Positions 1-64,000 of a stretch of DNA of 64,000 nucleotides are shown piece by piece; within the stretch, counting starts at the first letter, position 1, and the number at the start of each line of letters is the position of its first letter. This DNA comes from a virus (lineage: Duplodnaviria > Heunggongvirae > Uroviricota > Caudoviricetes). Position numbers and translations under genes: made by a program. Location: the IMG/VR virus record IMGVR_UViG_3300045988_150638; one strand, given 5' to 3'. Under the pieces are notes generated by a model. The model had not been told where the DNA came from. It was given only the letters and a program-made list of their open reading frames with translations, and ran no database searches.

Positions 1-288
1 GTACCGCTGTGTGGTGTGTTTATCTGCGATGAAACTCTCCGTGATGGAATCATCATCAACGGTGAATTCGAGAAAGCAAAATTTAGCCTTTATGACTCTA
101 TAGAACCGATCATCTGCGACCGCTGGCCGCAGGCAAAAATATATCGCCTGGCAGATATTGAAAATGTAAAAAAACAAATTGCCATCACTCGCGAAGAGAA
201 AAAGGTCAAATCAGCCGCATCAGTTACGCGCAGCCGTAAAACTAAGAAGGGGCAGCCAGTAAACAGCAACCCCGAAAGCGCGCAATAG
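1..288 (+). CDS. 3' end of a gene entering from upstream of the window (first listed start at 16, frame open from base 1); possibly the C-terminus of the C1 immunity repressor, by position convergent with pacB
   Basis: Open frame from position 1 to the stop at 288; convergent with the terminase genes as in P1 (c1 next to pacB). No motif recognised. Confidence 0.3.
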   Translation, partial: VPLCGVFICDETLRDGIIINGEFEKAKFSLYDSIEPIICDRWPQAKIYRLADIENVKKQIAITREEKKVKSAASVTRSRKTKKGQPVNSNPESAQ

Positions 289-312
289 TTTCCATCCGGC
301 ATGGTTAATGAG

Positions 313-1797
313 TTATTCATTAAGCCATGCCAGAGCTTCATCAACCTGCGCTTCGTCTTCGACGCTAAGCACTTCATCTTGGGGAACATAGTTCGCCAAC
401 ATAGCGAAACAATATGTATCCCAATGGTCCGGTGAGTGCAGGTTGAGTTTTTTCTTCATATCTTCCTTTGACATCACCTTCCATTGACCTGCGGAATTTA
501 TCCCTACCGGTATCTTTGATGCTTCCTCTATAGTCGCAGCCCCCTTATCAAGCCTCATACGCCCTGATTTTACAGCTTCTGCCGCCTGAATATTCGCGAA
601 AGCGCGCATATCGAAATAAAGGCTTTTATCTTCACGGCTGTGCATCTTTTTACCCCAGCGGATACGCTGGACGGTAATGCCATAGCGTTCGTACATTAGA
701 TCAGCCGTCGATTTCCCCAAGCCATCGCCATCAATAGCTATGGTTATGTTCGGGAACCGTTCTGGGTTACATTCTGCGAAAATCTTGGCGGCTAACTGCG
801 TTTCTGTAACGTCTGTGTATTCCAGCATACGATAGTTGATTACACGGCGTTTATTTCGCTGGCCGGACACCATCATGATATTAATAACGGACTTATCTCG
901 TCCTGTGCCACCAGCAACGTCAACACATGCAACCCAGCCCCATCCTTTGGCAATCTTGACCTTTCGCCGCGTCGCCCGCTCAACCTCATCACGACCAAGA
1001 AGAAAGCCATCTTGAGATTTGGGAAATTCACCACGTACTTTGATCATGTACATGGGGTTATCACGACCGCCATACTCTGCAAGTTTTGCTCGTATAAATT
1101 TTGCATCTACAAGCGGAGATTCTTCACTATTCAGTATTATCGCAGTAAACAATCCATCAGGATTTCCCGGGCGAATAGCTAGTCTGTGGTGTGAATCGTA
1201 GAAATAGCCTGAAGGTCGCGTAGGCTGGGAAAGAAGCAGAATACGGTTATCCTTACCGGTCAGCGCACCTGTTATCACACTGAATGCTTTATCACTCACA
1301 CCCGACGCTTCGTCGATGATATACAAGAGATGATCGGCGTGTTCACCAGCCAACGCCTCCTCATTTCCGGGGCGACAGGACTTTATCAATATTGTCCAAA
1401 CACCCTTGCCAGTCACCTCAAAAAAAGACGTTTCTGTAAGAATGAAATACTTCGACAACCACGGGAATCTGCTAACAGCAGTAGCCCAATTGCTCTTTAT
1501 GTATTTGAAAATACCATCAAGGACTTGCTGTCTTTTGTTAGCGACCAGAATGACGCGAGCGCCGGGGAAAAACATGATGAAGAGTATTGCAATGATACTC
1601 GTCATATCCGATTTACCAGTACCATGGCCGGAGGTCACACTTGTCCAACTGCCGTCCTGCTGCGTGGACTCAATGATCTCATCCTGCTGCCAGGTTGGTG
1701 TCTTCCCAAACAACACATCAGCGGCCGCAATCCAGTCATAACGATATAGCGCCACCAGCTCGCGCCAACGTGGGTCCGTTACGCAACTTCTGGCCAT
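313..1797 (-). CDS. pacB: terminase large subunit (PacB)
   Basis: 494 aa; Walker A SGHGTGKS, acidic nuclease-domain residues, directly downstream of the small subunit with ATGA overlap; same length as P1 PacB. Confidence 0.9.
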
Positions 1798-2990
1798 TAA
1801 TCATCATCCCCGTACAGTTTGCGGGTAACTTCTTCGTCTTCCTCCTCGTCTTCGTCCAGATCCTGTTCAAGCCATGCTTCGTTTGATATGCCTTCCGCAT
1901 CGACATCACCATAACCACCCGTATCGACGATATCGGCAATTTCTTCTCTACGATGCTCAATCCACAATGCCGCATCAGCGCGGCGGCTGGCGGCCCGTTC
2001 TCGCGCGATTTTATCCAGATCTTCAAGTGATGGAGCGCCAGATGCTGTTTGGTTTTCCTCATCATCGGTATTGGTCTTAGGAGCACGCAGATCGGCTTTG
2101 ATTTGCTCCAGCATCAGGGGCGGCACTTTTCCTCCATGCGCCTCGATGAATTCAGCCGCTTCCAGCACTGACCAGTTATTTTCACGCTTTCGTTCGTATG
2201 CCAGCTTAACAATGCCAGCTTGCCCCATAGATAAAGCGTGCTTTTCCGCCTCCCGGCTTTCTTTTCGATAGTTATTCCGGATGCTGTAAATGGTGTTGAT
2301 CAGGCTGCTTATCTGCGCGGAACAGCTGTTTAGCATGCTCGCGATACGGTATTCAGGCGGAGTACCTTCATCATCGTCTTTTTGCTGATCGCGCATTTCC
2401 TGCACCAGGCGAATACACGTATCCCTGGCGTTCTCCAGCATAAGGAGATGAGAAAGAGACTTTTCCAGAAGAGTGGTTTCCAGAACATCGGCCCCGGACC
2501 GACGCAACATAGCGCGCGCGGCCTTCCGCGCTTCAACGTTATCTATCAGGTAATCGCCAGCTTCGAATTCAAAGCGTTCACCATCATCATCCAGGGTGTC
2601 GCGTTCCAGGCGATCACGTAAGGTCCGGTGGGCGCGGGTGATCACGTCATGATCATCTGAACGATCATTTATGCGCTTATTTTGGCGCTTCGCATTCTCG
2701 ACTGCGGCACTGACAACGGCATTAACTCTTTGTTTTTCCGCTGTTTCAGCCGCAATGTGATCACCTGCATGTTGATCATTAGAGTGATCAATGATCATGC
2801 TTTTTAGAGGCTTCCTGACTGGCTTATTTGGCTTGCGGCTGTCCGCTGTCCTGGTGTCTTCTTTGAAGGCACGGAGATAACGACGTGCGGTATTAGGGTT
2901 AAGATTAAACTCGGCGGCATACTGTGCGATGGTGTAACCACCATCTCGCGCCAGGCGAGCAAAATTCTTCTTGTGATCGTCCCAGGTCAC
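1797..2990 (-). CDS. pacA: terminase small subunit (PacA)
   Basis: 397 aa; N-terminal HTH-like region, highly acidic C-terminus, contains the pac hexamer cluster, immediately upstream of pacB. Confidence 0.8.
2611..2797. other. pac: pac packaging site: two clusters of four TGATCA/CGATCA hexamers (Dam GATC sites)
   Basis: Hexamers at 2611, 2639, 2650, 2662 and 2758, 2773, 2785, 2792, inside the 5' part of pacA; matches the known P1 pac architecture. Confidence 0.55.
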
Positions 2991-3075
2991 TTATGCTTCC
3001 TTTCGTAAAAACTCTTTTTGACGCGAGGGTAACGAAAGTCACATGTCAAAAGGCCCGGAACGGGCAAGCAATCAA

Positions 3076-3528
3076 TCAGATACGTGCGGATGTGGCATTA
3101 CCGTAATGACGGTGCTGACGGGCTACCTTATTGAAAAGTTGACGCGCCATTACCCAAGGCTGGTGTTCCCGGCGTTCCTTTTCGTCCTGCGTCATATAGA
3201 GTTCGTTCTGGAGTTTTTCATCAAACCGGCGCGGCGCGCGGCTGCGGCGAAAGAATTCAGGATTCAGAGAGTGGATCTGAAATCTACGTGGGCGTGTACT
3301 GTCATCAATCAAAACAGACGAATACTTAGACACAGCGATAGCCTTTAAGCGCAGATAAACATCGCGCTTATCGACATCCAGATGCGGGTATTCCTTTTCA
3401 AGAATTGCTGCGAGTTCTTTCGCTGATAGAAGAGATTTAGTGCGGATCATGTAATCCGCAATCTCGTACGATGTTATTCGTGAGTGATTTATTTCCATGA
3501 AGTGGCGTCCCTGCCAGTTAAGTAACAT
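3076..3528 (-). CDS. lpa: late promoter activator Lpa-like protein (by synteny; start may be the internal Met at 3495)
   Basis: 150-aa ORF between pdcB-like and pacA as in P1; C1-operator-like site just upstream; no motif-level proof. Confidence 0.4.
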   Translation of the reverse strand: MLLNWQGRHFMEINHSRITSYEIADYMIRTKSLLSAKELAAILEKEYPHLDVDKRDVYLRLKAIAVSKYSSVLIDDSTRPRRFQIHSLNPEFFRRSRAPRRFDEKLQNELYMTQDEKERREHQPWVMARQLFNKVARQHRHYGNATSARI

Positions 3529-3598
3529 CCTGTCACCTACTGATTAGCCCATGTCAACTAATCAACGTGGAATATAATACCCTCGATTAAATAAATAG

Positions 3599-3615
3599 CA
3601 ATACATTAGAGCAAT
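3599..3615 (-). promoter_or_regulatory. C1-operator-like site (caatacattagagcaat, 3-4 mismatches) upstream of lpa
   Basis: Matches the ATTAGAGCAAT half of the recurrent 17-mer; lies between the pdcB-like gene and lpa. Confidence 0.35.
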
Positions 3616-3616
3616 T

Positions 3617-4660
3617 TTATCTAACACTCGACGAATGACTTGTGATAACGCCCACTCCAAGCGCGTAATCAAAGAACAATCGTTGATGCATCGCCAACCT
3701 ACCGTGCGTCTTCTCCCAATTATCGCGGTCACGCTCAATATCACGCTGGCATGACTGGCACAGAGGAATTGCGTAAATGTCATGCGCGCATAATCGACTA
3801 TGACGAACGATATAAGGCGTAATGTGAGCGCCAGCTCCCGCAGCTCCACACCCACAGCACGGACGGGAAGCAACAAAGTCCATGTACTCAGGTAATTTTA
3901 GCGATCGCAGTTTTGGTATTTTGAAATGCGCCATGCCAGGGTCGGAGTCAACATCCACAGGGCATACTTTTGCACGCATCGGCGCGGCGCGTTCTTCCAT
4001 CATCTGAACATATGCTGTAGCGCGATCGTCATACGGGCGAATATCCGCCTCTTTCAGAGGTCCGCTATCCTGCGGAGTAGCCTTCATCTTATTTATTGAT
4101 ATGCGGCAGACTTCTTCCGGCATCAGGTGCATCATGTTGCGCATGAAAGCCCACCAGCACAGCTCCTGAATACTTAAATCATGGCTATTTGAAAGGCCCA
4201 TTTCCTGACGGGCGACATCCAGTATCCAGTTAACGCGATTATTGTGCAGCGTTTCTTTCAGCTCATTAAAACCACGCATCCGGTAATGGTTATCGTGATG
4301 CCAGCACAACAACACCGCGCTATTGTCTCGTTCTGCGTGGACAATATGGTTGTCACACCAGCTACGATCTGTGGCCTGGCATTGCCCCTCTTTCCTGCGC
4401 AACCACGCCACCAGCGAGTCAATTCCACCAATACGGCGAAACAGTTCATCGCTGTTAAAAAACGGCTGCAACGCCTCATTTGTTGCCATGGTTTGCTCGG
4501 TAACAACGAGGCCGTCTTCCATGTGCTCGATTAACTCACGCGGCACCGGCTCCATAATAAATTTACGGCCAGCCTCCACCAGCTTTCTGACCTCCTGATC
4601 CACTTTGAACGTGGCGAGGCCAAGCTCTTTCTGTACAAAGGGAGTAATTACGGCTTTCAC
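3617..4660 (-). CDS. pdcB: PdcB-like protein (post-doc position), Cys-rich C-terminal region
   Basis: 347-aa ORF downstream of doc; CCGC and CxxC clusters near the C-terminus; assignment by synteny only. Confidence 0.4.
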
Positions 4661-4687
4661 ATCACACCTTTCATCACTGATTGGGCT

Positions 4688-4888
4688 TTATCTGCTGCCC
4701 GGCATTCTCTGTTTAAGCGCAACCATTTCCTGACGGCATAACACAGCAATAGCGGTCCTGACTCCAATTTGCTTACCAACCAGGTATTGCTTTACCTTGC
4801 GGCGACTCACGCCATCAAGAAGCATCTTTAACGCTTCACGGGACAATTTGTTGTATTTGCGTGCCATTAATCTACTCCGCAGAACCAT
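4688..4888 (-). CDS. small basic protein, possible DNA-binding (PdcA-like position)
   Basis: 66-aa ORF between doc and the pdcB-like gene, overlaps doc by a few nt; weak. Confidence 0.3.
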
Positions 4889-5252
4889 ACAATCTACGTA
4901 ACGTGTCGGCGACAGAAGATACAGATATCTCGCCAGTCGCAGCGCCTACAGTAAGGTCTGCCAGTTCAGGTGAATCAAATACCTGCACCCCGTTACGGCG
5001 TAGAAATAACAGCGCACTGTTTAGCGCGGTACGCTTATTGGCATCATTGAATATATGCCCTCTCGCTGTAGCCACCAGGTAGGTGGCGGAGACTTCGAAA
5101 AGGTCGGTGATCTCTTCGTAGGCAACTCTGGCCTGAACTCTCCCGATAATAGCCTCTGCCCTACCCGGATCTGACATTCCCGGCAGGCCGCCGTAGCGGT
5201 TTATATTCGCATCATGAAGCGCAATAAGTTCTTCCGGTGATATATGCCTCAT
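4872..5252 (-). CDS. doc: Doc toxin (Fic-fold) of the Phd-Doc module
   Basis: 126 aa; motif [11 protein letters not shown]; translationally coupled to phd (ATGA overlap at 5252). Confidence 0.9.
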
Positions 5253-5473
5253 TATCGGTTAACCAGTTCCTTGTTGGTGGAGTCCAGGGTGTCAAACAGG
5301 GATGCAAATTCAGCATCCAGCGCCGCTTTTTTGTAGGCTTCGAAAGTAGCCTTGCTGACAATTACTGCTGGCTCACGGCCTCTGCGGGTGATTTCAACCT
5401 CTTCCCCGGCTTCAACATTGTTGAGCACTTCAGAAAGGTTGCCGCGCGCGGTACGGAAGTTAATGGATTGCAT
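5252..5473 (-). CDS. phd: Phd antitoxin
   Basis: 73 aa from [19 protein letters not shown]..., matching P1 Phd as I recall it; the listed ORF has 2 extra N-terminal codons. Confidence 0.9.
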
Positions 5474-5545
5474 AAACACCTCGTGTACTCGTTATGTGTA
5501 CACAATTATAAACTTCACAGGCATAAAGCACCAGCACTTTGCAGC

Positions 5546-5935
5546 TTAAATAACCGGACAATCATCAAACTCCCCACTCCGGGCATCATTGATGACATGA
5601 GTGATCACACCAAAAACAGCATTACTACCCGTGTAACCATCGTCATCTACTGGTAACGCCTCTTTCTTCCCGGTGCTTAAATCCTCCAGGTGCTGGCGCG
5701 GATACTTTCGGTATCTCTTTATGCGATATTCACCCTCCATAGCGCACACAAGCAGAGAACCATCAACCGGAGTAAGCGAGGAATCAACCACCAGCAAAGC
5801 ACCCTGCAATATTCCCTCACGGTGATGGCTATCAGCTGCCCGCATGAAGTAGGTCGCTGAAGGATGTCTAATTATCTGCTGATCAAGAGAAATTCGGCTT
5901 TCAACATAATCCGCCGCAGGAGAAGGGAAGCCCAT
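5546..5935 (-). CDS. humD: UmuD'-like SOS mutagenesis protein HumD
   Basis: 129 aa; C-terminal VFGVITHV resembles UmuD; LexA box directly upstream. Confidence 0.8.
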   Translation of the reverse strand: MGFPSPAADYVESRISLDQQIIRHPSATYFMRAADSHHREGILQGALLVVDSSLTPVDGSLLVCAMEGEYRIKRYRKYPRQHLEDLSTGKKEALPVDDDGYTGSNAVFGVITHVINDARSGEFDDCPVI

Positions 5936-5953
5936 AGCGTTTTACCTCAATGA

Positions 5954-5973
5954 TACTGTTTATTCATACAGTA
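5954..5973. promoter_or_regulatory. LexA (SOS) box tactgtttattcatacagta
   Basis: Perfect CTGT-N8-ACAG palindrome 19 nt upstream of the humD start codon. Confidence 0.7.
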
Positions 5974-6058
5974 TACATTGAAAAGGCATAGTTTGTGAAA
6001 GCGGGGTTTGTAGGCGCGCCACGCTGGGGGCTAATCACATTTCTCCCCCATCTTGCCG

Positions 6059-6310
6059 TTATTTTTTTGGTGCATCCTCGTTCTGATACACCGGATCGCT
6101 CCCTTTTGGCAACCGGAGGCTTAACTGCCGATAGTGCCGTAACCGTTCCATGAAATAGGTGCGCAGATTCTCTGGTTGCTCGCGGGCTACCTGTTCAGCT
6201 ATGACAGGTATGTTCAATCGCTCTTTGTACGCCACACCGCTGGCAGCCAGATCAACGTTAACCTTATCCCGTTCTTCCTGACTTTTAGCTGCAATATTCC
6301 AATCGTGCAT
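6059..6310 (-). CDS. hot: Hot, homolog of DNA polymerase III theta subunit (HolE)
   Basis: Segment [36 protein letters not shown] aligns with E. coli HolE; start taken at internal Met (MHDWN). Confidence 0.8.
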
Positions 6311-6759
6311 ATCAAATCCCATCCAGAACAATTGCGTAACGACTATTATTTAACCAGCAAAGTAACTTTTAATTTTTTTTCTTTTCCCATTGATTTTTGT
6401 GCACAGCTTATCTGCCTTGCCGTGCGCAGAATCAACTTTTTTCTTCCTGATTTATCCACAAAGTTATGCACTTGCAAGAGGGCCATTTTCTAAATATTGT
6501 GATGTTTCACAAATGAAATGAATTTTGATTAATGAAGATAAGGAGAAAATTTGAGATGCAATCATGACGTTAATAGATAGGGTCTGCATTACAGACCCCA
6601 TCCGCATCAAGGAATTAGCCGTTCCCTGATGTTGTTCCGAAAACATGTGCCGTAAGCTCACGTTAACGACTTTCTTTCACCGAATCCAACTATATAGGGG
6701 TTGGGTTTCTACGTCAACGTGAGCAAGTGCTCCTTTACATTTGACAAGGAACCACCTTA

Positions 6760-6897
6760 ATGACTGCTTTTTTTCAGTTCCTGAGTGCATTTTTAGATGC
6801 GCCTGTTATTAGCCAGATTCTGGCGATCATCCTCATCATCGTTTTGATTTTGCTTTTAAGGTCAGTAAAAAATGGAATTATGCACTGGCTTACTTAA
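6760..6897 (+). CDS. 45-aa hydrophobic peptide (MTAFFQFLSAFLDAPVISQILAIILIIVLILLLRSVKNGIMHWLT), candidate small membrane protein
   Basis: ATG with AAGGA 9 nt upstream; one predicted TM helix; on the opposite strand from its neighbours in a 630-bp otherwise non-coding gap; not in ORF track (<60 aa). Confidence 0.3.
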   Translation: MTAFFQFLSAFLDAPVISQILAIILIIVLILLLRSVKNGIMHWLT

Positions 6898-6971
6898 TGT
6901 TCAGTGAAACATTAAAATCTCCTTGATGTGGAAACAATCATTTTCTGTATGTGCTGGTGGGTACCTGTAGT

Positions 6972-7334
6972 TCAGCTTTCGTTGGCATTTAACTTCGTCT
7001 TTGCTTTCTCCACCAGCAACTTCCAGATGCCTATTTCATTAGCAGCCGCCTTGATGGCGGCATAAAAAGCATCTTGCTGATCGTAACGCTGAATCTGTTT
7101 TTTCAGTTTTGCCTCCACCAATTTAATTTCATTACGTGCTTTCTGAAGCCGCAGCGCCGCCCGGTTACGTCTGTTCTTGTATAGCGCGTTAATCTCTGAT
7201 AATTGCTTTAATTTACCAGCCTGACTGCGGATTATCGCCTCTCTGACTTCTGCCGTGCGTCTCATCTGATCTCTTAAGAGTTCACCGTTTTCGATAATTC
7301 TTTCAAGGTGTTTGATGTGATCTGCAACTCTCAT
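6972..7334 (-). CDS. hypothetical coiled-coil protein
   Basis: 120-aa ORF, end overlaps the start of the upstream gene; charged heptad-like sequence. Confidence 0.45.
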   Translation of the reverse strand: MRVADHIKHLERIIENGELLRDQMRRTAEVREAIIRSQAGKLKQLSEINALYKNRRNRAALRLQKARNEIKLVEAKLKKQIQRYDQQDAFYAAIKAAANEIGIWKLLVEKAKTKLNANES

Positions 7335-8263
7335 ACTTCACCCTCGCTTGTATCGCCAGCATCCACCAGCGGCAATAAAGCCCTGGCCATCTTATGAACC
7401 AATAGTGCATCAATAATGCCAAGCGTATGCCCCGGCTTAATGTTTAATGCCGCCTCAAGGTGACACCTTTCCAGGCCACTTTTCTCGGCTTGTTTATGAT
7501 GATCTGGTGTAATAACGTCGCCCAAAACACGGCTAATTCTTTCTCGTAATTGCTGGGTGCCAGCACACTTGATCGCTGTATCGTGGAGACGGTTAACCAG
7601 TTCGCGATAAACATGCGGCTTAATTCGGATACGTTCACCGGTGACGCCCTTTCCTGGTGCTGGCACCGAACTATCCGGAATGTCCGGATAGTTGCCAGCC
7701 TCGTAAGCTACCCGCAGCCAGTGCATGAATGTTTCAGTGGACACACAACCACAGTCCACATCGATTTTCCCGCGTTGCTGTTCCAGCCATTGCCCAAAAT
7801 CCAACCTGTAAGTCTTACTTTCAAGTTCATCACCATTGAACTCGACTTTCTGCGACGCTATGAGAGCTGATTCGTATTGTTCGCGAGTGACAACTGACTG
7901 GTATTCATCGCTATCAAGGTCACCAATTGGAAGCTCAATCTCACAACAAAAATTGCGCCCAAAGAAAGTGTCTTTTTTGTGGTCTGAGCCAAAAGCAAAA
8001 GTCGCGCATGGTGCCATTAAATTGACACTGGGTAGGTAACAATAACTCATTCCATCAGGCCACCCGCCGCACTTAGGCAGCTCCTTCACTAACAAGTCGA
8101 TAAGCTTCATTTTTTTATCATCTTTGCAAGCCGCCAAAGCCATTTGGGCAAGTGCCAATACTTCATCTGCCGTATATCCAGCACCGTGACCATACATTTC
8201 GATACGGGAAATAATCTCTGATATACGCTCTTCAGTGATTCTGGTCATTTCTTTTTGCGCCAT
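7331..8263 (-). CDS. hypothetical Cys-rich protein
   Basis: 310-aa ORF in the leftward early operon; clustered Cys (CGGW, CC, DCGC); no recognised catalytic motif. Confidence 0.5.
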   Translation of the reverse strand: MAQKEMTRITEERISEIISRIEMYGHGAGYTADEVLALAQMALAACKDDKKMKLIDLLVKELPKCGGWPDGMSYCYLPSVNLMAPCATFAFGSDHKKDTFFGRNFCCEIELPIGDLDSDEYQSVVTREQYESALIASQKVEFNGDELESKTYRLDFGQWLEQQRGKIDVDCGCVSTETFMHWLRVAYEAGNYPDIPDSSVPAPGKGVTGERIRIKPHVYRELVNRLHDTAIKCAGTQQLRERISRVLGDVITPDHHKQAEKSGLERCHLEAALNIKPGHTLGIIDALLVHKMARALLPLVDAGDTSEGEV

Positions 8264-8619
8264 TTCTTTTCACATTCCTTAGTCCATTTTTCAATGTTCA
8301 TTTTGGCAATATCAGTCATTCCATCACCTAAGAAATACTTTCTCCGGTACGTCTTGCACTTAAACCACACTACAACAGCCACCAGCCAGAAAATAAAAGG
8401 CCATACAGCAATACCAACTCCAGCCGCGATAAAGCCCAATAGCCATAAATGAAGCTCTCCAACTTCTGTTTGCGGCAATATTCTTAAAGAATTAAGCAGC
8501 AGACTGAAGGAATAGTCGTATGCATTGGCGGTATAAGACATGCAATCCATATAATTAAAGTCATAGCCTGCGGCTGCCGCCCATAATGGGCGGTCAAGAA
8601 AATGTTTTAGTGTCATCAT
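8245..8619 (-). CDS. hypothetical membrane protein (2 TM helices, basic C-tail)
   Basis: 124-aa ORF; hydrophobic segments LWLLGFIAAGVGIAVWPFIFWLVAVVVWF; overlaps the downstream gene start. Confidence 0.45.
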   Translation of the reverse strand: MMTLKHFLDRPLWAAAAGYDFNYMDCMSYTANAYDYSFSLLLNSLRILPQTEVGELHLWLLGFIAAGVGIAVWPFIFWLVAVVVWFKCKTYRRKYFLGDGMTDIAKMNIEKWTKECEKKWRKKK

Positions 8620-8625
8620 ATAAAT

Positions 8626-9015
8626 TTAAGGTTCAGACCAGTTATCTTCAATAGCAATGCTTAATCTTTGTAGCCATTCTGCTAATTTCAGCATTGCTTC
8701 TCTTTCGCTTAAACCACGCGGGAAATCATCAAGCGCAATTGTTGGCTTGAAGTTCCCAAAATTATCCATTTCAACGGTCAGATTTTGCTCCAGCACGGTA
8801 TTCCTTACGCGGCTATTGTGCCGAAGCAAATATACTGAACGTGATTTATTGGTTTTGTGGTCGAGCTGATATTCGGTAAGTATCATCTGGCTTTTGCCAT
8901 GACTATTACCTCTCCACATACCTACCTCACTTAATAAAACAACTCCATGCGTAGTTGATGATTTTTCCCCACGTAATATAAATCTGCACTCCGGCAGTAA
9001 AACCAAAGCCAACAA
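8626..9015 (-). CDS. hypothetical protein
   Basis: 129-aa ORF (possible internal start); same strand and operon context. Confidence 0.4.
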   Translation of the reverse strand: MLALVLLPECRFILRGEKSSTTHGVVLLSEVGMWRGNSHGKSQMILTEYQLDHKTNKSRSVYLLRHNSRVRNTVLEQNLTVEMDNFGNFKPTIALDDFPRGLSEREAMLKLAEWLQRLSIAIEDNWSEP

Positions 9016-9097
9016 TTGCTGAAAAAATCAAAGCATTTACTTTTGACATTATAAATTTTCTCTCGGCGTCGTAGGTGATAGCACCATAATTGATAAT

Positions 9098-9349
9098 TTA
9101 GTGAGTTAGCAGTTCCATTTTTTGGATGATTTCCGCATGAGCATCATCGTTATCAACACTTAAATCGTTTAATGCCTTTCGCACTACATCAACTTCTTCT
9201 GGTTGGAAGAAGTCATCTCGGTAGTCACCAAATAGAACCGAAACAAGCCTGCCACCAGCAACATCAAGATTGGCGCTAACAGGTGGCTCTTTGCCATCCT
9301 CAAATTCGACTACAAAAGTTATTTTTCCCATCGTTACCACCAGCGACAA
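9098..9349 (-). CDS. hypothetical protein
   Basis: 83-aa ORF in operon context. Confidence 0.4.
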   Translation of the reverse strand: MSLVVTMGKITFVVEFEDGKEPPVSANLDVAGGRLVSVLFGDYRDDFFQPEEVDVVRKALNDLSVDNDDAHAEIIQKMELLTH

Positions 9350-9413
9350 ATTGAATACAAACCCAGTGCTGCCGCCATCACAATTCCTACCGTTGCGAAT
9401 GCTTCAGGCCAGC

Positions 9414-9959
9414 TCATTGACCTGCCTCCTGGGAAGGTTCTGGTAGCAGCATCCAGAACAAGGCGTTCCCTAACCAGGATAAAGTGCCGTCGCTCAACTC
9501 CACGTATTCCCCTTGCACCTGTCCTGCCATATACTCACCGTGCTTTGAATAAATTAAAATCCAATCATCTTGAGCGGGCATTCGCTCACTACAGCTTATC
9601 CAACCATCCGGAGTTACCGGAGAGTTGCCATTCACAAGGTCAGCTCGAACATATAGCGTGTCATCATGGTGCTGATTGTGGCTGCACCACGTTAATTCGC
9701 TTAACTCGCCATTTTCTGGCCATACTCCAGCCGTTTGCAGCCAGATATGGGCTGGCGCATCCTGGCAAGGTGTATTAACTGGAAACTTGTAAGTTTGGCT
9801 TACAGGTTCTGCACTATCAGCTTCGCGCCGCTTCTGTAGCTCTGCTGCCATCGCTCTCACGACTTCAACTGGTGCCCTTGCAGCAAACTCTATGTTGGTG
9901 ATCAGCTCATTAAGATATTGCTCGCCTGGATACTGTTTCTTATCGGTTATAGTGGTCAT
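9414..9959 (-). CDS. hypothetical protein, possibly DUF551-like C-terminal domain
   Basis: Start at MTTITDKK with the recurrent AAAGGAGAGTGATATG junction; Trp-rich C-terminal region. Confidence 0.45.
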   Translation of the reverse strand: MTTITDKKQYPGEQYLNELITNIEFAARAPVEVVRAMAAELQKRREADSAEPVSQTYKFPVNTPCQDAPAHIWLQTAGVWPENGELSELTWCSHNQHHDDTLYVRADLVNGNSPVTPDGWISCSERMPAQDDWILIYSKHGEYMAGQVQGEYVELSDGTLSWLGNALFWMLLPEPSQEAGQ

Positions 9960-9960
9960 A

Positions 9961-10557
9961 TCACTCTCCTTTTCCCTGAAGCATAGCGGCACGGCAGGCG
10001 TTCCAGCCTCTCACCTCTGCAATAGCGGCAACAGCATCGACCGCGTACATGCTAAGAGGATTAGGCATTGGTTTTTCTTCCGGTACTACTGGAACGAGGG
10101 GAGCGGCGTAGACCTCAATAATTCCATTATCAATAGGCCATTCTCCATCCTTGAGGTAGTCACTTGTGCCGTCAACTTGCTGTTCTGCAATGTGGAATGC
10201 ACCTATTGGTTTTGCTTCCAGCGATGCCAGAGCAATTCGTGCCAGTTCTTCCGCTTCTTCTGCTGGCAGTACAACGTTGCTACCAGGTCCGTATGTTTCG
10301 CGCCACTGCTTGATTGTCAGCAGTCGCTCTTTGGTTATAGTGGTCATGGGTTTTCCATCCGCCATCTCTTCATCGGTTTCCCATAAAACTCGCGCCTGCC
10401 CCTCACAGACTTGAATGACTCCGCCACGACCGCAGGAGTTGCACTTAACGGCATCGTCATCCCACAAGGCGGTTTCATTTCCGCGAGCTGTTTTGACCGT
10501 GTGTGATTTATTCCCGCAGCGGCATTTGTTGAGCCAGTCAATAGTGAAAGTTTTCAT
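9961..10557 (-). CDS. hypothetical protein with N-terminal zinc-ribbon-like CxC...CxxC
   Basis: 198-aa ORF; ends KGE-stop at the conserved junction; ATGA overlap with upstream gene. Confidence 0.45.
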   Translation of the reverse strand: MKTFTIDWLNKCRCGNKSHTVKTARGNETALWDDDAVKCNSCGRGGVIQVCEGQARVLWETDEEMADGKPMTTITKERLLTIKQWRETYGPGSNVVLPAEEAEELARIALASLEAKPIGAFHIAEQQVDGTSDYLKDGEWPIDNGIIEVYAAPLVPVVPEEKPMPNPLSMYAVDAVAAIAEVRGWNACRAAMLQGKGE

Positions 10558-10781
10558 GATGCCTCTCCTTTACCCGCTGCTTTCGCCTGCTCTTTAGCAA
10601 GTCGCTCCGCTTCTCTGAAATCCCAATCCACTCGATGTGCTATATCAATTGCAGAGCGCACGGTTCGCTCAATTAGCGTATCCAGATTGTCAATTGTCAT
10701 TGCCATATCTGGATTGCGAGATAAAATCTCCGCCCTCTGAATCTGCCAGTTGTTGCAGGTTTCAAGTAATGAGTTAGCCAT
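10554..10781 (-). CDS. hypothetical small protein
   Basis: Start MANSLLETC preceded by AAAGGAGAGTGAT; 75 aa. Confidence 0.4.
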   Translation of the reverse strand: MANSLLETCNNWQIQRAEILSRNPDMAMTIDNLDTLIERTVRSAIDIAHRVDWDFREAERLAKEQAKAAGKGEAS

Positions 10782-10782
10782 A

Positions 10783-10977
10783 TCACTCTCCTTTAGTGCG
10801 CAAGTGGTTTTTCCAGCGGTTTTGCGCCGCGCTGGGCTTTTTGCAAAAACCACAATCCATCATCCCGTAATATTTCATCAACCCCATCCGTCGGTTGCTG
10901 AGTCTCACCCACTGCCAGACGCCAGGAGCGTTTCTACGAACTAACAGAATCTTTGCTTTACGGTTGTTGGTTGCCAT
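10783..10977 (-). CDS. hypothetical small basic protein
   Basis: 64 aa (MATNNRKAKILLVRR...KGE) with the same junction/RBS cassette; the longer listed ORF 10783..11313 overlaps the upstream gene and is less plausible. Confidence 0.4.
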   Translation of the reverse strand: MATNNRKAKILLVRRNAPGVWQWVRLSNRRMGLMKYYGMMDCGFCKKPSAAQNRWKNHLRTKGE

Positions 10978-10978
10978 A

Positions 10979-11599
10979 TCACTCTCCTTTGATGCGAATG
11001 CCAGCTGCGCTTGCTGATTCTTCATATGCGCGTTTAGCAGCGTTAAGGATTGCTGCCAGTGGCGTATAGCCGCCATCCATTCGGATTGTGTTGTGGATGC
11101 CAGCCATTGTGTTGCGCAATTTTCTGTGGCTAGCAGACAGTTCTGCAATGCGCTTCTCTGCGGCTTCCAGCTTCTCGCGCATATCGTCAACGTACTCGAC
11201 CAGAGAACGGCCAGCAGGAATTTCGCACTCCTCGACCAGTTGGAAGTAGATATCAGCTGCGGCCCGTGTGTTGCTATGCCTAGCGTCGCCCATCTCACCT
11301 TCACGAAGAGCATCGCGTTCGGCGGTAAGATTGGCTATTTTGCTGTCTTTGCCTTCCAGCTCAACGCGAAGCCTCCCTACCGTTAGCGCAATTTCCTCGT
11401 TCTCCTGGTCACGGCGTTTGATGTATTGCTGGTTTCTTTCCAGTTCATCCAACAATGCCAGCGCGATATCTGGCGAAAAGTGCTTCATAAAATCGTTAAG
11501 CGCATTAATTCGCTGATCGAAAGGCATTACAGGTGCTTCACCAGCAATTTTTGTTTTTTCAGCGATTTCACGAAGCTTTTGATAATCAATCTTGCTCAT
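10979..11599 (-). CDS. Ead/Ea22-like early protein, paralog 1
   Basis: 206 aa; N-terminus MSKIDYQKLREIAEK shared with two neighbouring genes; coiled-coil centre. Confidence 0.45.
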   Translation of the reverse strand: MSKIDYQKLREIAEKTKIAGEAPVMPFDQRINALNDFMKHFSPDIALALLDELERNQQYIKRRDQENEEIALTVGRLRVELEGKDSKIANLTAERDALREGEMGDARHSNTRAAADIYFQLVEECEIPAGRSLVEYVDDMREKLEAAEKRIAELSASHRKLRNTMAGIHNTIRMDGGYTPLAAILNAAKRAYEESASAAGIRIKGE

Positions 11600-12297
11600 T
11601 GGATGACTCCTTTACGAAGCTGTTCGGCGATATCTTCGAGAACGCCATCAGAGAATGAACGGTCAAAATCGCCTTCCGGCGCATTGGCCATAAACTCAGT
11701 AGAGGTAAGAATCATCCGGGCAATATCCGCAGCGTTCTTCGCAGTATCATCAATAAAACCAGCTTTCCAGGCTGCCAACATTCTGTTCGCCACAAAATAA
11801 GCGCCTTCCTTGCGTGCTTCAGTCTTCACTTCAGCTAGAAAAGCATCGGTAGCTGGAGTTTCGCTGTGGTGCAGGGCATCGTTGATAATCATTGCAGCAA
11901 CTCCGGCCTGCCCTGCATCCGTGACCGACACATGCTCAAGAGTTACGGCCATTGCGTGTTTCAGCCCGGCGTTCTCTGCCACCAGCGCCGCGAGATTAGT
12001 CTCAAGCTCTGCAATTCGACACATAGCATCAATATTTGTGTCCTCCAGGCACTTAATTTCACCAAGCAGCTCCAGTGCAACCTTTGGGTTGAACGCGGCA
12101 ACATGACGAGCGTTGTTCTCTGCATTTTTCTGTCCATCAAAGCCGGTCCATTTGATAACGTCTTCACATCGTTCATCACCGGGCGTGTGCACCGCATAAG
12201 TACCAGTCTCCGTCGAAATAAATGCGACCCATTCGTCTGGTGTTGCCTTTTCTGCCGCCTCACGCAGTACCTGATAGTCAATTGTCATTCTCGCCAT
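11596..12297 (-). CDS. Ead/Ea22-like early protein, paralog 2
   Basis: 233 aa; N-terminus MARMTIDYQVLREAAEKATPDEWVAFI; C-terminal ETPATDAFLAEV...EQLRKG shared with the 12926..13699 gene. Confidence 0.45.
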   Translation of the reverse strand: MARMTIDYQVLREAAEKATPDEWVAFISTETGTYAVHTPGDERCEDVIKWTGFDGQKNAENNARHVAAFNPKVALELLGEIKCLEDTNIDAMCRIAELETNLAALVAENAGLKHAMAVTLEHVSVTDAGQAGVAAMIINDALHHSETPATDAFLAEVKTEARKEGAYFVANRMLAAWKAGFIDDTAKNAADIARMILTSTEFMANAPEGDFDRSFSDGVLEDIAEQLRKGVIQ

Positions 12298-12929
12298 CCT
12301 TCACAGTTGTAATCACTACAGCCTTCAAAATCATATGGGCTGTACTGCCAGGTTATTTTTCCGCAATGCGGACAATTCCAACGCACCTTCCCGCTTCGCG
12401 ACTTCTTTCTTCTGTTCTGCTCTTCCAACCAGTCAGGCATGACCAAACCTGCGCCCTGAACCATTGTTCTGCGGTTAAAGTTATTGATATTGAACGTCCG
12501 GCGCTTTGCTGAATCAGCAATGGAAAATGGCAACCAAACTATTCCTGGTTCGTTTTTGTTGGCGACGCTAAAGATGGTCGCTTTACTGAAGTCATCTGTT
12601 GGCAATCCACCGTGTTGAAGCCAGTAAACATCGTTGCCGTTCCAGCTACCTTTTTTGTAGGCCACATACGCAGTGCAATCTGGCTCAATCAGGTTTTCTG
12701 TAGGGATGTACTGGCAATCAACGTGCCACACAGCCATTGCATCCACGCTATCAGCGCAAACAGGCTGATCGATATCTCGACCACAATTCCAGGCTTTTTG
12801 GGCTTCTTCCAGCGTGTAAACATGAGCGCGATCGATATTAGAACTGTAACCATTGCCGTTATGGCAATGGAATGAAGCGTTATTACCCACAGTTTCACGC
12901 AAGCACATCATGTAAAAGCGGTTATTCAC
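12285..12929 (-). CDS. hypothetical protein with C-terminal CxxC...C zinc-finger-like motif
   Basis: 214-aa ORF in operon; WNCPHCGK near the C-terminus. Confidence 0.4.
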   Translation of the reverse strand: MNNRFYMMCLRETVGNNASFHCHNGNGYSSNIDRAHVYTLEEAQKAWNCGRDIDQPVCADSVDAMAVWHVDCQYIPTENLIEPDCTAYVAYKKGSWNGNDVYWLQHGGLPTDDFSKATIFSVANKNEPGIVWLPFSIADSAKRRTFNINNFNRRTMVQGAGLVMPDWLEEQNRRKKSRSGKVRWNCPHCGKITWQYSPYDFEGCSDYNCEGWRE

Positions 12930-13699
12930 TGGCTGCCTCCTTTGCGAAGCTGGGCAGCAAAGTCAACTAACCACTCAGTCATTTCAACCTTCCCTACCAG
13001 GTCTGAACCAGGGTGCATACAGCAATCACTCTGCGCCGCTTTGAAATCCTTACACTCATATTCTTGGGCCACCAGATTTTTTGCAGCTTCTATAGCAGCA
13101 TCCACCCCCTGCGCCCGGACTTCAGCCAGGAAAGCGTCGGTGGCTGGGGTTTCGATATTAGGCAGAAGCGCATAATCGCAAATCGTATCGATCGCAGGAT
13201 CACAACAGTCATCCTCGTTGCGTGGTCGTTCGCCAACCTTCGTTGACGATTGCATGATGATTCCCCAGCAAATACTATCGACCTCTTCGCTCCATCCATC
13301 GCAAGCATCACCGCGATAGTCGTCGATTGCAGCCTCAGCCGATTCGATAGCTTCCTCAGCAGTTTTGTGCCATTCGAAATTATGCTCAGAGCCATATGAG
13401 AAATATGAATGTCCCGCCTTCAGCCCCGCATTCTCAGCAGCCAGCGCCGCGCACTTGGCCTCAAGAGCGGCAACCACTTCCTGATGGTCTTTGTACTTAA
13501 CGTATGAGCCGGAGATGTCATCACCTTCGGTGTTTAGCCATGCGTCATTGCAATTCACTGCGTAGGTTCTGATGCTCATGCTGATGCTCTCCCGCCTCTG
13601 ACAGACGCCAGGCCAGTCAATAAAGTATCCGCAATGCCTACCCTCAGACGTGCGCGCAGGATAAATGCCGTTATGACCGGCAAAATATATGCTACCCAT
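12926..13699 (-). CDS. Ead/Ea22-like paralog 3 (main frame); conserved N-terminus lies in a different frame at 13758..13576
   Basis: C-terminal ETPATDAFLAEVRAQ...AAQLRKGGSQ is paralogous to 11596..12297; the family N-terminus (SKINYQELREAAEQATQDEWVAYI) is encoded upstream in another frame. Confidence 0.4.
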   Translation of the reverse strand: MGSIYFAGHNGIYPARTSEGRHCGYFIDWPGVCQRRESISMSIRTYAVNCNDAWLNTEGDDISGSYVKYKDHQEVVAALEAKCAALAAENAGLKAGHSYFSYGSEHNFEWHKTAEEAIESAEAAIDDYRGDACDGWSEEVDSICWGIIMQSSTKVGERPRNEDDCCDPAIDTICDYALLPNIETPATDAFLAEVRAQGVDAAIEAAKNLVAQEYECKDFKAAQSDCCMHPGSDLVGKVEMTEWLVDFAAQLRKGGSQ

Positions 13700-13744
13700 T
13701 CATCTTGCGTTGCCTGTTCCGCCGCCTCGCGCAGTTCTTGATAG

Positions 13745-14332
13745 TTAATTTTGCTCACTGGTTGCCCCCTGAATACGCTTAAACTCGATTACCCACACCC
13801 AAGGATTAGCGTTCCAACTATCTTCGCCATAAATTGATTTCCATAGGCTACGGAAACTTGGGTAATGCTTATCGCCAATGAGGGTCGATTCTGTTGGTGC
13901 GCCCTCAGCCCTTGCATCGCATTCGCTGATATCGTTCAACCGCTCAACGCGCACGTTGGTAATTTCCAGAAGAATGCGCGATGCCCAGCGCGGCATGTGA
14001 ATTGATGGCGTCCACTTTTCTGATACTGGTTTATTACAAACCTCGACCGGAACCCGGTGCGTTTGTTCTGTCCAGGAGTTACGCACGCTTGCGCGATAAA
14101 CCAGCGTTGCGACGTCCGTCGCTTTGCCATGTACCCGGTAGGTTTCGCGAACCCAAATACGATCGCCCGGCTGACCATATGGACAATGCTTGGCAAGCAA
14201 CTCTGCGGCTACTGCCCGTCCATAGAATTTTTCTTCAACAATCCTGCGAGTCTGTGTTTTATTCCCGCCAAGAATTGCCCGGACCATCTCATCGTTAAAA
14301 ATCATGCCGCGCTCTTTCACTTCGCCTTTCAT
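13745..14332 (-). CDS. hypothetical protein, possibly ASCH-like
   Basis: 195 aa; N-terminal MIFNDEMVRAILGGNKTQTRR resembles ASCH-type phage proteins; weak. Confidence 0.35.
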   Translation of the reverse strand: MKGEVKERGMIFNDEMVRAILGGNKTQTRRIVEEKFYGRAVAAELLAKHCPYGQPGDRIWVRETYRVHGKATDVATLVYRASVRNSWTEQTHRVPVEVCNKPVSEKWTPSIHMPRWASRILLEITNVRVERLNDISECDARAEGAPTESTLIGDKHYPSFRSLWKSIYGEDSWNANPWVWVIEFKRIQGATSEQN

Positions 14333-14341
14333 ACATCACCC

Positions 14342-14428
14342 TTACCCATGTGCGACGATGCCGCCAAAAGTGATAGAGAACAGCCAGAAATAGATCGCGG
14401 CCATAATGATTTTGAATGCCGTGTTCAT
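14342..14428 (-). CDS. 28-aa hydrophobic peptide (MNTAFKIIMAAIYFWLFSITFGGIVAHG)
   Basis: AGGAG RBS 8 nt upstream; preceded on the same strand by a C1-operator-like site and an 8-bp perfect hairpin (14458..14478). Confidence 0.3.
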   Translation of the reverse strand: MNTAFKIIMAAIYFWLFSITFGGIVAHG

Positions 14429-14510
14429 ATTTTCAGCTCCTGTGATTGATTGGATACATGCCGCGCCTTGCGGCATGTTTTAATTTTCACTTTCTCTGTT
14501 TTAAAAATCA

Positions 14511-14527
14511 AGATTTATTAGAGCAAT
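14511..14527 (-). promoter_or_regulatory. C1-operator-like site (agatttattagagcaat, 1 mismatch)
   Basis: 16/17 match to the recurrent 17-mer; overlaps the stop codon of the upstream gene. Confidence 0.5.
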
Positions 14528-15033
14528 TATTGTTGATGAAGAAGTGCATTTTCATATTCCCTGACCATTAACGTAAGTACGCCGTGACTCCTGAAAACAC
14601 GCGCCACTTCAATCTTATCTTCCAGCGCGAACGCAATTTTACTTAGACCAATTTTCTTCAGGAGATCAATCTTTGCAGGGCCGTCATTTCTGTCATCGGT
14701 GGCAGGACGCATAGATAGCAAAGGCTCAGCCCCATTTGTTACGTGCTTACGCAACCAAGCTCGTGTTTTATCCCTGGCTATCTCACAGCGCCCGGTTACA
14801 AACCAGAGCGTGTAAATGCTGGACAACTGGCGCACCATATCAATAACTGGAGTGATGGGAGCATCAGTGTCACAGGCAAGGTTAAACTCGTTCCAGTGCT
14901 CTGTTAATGCACCTTTGCCAGGTGGTGGAAGTAAATGCAGCCTGTCTTCCGTTGCCTCTGATATCGTTCCATCAATATCTACTATGACGATGTACGGACG
15001 TTCCTGGTGTGCGTGTTTATTGAAAATACTCAA
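14527..15033 (-). CDS. pap: HAD-superfamily phosphatase (Pap-like)
   Basis: 168 aa; motif I VDIDGT typical of HAD phosphatases; position matches P1 pap. Confidence 0.5.
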   Translation of the reverse strand: MSIFNKHAHQERPYIVIVDIDGTISEATEDRLHLLPPPGKGALTEHWNEFNLACDTDAPITPVIDMVRQLSSIYTLWFVTGRCEIARDKTRAWLRKHVTNGAEPLLSMRPATDDRNDGPAKIDLLKKIGLSKIAFALEDKIEVARVFRSHGVLTLMVREYENALLHQQ

Positions 15034-15105
15034 ATGCCCTCCTCATTGGACGAAAAAAATGCTGGTGGGCGCACTCCACCAGCATTAAAAGTGACACTGT
15101 AACTA

Positions 15106-16368
15106 TCAGCGAACGTAAATAGTGCCGCCGTTCTCTTTTTCCCATGCATCGCTACGTGCATAGCAAACATCGAGAAGTCTTCTTGCCGCAGTTTCCTCTA
15201 AACCCAATTCGACAACCAACTGCTCATGACGGCGGGTAACCACATCAAACAGGGTATGCAGCCCTTTAGTTGCCAGATCATCAATGAATTCCGGTTCGAA
15301 CGGCAGCTCTGCATCTGCCAACATAACCTCTTGCGCCCACTCAACTCGACGGACCAGTTCCGGGCGGCGGCTTTCCATCTCTTTACAGATCAATTCATGG
15401 AAGAACTCTACCCAACCTTCCGGCTGGAACTCGCGGAAAATTGCCAACGGCTGGAAGTTTGGCATCAACCATTCGTTGATTCGGATATCAATGGCATAGC
15501 CCATGTCGCAGCAGAACTGATAAGCAAAGTCCAGCTTAGAAACGATATAAGGACGCTCGTTATTGAACTCTTTAGGCGATGAGATCCCATAAGCCAGGAG
15601 GCGCGGGAAGAAGGAGATTTGCCCTAACGTCGGATGAAGTTTGCTTGCAGGGAAACGGCGCTCAGTAATGCCATACATTTCCTTCTTGAGCGTCGCAAAT
15701 TTGGCATTCTCATTAACCAGCGCGGTAACCTCTGCTTTTTTATTAGCAAATGCCACGCGCGCCTCGCTTGCATCTTTAATAGTTTTTTTGAGCTGTTGGT
15801 TAAGGTCGGCGACCTGCTTACGCAGTTCCTGTCGCTCGCTTTTAGCTTTGTTATAGCGTTTCTCAAGGTTAAAAGGATCAAGTTTCATGATCTCTTTATA
15901 TTGAGATTTTAGCGTTGAAATCTGTGAGTTCCGCAGTTCAACCATCGCGGTCATTTCATTGAGTTTTGTTTCCAGCTCAATGCTTATACGTTCGGCATTA
16001 TCAGCTCGCTGGTTGGCGTCATGCGTCGCATCGTCGATCGCGTCCTGTTGCTGGCGTTTCAAATGTTCAATTTGCAGCTGAAGCTCTTCAATTTCTTTAC
16101 CCTTCAGACCGAGATCCAACTGCATATTTTCAGCTGCATCTACCAGGGAGTTATGGCTATCAGCTTCTGCGTTATAAACATCAATAAGCTGTGCGTGAAG
16201 CATCTCCGCTGACTGAACCGCATTATCAAAAAAACGTGCTGTGAGGTCATCACAACTAACGCGGCGTTGCGCGGCCCGGATGTTCTGGATAATGGCCGGG
16301 ATACCGGCATTCAGGACATCAGGGATAGATACATTTTCGATTGATTGGTTTTGTGCTGAAGTGCTCAT
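15106..16368 (-). CDS. hypothetical protein with long central coiled coil
   Basis: 420-aa ORF; repeated Q/E/K-rich heptads. Confidence 0.5.
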   Translation of the reverse strand: MSTSAQNQSIENVSIPDVLNAGIPAIIQNIRAAQRRVSCDDLTARFFDNAVQSAEMLHAQLIDVYNAEADSHNSLVDAAENMQLDLGLKGKEIEELQLQIEHLKRQQQDAIDDATHDANQRADNAERISIELETKLNEMTAMVELRNSQISTLKSQYKEIMKLDPFNLEKRYNKAKSERQELRKQVADLNQQLKKTIKDASEARVAFANKKAEVTALVNENAKFATLKKEMYGITERRFPASKLHPTLGQISFFPRLLAYGISSPKEFNNERPYIVSKLDFAYQFCCDMGYAIDIRINEWLMPNFQPLAIFREFQPEGWVEFFHELICKEMESRRPELVRRVEWAQEVMLADAELPFEPEFIDDLATKGLHTLFDVVTRRHEQLVVELGLEETAARRLLDVCYARSDAWEKENGGTIYVR

Positions 16369-16369
16369 T

Positions 16370-16588
16370 TCAAAGTTCCGTATTAGCTTGTGCTTCGGTC
16401 ATTTTTCCTAAGTATGAAGGAGGAAGGACTACGCAATTTGTATCCAGTCCCTCACCTATGGCAGCCTGTAAAATTCTGGCTAAGGTGAGTCTCTTGTTGC
16501 GATACCTGGTGATGACATGCCTGATACCGCCGGTCGGCGTAACAAAGGCGATCAGCCAGTAGTGATATTTCCGTCGGAATGGCCACAT
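16370..16588 (-). CDS. hypothetical small protein
   Basis: 72-aa ORF immediately upstream of 15106..16368. Confidence 0.35.
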   Translation of the reverse strand: MWPFRRKYHYWLIAFVTPTGGIRHVITRYRNKRLTLARILQAAIGEGLDTNCVVLPPSYLGKMTEAQANTEL

Positions 16589-16602
16589 AGTGCACCTTGT
16601 AA

Positions 16603-16668
16603 ATTGCTCTAATAAAAAACGTGATGAGTGTACATCACGTTTTAAAAATATGGAATTATTAGAGCAAT
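16603..16668. promoter_or_regulatory. pair of inverted C1-operator-like sites (16603..16619 and 16652..16668) flanking a hairpin (16616..16643) that can act as a minus-strand terminator
   Basis: attgctctaataaaaaa and ggaattattagagcaat; stem cgtgatg/catcacg followed by a T-run on the minus strand. Confidence 0.45.
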
Positions 16669-16669
16669 A

Positions 16670-17371
16670 TTATTCTGATACTTGCTCAAAAAACGAGCTG
16701 GTAAGGGGAATCCAATCCTCTGACACTTCGCGAGGTCGCGGTTTGCCGTGGAAAAAGATTATTCGGCAGTCTTTTGGTAATGCCCCATTCCCCCTGGAGT
16801 AACGCGCGCTCGCATATTTCGAACCAGGTTCCACAACATCGGCCTTGTAACTTACAAACCATCCCGGATACAGATCCTGAAATGCTGGTGTATCATCACC
16901 CATAACCTTCCGCAAAAACCCCTGATCACCCCAGCATTCAGTAGTAACACAACGAGCAATCCAACCTTCCGGATCTTGCCAGAATGCACTCCAGATATGC
17001 GCTTTTACACTATTTGGTATCCACAGGGCACCGCTGCCACGATATTGTGGATGGTAAAAATCCCTAAGCATGGTGAAGTTGGTTGGTGGATTCTCTAGGA
17101 TTGGGTGTATATCACCGGCAATAACCGTGTCCAAATCCAGATAGAACAGATCATCGGTTATATCCGGTCGGAACAACTCGATTTTCGCCCACCAGCCACG
17201 GCACTTTTGCCACTGGTTGATCAATGGGATAACTTTGACGCCAGGTACATGTAAACACTTCAGGTCTGTCAGGCAAATAATTTCATAGTCTTTTGGCAGT
17301 TGATTAACCAGCCACTGCACATCGGAAGCGTTATAGTCACCACCAGAGCGAAGAACTAAAGCAATCTTCAT
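16670..17371 (-). CDS. hypothetical protein, possible nucleotide-sugar transferase-like fold (DxD motif)
   Basis: 233 aa; N-terminal Rossmann-like [12 protein letters not shown] and LDLD motif; weak. Confidence 0.35.
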
Positions 17372-18060
17372 GCTGCACCATCACCTTTCACTTTCTTCAA
17401 TGTCAGGTTTCCGCAAAATACGGCACCTGTGTCGATATAATGCTGATTCCAGAATGTCTTCGGGCTTTTCACCGGAGTGTGACCAAAGATAAAACGATCT
17501 GCGCCCGAAATTTCGCCACCAATATCATCCATCGAATCACTGATACGCTCGCGCGCCCAGACAACGTTGAAAAGCGGCACCTCCTTACCGAATTGATATT
17601 CATTATCCGGATAGTCGGCATGGGCTATAACGATAGTTTCTTGCCCGGTGTTCAACTCAATGATATAGGGCAGTCGTCTTACCAACTCCACCAGCGCCCT
17701 GGCTAATATTTCCTGATCAGCGTCCAGCATGAAGAACCATTGACCGCCATTCATTAGCCAGTTATTCACGTTGCCATCAGGACTTAACGCATCGAGCATC
17801 AACAGCTCATGGTTCCCCACTACTGCCCTGAACCAGGGCATCTGCAATAGTTCCAGACATTCGACATTTTCAGTACCGCGATCGATAAGGTCGCCGACCG
17901 ATATCAGTAAATCCTGCGCCGGGTCAAAATCCACACGATGGAGTTCGGACATCAGTCTGGTGTAGCAACCATGCAGATCACCAACAACCCAGACATTCCT
18001 GTATTTGGTACCGTCGATACGGTGATAAATTGTGGGTGCCATCATGTATTCTTCAGCCAT
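17368..18060 (-). CDS. ppp: Ser/Thr protein phosphatase (lambda-PPase family)
   Basis: 230 aa; metallophosphatase motifs GDLHG, GDLIDRG, GNHE. Confidence 0.8.
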
Positions 18061-18668
18061 TCTTTAAGAGTCATCTGCGGAATACCTCCCATTTTCCCGC
18101 ATGAAACAACGTCAATCTGTTCACGCGCAGACTGGAATAACAAAGGCAGGTGACTTAGATTTTTTGGCGTGCCGCCGGAGTGAACGCGTAGTTCTTGCGT
18201 AGCGTCAACGCCCACCAGGGCTACATGTTTGAATCCGATATGGAAAGCCAGGTTCAGAGCACCATATGCACTATTGCCGCTGGCAATTTCATTCTCATCT
18301 TCGCAAAGGCCGAAATGTGCGGACCAGCGCCACGCCCACCACTCGGGAGAATTCGTATTTTTTGGCTCTGTGCCGCGTTCAGCCACACGACGGAAGCACA
18401 GAATGCCGTCTCTGACTTCACGTTCTTTAACATCGGGTAGTGCCATGCAATAACAAACACCACGGCGACGGCGGCCACGACCAACGCGCCGCATATTGTC
18501 TGGCGATGGATCAAGTGTGAAAAAATAAGAAGCGCGGTTAAGCCAGTCGATAGCACCATTGACCGCTATAATCGGCACTCCGCGCGGCGCAACAAAGTTT
18601 GCGGCGCTTGGGCCACTGCCGACGATAATAACGCGATCACTGCCTCTAAATTTATTCTTGGGAAACAT
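18042..18668 (-). CDS. DUF115/MptE-like (Maf-like) protein, paralog B
   Basis: 208 aa; VGSGPS and IAVN motifs; paralogous to 18566..19228. Confidence 0.4.
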
Positions 18669-19228
18669 TGAATTGCACTGCTCCTACTTGCATTCAAAAT
18701 ATGTAAATCTGCGTGTTTTTTGCGGGTATCCAGGAACTGCTGTTGCCATTTTGAAATAGACACCTGCGTTGGATTCCGTAGGGCTTGAGGGTGCGCACCA
18801 TGCCAATGAAGGCCGTTTTGCAGAGAACAGTCATAGCCGACTAATACCACTACTTCAGCCCCTGATTCAGCAGCCAGACTGATAGCCTGCGCGCCGCTAT
18901 TTACCCCTTCCGCCGGTCCACAATATCGCCTGTACTCCAACGAAAATGATTTCGCCGCCGCCAGGTTGGCTGTCACTTTGCGGAACCTCCCTCCCGGTAT
19001 GGTGGAACCGTATTGCTTCCACCATGACAAATCACCGGCGTATAAGGCATAAATGTCATCGAACATCAGCCAGGAATTGTTAACCGCAATGATTGAACAG
19101 CCAGTTTTTTCTATAGCAGCACAGTCCTCACGAGTGAGTGACGGACCGCTACCGACACAAAAAACAGTCCTAGTCGCCCTGGGTGGTATGTTCATTCTCA
19201 GCTGCAAATTCAGCCTCCAGGCGAGCAT
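18566..19228 (-). CDS. DUF115/MptE-like (Maf-like) protein, paralog A
   Basis: 220 aa; VGSGPS...IAVN...GYD; 3' end overlaps the downstream paralog by about 100 nt. Confidence 0.4.
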   Translation of the reverse strand: MLAWRLNLQLRMNIPPRATRTVFCVGSGPSLTREDCAAIEKTGCSIIAVNNSWLMFDDIYALYAGDLSWWKQYGSTIPGGRFRKVTANLAAAKSFSLEYRRYCGPAEGVNSGAQAISLAAESGAEVVVLVGYDCSLQNGLHWHGAHPQALRNPTQVSISKWQQQFLDTRKKHADLHILNASRSSAIQCFPRINLEAVIALLSSAVAQAPQTLLRRAECRL

Positions 19229-19391
19229 TCATTTCAGCGATTACCGGGTCCACTTCAGCATCTGCTTCCTGTTCATTACGCGGCATGATCGATGCCAGCG
19301 ATTCATAATTAACCTTGAATGACACTATTATTCTCCCGATGTTAATGTGCGCTATATCAAAGAGCACATGTGCACTAATTAATTTATTATT

Positions 19392-19970
19392 TTAAGCAGC
19401 ATACAACCACTTGTCGCCGTTCAATACATGCTCAATAGCCTCACCCTTTTTAAGGCTTATGTATTCCAGGATGGCGGTTATCGCTTGTTCTGCACCATAC
19501 GCAAGAACGACGTAGTAACCTTCCTCTCCAAGCCTGCGCATCCAGGCGATCTGCTCTTTCGTCGGGGCTTTACCATTTGGTTCTTTAAGCTCAATTCGCA
19601 TGCCGTGATAAATACCGCATGCTTTATCGAGACTCATGTCCGGATAACCTTTTTTCTGCCCTTCAGCCTTCATTTTCCCGGCGGTTGCTTTTGAACGTTT
19701 CCCTCCGTTAGGCGTTGCATGCAACAGCTCATAGATGTCAGGGTGCTTGCGTTCGAAGTAATCAAAAATGAAAACCTGCTCGAAGTGCTCGCAATTTCCG
19801 TCGCGCAGGTCTGGGTTCTTTGCCAGTGCTGCAAGTGCCTTCGCATGTGGAGAAACTTCTTTTACCGGCGCAAGCGATAAGAATGGATCCTTTTTGGTTT
19901 TTGGCCTGGACCGCCCCTTATTTCGACGCTCACTAAAAGCCTGAAACTCTTCCTCAGTAAAGCGCAACAC
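19392..19970 (-). CDS. VRR-NUC domain nuclease-like protein
   Basis: 192 aa; C-terminal GYPDMSLDK...GMRIELKEPNGK...W resembles VRR-NUC. Confidence 0.45.
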   Translation of the reverse strand: MLRFTEEEFQAFSERRNKGRSRPKTKKDPFLSLAPVKEVSPHAKALAALAKNPDLRDGNCEHFEQVFIFDYFERKHPDIYELLHATPNGGKRSKATAGKMKAEGQKKGYPDMSLDKACGIYHGMRIELKEPNGKAPTKEQIAWMRRLGEEGYYVVLAYGAEQAITAILEYISLKKGEAIEHVLNGDKWLYAA

Positions 19971-19972
19971 AA

Positions 19973-20218
19973 TCAGTCAAATCCTGCCGGTCGCATGCCA
20001 TATTTACGCTGTTTTGCGGCCTGCTCTTCCCTGTGCCATTGCGCACACTCAGCGTCACAATAGATGCCTGATTCAATCGGTTCATTGCAGTAACGACACT
20101 TCCCTGTAAATACCTGACTCACGACCTGTGCCTGCTTTCTGATGTTATCGATGGCCATGTCTTTGAGAGCTTCTAACTGATTCATGCTCAGCTCTGCATC
20201 ATCAACACGCTCTGCCAA
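19973..20218 (-). CDS. TraR/DksA-type C4 zinc-finger protein
   Basis: 81 aa; CRYCNEPI...CDAEC; first gene of the leftward early operon. Confidence 0.4.
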   Translation of the reverse strand: MAERVDDAELSMNQLEALKDMAIDNIRKQAQVVSQVFTGKCRYCNEPIESGIYCDAECAQWHREEQAAKQRKYGMRPAGFD

Positions 20219-20275
20219 TTTTGTTTCCTCATGAAGAACCTACTTAAGGGCAGAATGATACATTTCACAACCAAA

Positions 20276-20292
20276 ATTGCACTAATAATTTT
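20276..20292 (+). promoter_or_regulatory. C1-operator-like site (attgcactaataatttt, 2 mismatches) in divergent promoter region
   Basis: 15/17 match; in the intergenic region between the leftward early operon and the rightward structural operon. Confidence 0.45.
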
Positions 20293-20317
20293 CTTTTATT
20301 GAGTTAAATAATCAACA

Positions 20318-33065: not shown

Positions 33066-33414
33066 GTTGTAACCCTTGAATATCAACCACAGAAAGCTCG
33101 TTTTTGTAGAAAAAGGCCAGGTTGAGGCACCCCCTAGTTTGAGCGTATGAGCTGGGACCAATTTCGTTCTTCCAGACAAATGGCTTCAAATCCGTACGGC
33201 GAAGCATAAAAACGCGATTTGTTCCGCTCTGATTCCCAATGAGGCAAAAGCCTTCTTTCACCTTGATAGCCTGCAAGTTGTCGAGTTCACCGCTGGTTAC
33301 ACGGCTATCGAACTCTTTGCGGCTTATTAGCTCCATCTGCATCTGACGACTCCAAACAAATACCCATTGAAGGGCGATGGCTGAATGGTACCGAAAACAC
33401 GACATAAAAAACAA
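33058..33414 (-). CDS. hypothetical protein upstream of hrdC (Uhr-like position)
   Basis: 118-aa ORF; a C1-operator-like site overlaps its 5' end, so the real start may be an internal Met. Confidence 0.4.
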
Positions 33415-33430
33415 TATTTATTAGAGCAAT
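33414..33430 (-). promoter_or_regulatory. C1-operator-like site (atatttattagagcaat, 1 mismatch)
   Basis: 16/17 match; positioned to control the uhr-hrdC-dmt leftward operon. Confidence 0.5.
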
Positions 33431-33460
33431 AATGCAATAGTTAACACCATGTAGACCACA

Positions 33461-33478
33461 AGTAACCTAAGTTAAAAT
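33461..33478 (+). promoter_or_regulatory. candidate late promoter: AGTAACC-N5-TAAAAT
   Basis: Weaker variant of the shared motif, 33 nt upstream of the 33511 start. Confidence 0.3.
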
Positions 33479-33510
33479 AACGAAAACCAGAGCAAATAAT
33501 TGGTGATGAC

Positions 33511-33795
33511 GTGGCAAGTATTGCAACAAAAGACAGCATTTGTTCGGGGCACGGAGGATTCCCATCCAGGCCTCCTGTAGAGAGTGAACCACTACTTAAA
33601 GTCAACGGAGTCGAAGTGTTAGTTGATGGTAAGCAATATGCACAGCATACCGATGGAAACAGTACGCACGGTGGGCAAGCTATATCAACCAGGGCATGGT
33701 TTACCGTCAATGGTAAAGGGATCGTATGCGTTGGTGACCCTGTTTCATGCGGATCTACCGTAGCGTCCGGAGACGGCCTGGTTCAGGTAAGTTAG
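33511..33795 (+). CDS. small Gly/His-rich protein, PAAR-like spike-tip candidate
   Basis: 94 aa; CSGHGG ... HTDG..HGG ... VCVGDPVSCGS resembles PAAR-type cone proteins without the canonical PAAR tripeptides. Confidence 0.3.
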   Translation: MASIATKDSICSGHGGFPSRPPVESEPLLKVNGVEVLVDGKQYAQHTDGNSTHGGQAISTRAWFTVNGKGIVCVGDPVSCGSTVASGDGLVQVS

Positions 33796-33803
33796 GAGAT
33801 ATC

Positions 33804-34592
33804 ATGCTGGAAAAAGACTACCAGTTATCCGCATATAAAAAATTGGCCGCCGCCGGTGGGATGAAAACACCTGGTGCCATAACATCGGCACGAAACAGTG
33901 CTAACACAGCAAAACTGCTTGCAGAAGAATTGACCGGATTAATTCTGGATACAATTGTCTATCCCGACACTATTACCAGCTATGTTTCAACGATCAGAAC
34001 AACCACAACCGGCTTAACGAACATTGGAGAACTGACAACTAAGCACGCGGACCTGTTGGCTGGTTATGCAGATCTGTCAATGCTGCTTCAACTCGATATT
34101 GGTTGGGAGGTTTACTGCCGTGCTAATGAGCGAGAAGTTTCAGAACTGCCGATCTCTATTGCCATTGGTGATGTGAATATTACTAAATCGCTTGAGGACG
34201 CTGTTAACGCGCTTAATACATCAAGTTTAGTCGCTGCTATGGGGGAGATTAACCAGACCCTTAACACTGGCTCAGGAAGCTCGTCAAGCTCTGGTTCAGG
34301 CGGCGGCACTGCCACTCCCCCACCAGCACTAACAGAAGAGCAAATTGAATCTCTGAAAGTAGCAACTGAACAGTTTGGGGTTGTTTTCAACCAGACAACA
34401 GCGCCCACAACTGCGTTACAACAGCAGTATGAACGAGCGAATGAAAGCGCCAACGTAGCCATAACTGCTTATAACCATGCTATCGGTACCGCGCTTGCGG
34501 AAGCATCAGCAAATAAGGTCAGCACAGCCAGCGCAGTTGCCGCTTTGGTTCCTGATTCTGTTCTTGATGAATTAAACAAAGCGGCACAGTAA
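33804..34592 (+). CDS. hypothetical protein with Ser/Gly-rich linker
   Basis: Start chosen at ATG 33804 with TAGGAG RBS; 262 aa; GSGSSSSSGSGGG linker. Confidence 0.45.
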   Translation: MLEKDYQLSAYKKLAAAGGMKTPGAITSARNSANTAKLLAEELTGLILDTIVYPDTITSYVSTIRTTTTGLTNIGELTTKHADLLAGYADLSMLLQLDIGWEVYCRANEREVSELPISIAIGDVNITKSLEDAVNALNTSSLVAAMGEINQTLNTGSGSSSSSGSGGGTATPPPALTEEQIESLKVATEQFGVVFNQTTAPTTALQQQYERANESANVAITAYNHAIGTALAEASANKVSTASAVAALVPDSVLDELNKAAQ

Positions 34593-34631
34593 CAAAGGAC
34601 TTCATTGATAATTTTTCTTCAGGAGGAAGAC

Positions 34632-35054
34632 ATGTCATTCTTTTCTACGTTAAAAACAGCTTTGTCTTTGAAGGAGAAACTTGCTGCTACTGGTGTTCTT
34701 GTTCTGATTTGCGCACTTGTTGGTGCTGGGTTTGCATGGGAACGTCATCAGCTAAAGCAAGCCATGGAGAAAATTGGCAGTCTTGATCAGGCTGTTAAGG
34801 AACGTGATAAGTCAATAATGGATCTTAACCAGACCATTGAGACGATGAACAAAGCAGAGCAACATTTCCACAGCCAGGAAGTGAAAAATGAATCAGAACA
34901 AGCCAAATATGCTGACAGGCAAATGGAACGAAAAGCTGAAGTTCAGAAACAACTGGTTGCGGCGGGTAATGTTCGCCAGCGCATTCCTGCTGACACTCAG
35001 CGGTTGCTCCGGGAGTCGATCAGCGAATTTAACGCCGACGCCGACAAAGGTTAA
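34632..35054 (+). CDS. i-spanin (Rz-like): N-terminal TM helix plus periplasmic coiled coil
   Basis: AGGAGG RBS; TM GVLVLICALVGAGFAW followed by charged coiled coil; overlaps the o-spanin gene in another frame. Confidence 0.55.
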   Translation: MSFFSTLKTALSLKEKLAATGVLVLICALVGAGFAWERHQLKQAMEKIGSLDQAVKERDKSIMDLNQTIETMNKAEQHFHSQEVKNESEQAKYADRQMERKAEVQKQLVAAGNVRQRIPADTQRLLRESISEFNADADKG

Positions 35055-35220
35055 CCACCCTGCCCCCAAAAGTGCATTTATGTGCAGGATGCCAGAGTTT
35101 AGCAGTGAATATTTTGATGATCTGCCAGCCTATATCCTTGATACAGAAACGATGCTGATGGGGATTAACAGGAAGAATCGCAACGTTAATGATTACAACC
35201 GCGCTATCAGCGGTAACTAA
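34969..35220 (+). CDS. o-spanin (Rz1-like) lipoprotein overlapping the 3' end of the i-spanin gene
   Basis: Lipobox LTLSGC after a signal peptide (MFASAFLLTLSGCSGS), Pro-rich mature part TPTPTKVNHPAP. Confidence 0.55.
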   Translation: MFASAFLLTLSGCSGSRSANLTPTPTKVNHPAPKSAFMCRMPEFSSEYFDDLPAYILDTETMLMGINRKNRNVNDYNRAISGN

Positions 35221-35231
35221 AAGGGATTTTT

Positions 35232-35624
35232 ATGTCTGATAAAGTAACAGTAAAGCAAACTATCAACAAAGCGACTTCAATCTACAAAATTGAGCACATC
35301 ACTGTTGGCAAGCCAGGATCTGAACAATACCGTCATGCTTTCGAGCTTGCCGATCAGCTTGGTTTAAAACACCCGGATTGCATCGAGCATGTATTTCCGA
35401 CCTATGCTGATGAGCAATGTACTCATGTTCTTACCGAAGAGGATTTTTTCAGCACTGAAGAACGAGAAGGCGTTGATCGCTGTATTGGTGTGATTTGCTC
35501 TTCAGTGAGTTATGAGTTATTCCCTAATGTCCATGAAAATGGTGGTATTGGATACCAATTCCTGTACGAAGGCGATGAGCTTAAATGTTATGAACATGGT
35601 CTTCTCATCGAAAGCATAGAATAA
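35232..35624 (+). CDS. hypothetical protein
   Basis: 130-aa ORF between the spanins and the plasmid origin. Confidence 0.45.
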   Translation: MSDKVTVKQTINKATSIYKIEHITVGKPGSEQYRHAFELADQLGLKHPDCIEHVFPTYADEQCTHVLTEEDFFSTEEREGVDRCIGVICSSVSYELFPNVHENGGIGYQFLYEGDELKCYEHGLLIESIE

Positions 35625-35665
35625 TACAGCTTCCTTCCAACCGGCTTTGTTGGCCGGTTTTTCAC

Positions 35666-35924
35666 TTATCCACATTATCCACTGGATAGATCCAATAATT
35701 AGGTCCATACAGATCCCTATTAGATCCATATAGATCCCTGATCGTTGCAGGCCGCGCCACGTCTGGCCTAGAAGTGTATCGTGATGTGTGCTGGAGGGAA
35801 AACGATGTGTGCTGGAGGGATAAAAATGTGTGCTGACGGGTTGCTAATGTGTGCTGGCGGGATATAGGATGTGTGCTGACGGGAAAGCCTGGGTAGTTAT
35901 CATCACTTATAAAAACTATCCACA
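35666..35924. other. plasmid replication origin oriR: two DnaA boxes, five GATC heptamer sites, five incC iterons, one further DnaA box
   Basis: TTATCCACA at 35666, TTATCCACT at 35676, cTATCCACA at 35916; GATC at 35689, 35712, 35723, 35733, 35740; directly upstream of repA. Confidence 0.8.
35784..35883 (+). repeat. incC iterons: five direct repeats of atgtgtgctg(g/a)(a/c)ggg spaced 21-22 bp
   Basis: Repeat starts at 35784, 35805, 35826, 35847, 35869; same core as the incA repeats downstream of repA. Confidence 0.85.
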
Positions 35925-35942
35925 CAATTCGGAAAAAGTAAT

Positions 35943-36803
35943 ATGAATCAATCATTTATCTCCGATATTCTTTACGCAGACATTGAAAGTAAGGCAAAAG
36001 AACTAACAGTTAATTCAAACAACACTGTGCAGCCTGTAGCGTTGATGCGCTTGGGGGTATTCGTTCCGAAGCCATCAAAGAGCAAAGGAGAAAGTAAAGA
36101 GATTGATGCCACCAAAGCGTTTTCCCAGCTGGAGATAGCTAAAGCTGAGGGTTACGATGATATTAAAATCACCGGTCCTCGACTCGATATGGATACTGAT
36201 TTCAAAACGTGGATCGGTGTCATCTACGCGTTCAGCAAATACGGCTTGTCTTCAAACACCATCCAGTTATCGTTTCAGGAATTCGCTAAAGCCTGTGGTT
36301 TCCCCTCAAAACGTCTGGATGCGAAACTGCGTTTAACCATTCATGAATCACTTGGACGCTTGCGTAACAAGGGTATCGCTTTTAAGCGCGGAAAAGATGC
36401 TAAAGGCGGCTATCAGACTGGTCTGCTGAAGGTCGGGCGTTTTGATGCTGACCTTGATCTGATAGAGCTGGAGGCCGATTCGAAGCTCTGGGAGCTGTTC
36501 CAGCTTGATTATCGCGTTCTGTTGCAACACCACGCCTTGCGTGCCCTTCCGAAGAAAGAAGCTGCACAAGCCATTTACACTTTCATCGAAAGCCTTCCGC
36601 AGAACCCGTTGCCGCTATCGTTCGCGCGAATCCGTGAGCGCCTGGCTTTGCAGTCAGCAGTTGGCGAGCAAAACCGTATCATTAAGAAAGCGATAGAACA
36701 GCTTAAAACAATCGGCTATCTCGACTGTTCAATTGAGAAGAAAGGCCGGGAAAGTTTTGTAATCGTCCATTCTCGCAATCCAAAGCTGAAACTCCCCGAA
36801 TAA
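35943..36803 (+). CDS. repA: plasmid replication initiator RepA (iteron-binding)
   Basis: 286-aa ORF flanked by iteron arrays on both sides; same length and position as P1 RepA. Confidence 0.85.
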   Translation: MNQSFISDILYADIESKAKELTVNSNNTVQPVALMRLGVFVPKPSKSKGESKEIDATKAFSQLEIAKAEGYDDIKITGPRLDMDTDFKTWIGVIYAFSKYGLSSNTIQLSFQEFAKACGFPSKRLDAKLRLTIHESLGRLRNKGIAFKRGKDAKGGYQTGLLKVGRFDADLDLIELEADSKLWELFQLDYRVLLQHHALRALPKKEAAQAIYTFIESLPQNPLPLSFARIRERLALQSAVGEQNRIIKKAIEQLKTIGYLDCSIEKKGRESFVIVHSRNPKLKLPE

Positions 36804-37087
36804 GTGTGTGCTGGAGGGCAGCAGCATTCAAAAAATGTGTGCTGCCGGGTAGGCTTGTCTAATTTCCCGTTTTTGATGTGCGCTGGAGGGGGATGCCCCG
36901 CAGTTTGCCCAGACTTTCCCTCCAGCACACATCTGTCCACCCGTTTTTCCCTCCAGTGCACATGTAATTATCTGCCTTTCCCTCCAGCACACATATTTGA
37001 TACCAGCGATCCCTCCACAGCACATAATTCAATGCGACTTCCCTCTATCGCACATCTTAGACTTTTATTCTCCCTCCAGCACACATC
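36804..37087. repeat. incA iterons: nine copies of the RepA-binding repeat, three direct then six inverted
   Basis: Direct copies at 36804, 36835, 36875; inverted copies (ccctccagcacacat type) at 36918, 36949, 36980, 37011, 37041, 37073. Confidence 0.85.
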
Positions 37088-37262
37088 GATGCTGCCGGGC
37101 AAGCCGTTCTCACCAGTTGATAGAGAGTGAAGCCTTGCTGCCCGTTGAAGCAGGAAATCACCAAAATGATTCAGGCTACAACCTGAACGTAGAAGAAATC
37201 CGCGTCGTTTATGCGTGGAGGATGCCAAAGCATGTTGCGACACACCTGGCAAAGGAGTAAAC

Positions 37263-37345
37263 ATGCAGAGAATGCTATGTACAAGCATCTGCGCATACAT
37301 TATTATTTTATGCAGCATTTTTAATTATATTCAAAAATACAGCAT
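37263..37345 (+). promoter_or_regulatory. parA promoter/operator region with imperfect inverted repeats
   Basis: atgcagcattttt (37310) and aaaaatacagcat (37333) form an imperfect palindrome just upstream of the parA start; AT-rich. Confidence 0.3.
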
Positions 37346-37360
37346 AAAGGATGACTTTCG

Positions 37361-38557
37361 ATGAGTGATTCCAGCCAGCTTCACAAGGTTGCTCAAAGAG
37401 CAAATAGAATGCTCAATGTTCTGACTGAACAAGTACAGTTGCAAAAGGATGAGCTACACGCGAACGAGTTTTACCAGGTCTATGCGAAAGCGGCACTGGC
37501 AAAATTGCCTCTACTGACTCGAGCGAACGTTGACTATGCCGTGAGTGAAATGGAAGAAAAGGGTTATGTTTTCGATAAACGCCCTGCTGGCTCTTCAATG
37601 AAATATGCGATGTCAATTCAGAACATCATTGACATATATGAACATCGCGGAGTGCCAAAATACCGGGATCGCTACAGCGAAGCGTATGTGATTTTCATCT
37701 CCAATCTTAAAGGCGGTGTGTCAAAAACTGTATCGACGGTTTCTCTGGCGCATGCAATGCGTGCTCACCCTCATCTTCTGATGGAAGATTTAAGGATTCT
37801 GGTTATTGACCTTGATCCGCAATCTTCAGCAACGATGTTTTTAAGCCATAAACACTCTATTGGTATCGTAAACGCAACATCTGCACAGGCTATGTTGCAG
37901 AATGTAAGCCGTGAAGAGCTGTTAGAGGAGTTTATTGTTCCTTCTGTTGTACCTGGGGTTGACGTTATGCCTGCGTCGATTGACGATGCCTTTATTGCAT
38001 CCGATTGGAGAGAGCTGTGCAATGAGCATCTACCGGGTCAGAACATCCATGCAGTACTGAAAGAAAATGTGATTGATAAGCTGAAGAGCGATTATGACTT
38101 TATCCTCGTTGATAGTGGTCCTCACCTTGACGCCTTCCTGAAAAATGCTTTGGCCTCGGCCAATATATTGTTTACACCTCTGCCGCCTGCAACGGTTGAT
38201 TTCCACTCATCGCTTAAATACGTTGCCCGTCTTCCTGAGTTGGTGAAACTCATTTCGGATGAAGGCTGCGAGTGTCAGCTTGCAACTAACATTGGTTTTA
38301 TGTCCAAGTTGAGTAACAAGGCAGACCATAAGTATTGCCATAGCCTGGCTAAAGAAGTGTTCGGTGGGGATATGCTTGATGTTGTCCTCCCTCGCCTTGA
38401 CGGTTTTGAACGCTGCGGCGAGTCTTTTGACACTGTTATTTCAGCTAACCCGGCAACGTATGTTGGTAGTGCTGATGCATTGAAGAACGCGCGAATTGCT
38501 GCGGAAGATTTTGCTAAAGCAGTTTTTGACCGTATTGAATTTATCAGATCTAACTGA
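37361..38557 (+). CDS. parA: partition ATPase ParA (type Ia, with N-terminal DNA-binding extension)
   Basis: 398 aa; deviant Walker A KGGVSKT; followed by parB and the partition site. Confidence 0.9.
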   Translation: MSDSSQLHKVAQRANRMLNVLTEQVQLQKDELHANEFYQVYAKAALAKLPLLTRANVDYAVSEMEEKGYVFDKRPAGSSMKYAMSIQNIIDIYEHRGVPKYRDRYSEAYVIFISNLKGGVSKTVSTVSLAHAMRAHPHLLMEDLRILVIDLDPQSSATMFLSHKHSIGIVNATSAQAMLQNVSREELLEEFIVPSVVPGVDVMPASIDDAFIASDWRELCNEHLPGQNIHAVLKENVIDKLKSDYDFILVDSGPHLDAFLKNALASANILFTPLPPATVDFHSSLKYVARLPELVKLISDEGCECQLATNIGFMSKLSNKADHKYCHSLAKEVFGGDMLDVVLPRLDGFERCGESFDTVISANPATYVGSADALKNARIAAEDFAKAVFDRIEFIRSN

Positions 38558-38573
38558 GGAGTAAGAAACCCCC

Positions 38574-39575
38574 ATGTCAAAGAAAAACAGACCAACAATT
38601 GGGCGAACCCTTAATCCTTCAATATTAAGCGGATTTGATAGTTCTTCATCCTCTGGCGATCGAGTCGAGCAGGTATTCAAGTTATCAACTGGTCGCCAGG
38701 CCACATTTATTGAAGAGGTAATACCTCCGAACCAGGTAGAAAGCGATACCTTTGTTGATCAGCATAACAACGGGCGTGACCAGACATCTCTTACGCCAAA
38801 ATCATTAAAAAGTATCCGAAGCACTATTAAGCATCAGCAATTTTACCCTGCAATAGGTGTTAGACGGGCTACAGGGAAAATTGAAATTTTGGATGGTTCC
38901 CGGCGTCGAGCTTCTGCCATCTTAGAGAACGTAGGGTTGCGGGTTTTAGTCACGGACCAGGAGATCAGCGTTCAGGAAGCGCAAAATTTAGCGAAAGACG
39001 TTCAGACAGCATTGCAGCACAGCATTCGAGAAATAGGTCTGCGTTTGATGCGAATGAAAAATGATGGGATGAGTCAGAAGGATATTGCAGCCAAGGAAGG
39101 GCTGTCTCAGGCGAAAGTCACGCGTGCTCTCCAGGCAGCGAGTGCTCCGGAAGAATTAGTCGCCCTTTTCCCTGTGCAGTCGGAATTAACCTTTTCGGAC
39201 TACAAAACGCTTTGTGCTGTTGGCGACGAAATGGGGAACAAGAATTTAGAGTTTGATCAGCTTATTCAAAACATATCCCCGGAAATAAACGACATCTTAT
39301 CCATTGAAGAAATGGCCGAAGATGAAGTTAAAAATAAAATCCTGCGCTTGATAACAAAGGAAGCCTCACTACTCACGGATAAAGGTTCTAAAGATAAGTC
39401 CGTAGTTACTGAATTATGGAAATTTGAGGACAAGGATCGCTTTGCAAGGAAGCGCGTGAAAGGCCGTGCATTTTCTTATGAGTTTAATCGACTTTCAAAA
39501 GAGCTACAGGAAGAACTCGACAGGATGATTGGGCATATCCTTAGAAAGAGCCTCGATAAAAAGCCGAAGCCTTAA
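38574..39575 (+). CDS. parB: partition protein ParB
   Basis: 333 aa; ParB/Spo0J-like N-terminal region and HTH (DIAAKEGLSQAKVTRAL); parS immediately downstream. Confidence 0.9.
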   Translation: MSKKNRPTIGRTLNPSILSGFDSSSSSGDRVEQVFKLSTGRQATFIEEVIPPNQVESDTFVDQHNNGRDQTSLTPKSLKSIRSTIKHQQFYPAIGVRRATGKIEILDGSRRRASAILENVGLRVLVTDQEISVQEAQNLAKDVQTALQHSIREIGLRLMRMKNDGMSQKDIAAKEGLSQAKVTRALQAASAPEELVALFPVQSELTFSDYKTLCAVGDEMGNKNLEFDQLIQNISPEINDILSIEEMAEDEVKNKILRLITKEASLLTDKGSKDKSVVTELWKFEDKDRFARKRVKGRAFSYEFNRLSKELQEELDRMIGHILRKSLDKKPKP

Positions 39576-39578
39576 ACT

Positions 39579-39663
39579 TTCGCCATTCAAATTTTACTAT
39601 TAACCTACTGTTTTTAAAGTAAATCACTCTAAAATTTCAAGGTGAAATCGCCACGATTTCACC
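39579..39663. other. parS: parS centromere site: heptamer boxes (ATTTCAC type) and hexamer boxes (TCGCCA) flanking an AT-rich IHF-like core
   Basis: tcgcca at 39580 and 39649; attttac, aatttca, gtgaaat, gatttcac heptamers; inverted repeat ggtgaaatcgccacgatttcacc. Confidence 0.7.
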
Positions 39664-39731
39664 TTGGATTTTACCTTCCTCACCTACTCCCGAAAAAAAT
39701 AAAAAAATTGCTTGTCACGAGAAAGTCAACA

Positions 39732-39750
39732 AGTGACTTTCAATAAAATC
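39732..39750 (+). promoter_or_regulatory. candidate late promoter: AGTGACT-N5-TAAAAT
   Basis: Shared motif about 50 nt upstream of the head gene start; embedded in the inverted repeat gaaagtca...tgactttc. Confidence 0.4.
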
Positions 39751-39779
39751 TCTTCCGAAAAGGGATTCACACAAGTGCC

Positions 39780-41507
39780 TTGTGTTTAAGGAAGAGTAAA
39801 TTGAGTAACTTACGCGAATACCAGAATCGTATTGCAGATATCGCAAAACGCTCTAAAGCTGTGCTTGGCTGGGCAAGCACTGCGCAGTTCGGTACTGATA
39901 ACCAATTCATTAAAGATGATGCCGCGCGTGCCGCATCTATCCTTGAAGCTGCACGTAAAGACCCAATTTTTGCGGGTATCTCTGATAATGCCACCGCTCA
40001 AATCGCTACAGCGTGGGCAAGTGCACTGGCTGACTACGCCGCAACACATAAATCTATGCCACGTCCGGAAATTCTGGCCTCCTGCCACCAGACGCTGGAA
40101 AACTGCCTGATTGAGTCCACCCGCAATAGCATGGATGCCACCAATAAAGCGATGCTGGAATCAGTCGCGGCAGAGATGATGAGTGTTTCTGACGGGGTTA
40201 TGCGTCTGCCTTTATTCCTGGCGATGATCCTGCCTGTTCAGTTGGGGGCAGCTACCGCTGATGCGTGTACATTCATTCCGGTTACGCGTGACAAGTCCGA
40301 AATCTATGAAATCTTTAACGTAGCGGGTTCTTCTTTTGGCTCTTATGCTATTGGTGATGTTCTGGACATGCAATCCGTTGGCGTGTACAGCCAGTTGCGC
40401 CGCCGCTATGTGCTGGTTGCAAGCTCCGACGGCACCAGCAAAACTGCAACCTTCAAGATGGAAGATGTCGAAGGTCAGAATGTCCCGATTCGCAAAGGTC
40501 GCACAAACATCTACGTTAACCGTATTAAGTCTGTTGTTGATAACGGCTCCGGCACTCTGCTTCACACATTCAATAACAAAGCAGGCGAACAAATCACTGT
40601 TACTTGCTCTTTGAATTACAACGTTGGTCAGATTGCCCTGTCGTTCTCCAAAGCGCCGGATAAAGGCACTGAGATCGCCATTGAGGTGGAGATCAATATA
40701 GAAGCAGCTCCTGAGCTGATCCCACTTATCAACCACGAAATGAAGAGTTACACCCTGTTCCCAAACCAGTTCGTCATCGCGGCTGAGCACACGGTACAGG
40801 CGGCGTATGAAGCACAGCGTGAATTTGGTCTGGATCTTGGCTCCCTACAGTTCCGCACCCTGAAGGAATACCTGTCCCATGAGCAAGATATGCTTCGTCT
40901 TCGTATCATGATTTGGCGAACTCTTGCGACCGACTCCTTTGATATTGCACTGCCAGCTAACCAGTCCTTTGATGTGTGGGCAACCATCATTCGAGGCAAA
41001 TTCCAGACGGTATATCGCGGTATTATTGAGCGTATTAAATCTTCTGGTGCGATGGGGATGTATGCCGGTGCTGATGCGGCATCTTTCTTCAAACAATTGC
41101 CGAAGGATTTCTTCCAGCCAGCAGAAGATTACATCCAGACCCCATACGTCCACTACATTGGCACTCTGTTCGGCAACGTCAAAGTGTTCGAAGTACCAGA
41201 AGGTATTTGTACGAACCTGACCGCCGACGGTATCCAGTTCAGCCCAATGGATGTGCTGTGCTACGTCCGTGATGAAAATCCGGGCAAAGCGGGCTTCGTA
41301 ACTGGTGATGCAGTCCCGGCTGTCCCATTCCAGCATCCGACCACCCCGGCACTAGTCAACCGAACCACTCTGTGGGGTTCGGCTATCAACGATATGCACC
41401 CACGTAACGGCGCTGACTACTTCACGCGTGTAACTCTGACTATGGCCAAAAATGGCGGAATTAACTTCCTGACCGGTAACATGATTGATGCCGGTGACTC
41501 TGAGTAA
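39780..41507 (+). CDS. major head protein precursor (gp23-like); listed start is TTG, an alternative TTG at 39801 has an AAGGAAG RBS
   Basis: 575-aa ORF first after parS; size fits a capsid precursor with a removable N-terminal domain; assignment mainly by synteny with P1. Confidence 0.45.
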   Translation: MCLRKSKLSNLREYQNRIADIAKRSKAVLGWASTAQFGTDNQFIKDDAARAASILEAARKDPIFAGISDNATAQIATAWASALADYAATHKSMPRPEILASCHQTLENCLIESTRNSMDATNKAMLESVAAEMMSVSDGVMRLPLFLAMILPVQLGAATADACTFIPVTRDKSEIYEIFNVAGSSFGSYAIGDVLDMQSVGVYSQLRRRYVLVASSDGTSKTATFKMEDVEGQNVPIRKGRTNIYVNRIKSVVDNGSGTLLHTFNNKAGEQITVTCSLNYNVGQIALSFSKAPDKGTEIAIEVEINIEAAPELIPLINHEMKSYTLFPNQFVIAAEHTVQAAYEAQREFGLDLGSLQFRTLKEYLSHEQDMLRLRIMIWRTLATDSFDIALPANQSFDVWATIIRGKFQTVYRGIIERIKSSGAMGMYAGADAASFFKQLPKDFFQPAEDYIQTPYVHYIGTLFGNVKVFEVPEGICTNLTADGIQFSPMDVLCYVRDENPGKAGFVTGDAVPAVPFQHPTTPALVNRTTLWGSAINDMHPRNGADYFTRVTLTMAKNGGINFLTGNMIDAGDSE

Positions 41508-41567
41508 GCACGGGAAGTTCTCCGTTTAACATAGCGCCCCCGTGCGGGGCGCATAACAGGGAAAGTT

Positions 41568-43157
41568 ATGTCTCAATATTCAATTCAACAGTCATTAGGT
41601 AATGCATCCAGCGTCGCGGTTAGCCCGATCAATGCCGATGCGACGTTATCTACCGGTGTTGCATTAAATAGCAGCTTATGGGCTGGTATTGGCGTATTTG
41701 CGCGTGGCAAGCCGTTTACTGTTCTTGCGGTTACTGAGTCCAATTACGAAGATGTTCTCGGCGAACCGCTGAAGCCGTCTTCCGGCTCACAGTTCGAACC
41801 AATTCGCCATGTGTACGAAGCTATTCAGCAAACGTCTGGTTATGTTGTCCGTGCTGTTCCGGATGATGCGAAGTTCCCGATTATTATGTTCGATGAATCA
41901 GGCGAACCGGCTTACAGTGCGTTGCCATACGGTTCTGAAATTGAACTTGATAGCGGCGAAGCCTTTGCTATCTACGTTGATGATGGTGATCCGTGTATTT
42001 CACCTACCCGTGAGTTAACCATCGAAACGGCAACAGCGGACAGCGCGAGTAATGAACGCTTCATCTTAAAACTGACCCAGACGACTTCGCTTGGTGTGGT
42101 AACGACCCTGGAGACACACACTGTGTCTTTGGCGGAAGAAGCGAAAGATGACATGGGCCGCTTGTGTTATCTGCCTACGGCTCTGGAAGCTCGTTCTAAA
42201 TATCTGCGCGCGGTTGTTAATGAAGATCTGATTTCTACAGCGAAAGTAACAAACAAAAAATCGTTGGCGTTCACTGGTGGTACCAACGGTGATCAGTCGA
42301 AAATCTCAACCGCTGCGTACCTGCGTGCGGTGAAAGTGCTGAACAATGCGCCGTACATGTACACCGCTGTTCTTGGCCTGGGCTGCTATGACAATGCGGC
42401 TATCACCGCATTAGGTAAAATCTGTGCAGATCGCCTGATTGATGGCTTCTTTGATGTCAAACCGACATTAAGGTACGCAGAAGCACTAACAGCTGTTGAG
42501 GGTACCGGTTTACTTGGTACCGATTATGTAAGCTGTTCTGTCTATCACTACCCGTTCTCCTGCAAAGACAAATGGACCCAATCCCGTGTGGTCTTCGGTC
42601 TGTCTGGCGCGGCGTATGCGGCGAAAGCTCGTGGCGTCAAGAAAAACTCTGATGTCGGCGGTTGGCATTACTCACCGGCTGGTGAAGAACGTGCCGTCAT
42701 TGCTCGTGCGTCAATTCAACCGCTGTATCCGGAAGATACCCCGGACGAAGAAGCAATGGTCAAGGGCCGTCTCAATAAAGTATCTGTTGGCACCTCTGGC
42801 CAGATGATCATCGACGATGCTTTAACTTGCTGCACGCAGGATAACTATCTGCACTTCCAGCACGTCCCATCCCTGATGAATGCAATCAGCCGTTTCTTTG
42901 TCCAGTTAGCCCGACAGATGAAGCATAGCCCGGACGGTATTACTGCGGCTGGCCTGACTAAAGGGATGACCAAACTTTTAGATCGCTTTGTCGCCTCCGG
43001 CGCTCTGGTGGCTCCTCGTGATCCCGATGCTGACGGTACAGAACCGTATGTGCTGAAAGTTACGCAGGCGGAATTCGATAAATGGGAAGTAGTCTGGGCC
43101 TGCTGCCCGACTGGCGTAGCCCGTCGTATCCAGGGCGTACCGCTGCTTATTAAGTAA
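41568..43157 (+). CDS. tail sheath protein
   Basis: 529 aa; N-terminal region ...GIGVFARGKPFTVLAVTESNYEDVLGEP... and conserved C-terminal domain resemble contractile sheath proteins. Confidence 0.55.
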   Translation: MSQYSIQQSLGNASSVAVSPINADATLSTGVALNSSLWAGIGVFARGKPFTVLAVTESNYEDVLGEPLKPSSGSQFEPIRHVYEAIQQTSGYVVRAVPDDAKFPIIMFDESGEPAYSALPYGSEIELDSGEAFAIYVDDGDPCISPTRELTIETATADSASNERFILKLTQTTSLGVVTTLETHTVSLAEEAKDDMGRLCYLPTALEARSKYLRAVVNEDLISTAKVTNKKSLAFTGGTNGDQSKISTAAYLRAVKVLNNAPYMYTAVLGLGCYDNAAITALGKICADRLIDGFFDVKPTLRYAEALTAVEGTGLLGTDYVSCSVYHYPFSCKDKWTQSRVVFGLSGAAYAAKARGVKKNSDVGGWHYSPAGEERAVIARASIQPLYPEDTPDEEAMVKGRLNKVSVGTSGQMIIDDALTCCTQDNYLHFQHVPSLMNAISRFFVQLARQMKHSPDGITAAGLTKGMTKLLDRFVASGALVAPRDPDADGTEPYVLKVTQAEFDKWEVVWACCPTGVARRIQGVPLLIK

Positions 43158-43166
43158 GGGAATACA

Positions 43167-43982
43167 ATGAGCAAAAACTTTTTTCAATCCGGGGCATTTT
43201 TGGGGAATGGACTGTCCCGTTTCGCTTTGAACTCTGATCCTGTGCAGCTGATGGAGTCTGCCCGAGCAAGCGCCGAACCGCCAACAGATCCGGTTATTAA
43301 TAATAATCCGGAACCGGCGGCACAGACTAACGATAACGTTCCATCTGCCCCGGCTCCAGAGCAAATCCTGGAAGGGAAAGACGGTAAAGAATGGACCGTC
43401 GAACAGGCGCACCAGATGATTCTGGAAGCTGCAAATCGAAGTGCTATGCAGAATGCGTTGAGTGATGCGGCCGACGCCGTTTTCTCCTGGGCTGATAGCG
43501 GTGATCTGACTTTCGACTCCCTTGATGGTTTCGTTCAGGCTATCGCTGGTATCTCTGATGACGACGACTCCGAAGTTACAGAAGAACAGGACGATGCCTA
43601 TAACGAAGCATGGGCAAATGTTGCTGACTTCCTCGCAGCATGCGGTGTAGATGATGACCTGATCGAAGCACTGGCTGACGATGAAGACGACGACGCAGCT
43701 GCTGATGTTGGTGCCTCTATCGCTGGTTTAGATAGCGACGACCGCGACGAACTGGAAGCGGCGTTTGTTGTTGCTGGCACTTCTGATGAAATGCTGACTG
43801 AAGCATTTAAGAAGGTTGTTCGTAACGGTGAGATCAAACTCATCCGTAAACGCCTGCGTAAAAAACGTCTGACTGCGGCTCAAAAATCGGCGCTGAAAAA
43901 AGCGCGTCGAAAAGCCCAGACCGGCGCGGCAAAACTTGCCCGCAAAAAGTCAATGAAACTGCGCCGTAAGCGCCTTGGCTAA
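43167..43982 (+). CDS. hypothetical acidic protein with polybasic C-terminal tail
   Basis: 271 aa; Asp/Glu-rich body, then RKRLRKKRL...KKARRKAQ; between sheath and a tail-tube-position gene. Confidence 0.45.
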   Translation: MSKNFFQSGAFLGNGLSRFALNSDPVQLMESARASAEPPTDPVINNNPEPAAQTNDNVPSAPAPEQILEGKDGKEWTVEQAHQMILEAANRSAMQNALSDAADAVFSWADSGDLTFDSLDGFVQAIAGISDDDDSEVTEEQDDAYNEAWANVADFLAACGVDDDLIEALADDEDDDAAADVGASIAGLDSDDRDELEAAFVVAGTSDEMLTEAFKKVVRNGEIKLIRKRLRKKRLTAAQKSALKKARRKAQTGAAKLARKKSMKLRRKRLG

Positions 43983-44017
43983 AGGAGGAGGCCGGAGAAC
44001 TCCGGCCTTTAACTTGA

Positions 44018-44599
44018 ATGGCACCTATTCCTTATGGGGTTTACAGCCAGGCTGACGGTGTATCGCCATTTCTGAAAGTTACTTTAACGAACTCTCAGTA
44101 CCAGGTTACCGGATATATCAGCCAGGGGGCGGCAATGAACATGGCCCAGAATTGGGAAGCGCCGTTTACCGGTATGTCCATGGGATCTGTTGCTGGTGCC
44201 TTCAGTGGTTTTGCGCAGGTTGGTACTGAAACAACGTCGGTTGCCCGTTGGAACAGCTTAATGGTTTGGGAAGGGGGAACACCGCCGACTTTCACGCTGC
44301 CAGTAACTTTCATCGCTTTGTTTGACCCATTCACGGAGGTTTCAGGAGCTATCGCCGCATTGTCAGCGATGATTAGCCCGGAACTTAAAGATGCCAGTAT
44401 TGGTGGTCGAATCCCGGAGCGCGTGACGCTAAACATTGGTCGCCGGATCAACATCATTGATGTCGCTATCCAGGACATAAGTTTCGATCTCGATGCGCCC
44501 AGGGACAGCAATGGGCATTTCCTGAAAAACACCGTCAACCTCCAGTTGACCGGTTCTTCGATATATAACAGCTCCGATATTGTTCGGGCGTTCCAGTAA
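44018..44599 (+). CDS. putative tail structural protein (tail-tube position downstream of sheath)
   Basis: 193-aa ORF; position and size only. Confidence 0.35.
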   Translation: MAPIPYGVYSQADGVSPFLKVTLTNSQYQVTGYISQGAAMNMAQNWEAPFTGMSMGSVAGAFSGFAQVGTETTSVARWNSLMVWEGGTPPTFTLPVTFIALFDPFTEVSGAIAALSAMISPELKDASIGGRIPERVTLNIGRRINIIDVAIQDISFDLDAPRDSNGHFLKNTVNLQLTGSSIYNSSDIVRAFQ

Positions 44600-44610
44600 A
44601 AGGATTTTAT

Positions 44611-45120
44611 ATGGGGCACAATAACACTAAGGGAAACCGTAAATTTATTAAGGGCCGCTATACTGCCAACGCGGCCAAAGGCGAACGACTGGTATCTTCT
44701 GAATTCCAGCTCACTTTTGCAGGCCATGAAGATATCAGCGTACTGGTTCGCACGTCGCAAATTCCTGAAATGACCCGCGAGGATGTGGAGGACTATGGTC
44801 CGAATGGTGTGAAGTTCAACCAGCACGGACCAATTCGAAACTCTGGGGAAATCCAGGTCCAGTGCGTGGAGACTATCGAAGGCGATATTCTTCAGTTCAT
44901 CAAGGATCGCATTGCGGCGAAGGACTATGTTGATATCACGATGGCTGCTACCCCTGAATCCAAATCTTCCGGGGTTAACGCTGTGACAAAAGCTGCTACA
45001 ACAATTGAAATGTTGGACTGCAAAATCTACAGTGATGCAATCGACTTTAGTACCGAAGATGTGACTGCCGCTGTGCGCCCGTCACTTCGTATCGTCTACA
45101 ACTGGATTGAGTGGGATTAA
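44611..45120 (+). CDS. putative tail structural/morphogenetic protein
   Basis: 169-aa ORF, last gene before the terminator. Confidence 0.35.
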   Translation: MGHNNTKGNRKFIKGRYTANAAKGERLVSSEFQLTFAGHEDISVLVRTSQIPEMTREDVEDYGPNGVKFNQHGPIRNSGEIQVQCVETIEGDILQFIKDRIAAKDYVDITMAATPESKSSGVNAVTKAATTIEMLDCKIYSDAIDFSTEDVTAAVRPSLRIVYNWIEWD

Positions 45121-45139
45121 GAGTCATCCCTTGTATTTT

Positions 45140-45165
45140 AAAGCTCCTTCGGGAGCTTTTTTATT
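45140..45165. terminator. rho-independent terminator hairpin (aaagctcc-ttcg-ggagcttt + T-run), shared 3' end for the tail operon and the convergent hok transcript
   Basis: Perfect 8-bp stem with tetraloop followed by TTTTTTATTT on the plus strand. Confidence 0.6.
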
Positions 45166-45236
45166 TGGAGAGGAAAGGGTGCATTGAGGATACCTGACAC
45201 ACGAAGAGTGGCGAGGATCTCTCCCCGCCAGGTCTC

Positions 45237-45392
45237 TTACCTTTCAGATTCGTAGGCTGTGAAGACAGTGACCTCCGTCTGGCCGGTTCGGATTCGTACC
45301 TCGCAGAGGTCTTTCCTCGTTACCAGTGCCGTCACAATGACGGTTAAACAGATGACGATCAGAGCGATTAACATCGCTTTTTGCTGCTTCAT
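45237..45392 (-). CDS. hok: Hok/Gef-family type I toxin (51 aa)
   Basis: MKQQKAMLIALIVICLTVIVTALVTRKDLCEVRIRTGQTEVTVFTAYESER; AAGGAG RBS 9 nt upstream; Hok signature TRK-LCE...EV..F.AYE; not in ORF track (<60 aa). Confidence 0.75.
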   Translation of the reverse strand: MKQQKAMLIALIVICLTVIVTALVTRKDLCEVRIRTGQTEVTVFTAYESER

Positions 45393-45450
45393 AGCCTGCT
45401 TCTCCTTGACCTTTTGGTCGGTAAGAGGCTAATCTACGTATGCTAAGCAT
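45244..45450 (-). CDS. mok: mok-like overlapping reading frame
   Basis: 68-codon frame starting 58 nt upstream of hok and overlapping it out of frame, as mok does in hok/sok loci. Confidence 0.4.
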   Translation of the reverse strand: MLSIRRLASYRPKGQGEAGYEAAKSDVNRSDRHLFNRHCDGTGNEERPLRGTNPNRPDGGHCLHSLRI

Positions 45451-45573
45451 AGATATGGCCTCAGATTAATGTTAAGCGTCTTGCAGGACGCGTAATGTTA
45501 TCTGGGGCTTTCTTCTATCTGCTTTTCGGGTAATGCCTGAAGCAGATAGCCTCAAGCACCCGCAACGATTGTA

Positions 45574-45819
45574 TCAATGTCTGGCTTTTTTTCTATAGAA
45601 ATCACCTGGAAGGGTGAATATCCACATCAGAAGAAATGTTGCAGCAAACATGATCCCTAATGGCCAGACCGCGCCAAAGAAAATCCATACTAAGATCTCC
45701 TCTGCTCGTTCTTTGCGGTCGATATCGACAAGCATTTTTCGGCTGATCATGTATACACAGAAGCCAATACAAACATATCCTGCAAAAGCGATCGCTAACT
45801 GTAAAAAATCAGATTGCAT
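45574..45819 (-). CDS. hypothetical membrane protein (2 TM helices) downstream of repL
   Basis: Start taken at internal Met MQSDFLQ; hydrophobic segments LAIAFAGYVCIGFCVYMI and ILVWIFFGAVWPLGIMFAATFLLMWIF. Confidence 0.4.
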   Translation of the reverse strand: MQSDFLQLAIAFAGYVCIGFCVYMISRKMLVDIDRKERAEEILVWIFFGAVWPLGIMFAATFLLMWIFTLPGDFYRKKARH

Positions 45820-45869
45820 CTCCGACCTCAAACTGAAAACGCCAGGTGACTCCAGATTAGAGCAATCTA

Positions 45870-46715
45870 TCACCCTCTGAATCCTGCCGGTATACCCCAT
45901 TGTTCGTTATCTTTATTTTTGGCTAAAACCGCATTAAGAGCTTCGTTTACCGTCATGCAATGCGGCAGATTATCGAAGTTTGATACCCCGCCAATATCAG
46001 GAGAACGCTTGTTCTTCAGGTAAGCATATTTCCGCGCTGCCGCCTCTACTTTCTGCTTGAACTCATGTTTTTGAGCGCGTTTTTTGGATAAACGCAGATT
46101 GTCGGCCTTTGCTTTTGCCCCAGCGATCCATGAAGTCAATTTTTTGAGTTTGGTCGTTCCGGCAGCGCCGGAAACTGATCTTTTTGTTTTTTTAACTTGT
46201 GACTTCTTATTCTTTATTGCCACGTCATCCTGACAGGGGGAGGGGGTATCATTTTGACATGGGGGTGTGGATAAAAAATTAAATAAAGCCAATGTCTTAG
46301 CGAGAACAGCTTTAACCTTGGTTGCCGCTGAAGAGATCTTTAATTTGCTTTCAATCAGCGCATTTTTGGCTTGTTGTGCGAAGGCCAAAAAGGATGGTGT
46401 AAACCGGTACAGGTTAGCGCGACGTTCACGGTGATCGCCGATAACAATCTCTACAGACAGAATTCCTTTGTTTACAGCTTCACGGAATGCACGAACGACG
46501 GTTGATTGGCTATAACCAGTTTCTGCCGCGATCAGGCGGTGAGGCTTGTGAATGAAGTATTCACTGGTTGTTGCCGCTAGATTTGCACATTGCGACAGGA
46601 TATGCCCGGCGCTACGGGATAGACCGGAGTGTGTTACAAAGCAGGCCAATTCATAGCCAGAAAAAGTAAAATCGCTCATCGTTATACAGCTCAGGAAAGT
46701 GACTTTAGCCAGCAT
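45870..46715 (-). CDS. repL: lytic replicon initiator RepL
   Basis: 281 aa, immediately downstream of kilA in the same operon; same length and order as P1 kilA-repL. Confidence 0.7.
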   Translation of the reverse strand: MLAKVTFLSCITMSDFTFSGYELACFVTHSGLSRSAGHILSQCANLAATTSEYFIHKPHRLIAAETGYSQSTVVRAFREAVNKGILSVEIVIGDHRERRANLYRFTPSFLAFAQQAKNALIESKLKISSAATKVKAVLAKTLALFNFLSTPPCQNDTPSPCQDDVAIKNKKSQVKKTKRSVSGAAGTTKLKKLTSWIAGAKAKADNLRLSKKRAQKHEFKQKVEAAARKYAYLKNKRSPDIGGVSNFDNLPHCMTVNEALNAVLAKNKDNEQWGIPAGFRG

Positions 46716-46744
46716 TACAATGCTGGTGGTTCTTACTACGTCTG

Positions 46745-47545
46745 TTAGCGCGTTGCCGCGACAGGTACCAGCACACCAGCATCAAGCAATCGCTTCATCA
46801 GCCACTGCTGACCTTTGCCGGTTATACGAGTCGTGAAAGAAATCCTGCTTCCATTGCTTGTATCGATCACGGTTTCTTTAAGGGTGAAATACCCACGGGA
46901 TATGTATTCTTGTTTGGGGACGTTCCTGCGTTCACCGGTTGCGATCAGAATTCCGTTATCACGCAACCAGGTGAAGAGATAGTTTTGGCCCAGACCGAGC
47001 ACTTTGGCATAGTTGCCGATTAGAACCCCGCTGGCGGTAGCAACGCGTTCGGCGAATTCGACTTTAGGTGCATCCATAAGCATTTTTTGCTCCAGCCGTT
47101 GCTTTTGCTCTGCCAGGTCGGCAGCCAAACGGAGAGCTTCAGGGAGACTCTGCGGAATAGCAGGTTGTAATCTTCCGGCTCGATAGTCGATAAATGTCTG
47201 GTTTACCTTCAGCCGAAACGCGGGAGAAATCCAGCCTGCGTACTCCACAGCGAGCAATTCATGGGCAAAAGTGCCGCCGCCACGGCCTTCGAACGAAACT
47301 ATGCAATTCTGCATAGTTTCTTTTTCAAGCTCTTCGATGAGCTGTTTGGCTGACAGCGTTCTTAGCCATTGAGCTGGCGCTTTATGGGCACCGAGTCCGC
47401 TCGCTCTGTGTAGAGCATTAAGGTTGTAACGGCCAGCGCGGTCGGTCGTAATTTCAACACCACAAATAACAGGCAGAGTGGTTGAAGGATCGACATTTTG
47501 ATGAAGGTTTGATATATTCATATCCGCATTGAATGTTTGTTGCAT
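46745..47545 (-). CDS. kilA: KilA (KilA-N domain plus Ant-like C-terminal domain)
   Basis: 266 aa; C-terminal half is paralogous to the Ant C-terminus (PEALRLAA-LAEQK, GNYAKVLG, YFTLKE); C1-operator-like site upstream. Confidence 0.7.
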   Translation of the reverse strand: MQQTFNADMNISNLHQNVDPSTTLPVICGVEITTDRAGRYNLNALHRASGLGAHKAPAQWLRTLSAKQLIEELEKETMQNCIVSFEGRGGGTFAHELLAVEYAGWISPAFRLKVNQTFIDYRAGRLQPAIPQSLPEALRLAADLAEQKQRLEQKMLMDAPKVEFAERVATASGVLIGNYAKVLGLGQNYLFTWLRDNGILIATGERRNVPKQEYISRGYFTLKETVIDTSNGSRISFTTRITGKGQQWLMKRLLDAGVLVPVAATR

Positions 47546-47614
47546 TTTTTCTCCAAATTTGCATCAACCTTCAATCACCAGCTCGAAATGGTGATTCTTT
47601 GCACTTAGAAAACG

Positions 47615-47631
47615 AAATTTATTAGAGCAAA
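47615..47631 (-). promoter_or_regulatory. C1-operator-like site (aaatttattagagcaaa, 1 mismatch) upstream of kilA-repL
   Basis: 16/17 match, about 70 nt upstream of the kilA start. Confidence 0.55.
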
Positions 47632-47708
47632 TTTTTCTGACTCGATCCAGATCGGGTTGGTCGATCTGCTCAGAAACCTGCCAGTTTGCTGGCAGGTTTT
47701 TTCTTTTG

Positions 47709-48752
47709 TTAACCTATTGCTACTGGTTTTAACAAACCAGCATCAAGTAGCTTGCGAGTTAACCACTGCTGGCCTTTACCCGTTAATTGGGGCGTCAGCC
47801 GTATCTGGTAGCCATTTTCATCATCCAGCACCACTTCTTTCACCGTGAAATACCCGGCGTTAATGTACTGCTGGCGCGGTACGTTTTTGCGCGCACCAAA
47901 AGCCATGAGAATGCCGTTCTGGCGCAACCATGAGAAAAGGGCGTTTTGCTTAAGTCCAACGACCTTTGCAAAGTTCCCGATCAGGATTCCATTAGCCACT
48001 GATACCCGGTCGGCAAAATCGACTTTAGGGGCTGCGGCCACCAGCTGTTGTTCCAGCTGCAATTTCTGTTCTGCCAACTCGGCAGCCAGGCGTAGGGCTT
48101 CTGGTAATGTTTGGGGGATCGATGGGGTAGGGGAGTTTGCCTGCTGCAATTCTTCCAGTTTGTCGATCAGCGAACGGCGGACCGCTTTCGATTCGCGCGC
48201 GGCGACTCGCAGGGCTTGTTTGTAGGTCATGGTTATGACAACCATAGGCGTACCGCCACCTGGCGGCACGGTTGCACTTTTTGTGTAACCGTCCTCACCT
48301 TCTAATTCGTCGAGTATTTTTTCGATGAATTTGTTGTTCCGAACCTCTGGTTCCCCACATAACTTACGCGCTTCATTGACCATCTTTAACAGTGTCAGGC
48401 TGTCGATTGTGTCTCCGGTGGTGGGGATGACATTCACGGCTGGTGCTGGCGTTGCTGAAGCAACAGGTGCTGGTTTTTTAACATTCAAATTATTACTGGT
48501 CATTCTATGTGCCTCCTTTCTCATTTCTGCTGCCACCGTTGCGTAACGTAGACGTCCTTGTTCAATCAAATAATCCCTGATCTCGGCTATCAGTAGCCTG
48601 TTGATCACAGCCTTATCTGTTCGGGTATAAAAACGCCTGGTTATCATGAAATAGTTGGCAATTGCGCCGGGGATCTCCCGTGTCGGTATACAGGCAGTAT
48701 GCAGGGCGATCGCTTCGGCTATGTCATTACGGGTGACGAGAGGTTTTTTCAT
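47709..48752 (-). CDS. ant: antirepressor Ant (immI region)
   Basis: 347 aa; C-terminal Ant/KilA-C-like domain; start overlaps the icd stop. Confidence 0.7.
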   Translation of the reverse strand: MKKPLVTRNDIAEAIALHTACIPTREIPGAIANYFMITRRFYTRTDKAVINRLLIAEIRDYLIEQGRLRYATVAAEMRKEAHRMTSNNLNVKKPAPVASATPAPAVNVIPTTGDTIDSLTLLKMVNEARKLCGEPEVRNNKFIEKILDELEGEDGYTKSATVPPGGGTPMVVITMTYKQALRVAARESKAVRRSLIDKLEELQQANSPTPSIPQTLPEALRLAAELAEQKLQLEQQLVAAAPKVDFADRVSVANGILIGNFAKVVGLKQNALFSWLRQNGILMAFGARKNVPRQQYINAGYFTVKEVVLDDENGYQIRLTPQLTGKGQQWLTRKLLDAGLLKPVAIG

Positions 48753-48970
48753 AAACCCCCCTGAACGTCGGCAGAGAAGGGGAGGCTCCAGTAACTAAGT
48801 GAATTGCGCGAGTTAGTTGAAAAACGGGCAGTAAAAATGCAGGGGCCATCAGGCAATTGAGAGCGTGCTTCGTCTTCAGTTGCTGCGATAACGAAGTGAT
48901 AGTGGTGTTTTTTACAGGAATAGAAACGCCAGATGAATTCTGGGCGTGCGCAAGGATTGGCATTAACCAT
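48749..48970 (-). CDS. icd: Icd-like small protein (interference with cell division) overlapping ant
   Basis: 73-aa ORF with 4-nt overlap to ant; assignment by size and position. Confidence 0.45.
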   Translation of the reverse strand: MVNANPCARPEFIWRFYSCKKHHYHFVIAATEDEARSQLPDGPCIFTARFSTNSRNSLSYWSLPFSADVQGGL

Positions 48971-49280
48971 AGTTACGGCCTCACAATCAGGTTTAACAAC
49001 CTGCTACCCGCTGCTAAACAGGTGGCAGGACGTGACGGGGTTAGCAGACTGGCGATTGTGAAACCAGCAGGCCGAAGCCTCCCCATCACGCCCCACCATA
49101 ATTTGGGCGTAACGCGGTTTTACGGACACAAAAATACCGCAATATCGGATATCTGCGGCTGTCCGCACAATCATTCAGGCTGCTAAACCCGGTCGCAGAA
49201 TTTGCTACGACGGCGGAACTATAAGCCTGAACGATTAAAAGGTCAATATGATGCGAAAAGATAGCATTCGTGACTTAAAA
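48971..49280 (-). ncRNA. c4: interval expected to encode the C4-type antisense immunity RNA and its promoter-proximal target sites (not delimited)
   Basis: Non-coding leader between the operator at 49285 and icd, with several hairpins; inferred from P1 immI organisation only. Confidence 0.3.
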
Positions 49281-49284
49281 ATAC

Positions 49285-49301
49285 AAATTTATTAGAGCAT
49301 T
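49285..49301 (-). promoter_or_regulatory. C1-operator-like site (aaatttattagagcatt, 1 mismatch) at the immI promoter
   Basis: 16/17 match at the head of the c4-icd-ant transcription unit. Confidence 0.55.
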
Positions 49302-49397
49302 ATCTGCTTAATAAATACACAATTGGATCTAATAACCTCTTTTTTTTAAAGGCGAAAATATGTACCCTAAATGGGTTATAAGGCAGGTGAGGTTATA

Positions 49398-49529
49398 ATG
49401 AGAAAACTATTACTATCGTTATTATTTATGGCTGGGACTGTTAATGCAGCATCAAGCGTAAAGGAGATTTGTACCGATTATACGAAATACCTTTGGCAAG
49501 TTTACGCCTTTGCGATCAATGACTATTAA
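49398..49529 (+). CDS. small secreted peptide (44 aa, signal peptide)
   Basis: MRKLLLSLLFMAGTVNA|ASSVKEICTDYTKYLWQVYAFAINDY; AGGTGAGG RBS; AT-rich; not in ORF track. Confidence 0.4.
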   Translation: MRKLLLSLLFMAGTVNAASSVKEICTDYTKYLWQVYAFAINDY

Positions 49530-49550
49530 TCCATGCGTAGGAGTGGATTT

Positions 49551-49868
49551 ATGCTGATTCGTTTGTTTTTAGTGCTTTCCTTTTTAACATTTAATGTTTT
49601 TGCTGATGAAGTTGACTTTTCGAAGGTAGATTGTAATTCAGTGGAAACAAGAAAAGCTCTTATTGAAGAATATAACGAAATATTATCGTCATATGGAATA
49701 ACAGTGGTTGATTCTTATAATCAAAAAACTATTCAGAAAGGAATAAATAAACTGGTCTGTTATGGGGTTTACCAATATTCAGATGGCTCTTCGGAGTATG
49801 TTATTTATAAAGCATACCCAAATAGTCTTGGTGAATTAATTAGTGAGTTTAAACCGATTAATGAGTGA
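49551..49868 (+). CDS. secreted protein (105 aa, signal peptide, 2 Cys)
   Basis: Start at second ATG with AGGAG RBS; MLIRLFLVLSFLTFNVFA|DEVDF... Confidence 0.5.
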   Translation: MLIRLFLVLSFLTFNVFADEVDFSKVDCNSVETRKALIEEYNEILSSYGITVVDSYNQKTIQKGINKLVCYGVYQYSDGSSEYVIYKAYPNSLGELISEFKPINE

Positions 49869-49875
49869 ATGGAAA

Positions 49876-50655
49876 ATGAAATTATTTAATGTAATAACAT
49901 TTTGTTGTGCTATTTTTGCTGGAAGCGCGATAGCTGATAATAAATTGCCAGATTGGCTTTCTACCTCAAAGAAAGATTATGATTTAGTAAGGGCATTCTA
50001 TTTGTCTGGATTTGCTTCGAAAGCAATGAACAATCAATTTGGTTATCATTTGCCATCTGAGTTGGTTAATGATTTTAAAGATAATGAATTTGCTGCTCAG
50101 GAAAAATGGAACACAATTCCAATTGTGTATGGTGAAATAAAATCCATAAGAATGGTGAATAATAAACCAATTGTAGAGTTATTTACTCCAGGGGAAAATG
50201 CAACGCCACTAAATTATATCAAATTGAAAATATTGGATTCAAAGCAAGACTCTCTGTTAAAACTAAAAAAAGGGGATGATATATATGCAGTGTGCTCAGG
50301 TGCTAATTTTAGCTTAGTGCCAATTCTGAGCAACTGCACTCCTGCAACAGACGTCATTGATGCTGCACTCTCTTTTTCTGGTGAATATATGTTCCCTGCT
50401 TTTGATTCTTTTTCACCTACTAAGCAAAACGTCAAATATATATTCACAAATCAAGATCCTGTTCAGATGATGAATTTTATAGGGTACCTATCCTTAGTCG
50501 ATACAACGAAGGATAAGAAAAAAATGGATATGGTTCGTAAGTGTACGCCTTGGAAGCCGGAATGTTCACAACAATTCGTTGATGTAATGGAAGGATTTGA
50601 TAGCATCATGTATAAATATGAGGGAGAATTTAAAAATTACATAGAATTAAAATAG
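49876..50655 (+). CDS. secreted/periplasmic protein (259 aa, signal peptide), possible Sim-like superinfection-exclusion protein
   Basis: MKLFNVITFCCAIFAGSAIA|DNKL...; several Cys in the mature part; AT-rich codons; own terminator downstream. Confidence 0.5.
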   Translation: MKLFNVITFCCAIFAGSAIADNKLPDWLSTSKKDYDLVRAFYLSGFASKAMNNQFGYHLPSELVNDFKDNEFAAQEKWNTIPIVYGEIKSIRMVNNKPIVELFTPGENATPLNYIKLKILDSKQDSLLKLKKGDDIYAVCSGANFSLVPILSNCTPATDVIDAALSFSGEYMFPAFDSFSPTKQNVKYIFTNQDPVQMMNFIGYLSLVDTTKDKKKMDMVRKCTPWKPECSQQFVDVMEGFDSIMYKYEGEFKNYIELK

Positions 50656-50686
50656 TATTTGAAAGGATAGTCAATTTAAGTTTTAA

Positions 50687-50714
50687 AAAAACGCCCATTA
50701 AAGGGCGTTTTATT
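50687..50714 (+). terminator. rho-independent terminator (aaacgccc-attaa-gggcgttt + T-run)
   Basis: Stem-loop and TTTTATTGTTTT directly after the island's last gene. Confidence 0.6.
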
Positions 50715-50815
50715 GTTTTACTCAAAACAACCTGATTATGTGATAACCATATCATATCCCTCATTCCACCTACACTGATTACCCCCCAGACAACAATATT
50801 CCTACTCAATGAACA

Positions 50816-50834
50816 AATGACTACTCGTAGAATC
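50816..50834 (+). promoter_or_regulatory. candidate late promoter: AATGACT-N5-TAGAAT
   Basis: Near-identical to the 20318 element; 30 nt upstream of the 50865 start; followed by the inverted repeat cgtagaatc...gattctacg. Confidence 0.4.
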
Positions 50835-50840
50835 GGTTAA

Positions 50841-51431
<591 letters not shown>

Positions 51432-51441
51432 GGGGGCTGAT

Positions 51442-52053
51442 ATGGGGCTTAATGTTGCTTCAGTAAAGTCTTATGTATCTTCGGCATTAACGACGACATT
51501 ATTTGGCTCCGGCGTTGGTGAGCGGGAAGTTGGTAAGCTGACGTCAATCATCATGAACAAAATGCTGTTCGCGCAAGGATGGCAGTTCTCTGTCGAAGTT
51601 GATGGTCTGGAGGGGGCAGACTTCTTTGCTAAAGACATTACCTACCACGATTACAGCATCGAATATGAAACGATTAAAATCGGCGGAGGGAATATCCTTC
51701 AGCCAACGGAGCGTTCGCCTGGGCAGATAACAATGATGGTCAGGGATACCGTTGATGGCCTCGTTTTGGACTGGTTTAAGACGGCAAAAAGTCGGGTGAT
51801 CAATCCGGACGGTACCGGGAATATACCGTCTAAATATTTGCTCAATGTGCGTATTTATCGGTTGCTGTCCTCCGGTTTAACCAAACTGGAAAATGAGATG
51901 ACGGTATTCCCGGTCACTACCGGCGATGTCACCTATGCGCGGGATCAGGTTACAGAATTTAAGTCATTCCCAATGACCTTCGCATTGCACAGCACGTTTA
52001 ACCAATCCTCAAGTTCTTTAGCTTCCCTTCTGGGCTTTAGTTTTTCGCTTTAA
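51442..52053 (+). CDS. putative tail structural protein (possibly tube-like)
   Basis: 203-aa ORF with GGGGTGA-type RBS; beta-rich composition; position upstream of the tape-measure-like gene. Confidence 0.4.
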   Translation: MGLNVASVKSYVSSALTTTLFGSGVGEREVGKLTSIIMNKMLFAQGWQFSVEVDGLEGADFFAKDITYHDYSIEYETIKIGGGNILQPTERSPGQITMMVRDTVDGLVLDWFKTAKSRVINPDGTGNIPSKYLLNVRIYRLLSSGLTKLENEMTVFPVTTGDVTYARDQVTEFKSFPMTFALHSTFNQSSSSLASLLGFSFSL

Positions 52054-52067
52054 ATTAAGGAGCAAGG

Positions 52068-52949
52068 ATGCTTTTACCCCTTTTCCCGCTACCATCGCGG
52101 CCAACTGAATTAATCCAGTTCCGTCAGCCAAATATTGCTGATGCGATGCGTTTCAACTCGATAACACCGGAGGAACAAGAACAACAGACAACGGCGTATT
52201 TAAAAGCCTTGCTGGCTGAAGCTGCGAAACATGATCCACTGAAATGGACGGCACAGGACCGGATTACCGCGTTATGGTGGATATTTACTGGCTCCCGCGA
52301 AACACCGATCGAGACATTTACCTACACCTGTAAACATTGCGGTAAAGAGCATTATTACGATTGCGATATGAATGCTCTGGCTGAAGATATCCAGGTCCTG
52401 GAAGTGGAACCGTTCATTGACGATATTGAGGTGTCTGTAGAGGGCGTGCCTTATCAATGGCGTATCGTGCCGCTTGATGGTTGGGCAATGGAAATGCTGG
52501 AGATGCGCCGAGCAGCATTGCCACCTGAAGACGACGCGGAATTCAAAGAAGCGATCGTTGATTTGCGTTTTTGGGAATTCGCTTATCAGTGTGAACTTTA
52601 TAACGATGTTAGCGGTACTCGTGAAGAGCAGGCTGAGCGTCGTTATGAAACGATCAAACGGATGGCCATTGATACTGAATTTATGAAGCTGGCGGCACAC
52701 ATCCGGCTGGCTCATGAAAAGCTCGAACATGGTTTACCGTGCTACATCGATAAAGGCGAAATGCGTCTTCGTCTCCCGCCGCACAAATGCCCAAACCAGG
52801 ATACAAAGGAGTCCACAGAGGGTGCGTATACCCGTCTGTGGGTGCCCTTTCGGGCTACCGACTTCATTCCACAGGTGGGGATTGAAAAGCTATCAGACCT
52901 TAGTGTCCAACCTGGTTTTGTATGGGGGTATACCGATTCAGGACGCTGA
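52068..52949 (+). CDS. hypothetical late protein with CxxC...CxxC motif
   Basis: 293 aa; YTCKHCGKEHYYDCD; in operon. Confidence 0.45.
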   Translation: MLLPLFPLPSRPTELIQFRQPNIADAMRFNSITPEEQEQQTTAYLKALLAEAAKHDPLKWTAQDRITALWWIFTGSRETPIETFTYTCKHCGKEHYYDCDMNALAEDIQVLEVEPFIDDIEVSVEGVPYQWRIVPLDGWAMEMLEMRRAALPPEDDAEFKEAIVDLRFWEFAYQCELYNDVSGTREEQAERRYETIKRMAIDTEFMKLAAHIRLAHEKLEHGLPCYIDKGEMRLRLPPHKCPNQDTKESTEGAYTRLWVPFRATDFIPQVGIEKLSDLSVQPGFVWGYTDSGR

Positions 52950-53030
52950 AAGGCTTACTGAATCCTATGCGTTTTTCCTGTTGGAGAAACTGGAAGAAAA
53001 ACTTAAACCGAAACGGTAGGCGATAAGATC

Positions 53031-56000
53031 ATGGAAAGAAAAAACGCCAATATTGACGACGTTATAAGGACAGTTGAAACCGCCAGCGCGAAAGAGCTGG
53101 AAGAGCTTGCAGGTATTCGGGAAGCTGTTGAAGACTTGAAAGGGGAACGAGTTGCAACTGTTGATCCTGTCTCTCGCAGTGTGTCGGCATTAAATCGCAC
53201 AATCGAAAATTCACGTCCTGACTTTGTGACCAATGCGCCATCAGTGGACTCTATTGTTGACGCAATGAAACGGCTTAATTTAGGGGACGTTTCTCGTATA
53301 CGGGAGGACAAAGTCAATAACCGTGAACAGCAGGCTGCACCAACAGCGCACAATCCCCCAAATAGACGAAGAGAGGCAATAACAGAGGATGTTAAAGCAC
53401 AGCGGTTAGAAACGGTCAAACTCGCTCGTGATTTGAAAGGGGAACGCGTTGCAACGGTTGACCCAGTATCTCGCAGTGTGTCGGCATTAAATCGAACAAT
53501 CGAAAATTCCCGGCCAGACTTTGTGGCCAATGCGCCATCAGTAGACCCTATTGTTGACGCAATGAAACGGCTTAATTTAGGGGACGTTTCTCGTGTAGTT
53601 CAGGAGGGCATTGCTCAACAGGAACAGCAGGCCAAATCAACTACACCAAAGGGTAAAAAACGACGCAGGAAGGCTATACCAGAGGATATAAAGGCACAAC
53701 GGACCGTAGCAGCCGAACACGCTCGCGAAATGTTCGATCAAAAAGGCGGTGCGCAAAAAAGCCAAAACCAACGCGATGCGCGTGGTCGTTTTATTGGAAA
53801 GTCAGGGAGTAAGGCCGCAGCGGAAGATGCCCGTGCTGAACGTGCTGAAAAGGCCAGGCGCAAAGAGGATGATGAGCGTCTAAATGCTGAATCAGGTTTA
53901 TTAAAAAAACTGTCAAAAGTAGCTGAAGGCATAGGTAACCCTTCAGAGACTCGTGCCGTCGATGCGTTAGGTTATGCCGTTGCTGGTCCATTGTGGGCAG
54001 CAGGGAAGGAGCTTGGCGGGATATCAAAAGAAGTTGGTGGATCGCTTAATGGTGCCAGAAAGTCTATTGCCGATGTGATTCGTGGCAATGACGATAACAG
54101 CCGTAGAAAAGGTTTTTTTAGGCGTAAATCGCAAAATAGTGCCGATGTCGTTCAGGTTAACACCCAAAAACGGACGGTTCAGGAACTTCAGGAGCAGACC
54201 AGCGAAATTAAAGAGGGCAATGACAAGATCCTCAGCGCCCTTGATCAGATAGCCAAAAACACCGGGAAAAAGAAGGGCGGCTTGCTGTCCAAACTATTTA
54301 GCCTGTTAGGGAAGGGGGCCGGTGGCGTCGCGTCGTTGTTAATGGGACGTGGCATGCTGAAAAAAGCTGGAGCACTCGCTTTTGGCGCTCTGGGGGTAAA
54401 GAAACTTGTAGGAATGCTACGCGGTGGTGGCAAGAAGACTATCGCCCATGAAGGTGGAGATTTGGCTGCCCGGGCAGCAGGTAAATTTGGATTAAAGGCA
54501 GTTGGTAAAGGGGCGTTACGCGCAATTCCCTTAGTCGGCACAGTGGCTGGAGGTATTTATGATGCGGTAACCGGTTGGAATGATACAGAAGCGCAACGTC
54601 GAGCGTTTGGGCTTAAATCAGGACAAGATCCATCATTCCAGCAAAAAGCCGCTTATACGTTAGCCAATGTTCTTGATATGGGGGGACTGGTATCTGGTAT
54701 TAGCAGCGCCATTGGTGAGGTTCTCAAATCACTTGGATTTGAGGATATCGGCAATATGTTGCAATCATTTTCGACGGAAAGTATTGCCCAGGCCATTGAT
54801 AGTGGGATTACCAACTTAGAAACATATATTTCTAACCTTGGCGACACCATTTCTACCAAGTTCGAAGATTACACAGCAAAGATTGGTGATGCTGTTTCAG
54901 CATGGTTTAGCGATACATCTAATAAGCTGCTTGAAAAGCTGGATGCCATCAAAGACTTCTTTACTGTTGATAACCTGAAACAGGTTTTCAGTGATGCAAT
55001 TGATAGTGCAATTGATTTCATTAAGAACCCAGGGAAACACATTAAAGAGGCGGCTGGTAATATTTGGGATGGGGTTAAAAATTTACCTGGTAAAGCATTA
55101 GATGCAGCGGTTGATGCCGTTAAAAATACCCCTGCGGCAATGATTGTATCAAAAATACCCAATCCGATCGGCGAGGCTAATGCGAAAGAAATCACTCCAG
55201 AGTTAAAAGCTCCGGTTAATAGCGAGGCTAATGCGAAAGAAATCGCTCCAGAGTTAAAAGCTCCGGTTAATAGCCACCAGGAGACATCTGATTCTAAAAC
55301 TGAATCCGATGCCAAACAGACTAATATTGTTACCCGCGTGATAAATGCGGCACTGGACACGGCGAAAGATAGCAATGAAACAGTTAAAGAAACTGCGAAT
55401 CAGATTATCAATGCAAATGCCGTAGAAACGGGCAATAGCGCGTTGCAGAAAATTGATAAAGCTATTGGTCAAAATAGCTCGTCATCATCGTCGCTTAATA
55501 CCACTGGCACCAGGAATGACATTCAGAAAGCTGCGGATACCTACAACAATGGCCGCTTGGATGTAAAAGTCGGAAGTCTTGGATCTGAAGGTAAGGCAAA
55601 TCTCGATAAGTTGGCTCCGTATTTTGCTGAACTAGAGAATAAATATGGTCTTCCAGAAGGCACTCTTTACGCGATTGCTGCAACTGAATCTGGTGGTAAT
55701 CCGTATGCAAAATCCCAAACCGGTGCTCTGGGAATGTTTCAGTTCACGGGGATTGCTCGTGAAGAGACTGGCTTAGCTGAAGGTGAATCGTTTGATCCTG
55801 TGAAATCGGCAGAAGCTGCGGCTCTTCTCATGAGCAAGTATCTGAAGCAAGCCAATGGAGACTTAAACGAGGCCATCACTGCATATAACGCTGGGTTTGG
55901 CACTATCAATAAGTGGAAAAAAGGCACAGGTGACTTATCGAAAGAAAACCGTGAGTACGCGATCAAGGTCAATACTCATCGTGCTCGCTATTTAGGTGGT

Positions 56001-56771
56001 GAAATCTATACACCTGGAGCAGGAGCACAGGGTGGGGCGCAATATGGAGTGAGGGGACCACTGCCTGATAACGCTGTTATCGATCAGTCTACTGGCCTGG
56101 CGTTTACCCCTGGTGATAGCCCGTTTGAGAAAGGCGGTCTGGTAGACAAAATCGGCAATGCTGTTGGCGTTAACGATCTGGTCAACAAATTCATGAATGG
56201 CCGGGGTATGCGTCGGGAAGTCGTTCAGGGAACGCTCGAAGAACGTGCACGAGGGAAGGGGACCGCAACAGCAGCTGGCAATGTGTATGTTGATATTCCG
56301 ATGCCAGTTGAAGAGGCGCGTCCGGTGGCCAGCAACTCAAGTTACTTTGACCAACTCGGCGCACAAATGGGGATTGATGGACTATTCGATAAACTCCGCA
56401 ACTCGCCGGGGATGCGGAAAAATAATGTGCCTGAACCAGCCTCCACGTCCAAGGTGACGACTGCCGCCAACGATTTGCAGCAACCAACCGGTCGTATGCA
56501 GATAGACGGGCAGGTTATTAGTGACCTTGGCGGTTCCGGTGCCAAGCCGACAATGCAGTTGGCTGATAATACCGTTTCACTTGATGGTGAAACGAAGCGG
56601 CTGTTTGCGCAGATGACCTCATTGCTTGCCAGGATTGAAGAGCACACCAAAGACTCGGCGAAAGGCCAGGGAACTGTCGTAAAGGTCAGCACGCCTCAGC
56701 CGGGCGTTATGCGCACGGTACCACTGTCAATTGATGATCCGTTGATGAATGACTACGCGAGAGTTGATTGA
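53031..56771 (+). CDS. sit: Sit-like tape-measure / injection protein with soluble lytic transglycosylase domain
   Basis: 1246 aa; SLT motif AIAATESGGNPYAKSQTGALGMFQF...AYNAG; Gly-rich TM-like segments; internal tandem repeats. Confidence 0.8.
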   Translation: MERKNANIDDVIRTVETASAKELEELAGIREAVEDLKGERVATVDPVSRSVSALNRTIENSRPDFVTNAPSVDSIVDAMKRLNLGDVSRIREDKVNNREQQAAPTAHNPPNRRREAITEDVKAQRLETVKLARDLKGERVATVDPVSRSVSALNRTIENSRPDFVANAPSVDPIVDAMKRLNLGDVSRVVQEGIAQQEQQAKSTTPKGKKRRRKAIPEDIKAQRTVAAEHAREMFDQKGGAQKSQNQRDARGRFIGKSGSKAAAEDARAERAEKARRKEDDERLNAESGLLKKLSKVAEGIGNPSETRAVDALGYAVAGPLWAAGKELGGISKEVGGSLNGARKSIADVIRGNDDNSRRKGFFRRKSQNSADVVQVNTQKRTVQELQEQTSEIKEGNDKILSALDQIAKNTGKKKGGLLSKLFSLLGKGAGGVASLLMGRGMLKKAGALAFGALGVKKLVGMLRGGGKKTIAHEGGDLAARAAGKFGLKAVGKGALRAIPLVGTVAGGIYDAVTGWNDTEAQRRAFGLKSGQDPSFQQKAAYTLANVLDMGGLVSGISSAIGEVLKSLGFEDIGNMLQSFSTESIAQAIDSGITNLETYISNLGDTISTKFEDYTAKIGDAVSAWFSDTSNKLLEKLDAIKDFFTVDNLKQVFSDAIDSAIDFIKNPGKHIKEAAGNIWDGVKNLPGKALDAAVDAVKNTPAAMIVSKIPNPIGEANAKEITPELKAPVNSEANAKEIAPELKAPVNSHQETSDSKTESDAKQTNIVTRVINAALDTAKDSNETVKETANQIINANAVETGNSALQKIDKAIGQNSSSSSSLNTTGTRNDIQKAADTYNNGRLDVKVGSLGSEGKANLDKLAPYFAELENKYGLPEGTLYAIAATESGGNPYAKSQTGALGMFQFTGIAREETGLAEGESFDPVKSAEAAALLMSKYLKQANGDLNEAITAYNAGFGTINKWKKGTGDLSKENREYAIKVNTHRARYLGGEIYTPGAGAQGGAQYGVRGPLPDNAVIDQSTGLAFTPGDSPFEKGGLVDKIGNAVGVNDLVNKFMNGRGMRREVVQGTLEERARGKGTATAAGNVYVDIPMPVEEARPVASNSSYFDQLGAQMGIDGLFDKLRNSPGMRKNNVPEPASTSKVTTAANDLQQPTGRMQIDGQVISDLGGSGAKPTMQLADNTVSLDGETKRLFAQMTSLLARIEEHTKDSAKGQGTVVKVSTPQPGVMRTVPLSIDDPLMNDYARVD

Positions 56772-57127
56772 TGGCCAACAATAACGAAATTGATCCTTTG
56801 CTGACGCTGGAGTTATCCGGCGTAAAAACGTATGAGTCCCAGGAGGAGGCCTGGGGCGCTCGTTTATATGAGTGGCTAAACACTTATCAGGGTGAGGTAT
56901 ACGGAGATCCGTCATGGGGCAATGTTTTACCGCAGTTTAAACACGAACCGACCAACTTGTCGCATGTTCAAATTGCGGTTGAGGCAATGCTGTTGCAAAA
57001 ACTGACGGTAGATTTACCTGACATACCGATTTCTGGCTTGTCAGTAGCCGAGGGAGATGCTTTTGATAAGTTGAAAATATCCATTCGTATCAGGGATATA
57101 ACTATCACACAGGACGTGGTGCTATGA
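56768..57127 (+). CDS. putative baseplate wedge protein (GPW/gp25-like)
   Basis: 119 aa, size and position after the tape measure; weak sequence resemblance. Confidence 0.35.
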   Translation: MMANNNEIDPLLTLELSGVKTYESQEEAWGARLYEWLNTYQGEVYGDPSWGNVLPQFKHEPTNLSHVQIAVEAMLLQKLTVDLPDIPISGLSVAEGDAFDKLKISIRIRDITITQDVVL

Positions 57128-58557
57128 GTAAAACAACACCGACTAAAGACAGTATTCGTGCAGAGTTTGAAGAGCTTGTCGAGAAAGATTCATTCTGGTC
57201 GAAGTTTGTCGGCTCTCAATTTGTCTCGATGCTGACATTGTTTATTACCCAGATTGTCTACAGGTGCTTTCAGTATGCCGATGCGGCGCTGGCTGAAGGC
57301 TTTATATCGACCGCGACGCGGCGTTCCTCTATCCTGGCAGCGGCAGAAACGAATAGTTACGTTGGTACCAAGCCAACACCGTCATCGGGGATGATTGAGA
57401 TCACCGCCACAAGTGAAGATGCCCCAGCGGTAATCCCCAAAAACATGCCTTTAATATCTGACGACCAGTACCCTTACATGACTATGGATGTATGCAGGTT
57501 GGTTGACGGCACCGGTACGGTAGAAGTGGCACAGTTGGAAATCCAGGAGGTGACATATACCGTTACGGCAGCCAAAGAATTTCTGGAAGTCGTGTTATCA
57601 AAGGCTCTTACTGCTGTCTGCTATAAGCTGGAAGTATTCGTGACGACCGATGGTAAGACCACGCAGTGGTCTTCCAGCACTATGTTCCGGTTAGCCGGTA
57701 GTAAAAGCCAGGTCTACGTTGAGTTTTATAAACCATCCGAGCAGTTGGGGGTTCGATTCGGCGATGGGCTAATTGGGCAAATACCGCCAGAAGGTTCGAC
57801 AATTACGCTTAAGGTATGGTGCACCAACGGCGATATAACCCTGGTTGCTGGCCAAAACCTGACGCCTGTCGATTCTGCGGCTAATTTAGCTAATTTGATT
57901 TCAGTTAAGACAACGACACCTATAACCGCAGGTACCGATGCTGAAACAACGGAGATCACACGTAACCGTGCACAATATTACCTTGCCTATGATGATCAGG
58001 TCGTATGGGGCGGGGACTATACGTATTTTCTGGTTCGTAACATCCCGGGGCTGTCCTGGGTAAAGGCATGGGGCGAAGGCCAGCAAGAGAAATTAGATGG
58101 TGCTTATAATGTTCAGAATATCAATAAGATATTTATTTCAGGATGGCATCCAAATAAAAGCCAGTCAGAGCTTGAAGAAATGATCCTGACTGCCTTTAAG
58201 AAGGTACCGAATGAACTGAACAAGAAATTCTCTTATAAAGAGGTCAGAAAACTACCATTTAAGATAACCATCACCGGGCGGATATCGGCAAGCCTGACTA
58301 TTGAGAACGTGACTGATGAGTTGAAGTCGGCACTGGAAACAAAATTTGGGCGCGACTCAAATTTCTTTGATCCGAACGGTGTCGGCAAGTACATCCTGAT
58401 CAAGAAAAAAGACGTTTGGGCATTTATCGAAACGCTGGGTTATTTCCGCGACTTTTATCTGGAATTTGTCGAGTGGAATGAGTCCAACGGCTTTTACGAT
58501 TTCGTTTATCTGGATACAGAAAACTCCACCTTTAATATTTCGTATGAGGAGGAGTGA
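57124..58557 (+). CDS. putative baseplate protein (J/gp6-like position)
   Basis: 477 aa, coupled to neighbours; size and position only. Confidence 0.35.
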   Translation: MSKTTPTKDSIRAEFEELVEKDSFWSKFVGSQFVSMLTLFITQIVYRCFQYADAALAEGFISTATRRSSILAAAETNSYVGTKPTPSSGMIEITATSEDAPAVIPKNMPLISDDQYPYMTMDVCRLVDGTGTVEVAQLEIQEVTYTVTAAKEFLEVVLSKALTAVCYKLEVFVTTDGKTTQWSSSTMFRLAGSKSQVYVEFYKPSEQLGVRFGDGLIGQIPPEGSTITLKVWCTNGDITLVAGQNLTPVDSAANLANLISVKTTTPITAGTDAETTEITRNRAQYYLAYDDQVVWGGDYTYFLVRNIPGLSWVKAWGEGQQEKLDGAYNVQNINKIFISGWHPNKSQSELEEMILTAFKKVPNELNKKFSYKEVRKLPFKITITGRISASLTIENVTDELKSALETKFGRDSNFFDPNGVGKYILIKKKDVWAFIETLGYFRDFYLEFVEWNESNGFYDFVYLDTENSTFNISYEEE

Positions 58558-59393
58558 TGCAACGTTCCTGGTTTAATAATCGGCTTACATCAGCTAAGCA
58601 AAAGTCATTGCTCTATAAATCATTGGCTGATTTGGTTCAGTCAATGATGGACACCTTTGTTGACCCATGGTTGGAGCGAATTACCAACCGGAAGTCTATT
58701 TTTTCCATGAGCAAGGAGGATCTGGAGACCAGGACAAATGAACTTGGCCAGTTCTTTACTATCAGAACCTCAAACTCATCTTCCGTTCCGATGTTGTTAC
58801 AACAGCGGCTTGATGAGATTCACTTTAAGGGGACTGAACGCCCTATAAACCAGACAATTTACCGCGAATTTAATGGTATTTCTGTTTTATGGGATCCGAT
58901 ATATGCACCGGTGGACCTTGAACGTCATCCCTATGGCACAGTTCTAATACCAGAAAGCACACTGGAAACTACCGGCGGCACATTCGGTGAGATGTTTCTG
59001 ACTTCCAGAGGGATGATCAGTATTCCCATAAACGACCTGGCCCGGACAATGGGTATTACTGGCACGATAGATCAGTCCGCAATTACAGAAGAAATTCTCA
59101 GAAAGTTTAATCAGTTCGTAAAGCCTCTACTGCCACTGCATATAGTGTTTGATGGGCTTACGCTCTATTTGTCGGTTGTTGTGAATGAACAGGCCGACAT
59201 GATCACTTTGAACGAGATTTCTGATACCGAAAAAGCGTACTGCTGGTTTGAAACTTCGGATACAACTTCGCTTACTGGAGTTACGTCGATTAGCGCCCCG
59301 ATCACCGCAACGCCTGGTGGCACTATTGTGAAAGCGACACCTACGTTTGATCGCACACGCGCAGATGATTTGTTGCTGGATAGCGACGCCTGA
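58554..59393 (+). CDS. putative baseplate/tail-fiber attachment protein
   Basis: 279-aa ORF overlapping the upstream stop. Confidence 0.35.
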   Translation: MMQRSWFNNRLTSAKQKSLLYKSLADLVQSMMDTFVDPWLERITNRKSIFSMSKEDLETRTNELGQFFTIRTSNSSSVPMLLQQRLDEIHFKGTERPINQTIYREFNGISVLWDPIYAPVDLERHPYGTVLIPESTLETTGGTFGEMFLTSRGMISIPINDLARTMGITGTIDQSAITEEILRKFNQFVKPLLPLHIVFDGLTLYLSVVVNEQADMITLNEISDTEKAYCWFETSDTTSLTGVTSISAPITATPGGTIVKATPTFDRTRADDLLLDSDA

Positions 59394-59423
59394 CAATCAC
59401 CCCGTCCGCAGGGCGGGGTGACA

Positions 59424-59441
59424 AGTTACTTCTCTTACAAT
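59424..59441 (+). promoter_or_regulatory. candidate late promoter variant: AGTTACT-N5-TACAAT
   Basis: One mismatch to the shared upstream element; preceded by an 11-bp hairpin (59395..59419). Confidence 0.3.
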
Positions 59442-59471
59442 GAGGCTTCACAACATTGATTAGGGAAAATC

Positions 59472-59906
59472 ATGTCTGACGTCTCAACAAACCTCTATAA
59501 GAGTCAGTTGTTGGACTATTACTATCAGCGGCGCGCTGAATCGTCCATTAACAAAGGCTCTCGATTTTTAATCAGCAAGGCCGTTTTCGGTACCAGTTCA
59601 CTGGTTACTAAGAAAGGAGATGGCACTTATGAGATTGGAGAACTGCCAAAGGCTTTCGAGCTGGCAGAACTGACCAGTAAATTTTGCACCATCAACCTCG
59701 TCCCAACCTACTCAGGCGGGATAATTACTGTCCGAATGGACCTTGATCAAAGCCAGTTGCAGAAAGGGAAAAACTACCCATTCAACACTCTGGTTGTTCT
59801 GGATAACGAGAACAAGCCAATCGCCATTATTTGTGTCCAGGAAGACTCGCTGTATGTGGGCAAAACATATACCGCAGTTATGGCCATAAACACGACTACA
59901 GCATAA
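59472..59906 (+). CDS. hypothetical tail-fiber operon protein (R-like position)
   Basis: 144-aa ORF immediately upstream of the tail-fiber gene. Confidence 0.4.
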   Translation: MSDVSTNLYKSQLLDYYYQRRAESSINKGSRFLISKAVFGTSSLVTKKGDGTYEIGELPKAFELAELTSKFCTINLVPTYSGGIITVRMDLDQSQLQKGKNYPFNTLVVLDNENKPIAIICVQEDSLYVGKTYTAVMAINTTTA

Positions 59907-59917
59907 GGATATGCTTG

Positions 59918-62900
59918 ATGAATGACGTTACAGTTGTCACATCGGTTACTTACCCATCACCCGAGTCGTTGGCTCTGGTGGCTGATGTGCAATACCACGA
60001 ACCATATCTGTCAGCCGCGCTAAACCGAAAATTCAGGGGAATTGTTGACCCTGGATTTTATGCCGGTTTTTTTCCTAAGCCTGGCGGTGGGATGAACCTG
60101 TTAATCACCTCAGTGGATGGTGATAAAACCGCTGGCGCGGCGTCAGTGAATATTGGTGAATTCTACCAGGTAACTATTCAGCAGCGTAAGGATATTTCTC
60201 TTGCACTTAGCGCAGGTAAGAAATATGCAATTGTGCTGAAGGGAAGATACCTCCTTGGAGAAGATTCTTATCAGGTTAATACCGCGTCACATATTCATGC
60301 GGCTGAATTTGTTGCCAGAACCTATACCGATTCATATCAGTTAGGAGATGGGGAACTGCTTGTTTGTACGGTGAATATCCCTGCTGGCGTATCTGCTATT
60401 ACTAAGGAAATGATAGATGTATCCGACCGCATCGATCTCGCGATAGGCATTGAAATTTCCGACTCTGTAAACAGTACCAGAAGTGATGTCGCTGCAAGTT
60501 CGCTGGCGGTTAAAAAAGCCTACGATCTGGCTAAAAGCAAGTATACGGCGCAGGATGCAAGCACAACACAAAAGGGATTAGTTCAGCTCAGTAGCGCAAC
60601 TAACAGCGACAGCGAAACAATGGCGGCTACCCCTAAAGCCGTTAAGTCTGTAAAAGAGCTGGCTGATACCAAAGCGCCAATAGAAAGCCCGAGTCTGACA
60701 GGAACGCCAACCGCGCCGACGGCAGCGCAAGGTACAAACAGCACGCAGATCGCAAATACAGCCTTTGTTAAGGCAGCTATAACGGCACTTATCAACGGTG
60801 CACCTGGCACACTGGATACGCTTAAAGAAATAGCGGCTGCGATCAATAACGACCCGAATTTCAGCACAACTATCAACAATGCTCTGGCTCTTAAAGCTCC
60901 TTTAGCAAGTCCTGCATTAACGGGAATACCTACTGCGCCTACCGCTGCACAGGGTACGAATAACACGCAGATTGCTACGACCGCTTATGTAAGAGCTGCT
61001 ATCTCTGCATTGGTCGGCTCATCACCTGAAGCTCTTGATACCCTGAATGAGCTTGCAGCAGCACTGGGCAATGACCCGAACTTTGCGACAACAATGACAA
61101 ATGCGCTGGCAGGCAAACAGCCACTTGATGCAACTTTAACCGCGCTTGCTGGTCTTGCGACAGGCGCAAATAAATTGCCGTACTTTACCGGTACAGACAC
61201 TGTTTCTCAGACTGACTTAACGTCAGTCGGTCGCGATATTCTGGCCAAAACAAGCGTTCTTGCTGTTATCCAATACCTTGGTTTAAGAGAACTCGGTACC
61301 AGTGGTGAAAAGATCCCCCTGTTGAGCACGGCTAACACATGGAGTGCGCGCCAGACTTTCAACGGAGGGATCACCGGGGCGCTGACAGGGAACGCCGACA
61401 CCGCGACGAAATTGAAAACAGCACGCACGATTGGCGGTGTGGCATTTGATGGCTCGGGCAATATCAATCTTCCAGGTGTAAATATAACAGGTAACCAGAA
61501 CACCACGGGGAATGCTGCTACCGCTACAAAACTACAGACGGCAAGAACTATCGGCGGAGTTAGCTTTGATGGTACTGCGAATATTAATTTACCTGGTGTT
61601 AACGTTGCGGGTAATCAGAATACATCCGGTAACGCGGCTACAGCGACCAAGTTACAAACCGCGAGAACTATAAATGGGGTGTCGTTTGACGGTTCTAAAA
61701 ACATTGAGCTAACTCCAAGGTCTATAGGCACGATCAACTCTACAACCATGTCTTTTATTGGTGGTGCAGGATGGTTCAAGCTGGCAACTGTAACCATGCC
61801 ACAGGCCAGTTCCGTGGTTTACATAAGTCTGATTGGTAGTTCTGGATATAATGTTAACTCCCCTATGCAGGCTGGTATATCTGAACTTGTTCTTCGTGCG
61901 GGAAATGGGAATCCAAAAGGTCTTACTGGTGCGTTATGGCGACGGACATCGGTTGGATTTACTAATTTTGCATGGGTGAATACATCCGGTGATACCTATG
62001 ATGTTTATGTTGAAATAGGTAATTACGCCACTGGTGTAAATATCCAGTGGGATTATACCAGTAACGCCAGCGTAACGATTCATACATCACCAAATTACAC
62101 AGTAGATAAACCAACTGGTCTTACTGATGGAACGGTATATGTCATTTACAGTTCGCACATTAAACCGACCGCCACGGATGTCGGCGCATTACCAATAACC
62201 GGAGGAAATCTCAACGGCGGTTTAACGGCTACTGGTGAGATCGTTTCAAGATATGCAAATGGTTTCCGCATTGCCTATGGAAGCTACGGATTCTTTATCC
62301 GAAACGATGGTTCAAACACATATTTCATGTTGACCAATTCGGGTAACAGCCTGGGAACCTATAATAATTTAAGGCCGCTTATCATTAACAATGCCAATGG
62401 TACTGTTACGATCGGTAATGGGCTCGATGTTACTGGCGGCATCAATGGTAGTTTGAACGGCAATGCTTCAACGGCTACGAAGTTGCAAACTGCTAGAAAA
62501 ATAAGCGGCGTGTCTTTTGATGGTTCTGCTGATATAACACTAACAGCTGAAAATGTATCTGCTTTTGCTCTACGCGCTACTGGAACTTATGCCGATACTA
62601 GTGGTGCGGTTCCGTGGAATGCCGAATCAGGTGCGTATAATGTTACACGCTCCGGGGATTCTTATATCGTTGCAAATTTTTATACAGGCGTAGGTAGTTG
62701 TCGGACTCTCCAAATCCGAGCGCACCATAAAAATGGTGGATTGTATTACCGTTCATCACGTGATGGCTATGGGTTCGAAGAGGGCTGGGCTCAGATATAT
62801 ACTAAAAAAGACAGCATCCCTGGTGTGAATACAACTGGTAATCAGAACACTACTGGCAATGCTGCAACTGCAACAAAACTGCAAACAGCACGCACAATAG

Positions 62901-64000
62901 GCGGAGTGTCATTCGATGGTAGTGCCAATATCGACCTGCCGGGCGTGAATAAAGCAGGTAATCAGAGCACTACCGGTAATGCAGCTACGGCTACCAAATT
63001 GCAAACAGCACGTACCATTAATGGGGTTTCATTTGACGGTTCTGCGAATATTTCACTGTCACCAGCAAATATTGGTTGCCCGGCATCTCCTACTGGTTGG
63101 TTAACAACAGGTAATAACGGTGAGTCAATAACGACAGCCCAGTTAGTTACTTTGTTGCAAAATAACGGGGCATTCAATACGAAAGCATGGATCGCTCGTT
63201 GTGCATGGGCGTATGCGAATAGTGCATCCATACCAGACAGTGAAACTGGTTGTGGCATTATTCCACTGGCGGGTGCTGTGATAGAAGTATTCAGCAATAA
63301 TACCAACAATTACACCATTCGAATAACAACGGCCACTACGACAAATGTCTCTGGTGCACTCACTAATGCGGAGTTTATCTATGTGTCTAATGGCTCAAGT
63401 TATTCACCTGGATGGCGCAGAGCGTATAACACTAAAAATAAACCTACTACTGCTGACCTTGGCCTGAGCGATTCAAGCGGATATGTTGGGCGTTTGGTGA
63501 ATACCCGGGTTTTCACTTCATCAGGTACGTATACCCCAACCCCAGGAACAAAACGGATCAGGGTCACAATAACGGGCGGCGGTGGCGGAGGGGGCGGCTG
63601 CAAGGCTATATCCAATAATGAAACGTTTTTCGGTGCTGGCGGCGGGGCAGGTGGGACAGTAATCACCACGCTGATCCTGACGAAGGATAGTTATCCTGTC
63701 ACTATCGGCGCAGGTGGGGCCGGCGGCGTTAGTGCGACGACCGGCCTCAAGGGCGGTGATAGCTCGTTCGGATCGGTAATAGCCCCTGGTGGTGAAGGTG
63801 GCGGGAAAGTGGGAGTTACAAACACAAACGGCGGTAACGGCGGTGTGCCAAGTACTGGCGGTATCAACATCATTGGTGGACATGGAGGCGACGGTCAGTC
63901 CGGAAATATCGGCGTCAGCGGTGAAGGCGGAACATCGTACTGGGGGGGCGGTGGACGCGCAGGCGCTGGCGGTGGTGTTAGTGGTAAGGCATATGGTTCA
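59918..64000 (+). CDS. tail fiber protein (S-like), 5'-partial: open frame continues past the window end
   Basis: ATG 59918; frame open for 1361 codons by my reading; no plus-strand ORF is listed here because no stop is reached; repeated fiber motifs and a Gly-rich region. Confidence 0.7.
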   Translation, partial: MNDVTVVTSVTYPSPESLALVADVQYHEPYLSAALNRKFRGIVDPGFYAGFFPKPGGGMNLLITSVDGDKTAGAASVNIGEFYQVTIQQRKDISLALSAGKKYAIVLKGRYLLGEDSYQVNTASHIHAAEFVARTYTDSYQLGDGELLVCTVNIPAGVSAITKEMIDVSDRIDLAIGIEISDSVNSTRSDVAASSLAVKKAYDLAKSKYTAQDASTTQKGLVQLSSATNSDSETMAATPKAVKSVKELADTKAPIESPSLTGTPTAPTAAQGTNSTQIANTAFVKAAITALINGAPGTLDTLKEIAAAINNDPNFSTTINNALALKAPLASPALTGIPTAPTAAQGTNNTQIATTAYVRAAISALVGSSPEALDTLNELAAALGNDPNFATTMTNALAGKQPLDATLTALAGLATGANKLPYFTGTDTVSQTDLTSVGRDILAKTSVLAVIQYLGLRELGTSGEKIPLLSTANTWSARQTFNGGITGALTGNADTATKLKTARTIGGVAFDGSGNINLPGVNITGNQNTTGNAATATKLQTARTIGGVSFDGTANINLPGVNVAGNQNTSGNAATATKLQTARTINGVSFDGSKNIELTPRSIGTINSTTMSFIGGAGWFKLATVTMPQASSVVYISLIGSSGYNVNSPMQAGISELVLRAGNGNPKGLTGALWRRTSVGFTNFAWVNTSGDTYDVYVEIGNYATGVNIQWDYTSNASVTIHTSPNYTVDKPTGLTDGTVYVIYSSHIKPTATDVGALPITGGNLNGGLTATGEIVSRYANGFRIAYGSYGFFIRNDGSNTYFMLTNSGNSLGTYNNLRPLIINNANGTVTIGNGLDVTGGINGSLNGNASTATKLQTARKISGVSFDGSADITLTAENVSAFALRATGTYADTSGAVPWNAESGAYNVTRSGDSYIVANFYTGVGSCRTLQIRAHHKNGGLYYRSSRDGYGFEEGWAQIYTKKDSIPGVNTTGNQNTTGNAATATKLQTARTIGGVSFDGSANIDLPGVNKAGNQSTTGNAATATKLQTARTINGVSFDGSANISLSPANIGCPASPTGWLTTGNNGESITTAQLVTLLQNNGAFNTKAWIARCAWAYANSASIPDSETGCGIIPLAGAVIEVFSNNTNNYTIRITTATTTNVSGALTNAEFIYVSNGSSYSPGWRRAYNTKNKPTTADLGLSDSSGYVGRLVNTRVFTSSGTYTPTPGTKRIRVTITGGGGGGGGCKAISNNETFFGAGGGAGGTVITTLILTKDSYPVTIGAGGAGGVSATTGLKGGDSSFGSVIAPGGEGGGKVGVTNTNGGNGGVPSTGGINIIGGHGGDGQSGNIGVSGEGGTSYWGGGGRAGAGGGVSGKAYGS
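61266..61291. other. cix/hix/gix-like 26-bp recombination site inside the tail-fiber gene (ttatccaataccttggtttaagagaa)
   Basis: 21/26 match to the hixL reverse complement with a central CCTTGG core; position matches a constant/variable fiber junction. Confidence 0.5.

Follow-up and report, generated by a model that had tools for sequence, protein, structure and literature searches.

A candidate type I toxin-antitoxin-like module and the probable distal end of the Op88 operon next to hot in a P1-like phage

Type I toxin-antitoxin (TA) systems such as hok/sok of plasmid R1 and the Ldr/Fst-type ldrD/rdlD of E. coli offer the closest comparison for a putative module found next to the gene hot in the window, i.e. 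the whole 64,000-nt stretch of viral DNA analysed here. hok/sok is plasmid-borne and has a small membrane peptide encoded at the 3' end of a structured mRNA of ~400 nt, and its antisense RNA, which is short, looks stable and is transcribed from a strong promoter of its own, can pair with the leader far 5' of the toxin start. The predicted organization of the module is alike in each of these respects, and 5'-3' long-range pairings are also possible in its mRNA, but not clearly conserved. It differs from hok/sok by the lack of a mok-like overlapping frame and by leader mini-ORFs that are not conserved (ATG CAA TCA TGA in P1 is ATG TAA in the L004 clade); its peptide is unrelated in sequence, and no Hok_Gef, Sok or hok-mRNA match was obtained in Pfam, NCBIfam or Rfam. 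With ldrD/rdlD, the module shares an antisense RNA aimed at the 5' untranslated region and not at the ORF, as well as a peptide that has a basic tail and, where its transmembrane helix begins, an 'AP(V/I)' motif. Local alignment of the peptide with LdrD gave 8 identities over 15 positions (LDAPVISQILAIILI / LAAPVIAGILASMIV; pairwise E 0.001), a similarity that spans the hydrophobic stretch and may be compositional. The module peptide is longer (45 vs. 35 aa), and neither the Ldr profile nor the rdlD covariance model gave a match.

P1 has a type II addiction module, phd-doc, on the same replicon (~1 kb away, at 4872-5479), but with its protein antitoxin and Doc kinase toxin it bears no sequence or architectural relationship to the module. 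Lehnherr et al. reportedly mapped P1 plasmid addiction to phd-doc alone in 1993, which counts against a TA reading. The E. coli nrdAB promoter, which is regulated by DnaA, Fis and NrdR, is homologous to the rightward promoter region of the module, including both DnaA boxes and the -35 box, and the -10 boxes are co-linear. No relationship extends downstream of the -10 box, however; inspection of the P1 copy revealed no recognisable counterpart of the nrdA NrdR boxes, and the module promoter would drive a peptide gene instead of ribonucleotide reductase.

To the right of the module, the P1 operon pmgT-pmgU-pmgV is the nearest relative: PmgV is identical, the operator/promoter likewise lies beside pap, and PmgU corresponds to the C-terminal 111 residues of a 310-aa protein of the window, the C-terminal 165 residues of which are 98% identical to P7 Upf89.5. 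P1 has an unrelated 5' segment (pmgT) where the window has an intact 310-aa gene, and between Op88 and pmgV the window has ~13 additional genes, among them those of Ead/Ea22 and DUF551 proteins. The Ead/Ea22 and EaA (DUF551) genes of lambdoid phages resemble the 310-aa gene in being non-essential, mosaic and module-swapping. The 310-aa protein shares a short N-terminal 'TITKERL...' module with neighbouring genes and with P7 Upf89.5, and partial matches to PHROG 60 and 924 were found. The 310-aa protein nevertheless fails the Pfam Ead_Ea22 and DUF551 models, and these domains occur in the genes at 9414-12297.

The interval 6340-9350 had been described in the initial annotation as a block that could not be placed among P1 genes. 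The features it listed are present, with small corrections, and its interpretation is partly supported. The block can be placed: the gap is the upfO/upfN/upfM region of P1 together with the LPhot promoter and the DnaA boxes, pmgV accounts for the 120-aa gene, and PmgU for the C-terminus of the 310-aa protein. Sequence comparison gave ~98-99% identity to canonical P1 over positions 6056-7706 (98.9% for the gap plus pmgV, vs. 91.8% to P7), and no counterpart in canonical P1 for 7706-9350; gene-for-gene conservation with P1 was thus found for 6340-7706, but not for 7706-9350. The flanking backbone has a G+C content of 48-51%, which falls to 38-41% both in the gap and over 8100-9300. By this comparison the interval corresponds to the right end of the published variable region 8 of P1, with no insertion, and would consist of two parts, neither being a foreign insertion relative to the P1 family. 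The non-coding gap itself exists but is 640 bp long (6332-6971) and not 630, as it separates the end of hot (6331) from that of the next long minus-strand ORF (6972). The features of the gap and its left flank are as follows.

6059..6331, minus strand: hot, DNA polymerase III theta homologue (Pfam DNA_pol3_theta, E 1.2e-33; homologous to P1 hot)
6345..6368, minus strand: late promoter LPhot, previously LPr91 (placed after the P1 record on the basis of 98.9% homology)
6376..6500, plus strand: copy of the E. coli nrdA promoter region (homology, co-linearity)
6507..6759, plus strand: inferred structured leader of the peptide mRNA, ~250 nt (conservation, consensus fold)
6565..6685, minus strand: putative antisense RNA, ~115 nt, three stem-loops (minus-strand-specific fold)
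6580..6598, no strand assigned: 7-bp perfect hairpin GGGTCTG/CAGACCC with a 5-nt loop, core of SL3 (sequence checked directly)
6689..6717, minus strand: sigma-70 promoter TTGACG-17-TATAGT, P1 'PupfN' (10 of 12 consensus matches, 17-nt spacing)
6760..6897, plus strand: gene of a single-transmembrane peptide of 45 aa, MTAFFQFLSAFLDAPVISQILAIILIIVLILLLRSVKNGIMHWLT (no other frame is open in every clade)
6894..6915, plus strand: AU-rich 8-bp stem-loop across the peptide stop codon (perfect inverted repeat)

The gene hot marks the left border of the gap. LPhot has its -10 box at 6345-6350 and its -22 Lpa box at 6360-6368, and AATAAT was also reported at this place by a generic promoter scan. The nrdA-like region is 83.5% identical to the DNA just 5' of nrdA in E. 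coli (5,426 of 5,426 complete genomes), has the same orientation as in nrdA and is co-linear with the nrdA -35 and -10 boxes (here TTGCAA at 6472-6477 and TATTGT at 6495-6500). A 40-nt core retains 90-97.5% identity to E. coli across all three clades, and the DnaA boxes, TTATCCACA (6452-6460) and TTATGCACT (6464-6472), are also noted in the P1 record. This promoter was called by homology alone; it falls below the threshold of the generic scan because it matches the consensus at 8 of 12 positions. Rightward transcription would start near 6504-6509.

The leader is the best-conserved stretch of the locus, with ~20 variable sites between 6531 and 6710, so the conservation maximum lies there and not in the peptide ORF. 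The fold of the whole peptide mRNA has a z of -3.07. An inner 10-bp hairpin of the leader (6681-6707) is nested within a 12-bp stem (6657-6668 with 6712-6723) and is plus-strand-specific, since it contains three G.U pairs whose minus-strand equivalents would be A.C. Pairing in the outer stem (6657-6723) is slightly better in minus-strand RNA, yet part of this stem is located upstream of where the antisense RNA is proposed to start, and the two-RNA picture offers no explanation for this. Both hexamers of the minus-strand promoter are invariant in 22 of 22 distinct sequence variants of three clades; upfN, the ORF to which it was assigned, has stops or a frameshift in two of these clades. We propose that this is the promoter of an antisense RNA starting near 6681-6685. 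In P7-type elements hot is gone and IS903 lies downstream, yet the minus-strand promoter is kept and, with the stem-loops, equally conserved; its role is therefore not merely to drive hot.

The putative antisense RNA would fold into SL1 (6637-6669), SL2 (6605-6631) and SL3 (6576-6602), with a minimum free energy of -43.8 kcal/mol and a z of -4.95, none of 200 shuffles being as stable. On identical columns, the consensus fold reached -42.3 kcal/mol for the minus strand vs. -28.3 for the plus strand, the former fold containing at least 7 G.U pairs. The substitutions either affect loops or linkers, are compensatory (T:A to C:G in SL3) or turn A-U into G.U. The perfect hairpin of the initial annotation is real, although its position is 6580-6598 and not 6579-6597, 1 nt away; the compensatory change in it was seen in the L004 clade, and the hairpin is probably more than a product of chance. 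With only three sequence clades represented, covariation amounts to very few independent events, i.e. a single double change each in SL3 and the 3' stem-loop. No clear intrinsic terminator was seen for the antisense RNA (no U tract after SL3, no entry in the generic terminator scan), and searches of Pfam, NCBIfam and Rfam matched no known type I toxin or antitoxin family.

The 45-aa hydrophobic ORF had been given its exact coordinates, and its mean Kyte-Doolittle hydropathy is 1.62. A Shine-Dalgarno sequence, AAGGA (6747-6751), stands 9 nt 5' of the start and is kept or strengthened (GAGGA) at the right spacing across clades. Among the three clades 31 of its 138 nt vary, yet start, stop and length are preserved, with zero indels; at this 22% nucleotide divergence, the flanking non-coding DNA carries at least five indels. 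The five other frames across the ORF all have stops, and upfM, upfN and upfO are interrupted by stops or frameshifts in two clades, L004 and P7. Such conservation probably reflects more than chance. Replacements are conservative (I/V/L/F, R/K) and maintain hydrophobicity; a dN/dS of 0.45 over the three clades, with substitutions spread evenly over codon positions (11/8/12), is only modest coding evidence. The peptide is listed in RefSeq as hypothetical protein WP_000123562.1, is unannotated in the canonical P1 record and belongs to an orphan family: a set of 1.84 billion representative proteins contained 4 clusters of it, all closely related. It matched no toxin family in Pfam or NCBIfam. The ORF is occasionally disrupted in nature, by one IS1 insertion and in frameshifted variants. 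In the stem-loop across its stop codon, one pair is changed on both sides (U-A to C-G) and a second, G-C, has become G.U, a pairing available to plus-strand RNA alone; the structure is weak (consensus -3.9 kcal/mol, no U tract behind it) and may be a 3'-end element of the peptide mRNA.

The module, of ~610 bp and shared with canonical P1 and P7, was found in ~228 PLSDB plasmids vs. ~660 for the core gene pmgS, and is present in about one third of P1-like plasmids. Its flanks vary, with hot or IS903 on the left and pmgV or hsdM on the right, and it also occurs on a plasmid with metG and apbC. By this distribution it appears to behave as a self-contained, movable accessory unit.

The second part of the interval and the operator to which it relates comprise the following features.

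6972..7334, minus strand: pmgV, 120 aa, predicted coiled-coil (identical to P1 PmgV; phrog_4403, E 6.6e-78; no Pfam match)
7331..8263, minus strand: 310-aa modular protein, full-length member of the PmgU / P7 Upf89.5 family (C-terminal homology)
8245..8619, minus strand: 124-aa small membrane protein (phrog_2638)
8626..8919, minus strand: 97-aa protein (phrog_1258; annotated with 97 aa in the vB_EcoM-813R1 record)
8927..9049, minus strand: 40-aa hydrophobic small protein (phrog_5525, E 2.6e-23; annotated in vB_EcoM-813R1)
9098..9331, minus strand: 77-aa acidic protein (phrog_3876; annotated in vB_EcoM-813R1)
14511..14527, minus strand: C1 repressor operator, homologue of P1 Op88/OpmgT (ATTGCTCTAATAAATCT, 1 mismatch to consensus)

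There are thus six minus-strand genes (120, 310, 124, 97, 40 and 77 aa) in place of the five initially counted. Operator-like sites number 11 in the window, vs. 0.27 expected; the Op88 operator adjoins pap and its flanks match the P1 PpmgT region. The Op88 operon starts at this operator and runs leftwards to pmgV. By homology, 6972-9350 corresponds to the last six genes, the distal end, of this C1-repressed (pmgT) operon, and they would be expressed upon lifting of C1 repression. They are probably non-essential accessory genes that recombine as cassettes among temperate enterobacterial phages. The arrangement of the window is the commonest among 60 loci, and that of P1 itself is a minority. 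The P1 pmgT/pmgU pair may be the rearranged form, in which foreign DNA would have replaced the 5' part and left pmgU as a 3' remnant; the 3' end of P1 pmgT reads pmgU-family gene DNA out of frame.

The 310-aa protein is indeed Cys-rich (10 Cys, 3.2%) and its gene overlaps the 124-aa gene by 19 nt. It comprises an N-terminal module (1-46), a Cys-rich insert (47-150) and C-terminal modules (150-200, 208-262, 262-303); residues 200-310 are identical to P1 PmgU at 106 of 111 positions. Its PHROG matches form a mosaic, and among 853 homologues (195-437 aa) the C-terminal modules are common and the N-terminal parts swapped. The 124-aa protein has a conserved N-terminal domain, a hydrophobic segment and a basic Cys-containing tail, with only 16 homologues in 5.8 billion proteins. 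Two transmembrane segments had been attributed to it, but the hydrophobic stretch is single and continuous (~31 residues, 56-88), and AlphaFold2 predicted one helix (55-97) with low confidence (pLDDT 64). The mean pLDDT of the 310-aa model was 47.5; neither low-confidence model gave a fold match, and neither protein matched Pfam or NCBIfam.

Taking both parts together, a TA-like module followed by the distal Op88 operon in its commonest allelic form is the explanation that we favour, with somewhat less than an even chance. The gap itself is tentatively read as a new type I TA-like module, with the following mode of action. Back-to-back promoters would direct transcription leftwards into hot (LPhot) and rightwards (captured nrdA copy), the rightward transcript comprising the ~250-nt structured leader and then the 45-aa peptide with one transmembrane segment. 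The sigma-70 promoter inside the leader would fire the opposite way and yield the ~115-nt antisense RNA with three stem-loops, the unstructured 5' tail of which can base-pair with an internal loop of the leader. Such a duplex would leave the peptide mRNA untranslated or mark it for degradation. Once the antisense supply is lost, by plasmid loss or transcription shut-off, the membrane peptide would be made, and the DnaA boxes may link transcription of its mRNA to the replication-initiation state of the cell. The sequences show that the ORF and the promoters are conserved, that the RNA structure is strand-specific and that the rightward promoter is homologous to that of nrdA. Beyond this, we infer transcription of both RNAs, a peptide that is translated and harms the cell, and its repression by the antisense RNA; the literature searched contained no transcript, translation or toxicity data for the module.

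The same ORF and promoter evidence would equally fit a genuine small membrane protein that is not a toxin, with the minus-strand promoter and stem-loops serving other purposes. In bacteria, numerous membrane proteins of this size (30-50 aa) act as regulators and not as toxins, and this peptide has no toxin-family match; it could modulate a host membrane protein, act in superinfection exclusion or couple an envelope function to DnaA status. The minus-strand elements would then be a constitutive promoter and 5' leader for hot, in keeping with the P1 authors' annotation of 'PupfN' as an ordinary promoter, or processing/termination elements for read-through from the pmgT operon, a minus-strand RNA that the 12-bp outer stem favours by inspection. 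However, these elements are equally conserved in the P7-type elements where IS903 has taken the place downstream, the leader is more conserved than the ORF, as is typical of constraint on both strands, and the patchy distribution with changing flanks resembles an addiction or accessory cassette; we consider this alternative rather unlikely. A purely regulatory, non-coding gap is improbable. It would hold divergent promoters, DnaA-binding DNA and RNA structures for the termination or stabilisation of the transcripts that converge from hot and the pmgT operon, with an ORF open by chance or through another constraint. The dN/dS of just 0.45 without third-position bias, the omission of the ORF from the canonical P1 annotation and its frameshifts or IS insertions in some records agree with this, as does the AT-richness of the region (38% G+C), in which T-rich codons yield hydrophobic residues without selection. 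It accounts poorly for an ORF free of indels and stops at such divergence beside flanks with at least five indels, for the stops in all five other frames, and for the kept or strengthened Shine-Dalgarno sequence, conservative replacements and exactly preserved length.

A defence or anti-defence cassette inserted into P1 had initially been suggested, and for 7331-9350 this is quite improbable. The notion of an accessory hotspot holds, because relatives carry type I restriction-modification genes at this position (hsdMSR; other cargo includes an acyltransferase with an SGNH hydrolase, and IS elements), and it agrees with the absence of 7706-9350 from P1 and the drop in G+C. Expression once C1 is lifted would suit counter-defence, and N15, phiKO2 and P22-like phages carry homologues in their early or accessory regions. 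The genes pmgT, pmgU, pmgV, upfN, upfO and hot are reported to be non-essential for lytic growth (PMC10695390), which is consistent with an accessory role without pointing to defence or anti-defence. Insertion is contradicted by the sharing of the gap and pmgV with P1 and P7 and by an arrangement that is the majority state of the sampled relatives. As for defence, none of the six proteins matched Pfam, NCBIfam or PADLOC models (nothing beyond noise in the latter), in line with the earlier remark that they lack recognisable domains; no usable structural model was obtained, a defence system expressed from the prophage would not normally stand behind a C1 operator, and the tests performed point to no particular defence or counter-defence activity.

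Two gene starts differ from the ORF list. The 97-aa gene appears there with 129 aa, from an upstream TTG, but phrog_1258 aligns from residue 33 of 129; likewise, the 77-aa gene is listed with 83 aa (TTG) and phrog_3876 aligns from residue 7 of 83. Homologues of the 97-aa protein occur in the N15 gp44/45 region, phiKO2, P22-like phages and mEp235, and distant homologues of the 124-aa protein in phages of Yersinia, Klebsiella and Proteus.

The window derives from a P1-like phage-plasmid (Punavirus). Over the interval 6000-9700, it was 98.9% identical to Escherichia phage vB_EcoM-813R1 across 98% of the interval and 96.8% identical to Salmonella phage SJ46 across 80% of it; canonical P1 (NC_005856) matched 6056-7706 only, at 97.8%. 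All features described in the initial annotation exist, with small corrections of coordinates and counts. The apparently non-coding gap between hot and pmgV is present but measures 640 bp rather than 630 bp, the 45-aa plus-strand ORF lies exactly at 6760-6897, and the 7-bp hairpin was found at 6580-6598, one nucleotide away from its first placement. P1 pmgT is absent from the window; transfer of the P1 annotation placed the following features.

Features of the hot-pmgV region obtained by transfer of the P1 annotation
6059-6331: hot
6345-6368: late promoter LPhot
within the gap: upfO, upfN and upfM, with a noted pair of DnaA boxes
6972-7334: pmgV
3' third of the 310-aa ORF: pmgU

The LexA-regulated gene lxr, which occupies 573 bp between humD and hot in P1, is missing from the window (5936-6058), where only about 120 bp separate these two genes. 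In P7-type relatives it is hot that is lacking, with IS903 or other ORFs at that position. The G+C content is 38% in the gap (6300-6899) and 40-41% over the genes encoding the 124-aa to 77-aa proteins (8100-9299), the surrounding backbone being at 48-51%.

Identity of the gap reached 98.9% with P1 and 91.8% with P7, SJ46 and many plasmids, and a third clade, referred to here as the L004 clade and exemplified by CP057418, was about 77% identical. One hundred loci, taken from IMG/VR and from annotated records of phages and plasmids, amounted to 22 different sequences, all belonging to the three clades; IMG/VR and the JGI metagenomes yielded no clade beyond the same three, so that the power of covariation analysis could not be raised. 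In alignments of the three clades, upfM was interrupted by a stop codon in the 77% clade, and both upfN and upfO carried a stop in that clade and a frameshift in P7. Judging from these alignments, the P1 reference annotation of the three gap ORFs is probably wrong.

The start codon (ATG), stop codon and length of the 45-aa ORF were kept across all three clades, while the other five frames across it all contained stops. The two most distant clades differed at 31 of its 138 nucleotides without a single indel; differences were synonymous only in 8 codons and led to replacements in 18, most of them conservative (I/V/L/F, R/K), with an NG86 dN/dS of 0.45. Its Shine-Dalgarno sequence, 8-9 nt from the start, was also kept (AAGGA changing to GAGGA). 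One predicted transmembrane segment and a mean hydropathy of 1.62 agree with a small (<60 aa) hydrophobic, membrane-targeted toxin ORF. RefSeq annotates this ORF in several plasmids as hypothetical protein WP_000123562.1, but it is unannotated in the reference P1 and P7 records. The peptide belongs to an orphan family: phmmer against 1.84 billion representative proteins returned four clusters, all close relatives, some with frameshifted or interrupted C-termini, and tblastn confined it to Escherichia, Salmonella and Shigella plasmids and P1-like phages. A peptide-pattern search of GTDB species representatives gave no match; the sole GTDB 20-mer hit, in Pelomonas, had nothing in common with the peptide beyond the 20-mer and was dismissed as chance.

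Upstream of this ORF, segment 6376-6490 was about 83% identical to a host sequence present in all 5,426 complete E. coli chromosomes, which lies directly upstream of nrdA and in the same orientation as nrdA. Alignment with the nrdA promoter delimited the following elements.

Elements of the nrdA-like promoter
6452-6460: DnaA box TTATCCACA, shared with the E. coli nrdA promoter
6464-6472: DnaA box TTATGCACT, shared with the E. coli nrdA promoter
6472-6477: -35 element TTGCAA, shared with the E. coli nrdA promoter
6495-6500: -10 box TATTGT, with a 17-nt spacing as for the TATCTT of nrdA

Two DnaA boxes abutting the -35 element, in a segment homologous to and co-linear with PnrdA, identify a promoter captured from the host. 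The corresponding E. coli transcription start falls about 107-110 nt ahead of the nrdA ATG, a placement consistent with the known nrdA leader length. Identity of the 40-nt promoter core to E. coli was 90-97.5% whichever of the three clades was compared, and in the upstream part P7-type sequences were closer to the host (87%) than P1-type sequences (70%). This promoter matches only 8 of 12 sigma-70 consensus positions and was called by homology, not by a generic scan. The DnaA-box similarity had been recorded in the P1 record by the P1 authors, and no functional follow-up was found in the searchable literature. Owing to the homology with the nrdA promoter, P1 upfO becomes the counterpart of ypaB, the E. 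coli ORF overlapping that promoter; it is the positional homologue of ypaB (6346-6486, minus strand), on the strand opposite to the nrdA promoter. Conservation credited to small ORFs such as upfO is probably conservation of promoter DNA.

Several regulatory sites were considered and rejected: a LexA box at the plus-strand promoter, which in the L004 clade reads CTG-N12-CAG instead of having the N10 spacing; a CRP site, which is TGTGA-N4-TCACA instead of N6 and is unconserved; and NrdR boxes, which could not be recognized by inspection in the P1 copy. The same nrdA-like promoter with its two DnaA boxes was also observed at 2590-2745 of locus L137, from AP026520.1, a 115-kb phage-plasmid carrying metG and apbC, where it adjoins a humD-like gene and is followed about 100 nt further by a strong intrinsic terminator (AAAAAGCCCAG...CTGGGCTTTTT). 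This promoter-terminator unit would be a candidate for a small RNA of about 90 nt in place of the peptide mRNA. In about 110 plasmids of the AP026520.1 type, the match was limited to the promoter segment.

Between the nrdA-like promoter and the 45-aa ORF lies a long putative leader, containing a promoter of opposite orientation and structures that can form on one strand only.

Promoter and structures of the leader and peptide ORF
6717..6689, minus strand: sigma-70 promoter TTGACG-17-TATAGT, inside the leader ('PupfN' in the P1 annotation)
6681-6707, plus strand only: hairpin with three G.U pairs on this strand
6894-6915, plus strand only: stem-loop overlapping the peptide stop codon

Variable sites were fewest at 6531-6710, in the leader, and not in the 45-aa ORF. 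Both hexamers of the minus-strand promoter were invariant across all clades. Downstream of this promoter, 119 nt (6683 to 6565) were predicted to fold into three stem-loops, SL1 to SL3, with a minimum free energy of -43.8 kcal/mol (z = -4.95), and none of 200 shuffled sequences folded as well. For the same alignment columns, the consensus energy was -42.3 kcal/mol for the minus-strand RNA versus -28.3 kcal/mol for the plus-strand RNA, an advantage explained by at least seven pairs that form as G.U in the minus-strand RNA but would be A.C in the plus-strand RNA. Between clades, substitutions fell partly in loops and linkers (for example TAGCC to TCACA in the SL2 loop), and they included one compensatory change (T:A to C:G) in SL3, of which the 7-bp hairpin is the core, and one A-U to G.U conversion at P1/P7 position 6601. 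They are as expected for a structured RNA, with the reservation that the covariation evidence comes from three clades only and hence is thin. The stem-loop at 6894-6915 showed one double change and one G-C pair converted to a G.U pairing on the plus strand alone. At the 5' end of the candidate antisense RNA, a tail (6683-6665) stays unpaired; its sequence is complementary to that of an internal loop within the leader's long hairpin, which would make nucleation at this site plausible. For this RNA, no clear terminator was found. Since these elements are kept in P7-type elements, which lack hot and are adjoined by IS903, the minus-strand promoter does not simply serve hot.

A leader peptide or mok-like ORF in the leader was unconserved and was rejected. 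A Hok-like fold-back of the 5' and 3' ends (AAGGAGA at 6541 with TCTCCTT at 6917, and 6601-6613 with 6920-6932) is no more than partly retained in the L004 clade and is given no weight. Rfam yielded no match over 4.5 kb at E <= 1 and sub-threshold noise only for a 651-nt gap segment at E <= 10. A partial match to BsrG in the gap was rejected, its 15 bits comparing with a gathering score of 55.

Combined, a membrane peptide of small size, a long leader with structure, a stable, convergent antisense RNA that would be aimed at this leader and a plasmid location would amount to the layout seen in type I toxin-antitoxin systems such as hok/sok and ldr/rdl. The conserved peptide gene, the host-derived DnaA-box promoter and the opposing antisense candidate make such a module, which would be new in P1, a credible proposal. 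With covariation that is thin among three clades, this reading of the gap is kept tentative, at somewhat less than even confidence. The module fits neither of these known families. The Hok_Gef profile found no Pfam or NCBIfam match in the module, the Sok and hok-mRNA models no Rfam match, and Hok/Sok possesses an overlapping mok frame whereas the leader mini-ORFs of the P1 module are unconserved. Likewise, the Ldr toxin profile and the rdlD RNA model were both without match; a 15-residue local similarity between the 45-aa peptide and LdrD is a lead only. Literature searches returned no account, for this locus of P1, of the peptide, an antisense RNA or a type I toxin-antitoxin system.

Two other explanations were considered. 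The peptide may be a small membrane protein devoid of toxicity, which we regard as rather unlikely. In natural variants, the ORF is occasionally hit by IS1 or by homopolymer frameshifts: it carries a T7 to T6 frameshift near its start in vB_EcoM-813R1 (ON470617.2), A-run frameshifts altering the C-terminal tail in others, and an IS1 inserted in its 3' end in NZ_AP026785.1 (830-1560 of locus L136). These could be homopolymer sequencing errors or the real inactivation of a harmful gene. Even with a non-toxic peptide, the locus needs re-annotation, since its annotated ORFs are unconserved and one unannotated ORF is conserved. The gap may also be purely regulatory, an improbable alternative; the start, stop and length that the 45-aa ORF has kept in three clades speak against it.

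The toxin-antitoxin reading can be extended. In P1, P7 and about one third of P1-like phage-plasmids, the module may represent a new family of type I toxin-antitoxin located about 1 kb from phd-doc, whose toxin mRNA would be transcribed from the captured nrdA promoter and whose peptide would be gated by both the antisense RNA and DnaA or replication status. This full scheme is unlikely as it stands. If true, a replication-sensing addiction or abortive switch would be concealed beneath the mis-annotated upfM, upfN and upfO of a 70-year-old model phage. P1 serves as a reference genome and as a standard tool of bacterial genetics, and its phage-plasmid relatives are important vehicles of resistance genes. 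A module working as type I toxin-antitoxin would be a second P1 stabilisation or abortive system alongside phd-doc, and in the reference annotation upfM, upfN and upfO would give way to a single small-protein gene with a single antisense RNA. The capture of the host nrdA promoter with its DnaA boxes would then offer a concrete, testable example in which a mobile element has coupled a killer or regulator peptide to the replication-initiation signal of its host.

The distribution of the module is that of an accessory unit. It was found in about 228 PLSDB plasmids versus about 660 for the P1 core gene pmgS, and 216 of 5,426 complete E. coli genomes carried at least 80% of 6340-6760. Its flanks vary, with hot or IS903 on one side and pmgV or hsdM on the other, and it was found on a 114-kb plasmid carrying metG and apbC.

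The gene block following the gap (6972-9350) consists of six minus-strand ORFs before a DUF551 (EaA-like) gene, not five as initially counted; they are indeed without Pfam, NCBIfam or PADLOC match, and scans of all ORFs with these databases and PHROG returned function-unknown PHROGs only. The first encodes a 120-aa protein identical to P1 PmgV and, as in P1, is the most distal gene of the Op88 operon. The next protein (310 aa) is Cys-rich (10 Cys) and its gene overlaps the following one by 19 nt, as described. P1 PmgU corresponds to its residues 200-310 (106 of 111 identical), and P7 Upf89.5 was 98% identical over 53% of the query; the three proteins share C-terminal modules of about 110-165 aa. 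The same C-terminal modules are common to 853 homologues of 195-437 aa, in which other modules have taken the place of the N-terminal and the Cys-rich middle one, or these are missing. DNA homology to P1 ends at window position 7706. P1 pmgT is made of about 231 unrelated codons and about 78 codons reading the DNA of the 310-aa family in another frame, and comparison with its translation detected no homology between the N-terminal 230 or so residues of PmgT and the 310-aa protein. Given this out-of-frame make-up, the pmgT/pmgU pair of P1 looks like the scar of a recombination; the intact gene is the one carried by the window.

The order pmgV-310-124-97-40-77 was the commonest arrangement among 60 loci, that of P1 being in the minority. 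Homologues of the 97-aa gene occur in N15, phiKO2, P22-like phages and mEp235, and phages of Yersinia, Klebsiella and Proteus carry a few distant homologues of the 124-aa gene. The two transmembrane segments attributed to the 124-aa protein reduce to a single hydrophobic stretch of about 31 residues, modelled by AlphaFold2 as a single helix with low confidence. Structure predictions of the 310-aa and 124-aa proteins (pLDDT 47.5 and 64) were too poor for use, and Foldseek against PDB found nothing below E 3 for the 310-aa model. A nucleoside deaminase assignment for residues 52-150 of the 310-aa protein was rejected, the PDB profile match being insignificant (E 0.23) and the PCxxC/HxE zinc motif missing. 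Similarly, the RefSeq annotation of phage RCS47 hints at an ASCH domain for pmgT, but P1 PmgT gave no Pfam match and this description is not adopted.

The block had been proposed as the most plausible place for a defence or anti-defence insertion. This interpretation is supported in part. The idea of an accessory hotspot is correct and previously published, relatives carrying type I hsdMSR at this site; as to the genes of the window themselves, a role in defence or anti-defence is unsupported by any test run here. Against PADLOC-DB 2.0, the sole match among seven proteins was PmgV with PbeC (E 0.058), rejected as noise from coiled-coil sequence. Published data scored pmgT, pmgU, pmgV, upfN, upfO and hot as non-essential, upfM being outside the scored set (PMC10695390). 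Elsewhere, pmgT is reported to be replaced in phage JL22. The block is an ordinary, known variable operon in its majority allele; this outcome is negative but useful: the usual allele is no recognisable defence island.

In several P1-like plasmids (loci L116, L118, L004 and L006), hsdM-hsdS-hsdR replaces the whole cargo of the pmgT operon (equivalent to about 6970-14500), with pap on one side and the peptide module or phd on the other. The P1 record notes flank identity to sequences around the EcoDXXI and R124 (R124/3) hsd loci, and hence P1-like elements probably carry these classical type IC systems at the same hotspot.

The head of the pmgT operon was located beside pap. In this window the operon is expanded to about 7.5 kb and includes Ead/Ea22-like and DUF551 genes.

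Operator and Pfam-matched neighbours of the gene block
14511-14527: C1 operator with one mismatch to the consensus, directly beside pap
9414-9992: DUF551 (PF04448) gene
10979-12297: Ead_Ea22 (PF13935) genes

Flanks of the operator match the Op88/PpmgT region of P1, and all ORFs from there to pmgV are on the minus strand and tightly packed. These two features make 6972-9350 the distal portion of the pmgT operon, which C1 represses, and from the packing of same-strand ORFs we infer unbroken co-transcription from the operator down to 6972. None of the six ORFs of the block scored above the gathering threshold for Ead/Ea22-like (PF13935) or DUF551 (PF04448) domains.

The Op88 promoter and a GC-rich hairpin (CATGCCGC-AAGG-CGCGGCATG) are directly followed, on the minus strand (14342-14428), by a 28-aa hydrophobic ORF, MNTAFKIIMAAIYFWLFSITFGGIVAHG, with a good Shine-Dalgarno sequence. 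The peptide is identical in P1 (one synonymous change), where it is unannotated, and Pfam returned no match for it; at the head of the pmgT operon, it may act as a leader peptide or be a small membrane protein. Finally, an N-terminal module, M..ITKERL..I......G......E..ELA..ALA, recurs at the starts of otherwise different operon genes (window 7331-8263 and 9961-10557) and of P7 Upf89.5, which suggests a shared recombination or interaction module of mosaic early genes.

Follow-up and report, generated by a model that had tools for sequence, protein, structure and literature searches.

Repeated gene junctions, mosaic Ead/Ea22-like paralogs and a widespread split allele in an accessory operon of a P1-like phage-plasmid

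The analysed DNA (64,000 nucleotides, here called the window) contains a run of small minus-strand genes in which an Ead/Ea22-like N-terminus recurs three times, once in a different frame from its body, and in which a short sequence recurs where one gene ends and the next begins. Were these genes assembled by the exchange of cassettes, as a preliminary description of the region proposed, and is the broken gene still used?

The window is a P1-like phage-plasmid. P1 proteins are collinear along it: pmgS, pap, an N-terminal homolog of PmgT, an insert and a C-terminal remnant of PmgT, and then in P1 order pmgU, pmgV, upfM/N/O, hot, humD, phd and doc. The insert is a block of ~5.5 kb in the pmgT region (about 13758-8263, minus strand), with pmgS, pap and a C1 operator upstream.

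14511..14527, minus strand: C1 repressor operator; heads the operon with the cluster and overlaps the pap stop
13745..14332, minus strand: 195-aa gene homologous to P7 Upf86.8 and to the first 232 residues of P1 PmgT

The operator, ATTGCTCTAATAAATCT, differs from the C1 operator consensus at one position, and 11 C1-operator-like sites are found in the window against 0.27 expected. An operator is annotated at the equivalent position in both P1 (OpmgT/Op88) and P7 (Op(hea)). The 195-aa gene matches phrog_874, its product is 46.6% identical to residues 1-232 of P1 PmgT (tblastn), and the DNA identity of its region to P7 is 97.8%; over its last 14 nt it overlaps the start of the split Ead gene. 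Among P1-like elements the interval from pmgT to humD has been published as a variable region, where pmgT is replaced by clusters including an ea22-like gene (PMC9603915). Variable region 8 (pmgT to humD), the P7 'hea' operon (upf86.8 to upf89.x) and the JL22 pmgT replacement all lie after pap and the C1 operator, as here. P7 has Upf86.8, Upf87.6 and the Ead-like Upf88.3 in the same order as the window, but has upf87.4 at the place that the split Ead gene takes in the window. The region forms part of a C1-repressed early operon, belongs to the pmgT variable region and is the equivalent of the P7 'hea' operon, with accessory genes of lambdoid type. None of the phage or plasmid records covers 80% or more of positions 9000-15000, the best matches being broken into 5-10 pieces, and the gene content of the block is a new combination. 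The suggested comparison with P1 upfM/upfN/pmgU was uninformative, as these genes lie at 7666-6349 in the window and are unrelated.

13576..13758, minus strand: A60, 60-aa N-terminal fragment of the split Ead/Ea22-like gene A, GTG start; PF13935, phrog_14804
12926..13579, minus strand: A body, 217-aa ORF, its ATG overlapping the A60 stop (ATGA, 13576-13579)
12285..12929, minus strand: X, 214-aa gene between two Ead genes, P7 Upf87.6 homolog; phrog_2457, E = 1.9e-118
11596..12288, minus strand: B, intact 230-aa Ead/Ea22-like gene; PF13935 full profile, phrog_368
10979..11599, minus strand: C, intact 206-aa Ead/Ea22-like gene; PF13935 full profile, phrog_250
13419..13473, minus strand: coiled-coil homology island (…ALAAENAGLK), in B at 11960-12014; repeat D1
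13119..13154, minus strand: ETPATDAFLAEV homology island, in B at 11828-11863

The open reading frames had been placed correctly (13576-13758, 12926-13699, 11596-12297 and 10979-11599, all on the minus strand); the start of B is likely the ATG at 12288, which overlaps the stop of X. A six-frame regular-expression search for the block [IT][DN]YQ.LRE.A found exactly three in the 64 kb, at 13749, 12282 and 11590, and Pfam PF13935 (Ead_Ea22) matches all three N-termini, so the three-member family stands. The match covers the full profile in B (E = 6.6e-24) and C (E = 1.2e-18), and profile positions 1-28 only in A60 (E = 1.6e-8). The phrog_368 match spans positions 1-29 for A60, 101-239 for the A body and 2-239 for B. 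The C-terminal sequence ETPATDAFLAEV...QLRKG, ascribed earlier to all three genes, is common to the A body and B only (two of three paralogs); C ends differently, in ...AAGIRIKGE, without it. In the proposed DNA alignment of the paralogs, A and B resemble each other only in short islands, of which there are four: the N-terminal block with 82% over 74 nt, the coiled-coil segment with 76% over 55 nt, ETPATDAFLAEV with 86% over 36 nt, and the QLRKG junction. C has only a weak N-terminal match to the others.

As described earlier, the N-terminus and body of the third copy are in different frames. Residues 1-27 of A60 are Ead sequence and residues 28-60 are out of frame. In intact relatives ...EWVAYILPGHNGIYP... 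is encoded by CCGGGTCAT, and the window has CCGGTCAT instead; this deletion, at codon 27/28, splits the gene into the 60-aa N-terminal ORF and the 217-aa body, whose intact counterpart (P0025) has 273 aa.

13677..13678, minus strand: 1-nt deletion site, GG against GGG in intact relatives; 91 IMG/VR contigs compared

The open frame 13699-13580 was considered as a chance extension of the body and rejected, since it encodes ancestral Ead sequence, GHNGIYPARTSEGRHCGYFIDWPG, seen in intact relatives. A60 matches phrog_14804 over its full length (E = 1.2e-41), and the exact protein is found on 304 contigs from many sources. The A body includes a helical segment, an unannotated conserved domain, ETPATDAFLAEV and QLRKGGSQ; it is identical to RefSeq WP_225394389.1, occurs exactly on 24 contigs and has 3442 homologs found. 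Its AlphaFold model is poor (pLDDT 59) and lends no support to any function.

The deletion is not peculiar to the window. The same GGG-to-GG allele is present in the complete RefSeq plasmids NZ_CP101271 and NZ_CP085058 and in 7 of the 91 IMG/VR contigs, 60 of which are in frame. Others carry TTTT to TTT (4), ACGGC to ACGC (1) or a TG insertion (18); at least three further indels within a stretch of ~60 nt are also common. Every split allele stops at one ATGA (13576-13579 in the window), and only the frame reached by -1 or +2 is open to it. Exact split products were found on 304, 741, 31, at least 999 and 390 contigs and exact intact proteins on 395, 283, 895 and 380; the two kinds of allele are about equally abundant. 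What breaks the frame of this Ead/Ea22-like gene is a real and widespread deletion of one base.

The TGA of A60 overlaps an in-frame ATG, with a GGGAGAG resembling a Shine-Dalgarno sequence (SD) 9 nt upstream, and for this reason the body is most likely still made. Because all the indels shift into the frame that stops at this ATGA, the 217-aa body is probably still translatable, and translated, from the split allele. Termination and reinitiation at 13576-13579 would make a body without the Ead N-terminal domain. ATGA and GTGA stop-start overlaps with translational coupling are found in many phage and bacterial operons; unlike these, the overlap at 13576-13579 sits inside a single gene of the intact relatives. 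A doubtful but serious alternative is that gene A is a plain pseudogene, with the 60-aa ORF and the body as undecayed remnants and the ATGA overlap a coincidence. With the frameshift the beta-strand part of the Ead N-terminal domain is lost, and lambda Ea22 is inactive without its N-terminal parts (PMC10834534). One relative (L107) carries a frameshift plus a truncated body, and two bodies recur with identical sequence in both split and intact loci; some splits are therefore recent, and the body could be a young pseudogene. However, four independent indels (five with L107) all enter the single frame ending at the ATGA, and all lie upstream of the body ATG, in about 20% of the gene. Decay also fits poorly with the abundance of split alleles, with the at least 9 different, uninterrupted body variants linked to them, and with a body pN/pS of 0.12 among split carriers. 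The downstream ORF is uninterrupted wherever it lies fully inside the contig (27 contigs and the window; in the remaining contigs it runs off the end). Intact downstream ORFs and a low pN/pS could also result from recent frameshifts or from recombination with intact alleles.

The genes of the block are joined by the following sequences, downstream of which further cassette genes are found.

12926..12943, minus strand: A to X, second junction type AAAGGAGGCAGCCAGTGA; codons K-G-G-S-Q, stop overlapping a GTG start
11596..11613, minus strand: B to C, second junction type AAAGGAGTCATCCAATGA; QLRKG-type
10975..10990, minus strand: C to D, junction 16-mer AAAGGAGAGTGATATG; codons K-G-E, stop, then the next ATG
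10779..10794, minus strand: D to E, exact copy of the 16-mer
10554..10571, minus strand: E to F, variant junction AAAGGAGAGGCATCATGA, at the end of E
9957..9972, minus strand: F to G, exact copy of the 16-mer, outside the interval first described
10783..10977, minus strand: D, 64-aa cassette gene bounded by two 16-mer copies; phrog_1380
10554..10781, minus strand: E, 75-aa cassette gene with AAAGGAGAGGCATCATGA at its end; phrog_10585
9961..10557, minus strand: F, 198-aa gene; PHROG profiles begin at residue 71
9414..9959, minus strand: G, 181-aa DUF551-containing gene; PF04448, E = 1.7e-8

Four consecutive junctions had been reported as identical. The 16-mer has three exact copies in the window, and a variant lies at the fourth junction; what all four have in common is AAAGGAGAG. 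The accompanying proposal that the K-G-E codons double as the next ribosome-binding site holds, as AAA GGA GAG with the TGA carries the SD of the following gene. At both junction types the upstream gene ends (K-G-E or K-G-G/V-x-Q) spell the ribosome-binding site AAGGAG(G) of the next gene, and the stop adjoins or overlaps the start that follows (TGAtATG, ATGA or GTGA); X overlaps its neighbours by GTGA upstream and ATGA downstream. From 13758 to 9414, nearly every junction has a stop-start overlap or 1-nt spacing with the SD inside the upstream coding sequence. Because gene ends spell the next ribosome-binding site and stops abut or overlap the next starts, these genes, packed end to end, are probably translationally coupled. 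F is apparently an in-frame fusion of two modules; the 15-mer ATGACCACTATAACC is found inside F (10333-10347) and at the start of G (9945-9959).

The same 16-mer joins many other genes. The related loci contain 106 occurrences, connecting 19 upstream ends with 15 downstream starts in 28 pairings, and among the matches listed in an unbiased IMG/VR scan there are at least 120 occurrences and at least 75 distinct pairings, between at least 55 upstream gene ends and at least 42 downstream gene starts. We did not find the 16-mer named in the literature searched. In one relative a C-type Ead gene is followed directly by E, D being absent, and D itself recurs at 99.5% identity in CP099080 and a P1-like phage, both with different neighbours. 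Compared with P7, upf87.4 is replaced by the A gene, and identity ends and resumes at or within two junction sequences, resuming exactly at the A to X junction. X, which has no match in a Pfam search, is 98.1% identical to P7 upf87.6 at the DNA level. These observations support the cassette shuffling proposed earlier.

In enterobacterial phages the short junction sequences are common to many unrelated genes, and three intragenic Ead/Ea22 islands (the N-terminal block, ...ALAAENAGLK... and ETPATDAFLAEV) are likewise widely common. According to the pile-up of alignment endpoints and to alignment A1, the coiled-coil and ETPATDAFLAEV islands are recurrent intragenic crossover points; one of the endpoint histograms is biased, as its loci were chosen by similarity to gene A. 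Homology between relatives starts and stops at junctions and islands, and this mosaic pattern indicates an exchange of cassettes, both of entire genes and of gene segments. Some lambdoid module exchanges have been explained by flanking short conserved sequences, and RecET recombines homologies of 5-13 bp (PMC2327257). As in lambdoid modular evolution, short sequences shared at boundaries flank the exchanged modules; unlike the lambdoid boundary sequences, those in the window are C-terminal codons, SD, stop and start at once. Such a pattern would result if enzymes of the Red/RecT type carried out short-homology or homeologous exchange and working joints were then selected.

We consider it unlikely that the repeated junction merely reflects convergence on a strong SD, a stop and a well-spaced start, with illegitimate recombination and selection and no role of the junction in recombination. 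That model of phage mosaicism is accepted (discussed in PMC2327257), SD, stop or start make up 12 of the 16 positions, and many breakpoints also lie inside genes. Under random recombination with only functional joints surviving, breakpoints at gene boundaries are expected as well, and the 16-mer copies could owe part of their identity to convergence, SD, stop and start being functionally constrained. However, the unconstrained positions are also identical (AG after GGAG, the T spacer, the choice of TGA), and other junctions of the same operon have different, equally good solutions. Moreover, one upstream end is found with several downstream genes, and the reverse, always via the identical 16-mer, and P7 identity ends and resumes within junction sequences.

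All three Ead/Ea22-like genes have the same orientation, lie near one another and share the N-terminal block, as tandem duplication within the element followed by divergence would leave them. Such an origin is nevertheless improbable, because similarity between the genes is restricted to islands of 36-74 nt, the unrelated gene X separates A from B, and each gene or gene part has relatives of at least 97% identity in different plasmids and prophages. Elsewhere, Ead genes commonly stand in tandem in other combinations. By this comparison of sequences, the genes are separately acquired mosaic paralogs and not a local tandem duplication.

Two further explanations of the break in A fare worse. Whether -1 or +2, all the alleles call for one and the same -1 correction, as programmed -1 ribosomal frameshifting, or transcriptional slippage, into a full-length protein would require. 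This is very improbable, as reading the sequence directly between the indel sites and the stop revealed no X XXY YYZ slippery heptamer, the only nearby hairpin is a weak 5-bp stem, the homopolymers GG and TTT are too short for slippage, and the indel positions differ, so that the wild-type sequence would not be recovered by a shift at any one site. A sequencing or assembly error in an intact gene, which the preliminary description had allowed for and a short GGG homopolymer might invite, can practically be dismissed given the identical allele in two RefSeq plasmids and 7 IMG/VR contigs, the exact 60-aa product on 304 contigs with its own PHROG family, and a RefSeq protein matching the 217-aa body.

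The closest known proteins are lambda Ea22 and P22 Ead (PF13935, IPR025153), encoded in the lambdoid exo-xis region; B and C match the whole profile and A60 its first 28 positions. Like them, the window proteins have a short N-terminus that is conserved, followed by a helical or coiled-coil middle and a C-terminal part that varies. The ea22 genes of Stx phages are similarly mosaic, with common N-terminal and coiled-coil regions and unrelated C-terminal domains (PMC10834534; PMC7093339). Unlike the lambdoid genes, those in the window are in a P1-like plasmid prophage under a C1 operator and not between exo and xis, and there are three paralogs in one operon, one of them split. A search for similarity between the window proteins and the solved C-terminal domain of lambda Ea22 found none, and the pro-lysogenic function has been shown for the lambda and Phi24B Ea22 proteins themselves.

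In summary, the earlier observation is partly confirmed, and its interpretation is supported for the family, the frame disruption and the shuffling. The block is an ordinary, highly mosaic set of small accessory genes in a P1-like phage-plasmid, and the recurrent split is the only mildly new point. We hold it likely that this is a C1-repressed, P1-like accessory operon shaped by shuffling of cassettes at junctions and islands, with separately acquired paralogs and a split A body that is probably still made. By analogy with lambda Ea22, the Ead/Ea22-like proteins probably form coiled-coil oligomers, carry exchangeable C-terminal heads and would act on host or phage development early after derepression.

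The minus strand carries all real genes from 16368 to 7300. Mapping the P1 proteins onto the window shows that the P1 order is kept on both flanks of an accessory block, from pmgS to lpa, with pmgU (95% identity to P1), pmgV (100%), upfM/N/O (98-100%) and also hot, humD, phd, doc and lpa present. The features around the block are listed here.

Features flanking the accessory block.
16368-15109, minus: pmgS, 99.8% identity to P1
15033-14530, minus: pap, 95% identity to P1
14511-14527, minus: C1 operator ATTGCTCTAATAAATCT, one mismatch to the consensus, overlapping the pap stop and heading the operon
14332-13796, minus: 195-aa gene, homolog of PmgT residues 1-232, 46.6% identity
7331-8263, minus: 310-aa ORF, a different N-terminus fused to the C-terminal part of PmgT
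7707-7477, minus: within the 310-aa ORF, the C-terminal 77 residues of PmgT (232-308), 93.5% identity

The operator is annotated in the same place in P1 (OpmgT/Op88) and in P7 (Op(hea)), and the window holds 11 C1-operator-like sites (at most three mismatches to the P1 consensus) versus 0.27 expected. Because of the flanking genes in P1 order and the operator at the pap stop, we place the block, some 5.5 kb long (13758 to about 8263), in a P1-like phage-plasmid, where it interrupts or replaces pmgT within a putative C1-controlled operon. pmgT itself is mosaic and divided, its two parts flanking the whole block. Two of the eleven C1-operator-like sites, on opposite strands, overlap at 30127-30154, an arrangement that a P1-type immunity circuit would predict.

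The region from pmgT to humD is one of the eight published hypervariable regions in P1-like elements, and for JL22 an ea22-like replacement of pmgT is on record (PMC9603915). Among 50,697 phages and 72,556 plasmids no record covers 80% or more of 9000-15000, and the best matches are patchworks of 5-10 pieces each at 94-98% identity. The block combines known parts in a new way, in a hypervariable region already known. A small hydrophobic ORF, MNTAFKIIMAAIYFWLFSITFGGIVAHG (14342-14476, minus strand, ATG at 14428), lies after the C1 operator and before the operon's first large gene, and the same gap contains a perfect, GC-rich 10-bp hairpin (14456-14478) with a terminator-like score on the plus strand. 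No Rfam family matches in 7000-16500; within the cluster, promoter-like sites are fewer than in shuffled sequences and no convincing terminator was found.

In a six-frame search the window yields exactly three [IT][DN]YQ.LRE.A blocks (13749, 12282 and 11590). They belong to three Ead/Ea22-like genes, of which B and C are intact and A is split into a 60-aa ORF (A60) and a longer body.

Genes of the block and their matches to PF13935 (Ead_Ea22); membership means a score above the gathering score of 27 bits.
13576-13758, minus: A60, PF13935 positions 1-28 only, 35.7 bits, E = 1.6e-8
12926-13579, minus: A body, 217 aa, no PF13935 match on its own (Pfam profile search)
12285-12929, minus: X, a 214-aa gene between A and B
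11596-12288, minus: B, full PF13935 profile, positions 2-138 of 139, 85.5 bits, E = 6.6e-24
10979-11599, minus: C, full PF13935 profile, positions 1-138, 68.5 bits, E = 1.2e-18
10783-10977, minus: D, small cassette gene
10554-10781, minus: E, small cassette gene
9961-10557, minus: F, 198-aa gene
9414-9959, minus: G, 181-aa gene with a DUF551 match

PF13935 is present in intact relatives of A (P0065, P0068, P0117 and P0135), and a single family, phrog_368, links the pieces, with A60 covering its positions 1-29, the A body 101-239 and B 2-239. The N-terminal likeness reported in the preliminary description is upheld by the three profile-matching N-termini. At the DNA level the likeness of A to B is confined to four islands.

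DNA islands common to A and B.
Island 1: N-terminal block, 82% over 74 nt
Island 2: coiled-coil segment, A 13419-13473 and B 11960-12014, 76% over 55 nt
Island 3: ETPATDAFLAEV, 86% over 36 nt
Island 4: QLRKG junction

C has just a weak N-terminal match to A and B at the DNA level, ends in ...AAGIRIKGE and lacks ETPATDAFLAEV; the C-terminal ETPATDAFLAEV...QLRKG, earlier ascribed to all three genes, is shared by A and B but not by C. With DNA identity restricted to short islands, a local tandem duplication is rejected, and the three paralogs are mosaic genes acquired separately. Gene X is unrelated to the Ead genes and 98% identical to P7 upf87.6. It has no Pfam or NCBIfam match; P7 annotates upf87.6 as a putative tyrosine phosphatase, and the C-terminus of X is Cys-rich (CPHCG...CSDYNC). 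P1 upfM, upfN and pmgU, which had been suggested for comparison, occupy 7666-6349 and are no relatives of the Ead genes.

The frame disruption proposed for the third copy is borne out. Intact relatives fetched from IMG/VR read through as VSKIDYQALREAAEQATQDEWVAYILPGHNGIYPARTSEGRHCGYFIDWPGVCQGRESINMSIRTYAVNC... In addition, P0025, an unbroken protein of 273 aa, has the body found in the window copy. The window differs from the intact genes by the deletion of one base, TTGCCGGGTCAT to TTGCCGGTCAT, with the leftover GG at 13677-13678. The ancestral frame is the 60-aa frame before the deletion and the long-ORF frame after it; the long-ORF frame is open from 13699 because the ancestral sequence continues there past the deletion. 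RefSeq annotates the same pair, a 60-aa 'ead/Ea22-like family protein' and a 217-aa hypothetical protein (WP_225394389.1), and A60 has a 60-position PHROG family of its own, phrog_14804. The allele is found in the complete plasmids NZ_CP101271 and NZ_CP085058, and the exact 60-aa sequence on 304 contigs of a 15-billion-protein collection. A sequencing error is ruled out by these many independent assemblies. Programmed -1 frameshifting and transcriptional slippage are likewise excluded: there is no slippery heptamer X XXY YYZ between 13700 and 13576, the sole structure being a 5-bp hairpin at the deletion site, and the indels in different alleles lie at different positions. This hairpin, TGCCG/CGGCA (13666-13682, minus strand), brackets the deletion site.

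Scanning IMG/VR with a pattern for the N-terminal segment turned up 91 contigs, and exact N-terminal products were counted in the 15-billion-protein collection.

Alleles of the split gene: contigs in the IMG/VR scan; contigs with the exact N-terminal ORF.
In-frame: 60; not applicable
GGG to GG (the window's allele): 7; 304
TTTT to TTT: 4; 741
ACGGC to ACGC: 1; 31
TG insertion, CATTGCGG to CATTGTGCGG: 18; at least 999 and 390 (two N-terminal backgrounds)

By contig count the split form is about as frequent in nature as the intact one, four common intact proteins occurring on 395, 283, 895 and 380 contigs. Three of the four indel alleles lie within TTTTGCCGGGTCATAACGGCA, a short quasi-palindrome with homopolymer runs and perhaps a local hot spot for indels. 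Each of the four indels shifts the frame by -1 or +2, and all therefore enter one frame. In the intact sequence this frame stays open from about codon 22 as far as the TGA of an ATGA; several early stops interrupt the other frame. The N-terminal ORF of every split contig (60-61 aa) terminates at this same ATGA. The downstream ORF is uninterrupted in the window and in 27 of the 27 contigs that contain it fully, with at least nine different variants of the body; in three other split contigs it runs off the contig end. A separate relative (L107) has a fifth frameshift, slightly further downstream, together with a truncated body (two lesions), and one in-frame contig is apparently truncated at ...QEYEC. 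Eight distinct 501-nt bodies of split alleles differ by 43 synonymous and 19 non-synonymous changes (pN/pS 0.12), which is weak evidence for constraint after the split, since two split-allele bodies are identical to bodies at intact loci and inherited or recombined variation could explain the ratio. Given these identical bodies, the time since the frameshift may be short. A decaying pseudogene, which would show relaxed selection and further disabling mutations beyond the first lesion, is a less likely reading of the split alleles.

At the ATGA (13576-13579) the TGA stop of A60 overlaps an ATG in the body frame, with GGGAGAG 9 nt upstream. This is the geometry of translational coupling, a stop on the next start with a ribosome-binding site (SD) within about 5-12 nt upstream, and it is the same at the other junctions. 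The body would be made from this ATG by termination-reinitiation. We read the gene fission as real and tolerated, possibly favoured, because the body would still be translatable by this predicted route. It is also conceivable, if doubtful, that the split is no accident and is a recurrent, selected fission that detaches the Ead N-terminal domain and leaves the coiled-coil and C-terminal body expressed. At least four independent indels within about 60 nt (the deletions of a G, a T and a second G, and the TG insertion) and the presence of split alleles in thousands of E. coli prophages and P1-like plasmids would fit such selection. Its reason might be the avoidance of mixed oligomers with co-resident Ead/Ea22 paralogs, or escape from a host defence that recognises the conserved N-terminus, and the internal junction-like SD-ATGA might act as a pre-adapted switch between fused and split states. 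The internal SD-ATGA resembles the junction between E and F, and it is speculation that it is a relic junction. No locus supports its origin from a once separate gene starting MSIRTY, and an unrelated gene ending at the internal TGA was not found in any locus checked.

The other junctions have a common design. Each upstream gene closes with codons (K-G-E or K-G-G/V-x-Q) that read AAGGAG(G), and its stop touches or overlaps the next start.

Gene junctions.
C to D, D to E and F to G: AAAGGAGAGTGATATG
E to F: AAAGGAGAGGCATCATGA
A to X: AAAGGAGGCAGCCAGTGA
B to C: AAAGGAGTCATCCAATGA
Upstream gene to A60: GGGGGCAACCAGTGA
G to next gene: CAGGAGGCAGGTCAATGA

An identical sequence had been described at four consecutive gene junctions; this holds for three of them but not for the fourth, the exact 16-mer occurring only three times in the window. 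Related loci (1.27 Mb) contain it 106 times, joining 19 upstream C-termini to 15 downstream N-termini in 28 combinations. There, the end of D, …NHLRTKGE, is followed by three different genes, and a C-type Ead end leads straight into gene E, as loss of D between two 16-mers would produce. An unbiased scan for exact matches in IMG/VR gives at least 120 occurrences, in which at least 55 upstream ends meet at least 42 downstream starts in at least 75 pairings.

Cassettes also seem to be fused. In F, matches to phrog_5117, phrog_3323 and phrog_660 all begin at residue 71. The 15-mer ATGACCACTATAACC that starts G (9945-9959) has an exact copy inside F at 10333-10347, around which GGAAAACCCATGACC resembles the F to G junction GGAAAAGGAGAGTGATATGACC minus the SD and the stop. 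F is apparently two cassettes fused in frame, and mirrors the split in A. In one IMG/VR relative (94-nt allele, 145-aa body) the split Ead body ends with the C-terminus of D, …AQNRWKNHLRTKGE, which is another fusion between cassettes of the set.

Ends of similarity fall at the same kinds of sites. Identity to P7 is 97.8% from pmgS to ...CAACCAGTGAG, the first bases of A60, where it stops, and resumes at 98.1% at GGAGGCAnCCAGTGAATAAC, the A to X junction; in place of the split Ead gene P7 carries upf87.4. The D segment (10777-10968) recurs at 99.5% identity in CP099080 and also in a P1-like phage, with other neighbours in both. Further high-identity segments end in the N-terminal block of B (12210-12252), at the QLRKG junction (11622-11632), at ETPATDAFLAEV (13147-13153) and in the coiled-coil island (13419-13473). 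Modular N-terminal, middle and C-terminal parts are visible in an alignment of 25 proteins (A1), where at ...ALAAENAGLK at least five unrelated N-terminal modules adjoin one conserved central domain, which between AEVRAQGV and FAAQLRKGG passes into at least six different tails. The cassettes form a mosaic. Mosaic ea22 genes with common N-terminal and coiled-coil parts and unrelated C-terminal domains are known from Stx phages (PMC10834534), and both exchange via short conserved flanking sequences and short-homology recombination by Red/RecET are established ideas (PMC2327257). Following this literature, short-homology exchange at the conserved junction sequences would account for the mosaic. 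The same pattern would result from random breaks that selection filters, combined with convergence of translation signals, and we regard this as rather unlikely. The recombination-driven shuffling of cassettes put forward in the preliminary description is supported by the many pairings of the 16-mer and by breakpoints at junctions.

As to function, beyond family membership NCBIfam gave no match and PHROGs solely families of 'unknown function'. Against all PDB sequences, phmmer found nothing below E = 0.2 for B, C or an intact A-type protein. Homology to the solved C-terminal domain of lambda Ea22 was not found in these proteins (phmmer), which is compatible with membership of the Ea22 family since Ea22 variants differ in their C-terminal domains (PMC10834534). 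Lambda Ea22, the characterised member of the family, has three parts, a separate C-terminal domain following a short N-terminal segment and a central coiled coil. The AlphaFold2 model of the A body (25-sequence alignment, mean pLDDT 59) has a long helix at 32-54 and C-terminal helices at 145-213, and only the latter are confident. Residues of about 55-160 (13420-13110, minus strand) form a strongly conserved domain, GHSYFSYGSEHNFEWHKTAEEA...DDYRGDACDGWSEEVDSICWG...CDYALLP, with low AlphaFold confidence. This domain has no Pfam family; its 3442 homologs are mostly 'hypothetical proteins' of E. coli prophages, on at least five N-terminal modules. Lambda Ea22 is an early, tetrameric, pro-lysogenic protein (PMC7093339, PMC10834534), and deletion and complementation experiments on Ea22 have been done for lambda and Phi24B (PMC7093339). 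By analogy, the paralogs probably form oligomeric coiled-coil scaffolds, with heads that can be exchanged, and would be expressed when C1 repression is lifted.

The preliminary observation is real, with three corrections, and its interpretation is supported. For the most part the block confirms, as a clean example, the textbook idea that accessory genes of temperate phages and phage-plasmids are built from cassettes. Its joints are unusually explicit, one short sequence serving as C-terminal codons, ribosome-binding site, stop and start. Cassette assembly explains the hypervariability of this P1 region and the scattering of 'ead/Ea22-like' labels over fragments by automatic annotation; the 60-aa 'ead/Ea22-like family protein' recorded in hundreds of genomes represents the front half of a gene that has been split. 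We found no description of same-frame recurrent splitting at an internal ATGA restart in this Ead/Ea22 subtype. Should the recurrent split prove to be selected, it would offer a modest natural example of gene fission kept by translational coupling.

Follow-up and report, generated by a model that had tools for sequence, protein, structure and literature searches.

In this study, we asked whether a short minus-strand reading frame between bplB and repL of a tailed-phage sequence belongs to a complete type I toxin–antitoxin locus of the hok/sok family, and what such a locus may do for the element that carries it. The sequence is a stretch of viral DNA of 64,000 nucleotides, which is referred to here in its full length as the window. 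A note made from the letters alone (the original prediction) had described a 51-codon frame with the Hok/Gef signature, an overlapping mok-like frame and a Sok-like promoter on the opposite strand, and had taken them for a type I locus that gives the element a second post-segregational killing module besides phd-doc. [quoted passage not shown] Our main reading, to which we assign a probability of roughly 85%, is that it is an intact prophage hok/mok/sok module of the hokD/hokW lineage, situated in the bplB–repL interval and working by the R1 paradigm.

Judged by its sequence, the window is a P1-like phage-plasmid. Positions 44600-46800 are 99.4% identical to a record named 'Punavirus P1', in which the flanking genes are BplB, RepL and KilA, and P1 landmarks are found elsewhere in the window in the form of three tRNA genes and a C4 antisense RNA with a1/b1 targets (27815..29471 and 49018..49224, minus strand). 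The phd-doc genes, which the original prediction had placed in the same element, are indeed present at 5473..4872 on the minus strand.

The hok toxin gene and the mok frame

The hok gene (45237..45392, minus strand) encodes a toxin of 51 amino acids, with an SD sequence GGAG at 45405-45402, an ATG at 45392 and a stop codon at 45239-45237. The predicted frame and peptide were found to be exact, and the profile search that had been proposed as a check places the peptide in the Hok/Gef family: Pfam HOK_GEF (PF01848) covers it over model positions 1-42 of 42 with 78.7 bits and an E value of 2.4e-22, the gathering cutoff being 22 bits. Among phage protein families the match is phrog_251, 'MokW-like host killing' (E 4.9e-32), and all seven conserved Hok residues of the published logo (M1, C16, T18, L30, C31, E32 and E41) are found in the window peptide at an offset of -1. 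The peptide is identical to K-12 HokD at 48 of 51 positions and to HokW at 47 of 51. It is this similarity to K-12 HokD that accounts for the name hokD given by the RefSeq/NCBI pipeline; in the NCBIfam library used here, the Hok family scored 49.5 bits (E 2.8e-13), which is under the strict equivalog/subfamily cutoffs (73), so that no curated model of that library stands behind the name.

A feature near the C terminus of the toxin deserves mention in its own right. The codon of Tyr47 is UAC (45252..45254, minus strand) and is followed by GAA, a codon pair that fits the Tyr-to-Cys editing rule. Editing of A45253 would give the peptide a second cysteine, for which a disulfide with Cys30 would be possible.

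The overlapping frame of 68 codons, which the original prediction had described as placed like mok, was recovered from the list of open reading frames at exactly the predicted coordinates (45244..45450, minus strand). Its ATG at 45450 is preceded, 9 nt upstream, by an SD sequence GAGG at 45462-45459, and lies 58 nt upstream of the hok ATG, so that mok is out of frame with hok. The frame matches phrog_37205 with an E value of 8.3e-21, its ATG is kept in every complete locus that we aligned, and the Mok of the Rac_442 locus consists of the identical 68 amino acids. Two arrangements of this frame were seen among the aligned loci, as mok is out of frame in the window and in Rac_442 (offset -58) and forms an in-frame extension of hok in hokW, Evi and an IncFII R1-type copy. 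In classical R1 the mok offset is -58, out of frame with hok.

The predicted Sok and hok RNAs and the 3′ end of the mRNA

The proposed promoter for a Sok-like antisense RNA is located on the plus strand at 45406..45435, between the start codons of hok and mok. Its hexamers, TTGACC (45406-45411) and TAATCT (45430-45435), are those predicted, and the spacer, for which 17 or 18 nt had been given, is 18 nt. It aligns column for column with the sok promoter regions of hokW/sokW (TTGCCT-17-TAACCT) and of the R1-type locus (TTGCGC-17-TATCCT). A generic promoter scan of the window did not include this promoter in its list, since TAATCT fits the consensus at only 3 of 6 positions, and the poor consensus fit of this -10 box counts against our main reading. 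A single-base indel lies inside the sok -35 box (~45408-45411); as this is between the mok and hok starts, it also sets the frame of mok.

To place the antisense RNA itself, we projected the coordinates of sokW as annotated in VT2-Sakai/Sp5 across a gap-free stretch of the alignment, which yields a predicted Sok of about 71 nt (45442..45512, plus strand). The predicted layout comprises a 5′ tail complementary to the mok start region, then a long hairpin and then GGGGCUUUC. When 45442..45512 was folded, the hairpin gave -36.7 kcal/mol with a z score of -5.74. Compared with the Rfam consensus it carries a 16-nt insertion, which is also present in the hokW locus. The Rfam model RF01794 aligns in its full length (positions 1-157 of 157) to the minus strand at 45387..45561, with 114.9 bits (E 9.4e-27) against a cutoff of 59 bits, and at the Rfam gathering threshold this is the only hok/sok copy in the window. 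Although RF01794 is named 'sok', its match lies on the strand of the hok mRNA and ends on the hok AUG. The model thus describes the leader strand of hok, the complement of Sok, and strand calls derived from it need to be handled with care.

On the minus strand, a promoter for the hok mRNA is predicted at 45568..45595, with a -35 box TAGAAA (45595-45590), a 16-nt spacer and a -10 box TACAAT (45573-45568). It scored 9 of 12 matches in the promoter scan and has an extended -10 TG (45576-45575), which is at the same time part of the TGA stop codon of an upstream ORF of 81 amino acids. The -10 box is separated by 6 nt from the conserved 5′ end GGGUGCUUGAGG that follows it, and where the lambdoid homologues align with this box they read TAGAAT. 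Taking 45561, where the Rfam match starts, as the 5′ end, the core of the hok mRNA from the tac element to the fold-back inhibition (fbi) box measures 385 nt (45177..45561, minus strand), and homology to the lambdoid loci extends over 45177..45573.

The original prediction had also suggested folding of the minus-strand transcript in search of tac and fbi elements, and the expected pairing was found. The tac element, with GGGUGCUUGAGG at its 5′ end (45550..45561, minus strand), and the fbi box CCUCAAUGCACCC (45177..45189, minus strand) pair with each other in the full-length RNA, forming a helix of 12 bp (45561-45550 with 45189-45177) whose pair probabilities lie at 0.90-1.00. The RNA 45561..45140 folds at -165 kcal/mol, with a z score of -8.13, and none of 100 shuffled sequences folded as well. 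Within the aligned set, the tac boxes are identical in 5 of 6 complete loci and their fbi boxes vary only at a bulged base, which is U in the window and C in the lambdoid loci; in the MAFFT alignment the fbi box of R1 is out of register. Near-identical boxes and a misregistered R1 fbi make a covariation count meaningless, and for this reason an R1-type fold was used instead, as a positive control for the tac–fbi pairing. This control showed the same closed layout through GGCGCUU with AAGCGCC (z = -9.24), and as it closes likewise with other bases, the helix is kept while its sequence differs. A chance origin of the 51-codon ORF was considered as well and is ruled out by the Pfam match, the Rfam match and the fold statistics.

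When the 3′ end of the RNA was truncated in silico at 45190 or at 45215, nucleotides 1-13 shifted onto nucleotides 19-34, as in the tac/ucb model of R1, which places a predicted ucb-like local partner of tac at 45528..45543 on the minus strand. In these thermodynamic folds, the mok SD and AUG were not predicted to become more accessible after truncation, and the mok start stayed mostly paired, so that the activation step is not reproduced in silico. The hairpin over the mok AUG of the Rfam consensus is present in the window and has a YUNR-like loop, UUAG.

The 3′ end of the mRNA is less clearly defined. Most of the aligned lambdoid loci of hokD type (Rac, Evi, PPompW and K-12 hokD) have a GC-rich terminator of their own about 8 nt past fbi, whereas the lambdoid alignment and the terminator scan located no dedicated terminator after the fbi box of the window cassette, which abuts the terminator hairpin of bplB. 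This hairpin (45140..45159), which belongs to the P1 backbone, is the sole terminator-like structure downstream of hok, but it scored as a terminator on the plus strand only, as no U-tract follows it on the minus strand. The hok mRNA probably has its true 3′ end past fbi, in the hairpin at 45140-45159 or farther downstream. Because a dedicated terminator is missing and the bplB hairpin lacks a U-tract on the minus strand, both the formation of the hok 3′ end and the timing of its processing are uncertain, which speaks against the main reading.

A substitution in the bplB–repL interval

The locus forms part of a cassette of 693 bp (45163..45855), delimited by alignment with reference P1 (NC_005856) and consisting of the 81-aa ORF and hok/mok/sok. 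Identity to reference P1 stops at 45162, just past the terminator hairpin of bplB, and returns at 45856. In place of the cassette, reference P1 has rlfA (DUF3800), rlfB and pmgF over about 1.8 kb, and pairwise alignment revealed no sequence similarity between the cassette and this insert. The statement in the original prediction that P1 has no hok at this position is thus confirmed; its placing of rlf between hok and repL is not, as the rlf genes are absent and the 81-aa membrane-protein ORF is found there instead. The right breakpoint (45855/45856) lies inside the C1 operator Orlf of P1 (ATTGCTCTAATTATAAC), of which the 11-bp core ATTGCTCTAAT is retained at 45856..45866 on the minus strand while the final six bases are replaced. 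The hok cassette is found directly downstream of the C1-controlled lytic replicon kilA–repL and in the same orientation, and our scan of the region from kilA–repL to hok detected no strong terminator but one weak 5-bp candidate at 45617-45602.

The neighbour of hok in the cassette is a predicted small membrane protein of 81 amino acids (45574..45819, minus strand), in which two hydrophobic stretches can be recognized by eye and which RefSeq labels an 81-aa hypothetical protein. It matches phrog_3772 over its full length (E 6.2e-54) and no family in Pfam, NCBIfam or PADLOC. Within the phage collection it is limited to P1-like phages, and in SJ46, where hok is missing, a homologue of 44% identity occupies the corresponding position. 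Two other readings of this ORF were rejected. It does not represent rlfA, as it has no homology to rlfA or rlfB of P1 and no DUF3800 match and belongs to phrog_3772; and the 108-aa frame that begins at 45900 extends the ORF upstream into repL, both the profile and RefSeq backing the 81-aa start.

The same searches bear on the idea that the locus serves in abortive infection or exclusion, in which a shut-off of host transcription by an incoming phage such as T4 would deplete Sok, Hok would kill the infected cell and the population of lysogens would be protected. Neither Hok nor the 81-aa ORF matched any PADLOC defence model, a recent Hok survey saw no enrichment of hok beside defence systems, and a note of 2026 re-evaluates the claim of defence against T4. 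We therefore consider such a role improbable.

It has become clear that the cassette is neither rare nor new. The original prediction had presented the locus as unlisted; in fact, hundreds of P1-like plasmids carry the identical segment with the annotation hokD, and the 'Punavirus P1' record annotates it as MokW. A 446-bp segment that includes the P1-side junction is present at >=99% identity in at least 377 plasmids of PLSDB and 374 E. coli records of RefSeq, where hok is intact and carries the name 'type I toxin-antitoxin system toxin HokD', and several records in phage databases leave the locus unannotated or call Hok 'MokW'. At least 80% of the segment is found in ~441 plasmids, the rlfA–rlfB–pmgF arrangement of reference P1 in 101 and repL in ~516, these totals being those of separate searches that were not intersected record by record. 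Going by these sequences, the hok arrangement appears to be the commoner of the two by ~4:1 among repL-bearing plasmids, and textbook P1 appears to be the exception. That identity among the plasmids is high is a result of recent spread, and is no proof of selection for function. The substitution that replaces rlfA–rlfB–pmgF was already noted by Venturini et al. (2019), and the presence of a hok/mok/sok cassette in P1-like plasmids is known and ordinary.

The interval is a hotspot of exchange in P1-like elements, with at least four different contents, for which Venturini et al. (2019) is a further source. It is filled by pmgF–rlfB–rlfA in P1 and by three other ORFs, with no hok among them, in SJ46. 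In RCS47 an orfB of the IS605 family is accompanied by remnants of the 81-aa ORF and of the hok leader (its first ~151 nt); these remnants suggest, as far as can be read from the sequence, a secondary loss of hok in this element. Homology to lambdoid loci (hokW of Stx phages, Rac, K-12 hokD and others) is confined to 45177..45573, at 86-91% identity. A close match was also found in an unexpected host, in that the Actinobacillus phage vB_Apl-pPE4 (PP818812.1) has a hok locus that is 89% identical.

These observations can be taken to mean that the module is a selfish or inert passenger, which came from a lambdoid prophage into a recombination hotspot and persists by hitch-hiking or by its own addiction. 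The several contents of the interval speak for this, as does RCS47 with nothing but a hok-leader remnant, and the lambdoid homology takes in the hok/sok unit alone, which runs from the -10 box to fbi (45573-45177), and leaves out the terminator of the lambdoid loci. According to the Hok survey, the chromosomal loci hokA, hokB and hokC moreover failed in tests of post-segregational killing. In one variant, the module may be silent and need TadA editing of Tyr47 for full toxicity, with which the UAC-GAA codon pair would agree. However, all regulatory elements and the ORF are intact in the window, and the arrangement with hok appears about four times as often as that of reference P1 among repL-bearing plasmids. 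We think it unlikely that the module is a mere passenger, and prefer to regard it as an intact hok/mok/sok module.

Proposed mechanism, role and relation to known systems

All sequence elements of the R1 paradigm are present in the window, and it is on this ground that we propose the R1 mechanism for the locus; the elements can be seen in the DNA, while their operation is deduced. According to this proposal, the weak extended -10 promoter would give rise to a stable hok mRNA starting at 45561, which would be kept translationally inert by pairing of the 5′ tac with the 3′ fbi. Slow trimming from the 3′ end would remove fbi, upon which the 5′ end would refold locally and mok would become translatable, with the synthesis of Hok being coupled to the translation of mok. 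While the element is there and being transcribed, the short and unstable Sok (~45442-45512, plus strand) would bind to the mok start region and block or destroy the mRNA. Once Sok is lost, the 51-aa Hok would enter the inner membrane and the cell would die. For a plasmid prophage of low copy number, this would mean that segregants without the plasmid are killed, alongside the action of phd-doc. Faster host killing or lysis after induction, as for hokW-sokW of Sp5, may be an added effect.

Taking the analysis as a whole, hok and sok probably constitute a functional toxin–antitoxin pair. That post-segregational killing alongside phd-doc would be the main role of this pair is a proposal to which we give even odds. 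One point against it is that chromosomal hok loci are reported not to bring about such killing, and the locus belongs to the prophage and chromosomal hokD/W lineage and not to the plasmid lineage of R1. In the Hok survey mentioned above, hok was found to be enriched in prophages. A search of the accessible literature returned no functional test of hok in a P1-like element.

The closest relative that has been tested points to a different, though compatible, role, namely that of a helper in lysis or induction: Sok would be gone after induction, Hok would be made, lysis would occur earlier and more progeny would be released. The hokW–sokW locus, to which the window locus is 86.5% identical in DNA and 47/51 in amino acids, is a proven pair of toxin and RNA antitoxin, with sokW verified experimentally, and RNase III and Hfq are in part required for the neutralization of HokW by sokW (Takada et al., 2021; PMC8621323). 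Upon induction of Sp5, sokW vanishes and HokW then reaches the inner membrane, and when hokW–sokW was deleted, growth arrest occurred ~40 min later and phage release was halved (Takada et al., 2021; PMC8621323). The place of the cassette in the window, behind the retained core of a C1 operator and downstream of the C1-controlled kilA–repL with no strong terminator in between, would suit a role of this kind. However, the effect seen with Sp5 is only two-fold, and P1-type phages are kept as plasmids, the setting in which stabilization by hok/sok was first found. P1 has a holin, antiholin and endolysin system of its own, and reference P1 is fully competent for lysis without any hok. A contribution to lysis is hence possible as a second role and, in our estimate, rather doubtful.

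A bolder version would combine both roles and wire hok/sok to the lysis–lysogeny switch, with the module acting as an addiction system in lysogeny and as an early accelerator of host killing and lysis in lytic growth. Upon induction, read-through from kilA–repL would collide with the convergent sok promoter and Sok would be depleted in this way. We consider this a long shot; if it were true, another, uncharacterized partner would be found in the 81-aa membrane protein inherited along with hok/sok. Post-segregational killing by an R1-type mechanism remains the role that we put forward. The locus belongs to one of the best-studied toxin–antitoxin families and has little value as a discovery. Its wider bearing lies in the persistence of P1-like elements, many of which carry resistance genes, as in the majority of the sequenced P1-like plasmids hok/sok seems to be present as a second module of addiction type in addition to phd-doc.

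Several named systems can be compared with the window locus. With reference P1 (NC_005856) it has both flanks in common: to the left the terminator of bplB, to the right the core of the C1 operator and the 3′ end of repL. With K-12 hokD (relF), which is situated in the cryptic prophage Qin, it shares most of the peptide, as given above, and a 3′ UTR with the fbi box. K-12 hokD, however, directly follows relBE and has no tac, no mok start and no sok, whereas the window locus is complete. We rejected the view that the window locus and K-12 hokD are orthologues that represent the same genomic unit, because the sequences upstream of the hok SD are unrelated and relBE is absent from the window locus.

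The hok/mok/sok (parB) locus of R1 has the same gene layout, the same place of the sok promoter, the same tac–fbi closure and the invariant UACGAA near the 3′ end of hok. The identity of the window Hok to the Hok of R1 is only ~45%, which compares with 44% for HokW (Takada et al., 2021; PMC8621323). In addition, the closing helix is GGGUGC:GCACCC in the window and GGCGC:GCGCC in R1, the Sok hairpin of the window is longer, its cassette has no dedicated terminator, and it is carried by a phage-plasmid rather than by a conjugative IncF plasmid.

The nearest named system is hokW–mokW–sokW of the Stx2 phage Sp5/VT2-Sakai, known in 933W as L0137/L0138/L0144, which belongs to the same lineage, the 86.5% DNA identity applying from the -10 box to fbi. 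The two loci share the tac and fbi boxes, the position of Sok and its long hairpin, and both reside on temperate phages, although the carrier is a plasmid prophage in one case and an integrated lambdoid prophage in the other. They differ at the C terminus of Hok, which reads TVFTAYESER in the window and AVFVDYESEK in HokW, and in the frame of mok, as mokW is an in-frame N-terminal extension (offset -57) and the mok of the window is out of frame (offset -58). This difference in frame is due to a 1-nt indel, by which the sok -35 box likewise becomes TTGACC instead of TTGCCT, and the spacer 18 instead of 17 nt, in the window.

Follow-up and report, generated by a model that had tools for sequence, protein, structure and literature searches.

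The AT-rich island beside immI of a P1-like phage-plasmid corresponds to the P1 sim operon and occupies an exchange slot between Oc4 and LPsit

The AT-rich island at positions 49300-50720 of the window, as we call the whole 64-kb stretch of DNA that was analyzed, is by nucleotide and protein identity the simA-simB-simC "superimmunity" operon of phage P1. A megablast search of the interval 49200-50800 against phage records returned P1 over the full 1601 nt at 98.9% identity, with the matching features annotated as simC, simB and simA. The 1990 sim sequence record M34382 ('sim region ORF 1 / ORF 2') was also matched and holds the same ORFs. Compared with the P1 reference (NC_005856, P1_gp041-043), 111 of 111 residues were identical in SimB, 258 of 259 in SimC (a single N to K replacement) and 48 of 52 in SimA. 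The original prediction had proposed a sim-like module, and the homology comparison with P1 Sim thus goes beyond it, the 98.9% nucleotide identity pointing to the P1 sim operon itself. The element that carries it is nevertheless a relative of P1 rather than P1, since the flanks are about 97.5% identical and the best match of the region is the Escherichia coli plasmid NZ_MH844525.1, at 99.8%. Overall, we consider it highly probable that the window holds the sim operon of a P1-like phage-plasmid, carried as an exchanged cassette, in which an exported SimC blocks the entry of P1 DNA and simA is a gene stump.

The low G+C content that had drawn attention to the island was borne out by the composition profile. 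Segments of 1421 nt have an sd of 0.030 around the window mean of 0.476. At 49300-50720, G+C was 0.327, the minimum among all segments of the same size in the 64 kb and about 5 sd under the mean. A second low-GC stretch, at 39301-39800, was considered as a related island and rejected; it falls on the last part of a ParB-like ORF and on the gap behind it. The low G+C, variability and function of the sim island are already known, the operon having been sequenced in 1990 and annotated in the P1 genome. In PMC9603915, simC-simB-simA is one of eight highly variable, low-GC regions of P1-like phage-plasmids. PMC10695390 reports that CRISPRi knock-down of simA, simB and simC leaves the lytic growth of P1 unaffected and that these genes are non-essential in a genome-wide screen, and PMC8546580 states that Sim may prevent the DNA of superinfecting phages from being injected into the cytoplasm. 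The composition, variability and function of the island are thus all in the literature. A literature search on the mechanism of Sim found no useful description.

The immI region lies to the left of the island. C4 antisense RNA, the start of the divergent c4-icd-ant unit, was recognized on the minus strand at 49018..49103 (Rfam RF01695, 69.6 bits with a gathering score of 45), where P1 has its annotated c4 misc_RNA, and the a1/b1 sites that C4 RNA targets within the c4 leader were recognized on the same strand at 49172..49224 (RF03163, 55.5 bits with a gathering score of 46.7). Behind them, two ANT-domain proteins identified by domain match are encoded at 47709-48752 and 46745-47545, again on the minus strand. 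The promoter P1c4 (P51b) of the immI operon was located by consensus scan at 49218..49246 of the minus strand (TTGACC, a 17-nt spacer and TATAGT, with 10 of 12 matches) and coincides with the annotated P1c4 of P1. The position of the C4 RNA, its targets and the ANT-domain proteins on the minus strand therefore establishes that the island diverges from c4-icd-ant, as had been claimed, and a sim operon co-transcribed with c4 is ruled out by strand. The accompanying doubt as to whether this strand and operon arrangement suits sim was unfounded. The P1 reference places c4, icd and ant1/2 on one strand, followed by Oc4 (Op51), the predicted PsimA and then simA, simB and simC on the other strand, with the late promoter LPsit and the genes pmgC-tub-pmgB-sit beyond simC.

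The same placement, between Oc4/c4 and LPsit/pmgC, was found in the window. The C1 repressor operator Oc4 (Op51) at 49285..49301, AAATTTATTAGAGCATT, to which no strand is assigned, is identical to the annotated P1 operator and forms the left edge of the cassette. LPsit, at 50815..50833 of the plus strand, repeats P1 LPsit base for base and forms the right edge, both elements being colinear with P1. Beyond it, the ORF list and the P1 annotation place pmgC, the first gene of the late tail operon, at 50865..51431 on the plus strand. The island and P1 simA-simB-simC (M34382, NC_005856) agree in gene content and order and in orientation relative to c4, and they share the operator, the terminator and the late promoter alongside.

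Between these borders, the three consecutive plus-strand ORFs were essentially as predicted, with products of 43, 105 and 259 aa where 44, 105 and 259 aa had been given. The first, simA (49398..49529; 52 aa if read from the ATG at 49371), encodes a signal peptide and about 26 further residues. It is followed by simB (49551..49868; 111 aa from 49533), whose product has two Cys, and by simC, the original sim gene (49876..50655; 264 aa from 49861). A weak sigma-70 promoter, PsimA (CTTAAT ... TCTAAT), is predicted at 49307..49333 of the plus strand by transfer of its position from the P1 annotation; since the consensus promoter scan of the island did not detect it, PsimA stays a prediction. The strong terminator expected after the third gene was confirmed at 50688..50711 of the plus strand, where a 9-bp stem with 5 G-C pairs precedes a T-rich tail. 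This intrinsic terminator of the sim operon folds at -14.5 kcal/mol (z = -3.4), none of 200 shuffled sequences folding equally well, and it is conserved in all seven P1-type alleles and kept in the plasmid pMS6198C despite a different cassette.

All three products passed a leader test, which was a simple heuristic of n-region, h-region and AXA motif other than SignalP: in each, a positively charged residue at the start precedes a hydrophobic core and then a site of the AXA type. The likely cleavage sites are VNA|A in SimA, VFA|D in SimB and AIA|D in SimC, the last falling after residue 20. The window has 84 ORFs that reach 100 aa or more, and just two of these passed this heuristic, simC being one of them. 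The claim of three signal-peptide proteins therefore stands as far as the predicted leaders are concerned, but simA is probably a gene stump and not a third functional protein (see below). Note that the exclusion phenotype of P1, the export and the processing of SimC are taken from the literature on P1; Maillou and Dreiseikelmann 1990 name the processing of the SimC precursor in their title.

The borders of the cassette are sharp. On the left, homology to P7, SJ46 and RCS47 stops at about 49299, at the end of the operator; on the right, the five alternative cassettes that were compared all regain homology exactly at LPsit. These borders and the low G+C show that sim is an accessory cassette (a moron) that is exchanged horizontally and stands outside the conserved backbone of P1. 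The island occupies an exchange slot bounded by Oc4 and LPsit, and the exact borders of this slot are a small new point. The slot of P7 holds a lipoprotein and a DUF5384 protein (genes upf50.5 and upf50.0, respectively), the lipoprotein matching the TraT surface-exclusion family below threshold (23.1 bits, gathering score 31). That of pO111_2 holds a 215-aa secreted protein (a long SimA) and a YfjT-like secreted protein, that of pLAO38 a 163-aa long SimA with a YfjT-like protein and an SH3 protein, and that of pMS6198C a four-helix membrane protein with a YfjT-like protein and a DUF4760 protein. Every protein of these four alternative cassettes has a leader, a lipobox or transmembrane segments. 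The alternatives thus resemble sim in their Oc4 and LPsit borders, in lying nearly all on the same strand and in their exported, lipoprotein or membrane products. Their proteins, however, are unrelated to SimB and SimC, although the first ~50 codons of simA recur in pO111_2 and pLAO38.

The whole P1-type cassette, scored at a coverage of at least 80% of 48900-51400, was present in 134 of the 628 plasmid records that matched part of this interval. Similarly, simB-simC occurred in 129 of 5426 complete E. coli genomes, whereas the adjacent pmgC-tub backbone occurred in 509. About one quarter of P1-like elements therefore carry sim. This distribution bears on the possibility that the cassette mainly serves the lysogen in some other way (against unrelated phages, colicins or conjugation, or in envelope remodelling) and that the exclusion of P1 is a side effect of overproduction. 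Exclusion was reportedly seen with sim on multicopy plasmids, and the strength of exclusion from a single-copy prophage is for this reason uncertain. With sim in only about a quarter of the elements, self-exclusion is not a conserved need; furthermore, the other cassettes of the slot encode unrelated envelope proteins, including the lipoprotein with a sub-threshold TraT match, and SimB-like genes occur on a conjugative plasmid and a chromosome, away from the P1 backbone. However, the phenotype published for sim is the exclusion of P1; simB-simC is almost confined to P1-like elements and to the Oc4-LPsit slot; and the anti-phage defence models of PADLOC 2.0 gave zero matches for SimA, SimB or SimC at E <= 0.01. 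We therefore regard a main role elsewhere as unlikely and favor an accessory cassette that acts through exported SimC. Pfam and NCBIfam gave no family above threshold for any of the three proteins, and PHROGs returned only families of unknown function.

A probable history of simA is suggested by its relatives. SimA is 84-92% identical to the first ~50 codons of ORFs of 172-224 aa in pO111_2 and pLAO38 (163-215 aa from the MRKLLL start), and it aligns to positions 1-41 of the 213 of phrog_3933. In the DNA alignment, the TAA stop of simA lies opposite a GAA codon of the long gene, and homology continues for about 12 nt before it breaks at ~49540, just before the ribosome-binding site of simB. 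A more distant P1-like element (GCA_005690115.1, locus L008) carries in the same slot an intact 179-aa simA directly upstream of simB and simC, whose products are 61% and 39% identical to those of the window, respectively. Consequently, the simplest history is that the P1 lineage inherited an operon of long simA, simB and simC and lost an internal part of it. Sequence comparison thus suggests that P1 simA is probably the truncated 5' stump of a gene for a 163-215 aa secreted protein that is intact in relatives, and that its promoter and leader region most likely now serve simB-simC.

The same comparisons bear on whether SimA, SimB and SimC act as one complex, as the P1 annotation 'superimmunity accessory function' could imply. 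The three genes are co-oriented and tightly spaced, their products all have leaders, six of seven P1-type alleles keep the reading frame of simA open, and the distant element just described keeps a long simA directly upstream of the pair. However, P1 simA lacks 75-85% of the parent protein. Among the seven P1-type alleles compared, a small sample, it has the highest density of protein-changing variation of the sim genes (4 of 43 codons), and a 1-nt deletion shifts its frame in one of them, that of E. albertii p2RM10705. Furthermore, the NCBI pipeline leaves simA uncalled in plasmid records, an unrelated 107-aa membrane protein takes its place before simB-simC in another locus (L007), and the gene originally found to provide the sim function was ORF 2 of M34382, that is, simC. 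A three-protein complex is on this evidence improbable, and the reading in which simA is a stump and SimC the effector is preferred.

SimB was modeled from database homologues with a pLDDT of 86.6 overall and of about 96 in the mature part. In the model a single helix lies on a sheet of four strands, which suggests a putative cystatin-like alpha+beta fold; two Cys are conserved. The family is small (18 clusters), and SimB-like genes unaccompanied by simC were found in three settings: a conjugative plasmid, a chromosome and a further phage-plasmid, where the gene adjoins a YfjT-like gene. Phage D6 has, at a different place in its genome, a SimB-like domain joined to a C-terminus of unrelated sequence. 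The D6 gene, orf79, was considered as a SimB-SimC fusion and rejected: a tblastn search with SimC was empty in D6, and the gene lies elsewhere in that genome, adjoining mat. SimB-like genes thus occur independently of simC, and SimB is therefore best described as an independent module and not as an obligate partner of SimC.

SimC is, as far as sequence searches can tell, close to an orphan. A word-indexed protein search returned four SimC clusters only and its profile version 14, mostly fragments, and an exhaustive HMMER pass over 1.84 billion representative proteins returned 15 matches at E <= 0.001, most of them fragments of SimC itself. Distant relatives surfaced only in this exhaustive search. 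Three of them (P0012, P0014 and P0015, at E 9e-9, 6e-5 and 7e-4) are small exported proteins that pass the Pfam family PF12869 (tRNA_anti-like) at 53.8, 25.9 and 43.7 bits, respectively. SimC itself falls under the threshold of this family (19.1 against 23.5 bits, E = 0.001), with residues 62-154 aligned to positions 52-144 of the 146 in the profile. A search with the SimC family profile found no solved structure by sequence. The AlphaFold model of SimC, built from 8 sequences, has a moderate pLDDT of 72.4 that rises to 80-85 in the barrel; residues 32-78 are predicted as helices and residues 83-156 as a beta barrel, and the C-terminal half is again helical. The predicted barrel is a five-stranded OB barrel like that of the solved PF12869 structure (3f1z), and the best matches among predicted viral structures were phage proteins named tRNA_anti-like, nucleic acid-binding lipoprotein and host cell surface-exposed lipoprotein.

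In the model, then, the center of SimC (about residues 60-157) is a tRNA_anti-like OB fold, placed between a signal peptide with helices and a helical C-terminal part that contains Cys. SimC resembles PF12869 proteins such as 3f1z and TcdC in the fold of its central domain, which in many members also follows an N-terminal export or anchor signal. It differs from the family in its sub-threshold score and in an additional C-terminal half, which is helical, about 100 aa long and carries conserved Cys residues. OB folds can take DNA, sugars or protein as ligands. Within the family, binding of nucleic acid in vitro is known only for the Clostridioides difficile member TcdC, which binds DNA quadruplexes (PMC3575817); TcdC homologues are described there in lysogeny modules of Gram-positive temperate phages (Lactobacillus, Leuconostoc).

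Variation among the seven P1-type alleles differs between simB and simC. The SimB protein varies at one of 105 codons and is invariant in six of the seven alleles, with four silent changes. SimC has 12 protein-changing and 12 silent variable codons among its 259, and one phage allele is frameshifted, a pattern that fits either an arms race or relaxed constraint. These data must be weighed against the view that the island is what remains of foreign AT-rich DNA, without function, in decay and perhaps silenced. The very low G+C, the weak predicted promoter, the dispensability in lytic growth and the frameshifted simA and simC alleles would all fit such a remnant. However, the constancy of SimB amid silent change, the simB-simC pair kept intact and syntenic in the element that carries the long simA, even at 39-61% protein identity, and the confident or fairly confident folds of the SimB and SimC models argue for a maintained function, and a phenotype has been published for sim. 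A functionless remnant is consequently very improbable. As with the two alternatives above, we consider it less likely than an accessory cassette with exported SimC.

The identity of the island with P1 sim, its anatomy, borders, distribution and folds come from the present analysis; the target of SimC and the roles of SimA and SimB we infer. In the mechanism that we propose, sim would be transcribed from the weak promoter just past Oc4, away from c4-icd-ant, and its own terminator would stop the transcript before LPsit. SimC would be exported by the Sec pathway and lose its 20-residue leader, as both prediction and the literature suggest, leaving a mature protein of about 239 aa in the periplasm. 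There, according to the literature, it may block superinfecting P1 after adsorption and before its DNA arrives in the cytoplasm. The blocking part would comprise the OB-fold domain and the helical C-terminal domain, and the target could be a component of the genome-delivery path of P1 in the periplasm, with the ejected tape-measure/transglycosylase Sit, the tip of the tail tube and the DNA itself as candidates. SimB, probably exported, may be a separate small periplasmic protein with a putative inhibitor-like fold, strongly constrained beside simC, that assists SimC or else serves to exclude something different; simA would be a decaying stump. The OB fold of SimC, its viral matches, and the DNA binding and phage homologues of TcdC make an OB-fold-mediated periplasmic block a reasonable hypothesis for Sim.

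A more extended version of this proposal is conceivable but doubtful. It would have the SimC OB fold capture the incoming genome end or the ejected tape-measure protein, the exported OB-fold family form a widespread and unrecognized class of exclusion proteins, the slot be dedicated to the exchange of exclusion cassettes that act at the envelope, and simA be the fossil of a previous occupant. The small new points made here, namely the simA stump, the exact slot borders, the SimC OB fold and the modular SimB, provide leads on how Sim acts. Handles on the block are offered by the SimC OB fold, the predicted cystatin-like SimB, the diverged simB-simC pair, with SimC at 39% identity, the frameshifted alleles and the relatives with an intact long simA. 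Since P1-like phage-plasmids often carry resistance genes in Enterobacteriaceae, the content of the slot may influence which elements coexist in a strain.

Several prophage-expressed envelope proteins, among them SieA of P22, Imm/Sp of T4, Ltp of Streptococcus thermophilus phage TP-J34 and gp15 of HK97, allow adsorption and stop the entry of the genome. Sim resembles these systems in outline of action only; sequence relationships between Sim and SieA, Imm/Sp, Ltp or gp15 were not detected, and searches of Pfam, NCBIfam and PADLOC gave no family in common. Ltp is a lipoprotein, and SieA, Imm and gp15 reside in the inner membrane; for SimC, in contrast, a soluble periplasmic protein is predicted. 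As a separate observation, exported tRNA_anti-like OB-fold proteins are common in phage genomes, where some annotations show them adjacent to Ltp-type 'host cell surface-exposed lipoprotein' domains or in fusion with these.

Between the C1 operator Oc4 (49285-49301) and the late promoter LPsit (50815-50833), the window contains a sharply bordered slot in which cassettes are exchanged. In the window and in loci L002-L005 and L007 of related elements, no fewer than five distinct cassettes occupy this slot, and the products of every cassette seen are exported, lipoprotein or membrane proteins. One of these products, the P7 lipoprotein upf50.5, matched the surface exclusion protein TraT at a sub-threshold level. 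The slot of the Logan SRR14689322 contig (L007, 209-3109) carries, in order, the gene for a 107-aa membrane protein, simB, simC (83% identical), the long form of simA at full length, and finally a YfjT-like gene. Since this slot is composite, its modules are stackable as well as swappable.

Sequence comparison suggests that simA of P1 (window 49398-49529) is itself a shortened gene. It looks like a 5' fragment left by truncation of a gene encoding a secreted protein of 163-215 aa, the full-length form of which is kept intact in other P1-like elements, including pO111_2 (L003, 999-1646), pLAO38 (L004, 3972-4490), the composite slot (L007, 1921-2568) and the divergent element GCA_005690115.1 (L008, 5059-5598), where simB and simC lie immediately downstream. 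In one P1-type allele, simA is frameshifted. ArgR boxes have been predicted both inside simC and precisely at the simA/simB junction, at P1 nt 47906 (PMC2409434); this junction, at about position 49535 of the window, is the breakpoint of homology to the long simA gene.

In the isolated phage vB_EcoM-813R1 (L015, 1126-1904), a 1-nt deletion splits simC, which is annotated as two SimC pieces. It follows that intact simC can be missing from an induced, viable P1-like phage. SimB-like proteins also occur without SimC (L016, 5001-5351; L018, 5001-5447; L020, 5001-5375) on a conjugative plasmid, where the gene adjoins one encoding an LprI domain, on a chromosome, and on a further phage-plasmid, where the neighbouring gene is YfjT-like. 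The SimB-like domain of phage D6 (L009, 2848-3744) is fused to a C-terminal domain unrelated to it.

Elsewhere in the window, G+C fell below 0.38 only at 39301-39800. This stretch, probably the partition site region, takes in the last part of a ParB-like ORF (38574-39575) and the gap that separates it from a 575-aa ORF. A KilAC/ANT domain terminates both kilA (46745-47545) and ant1 (47709-48752) on the minus strand, and the C-terminal sequences of their products are very similar (PEALRLAA-LAEQK...). The two products are tandem paralogous antirepressor-type proteins.

Follow-up and report, generated by a model that had tools for sequence, protein, structure and literature searches.

Gene S and its operon

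The last part of the window (the whole stretch of 64,000 nt that was analysed) holds the late operon R-S(-tfa), which encodes the tail fibre of a plasmid prophage of the P1 family (Punavirus). Immediately upstream of S lie sit, bplB, bplA, gene 16, LPs and R, and the open reading frames at 53031-59906 have the order and sizes found in P7 and P1. The operon and the constant part of its fibre gene comprise the following features:

59423..59441, plus strand: homologue of the late promoter LPs, with a -22 box (AAGTTACTT) and a -10 box (TACAAT), serving R-S-tfa
59472..59906, plus strand: gene R (144 aa), a tail-fibre structure/assembly protein, positioned as in P1 and P7
59918..>64000, plus strand: gene S, the tail fibre, with an ATG at 59918 and open to the window end (1361 codons)
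59918..61278, plus strand: Sc, the constant N-terminal part of S (aa 1-454), by ungapped alignment to P1/P7 Sc
60674..61117, plus strand: the P1 Sc tandem repeats b1 and b2 (222 bp each), placed by transfer from M81956 1783-2004 and 2005-2226

The intergenic stretch 59394-59471 is identical at 76 of 78 positions to the P1 region carrying the annotated LPs, with one mismatch in the promoter spacer. The R product matches phrog_2032 (E 8e-84), and in relatives PF26881 (Phage_P1_tail_fiber_R) is matched as well. The ATG of S follows 11 nt past the R stop, and from this first base nt 1-1505 of the gene align without gaps to S of P1 (94.8%; M81956/NC_005856) and of P7 (96.1%); together with a match to phrog_454 (E 0), this identifies as P1-family S what a preliminary description, made from the letters alone, had called a tail-fibre gene. 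Full-length S encodes 1392 aa in two near-identical contigs (L024 and L025), where the stop codon lies 96 nt beyond the window end.

Sc corresponds to the annotated Sc of P1 (M81956 1027-2388) and joins the fibre to the baseplate. The two collar-like motifs noted earlier are the PTAPTAAQGTN copies at 60707 and 60929 (longer form PTAPTAAQGTN(S/N)TQIA), spaced by 222 nt, with one copy in each of b1 and b2.

The crossover site and the mosaic distal fibre

In P1 the invertase Cin carries out recombination between cixR and cixL, which lies about 4.3 kb from it in inverted orientation, and Sv/U is thereby swapped for Sv'/U'. In the window, the junction of Sc and Sv carries a Din-type 26-bp crossover site, followed by a long distal part:

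61266..61291, minus strand: cixR, the 26-bp Cin crossover site, an orphan relic, 26/26 to cixR of P1, P7 and MH422554
61279..64000, plus strand: distal (Sv-equivalent) part of S, in one fixed orientation; the window ends 96 nt short of the stop codon
61400..61705, plus strand: three tandem 40-aa ATKL(Q/K)TAR modules (regular expression on the translation)
62153..62386, plus strand: T4 gp34-like trimerisation domain, aa 746-823 (Pfam PF21446, E 7e-27)
62471..62536, plus strand: fourth ATKLQTAR module, solitary (regular expression on the translation)
62825..63052, plus strand: fifth and sixth ATKLQTAR modules with GNQNTTGNAA linkers (120-nt tandem repeat)
63456..64000, plus strand: glycine-rich C-terminal tip module (PF21722 Gly_rich_2, aa 1201-1353 = nt 63518-63976, E 1.7e-9)

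The letters at 61266-61291 read TTATCCAATACCTTGGTTTAAGAGAA. Scored against a published table of crossover sites (PMC3241671), their reverse complement gives 26/26 for cixR, 22/26 for cixL and 21/26 each for hixL, gixL and bixL, and the published cixR is identical to it (PMC3241671). The match of 21/26 to hixL given earlier for a Hin/Gin/Cin-type site is thus exact but undersells it. The site occupies codons 450-458 of S, the same codons as in P1, and the crossover dinucleotide of the annotated P1 and P7 sites falls at window 61278/61279. It occurs once in the window, and with up to 3 mismatches allowed none of 100 shuffled sequences contained it. The best other match to cixL or cixR in the window is 17/26, and Din-family sites other than cixR stay below 20/26 in the window and below 19/26 in the part of L024 beyond cixR. 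Multiple inversion of the Min type, as in p15B, is rejected: the fibre region holds a single site, and mix sites in the window, cixR aside, reach at most 19/26, those at 19/26 all lying outside S.

Homology to P1 Sv covers only the first ~143 nt of that part and ends near 61422 (S nt ~1505); the remainder is a foreign mosaic, whose best match is NZ_CP195379.1 (99.25% over S nt 1553-4083). TATKL(Q/K)TAR...FDGS modules, of which at least six had been proposed, number exactly six; they start at 61400, 61520, 61640, 62471, 62867 and 62987 (aa 495, 535, 575, 852, 984 and 1024), and GNQ(N/S)T(T/S)GNAA linkers stand at 61490, 61610, 62837 and 62957. Over 62825..63052 Tandem Repeats Finder (TRF) reports a period of 120, 1.9 copies and 76% matches. 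A PDB search with the three tandem modules returned only a weak match, to the C-terminal region of Dec from phage L (E 0.12), which is a lead and not evidence.

The domain matches all exceed the Pfam gathering cut-offs (bits/cut-off: Phage_fiber_2 99.6/22, Gp34_trimer 94.6/27, Gly_rich_2 38.4/24.3). In the PDB, S matches the T4 gp34 chains 4uxe, 5nxf and 5nxh (E about 1e-20), Mu S (5yvq) and an S/S' construct (8ju3). The Gly-rich tract previously seen near the window end is the PF21722 domain, and this tip is probably the receptor-binding end. An exact-pattern scan of IMG/VR with the last 59 nt found 8 contigs, whose common stretch with the window is the Gly-rich tip only (63456-64000, 90-96%); in one of them similarity is confined to 63835-64000.

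Similarity between the window and its relatives breaks at S nt 1445/1553, 1634-1656, 2607-2612, 2902 and 3122-3137, that is, at or beside the modules (S nt starts 1483, 1603, 1723, 2554, 2950 and 3070). The ATKLQTAR modules thus mark the mosaic breakpoints, and they probably serve as conserved joints in the shaft, with variable domains on either side. The label 'receptor-binding' given to them earlier is doubtful, since they are conserved joints beside variable domains and appear to be neither receptor-binding units nor the specificity-determining tip. Fibre segments would be exchanged between phages by homologous recombination at these modules.

The region downstream in near-identical contigs and relatives

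As the last 96 nt of S lie beyond the window, conclusions on what follows rest on near-identical contigs. L024 differs from window 43031-64000 at 2 of 20,970 nt (99.99%) and L025 is 99.87% identical; judged from this identity, the window presumably continues as they do. Among the matches listed, all three near-identical contigs (L024-L026) show the same orientation. A megablast of 44000-64000 against complete E. coli genomes gave no near-identical complete plasmid (best 98%). PacB (313-1797), used for an exact-protein look-up, proved too conserved, and its matches are unrelated P1-like elements.

In L024 and L025 a single tfa gene comes after the S stop, then a cin stub and lydC; only about 850 nt separate the stop from lydC, a space filled by tfa and the stub. 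The tfa gene of L024 encodes a tail-fibre chaperone of 136 aa (Caudo_TAP). The stub, mapped in L024, equals P1 cin nt 1-217, where DNA homology ends; by tblastn, 49 N-terminal codons match P7 Cin in both contigs, ending in a stop. Within the L024 stub the promoters and the enhancer are 100% identical to P1; the remainder has decayed and shows a 12-nt gap and an in-frame stop after 44 codons. The enhancer is the sis recombinational enhancer of 5' cin (100% to P1 31678-31749) and lies outside the window. The intact promoters and enhancer are unexplained if the stub is pure debris.

Neither a second crossover site nor an invertase was found. No second inverted site occurs in the 64-kb window or in L024 from cixR over ~5.5 kb to the locus end (best 17/26), and tblastn with P7 Cin finds no intact ~186-aa serine invertase, giving no match in the window and only the stub in L024 and L025; the search for a second site and an invertase covered the window and L024, with ~28 kb of the plasmid outside both. 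An opposite-orientation Sv'/U' cassette is likewise absent from L024 and L025. The recombinase had been placed outside the window; it is indeed absent from the window, but downstream in L024 and L025 only the cin stub is present. That everything downstream of the site lies on an invertible segment finds no support in the same contigs, which lack Sv'/U' and an intact cin, and in L024 a second site. The lack of a second inverted site and a recombinase downstream, named in the preliminary description as the outcome that would speak against inversion, is what these practically identical contigs display.

The same arrangement recurs more widely. Each of the 15 relatives whose distal fibre is not that of P1 (L002-L004, L006-L015, L024, L025) carries a single exact cixR. 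In the 13 of them other than L024 and L025 no second site exists within 6 mismatches of cixR (L024 was scanned separately), and in each of the 13 cin is reduced to a fragment by DNA comparison with P7. A distant-mode search for cin in PLSDB also gathers unrelated serine recombinases. As positive controls, the identical scan recovered cixL at 26/26 in P1, P7 and MH422554, 4.0-5.7 kb from cixR and adjoining a 561-nt invertase gene. Other P1-like phages (MH422554) have long Sv types that share segments with the window's S inside intact invertible segments, and fibre type alone is thus no proof of loss.

Compared with P1 and P7 (NC_005856, AF503408), the locus shares the LPs-R-S operon, the upstream baseplate and sit genes, an Sc 95-96% identical, the same cixR at the same codons, the first ~143 nt of Sv and, in the near-identical contigs, lydC and lydA/lydB/darA downstream. 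It differs from S nt ~1505 onwards, where the distal Sv is an unrelated, longer mosaic (S of 1392 aa against 987 aa in P1), and in having one chaperone gene of a different type. The near-identical contigs also lack U', Sv' and cixL, with cin a 217-nt stub. Only one fibre can be made. A truncated cin and an incomplete C segment have been described in the P1-like plasmids pSvP1, pTZ20_1P and pJIE250-3, in which switching was presumably lost (Venturini et al., 2019; PMC6906374). Compared with pSvP1 (locus L002), S in the window is a different mosaic (Sc 94%, common distal blocks 91-96% identical), and it has no IS interruption within the region examined. The Min system of p15B, with six mix sites, resembles the locus in its P1-related Sc, Din-family invertase and similar repeated fibre motifs, whereas the window has a single site. 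The mosaic fibres of Mu (S/S'), P2 (H), lambda (Stf) and T4 (gp34/gp37) resemble it through PDB and Pfam domain matches and module-wise exchange, but they are partial, domain-level relatives of a gene that overall is P1 S.

Probable loss of the host-range switch

The locus is, with high confidence, a P1-family S with an orphan cixR and one fixed fibre that undergoes no inversion, following replacement by a foreign cassette, and the host-range switch is very probably dead. A foreign cassette of ~3.2 kb would have taken the place of the P1 sequence between S nt ~1505 and cin nt 218; it consists of a distal fibre part of ~2.7 kb, a chaperone gene of its own and a spacer of ~100 nt. Distal Sv, U, U', Sv' and cixL would have been lost in this exchange, along with the 3' two-thirds of cin, leaving one fixed fibre of 1392 aa and cixR as an orphan inside coding sequence. 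The distal part would then run from the ATKL repeat joints through the T4 gp34-like trimerisation domain and a Mu S-like domain to the glycine-rich tip, and the fibre is presumably functional.

A live invertible C segment from 61279, with the inverted partner site, Sv'/U' and a cin-type invertase just past the window end, is improbable. Its cixR would be the intact 26/26 site, its layout is that of P1, P7, D6 and MH422554, and the window's own DNA past 64000 is not visible; however, a second cassette would not fit into the succession of S, one tfa, cin stub and lydC in L024 and L025, a second site is absent from L024, and the 15 relatives whose distal fibre is foreign all have the same build. 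That the 26-bp match is a chance resemblance in coding sequence, with no history of inversion, has a negligible probability: it has in its favour that the site lies inside an ORF and nothing more, and it is refuted by the 26/26 match, which sits at the corresponding point of a gene sharing 95% identity with P1 S, and by the shuffled sequences (0/100).

The orphan site might also be used in trans, by a Din-family invertase (from co-resident P1/P7, Mu Gin or e14 Pin) acting on it and on a cix, gix or pix site of another replicon. This is highly unlikely, and equally so is its variant, in which cixR and the preserved cin promoter and sis form a docking point for the capture of fibre-tip cassettes and not a two-state switch. 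Cin, Gin, Hin and Pin do complement one another, cixR is 26/26 in every cin-less relative examined, and in the L024 stub the enhancer and the cin promoters match P1 at 100%, the remainder having decayed. Wild-type Din invertases, on the other hand, require a pair of inverted sites in cis within a single supercoiled molecule, as well as Fis and the enhancer, and intermolecular recombination is disfavoured; moreover, the mosaic joints fall at the ATKL modules and not at cixR. The conservation of cixR is also no better than that of its surroundings, since in a set of 14 cin-less Sc sequences, without the divergent Sc of L003, 383 of the 1499 windows of 26 nt are just as invariant; including L003 gives a misleadingly low count of invariant windows. 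There is therefore no evidence of selection on the relic, and its survival is attributed to its being coding sequence within the conserved part of S. Were use in trans nevertheless true, the plasmid could capture new fibre tips or form cointegrates, with the sis enhancer assisting.

The favoured reading, a fixed fibre with a relic cixR, leaves current understanding unchanged, as an orphan site is an ordinary state for P1-like plasmids; loss of cin and the C segment in such plasmids, the P1 Cin system and fibre mosaicism at repeat motifs have all been described already. For annotation, it means that a perfect cix site alone does not amount to a working host-range switch, being a leftover in many P1-like plasmid prophages. 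A phage locked to one fibre presumably has a narrower host range, which is relevant for predicting the hosts that these plasmids, often carrying resistance genes, reach by infection.

Gene S, its crossover site and its modules

The open reading frame that starts with an ATG at 59918, separated by 11 nt from the stop codon of the preceding 144-aa gene (R), stays open for 1361 codons to the window end. In megablast searches against phage records, its nt 1-1505 align without gaps to gene S of P1 (94.8%) and P7 (96.1%). The P1 gene order is kept upstream (1246-aa SLT-domain Sit, bplB, bplA, gene 16 and R), and a 78-nt stretch before R, which takes in the annotated late promoter LPs, matches P1 at 76 of 78 positions. 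This places the window in a P1-family plasmid prophage whose tail-fibre gene S, as judged by sequence, is the gene from 59918 onward.

Two further features lie upstream. A G+C-rich hairpin (CACCCCGTCCGCAGGGCGGGGTG, 59398-59420), conserved with P1 between gene 16 and LPs, probably terminates transcription of the operon before it. The N-terminal part of sit (53031-56771) contains a 165-nt direct repeat, 92% identical, at 53133-53297 and 53430-53594.

Features of gene S (window coordinates)
60707 and 60929: PTAPTAAQGTN motif, two copies spaced by 222 nt
61266-61291, minus strand: cixR, reading TTCTCTTAAACCAAGGTATTGGATAA on that strand
61400, 61520 and 61640: starts of ATKL modules 1-3, a tandem triplet with a 120-nt period
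62471: start of ATKL module 4, solitary
62867 and 62987: starts of ATKL modules 5-6, a tandem pair
63456-64000: Gly-rich tip

The preliminary description had scored the 26-bp site at 21/26 to hixL, which is correct, but the site is cixR itself. Against a published table of Din-family sites (PMC3241671) it scores 26/26 to cixR, 22/26 to cixL and 21/26 to each of hixL, gixL and bixL. It occurs once in the window, is not expected by chance, and agrees base for base with the cixR annotated in P1 and P7, at the homologous position. The site falls within codons 450-458, with its crossover dinucleotide (61278/61279) at the boundary between the constant (Sc) and variable (Sv) parts of S; sequence and position mark it as a true and correctly located crossover site for Cin. 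In the old P1 record M81956, the label "crossover site cixR" carries the coordinates of repeat b2 (2005-2226), a database annotation slip; the true 26-bp site lies at 2375-2400, at the Sc/Sv boundary.

The other elements listed earlier (modules, linkers, PTAPTAAQGTN pair and Gly-rich end) are likewise present, and the count of six TATKL(Q/K)TAR...FDGS (ATKL) modules in the S translation holds. Four GNQNTTGNAA-type linkers lie alongside them. Both copies of PTAPTAAQGTN, formerly described as collar-like, sit inside the tandem repeats named b1 and b2 in P1 records, and the Gly-rich end matches Pfam Gly_rich_2 (aa 1201-1353). Other Pfam matches are Phage_fiber_2 and a T4 gp34-type trimerisation domain (aa 746-823). 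The latter is among the variable domains between the modules, as is a domain related to Mu S/S' structures. Compared within S, the modules are well conserved to near-identical in protein sequence, yet their DNA identity is only 62-77%, a divergence that would restrict homologous deletion within the gene. The motif also weakly matches the C-terminal part of phage L Dec (PDB 6e3c; E 0.12), which is a lead only.

Partner site and invertase

The preliminary description proposed that everything downstream of the site may be invertible, with the recombinase outside the window. The recombinase is indeed not inside it, as tblastn with Cin finds no homologue in the window. A whole-window scan returned no second cix site (best other match to cixL or cixR, 17/26), and matches to other Din-family sites reach at best 19/26, scattered and with none in the fibre gene. 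Since the window stops inside S, the same element was sought elsewhere by exact-sequence look-up of the window's Sit protein, which returned three contigs. L024, a 95,455-bp contig of GCA_031252025.1, shows 2 differences in 20,970 positions against window 43031-64000; L025 is 99.87% identical, and the metagenome contig L026 (ERZ28651240 scaffold_11) is 100% identical. L026 ends at window 63604, in the Gly-rich part of S and not at cixR; its end probably reflects a break in the assembly or the arbitrary opening of a circular contig.

L024 reaches 2.77 kb beyond the window end. In L024 and L025 the S stop lies 96 nt past that end, giving a full S of 1392 aa. A 136-aa Caudo_TAP chaperone gene overlaps this stop in L024 and is followed by about 100 nt without P1 or P7 homology, a cin fragment on the opposite strand and the holin gene lydC. 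No cix-like site is present in L024 downstream of cixR; in the positive control, the same scan finds cixL at 26/26 in P1, P7 and MH422554, 4.0-5.7 kb from cixR and adjoining a 561-nt invertase gene. The inversion proposal thus stands as to a genuine, properly placed Cin site, but not as to its partners: the 99.99% identical L024 has neither a second site nor an intact cin downstream, only the fragment. Judged from contigs 99.87-99.99% identical, with about 28 kb of the plasmid lying beyond both the window and L024, this element's inversion system has almost certainly ceased to work.

The piece of cin left in L024 (21580-21837, a short way past the window end) covers P1 cin nt 1-217, beyond which homology stops. 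Its two parts differ oddly: identity to P1 is 100% over the promoters, the start codon and about the first 100 nt, including the annotated recombinational enhancer (sis), whereas the following ~115 nt have decayed and contain mismatches, a 12-nt gap and, after 44 codons, an in-frame stop. Something, such as the neighbouring regulatory region of lydC, may have favoured keeping the intact part.

The same arrangement recurs in 13 further relatives (NZ_MN510446, NZ_CP195379, NZ_AP026785 and 10 contigs that share the window's exact R protein). Each carries one exact cixR, a long non-P1 distal fibre and cin reduced to a fragment; none of the 13 has a second site within 6 mismatches, and, wherever a chaperone gene was called or annotated, there is only one. 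In two of the records PGAP annotates a "recombinase family protein" pseudogene that lacks the C-terminus. The same state has been reported in P1-like plasmids, with host-range switching "presumably lost" (Venturini et al., 2019; PMC6906374), and the orphan-cixR condition had thus been described before in this classic system. Unlike the window-type contigs, the P1-like phage MH422554.1 from infant faeces (7349-13661), whose long Sv shares blocks with the window's, has an intact switch, with cixR and cixL (both 26/26) 5.7 kb apart, a 2.5-kb Sv' and the 561-nt invertase gene. Such long fibres can therefore sit in live invertible segments.

Relatives also vary elsewhere. Sit ranges from 826 to 1338 aa among those with an identical R protein. 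Outside the window, beyond pacB/c1, ten loci (L027-L036) carry differing cargo in one slot, at ~16.5-18 kb in each locus and upstream of a 2255-aa darB-like gene. Examples are a SIR2_2 protein, YaaC with a 169-aa protein, an acetyltransferase and a DUF2971 protein; the slot looks like a variable hotspot, possibly for defence.

Proposed segment exchange and the present fibre

The relatives are mosaic with each other, and their similarity to the window comes in blocks, with breaks at S nt 1445/1553, 1634-1656, 2607-2612, 2902, 3122-3137 and 3529-3539. The first five sets lie at or adjoin ATKL modules (starts at S nt 1483, 1603, 1723, 2554, 2950 and 3070), and the last is the start of the Gly-rich tip. 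As breakpoints fall at the modules, whose protein is conserved, and variable domains lie between them, we read the modules as joints of the shaft where exchange of segments takes place, rather than as the receptor-binding units of the preliminary description. Receptor binding most likely falls to the C-terminal tip of S. This Gly-rich tip recurs at 90-96% identity in IMG/VR prophage contigs without any other match to the window (L016-L023, one sharing just 63835-64000), and looks like a horizontally mobile module.

P1 homology is lost at S nt ~1505 and picked up again at cin nt 217. A ~3.2-kb cassette (~2.7 kb of distal fibre, the chaperone gene and the spacer) has therefore taken the place of ~4.5 kb of P1 DNA comprising distal Sv, U, U', Sv', cixL and the 3' two-thirds of cin. 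The cixR site persists because it codes for part of a stretch of S that is conserved (...VIQYLGLRE...). A comparison of 14 cin-less Sc sequences shows no selection on cixR itself, since 383 of 1499 windows of 26 nt are equally free of variation. The replacement very probably left a single fixed fibre, which, by analogy with P1 biology, is presumably transcribed from LPs late in infection and folded with its own chaperone.
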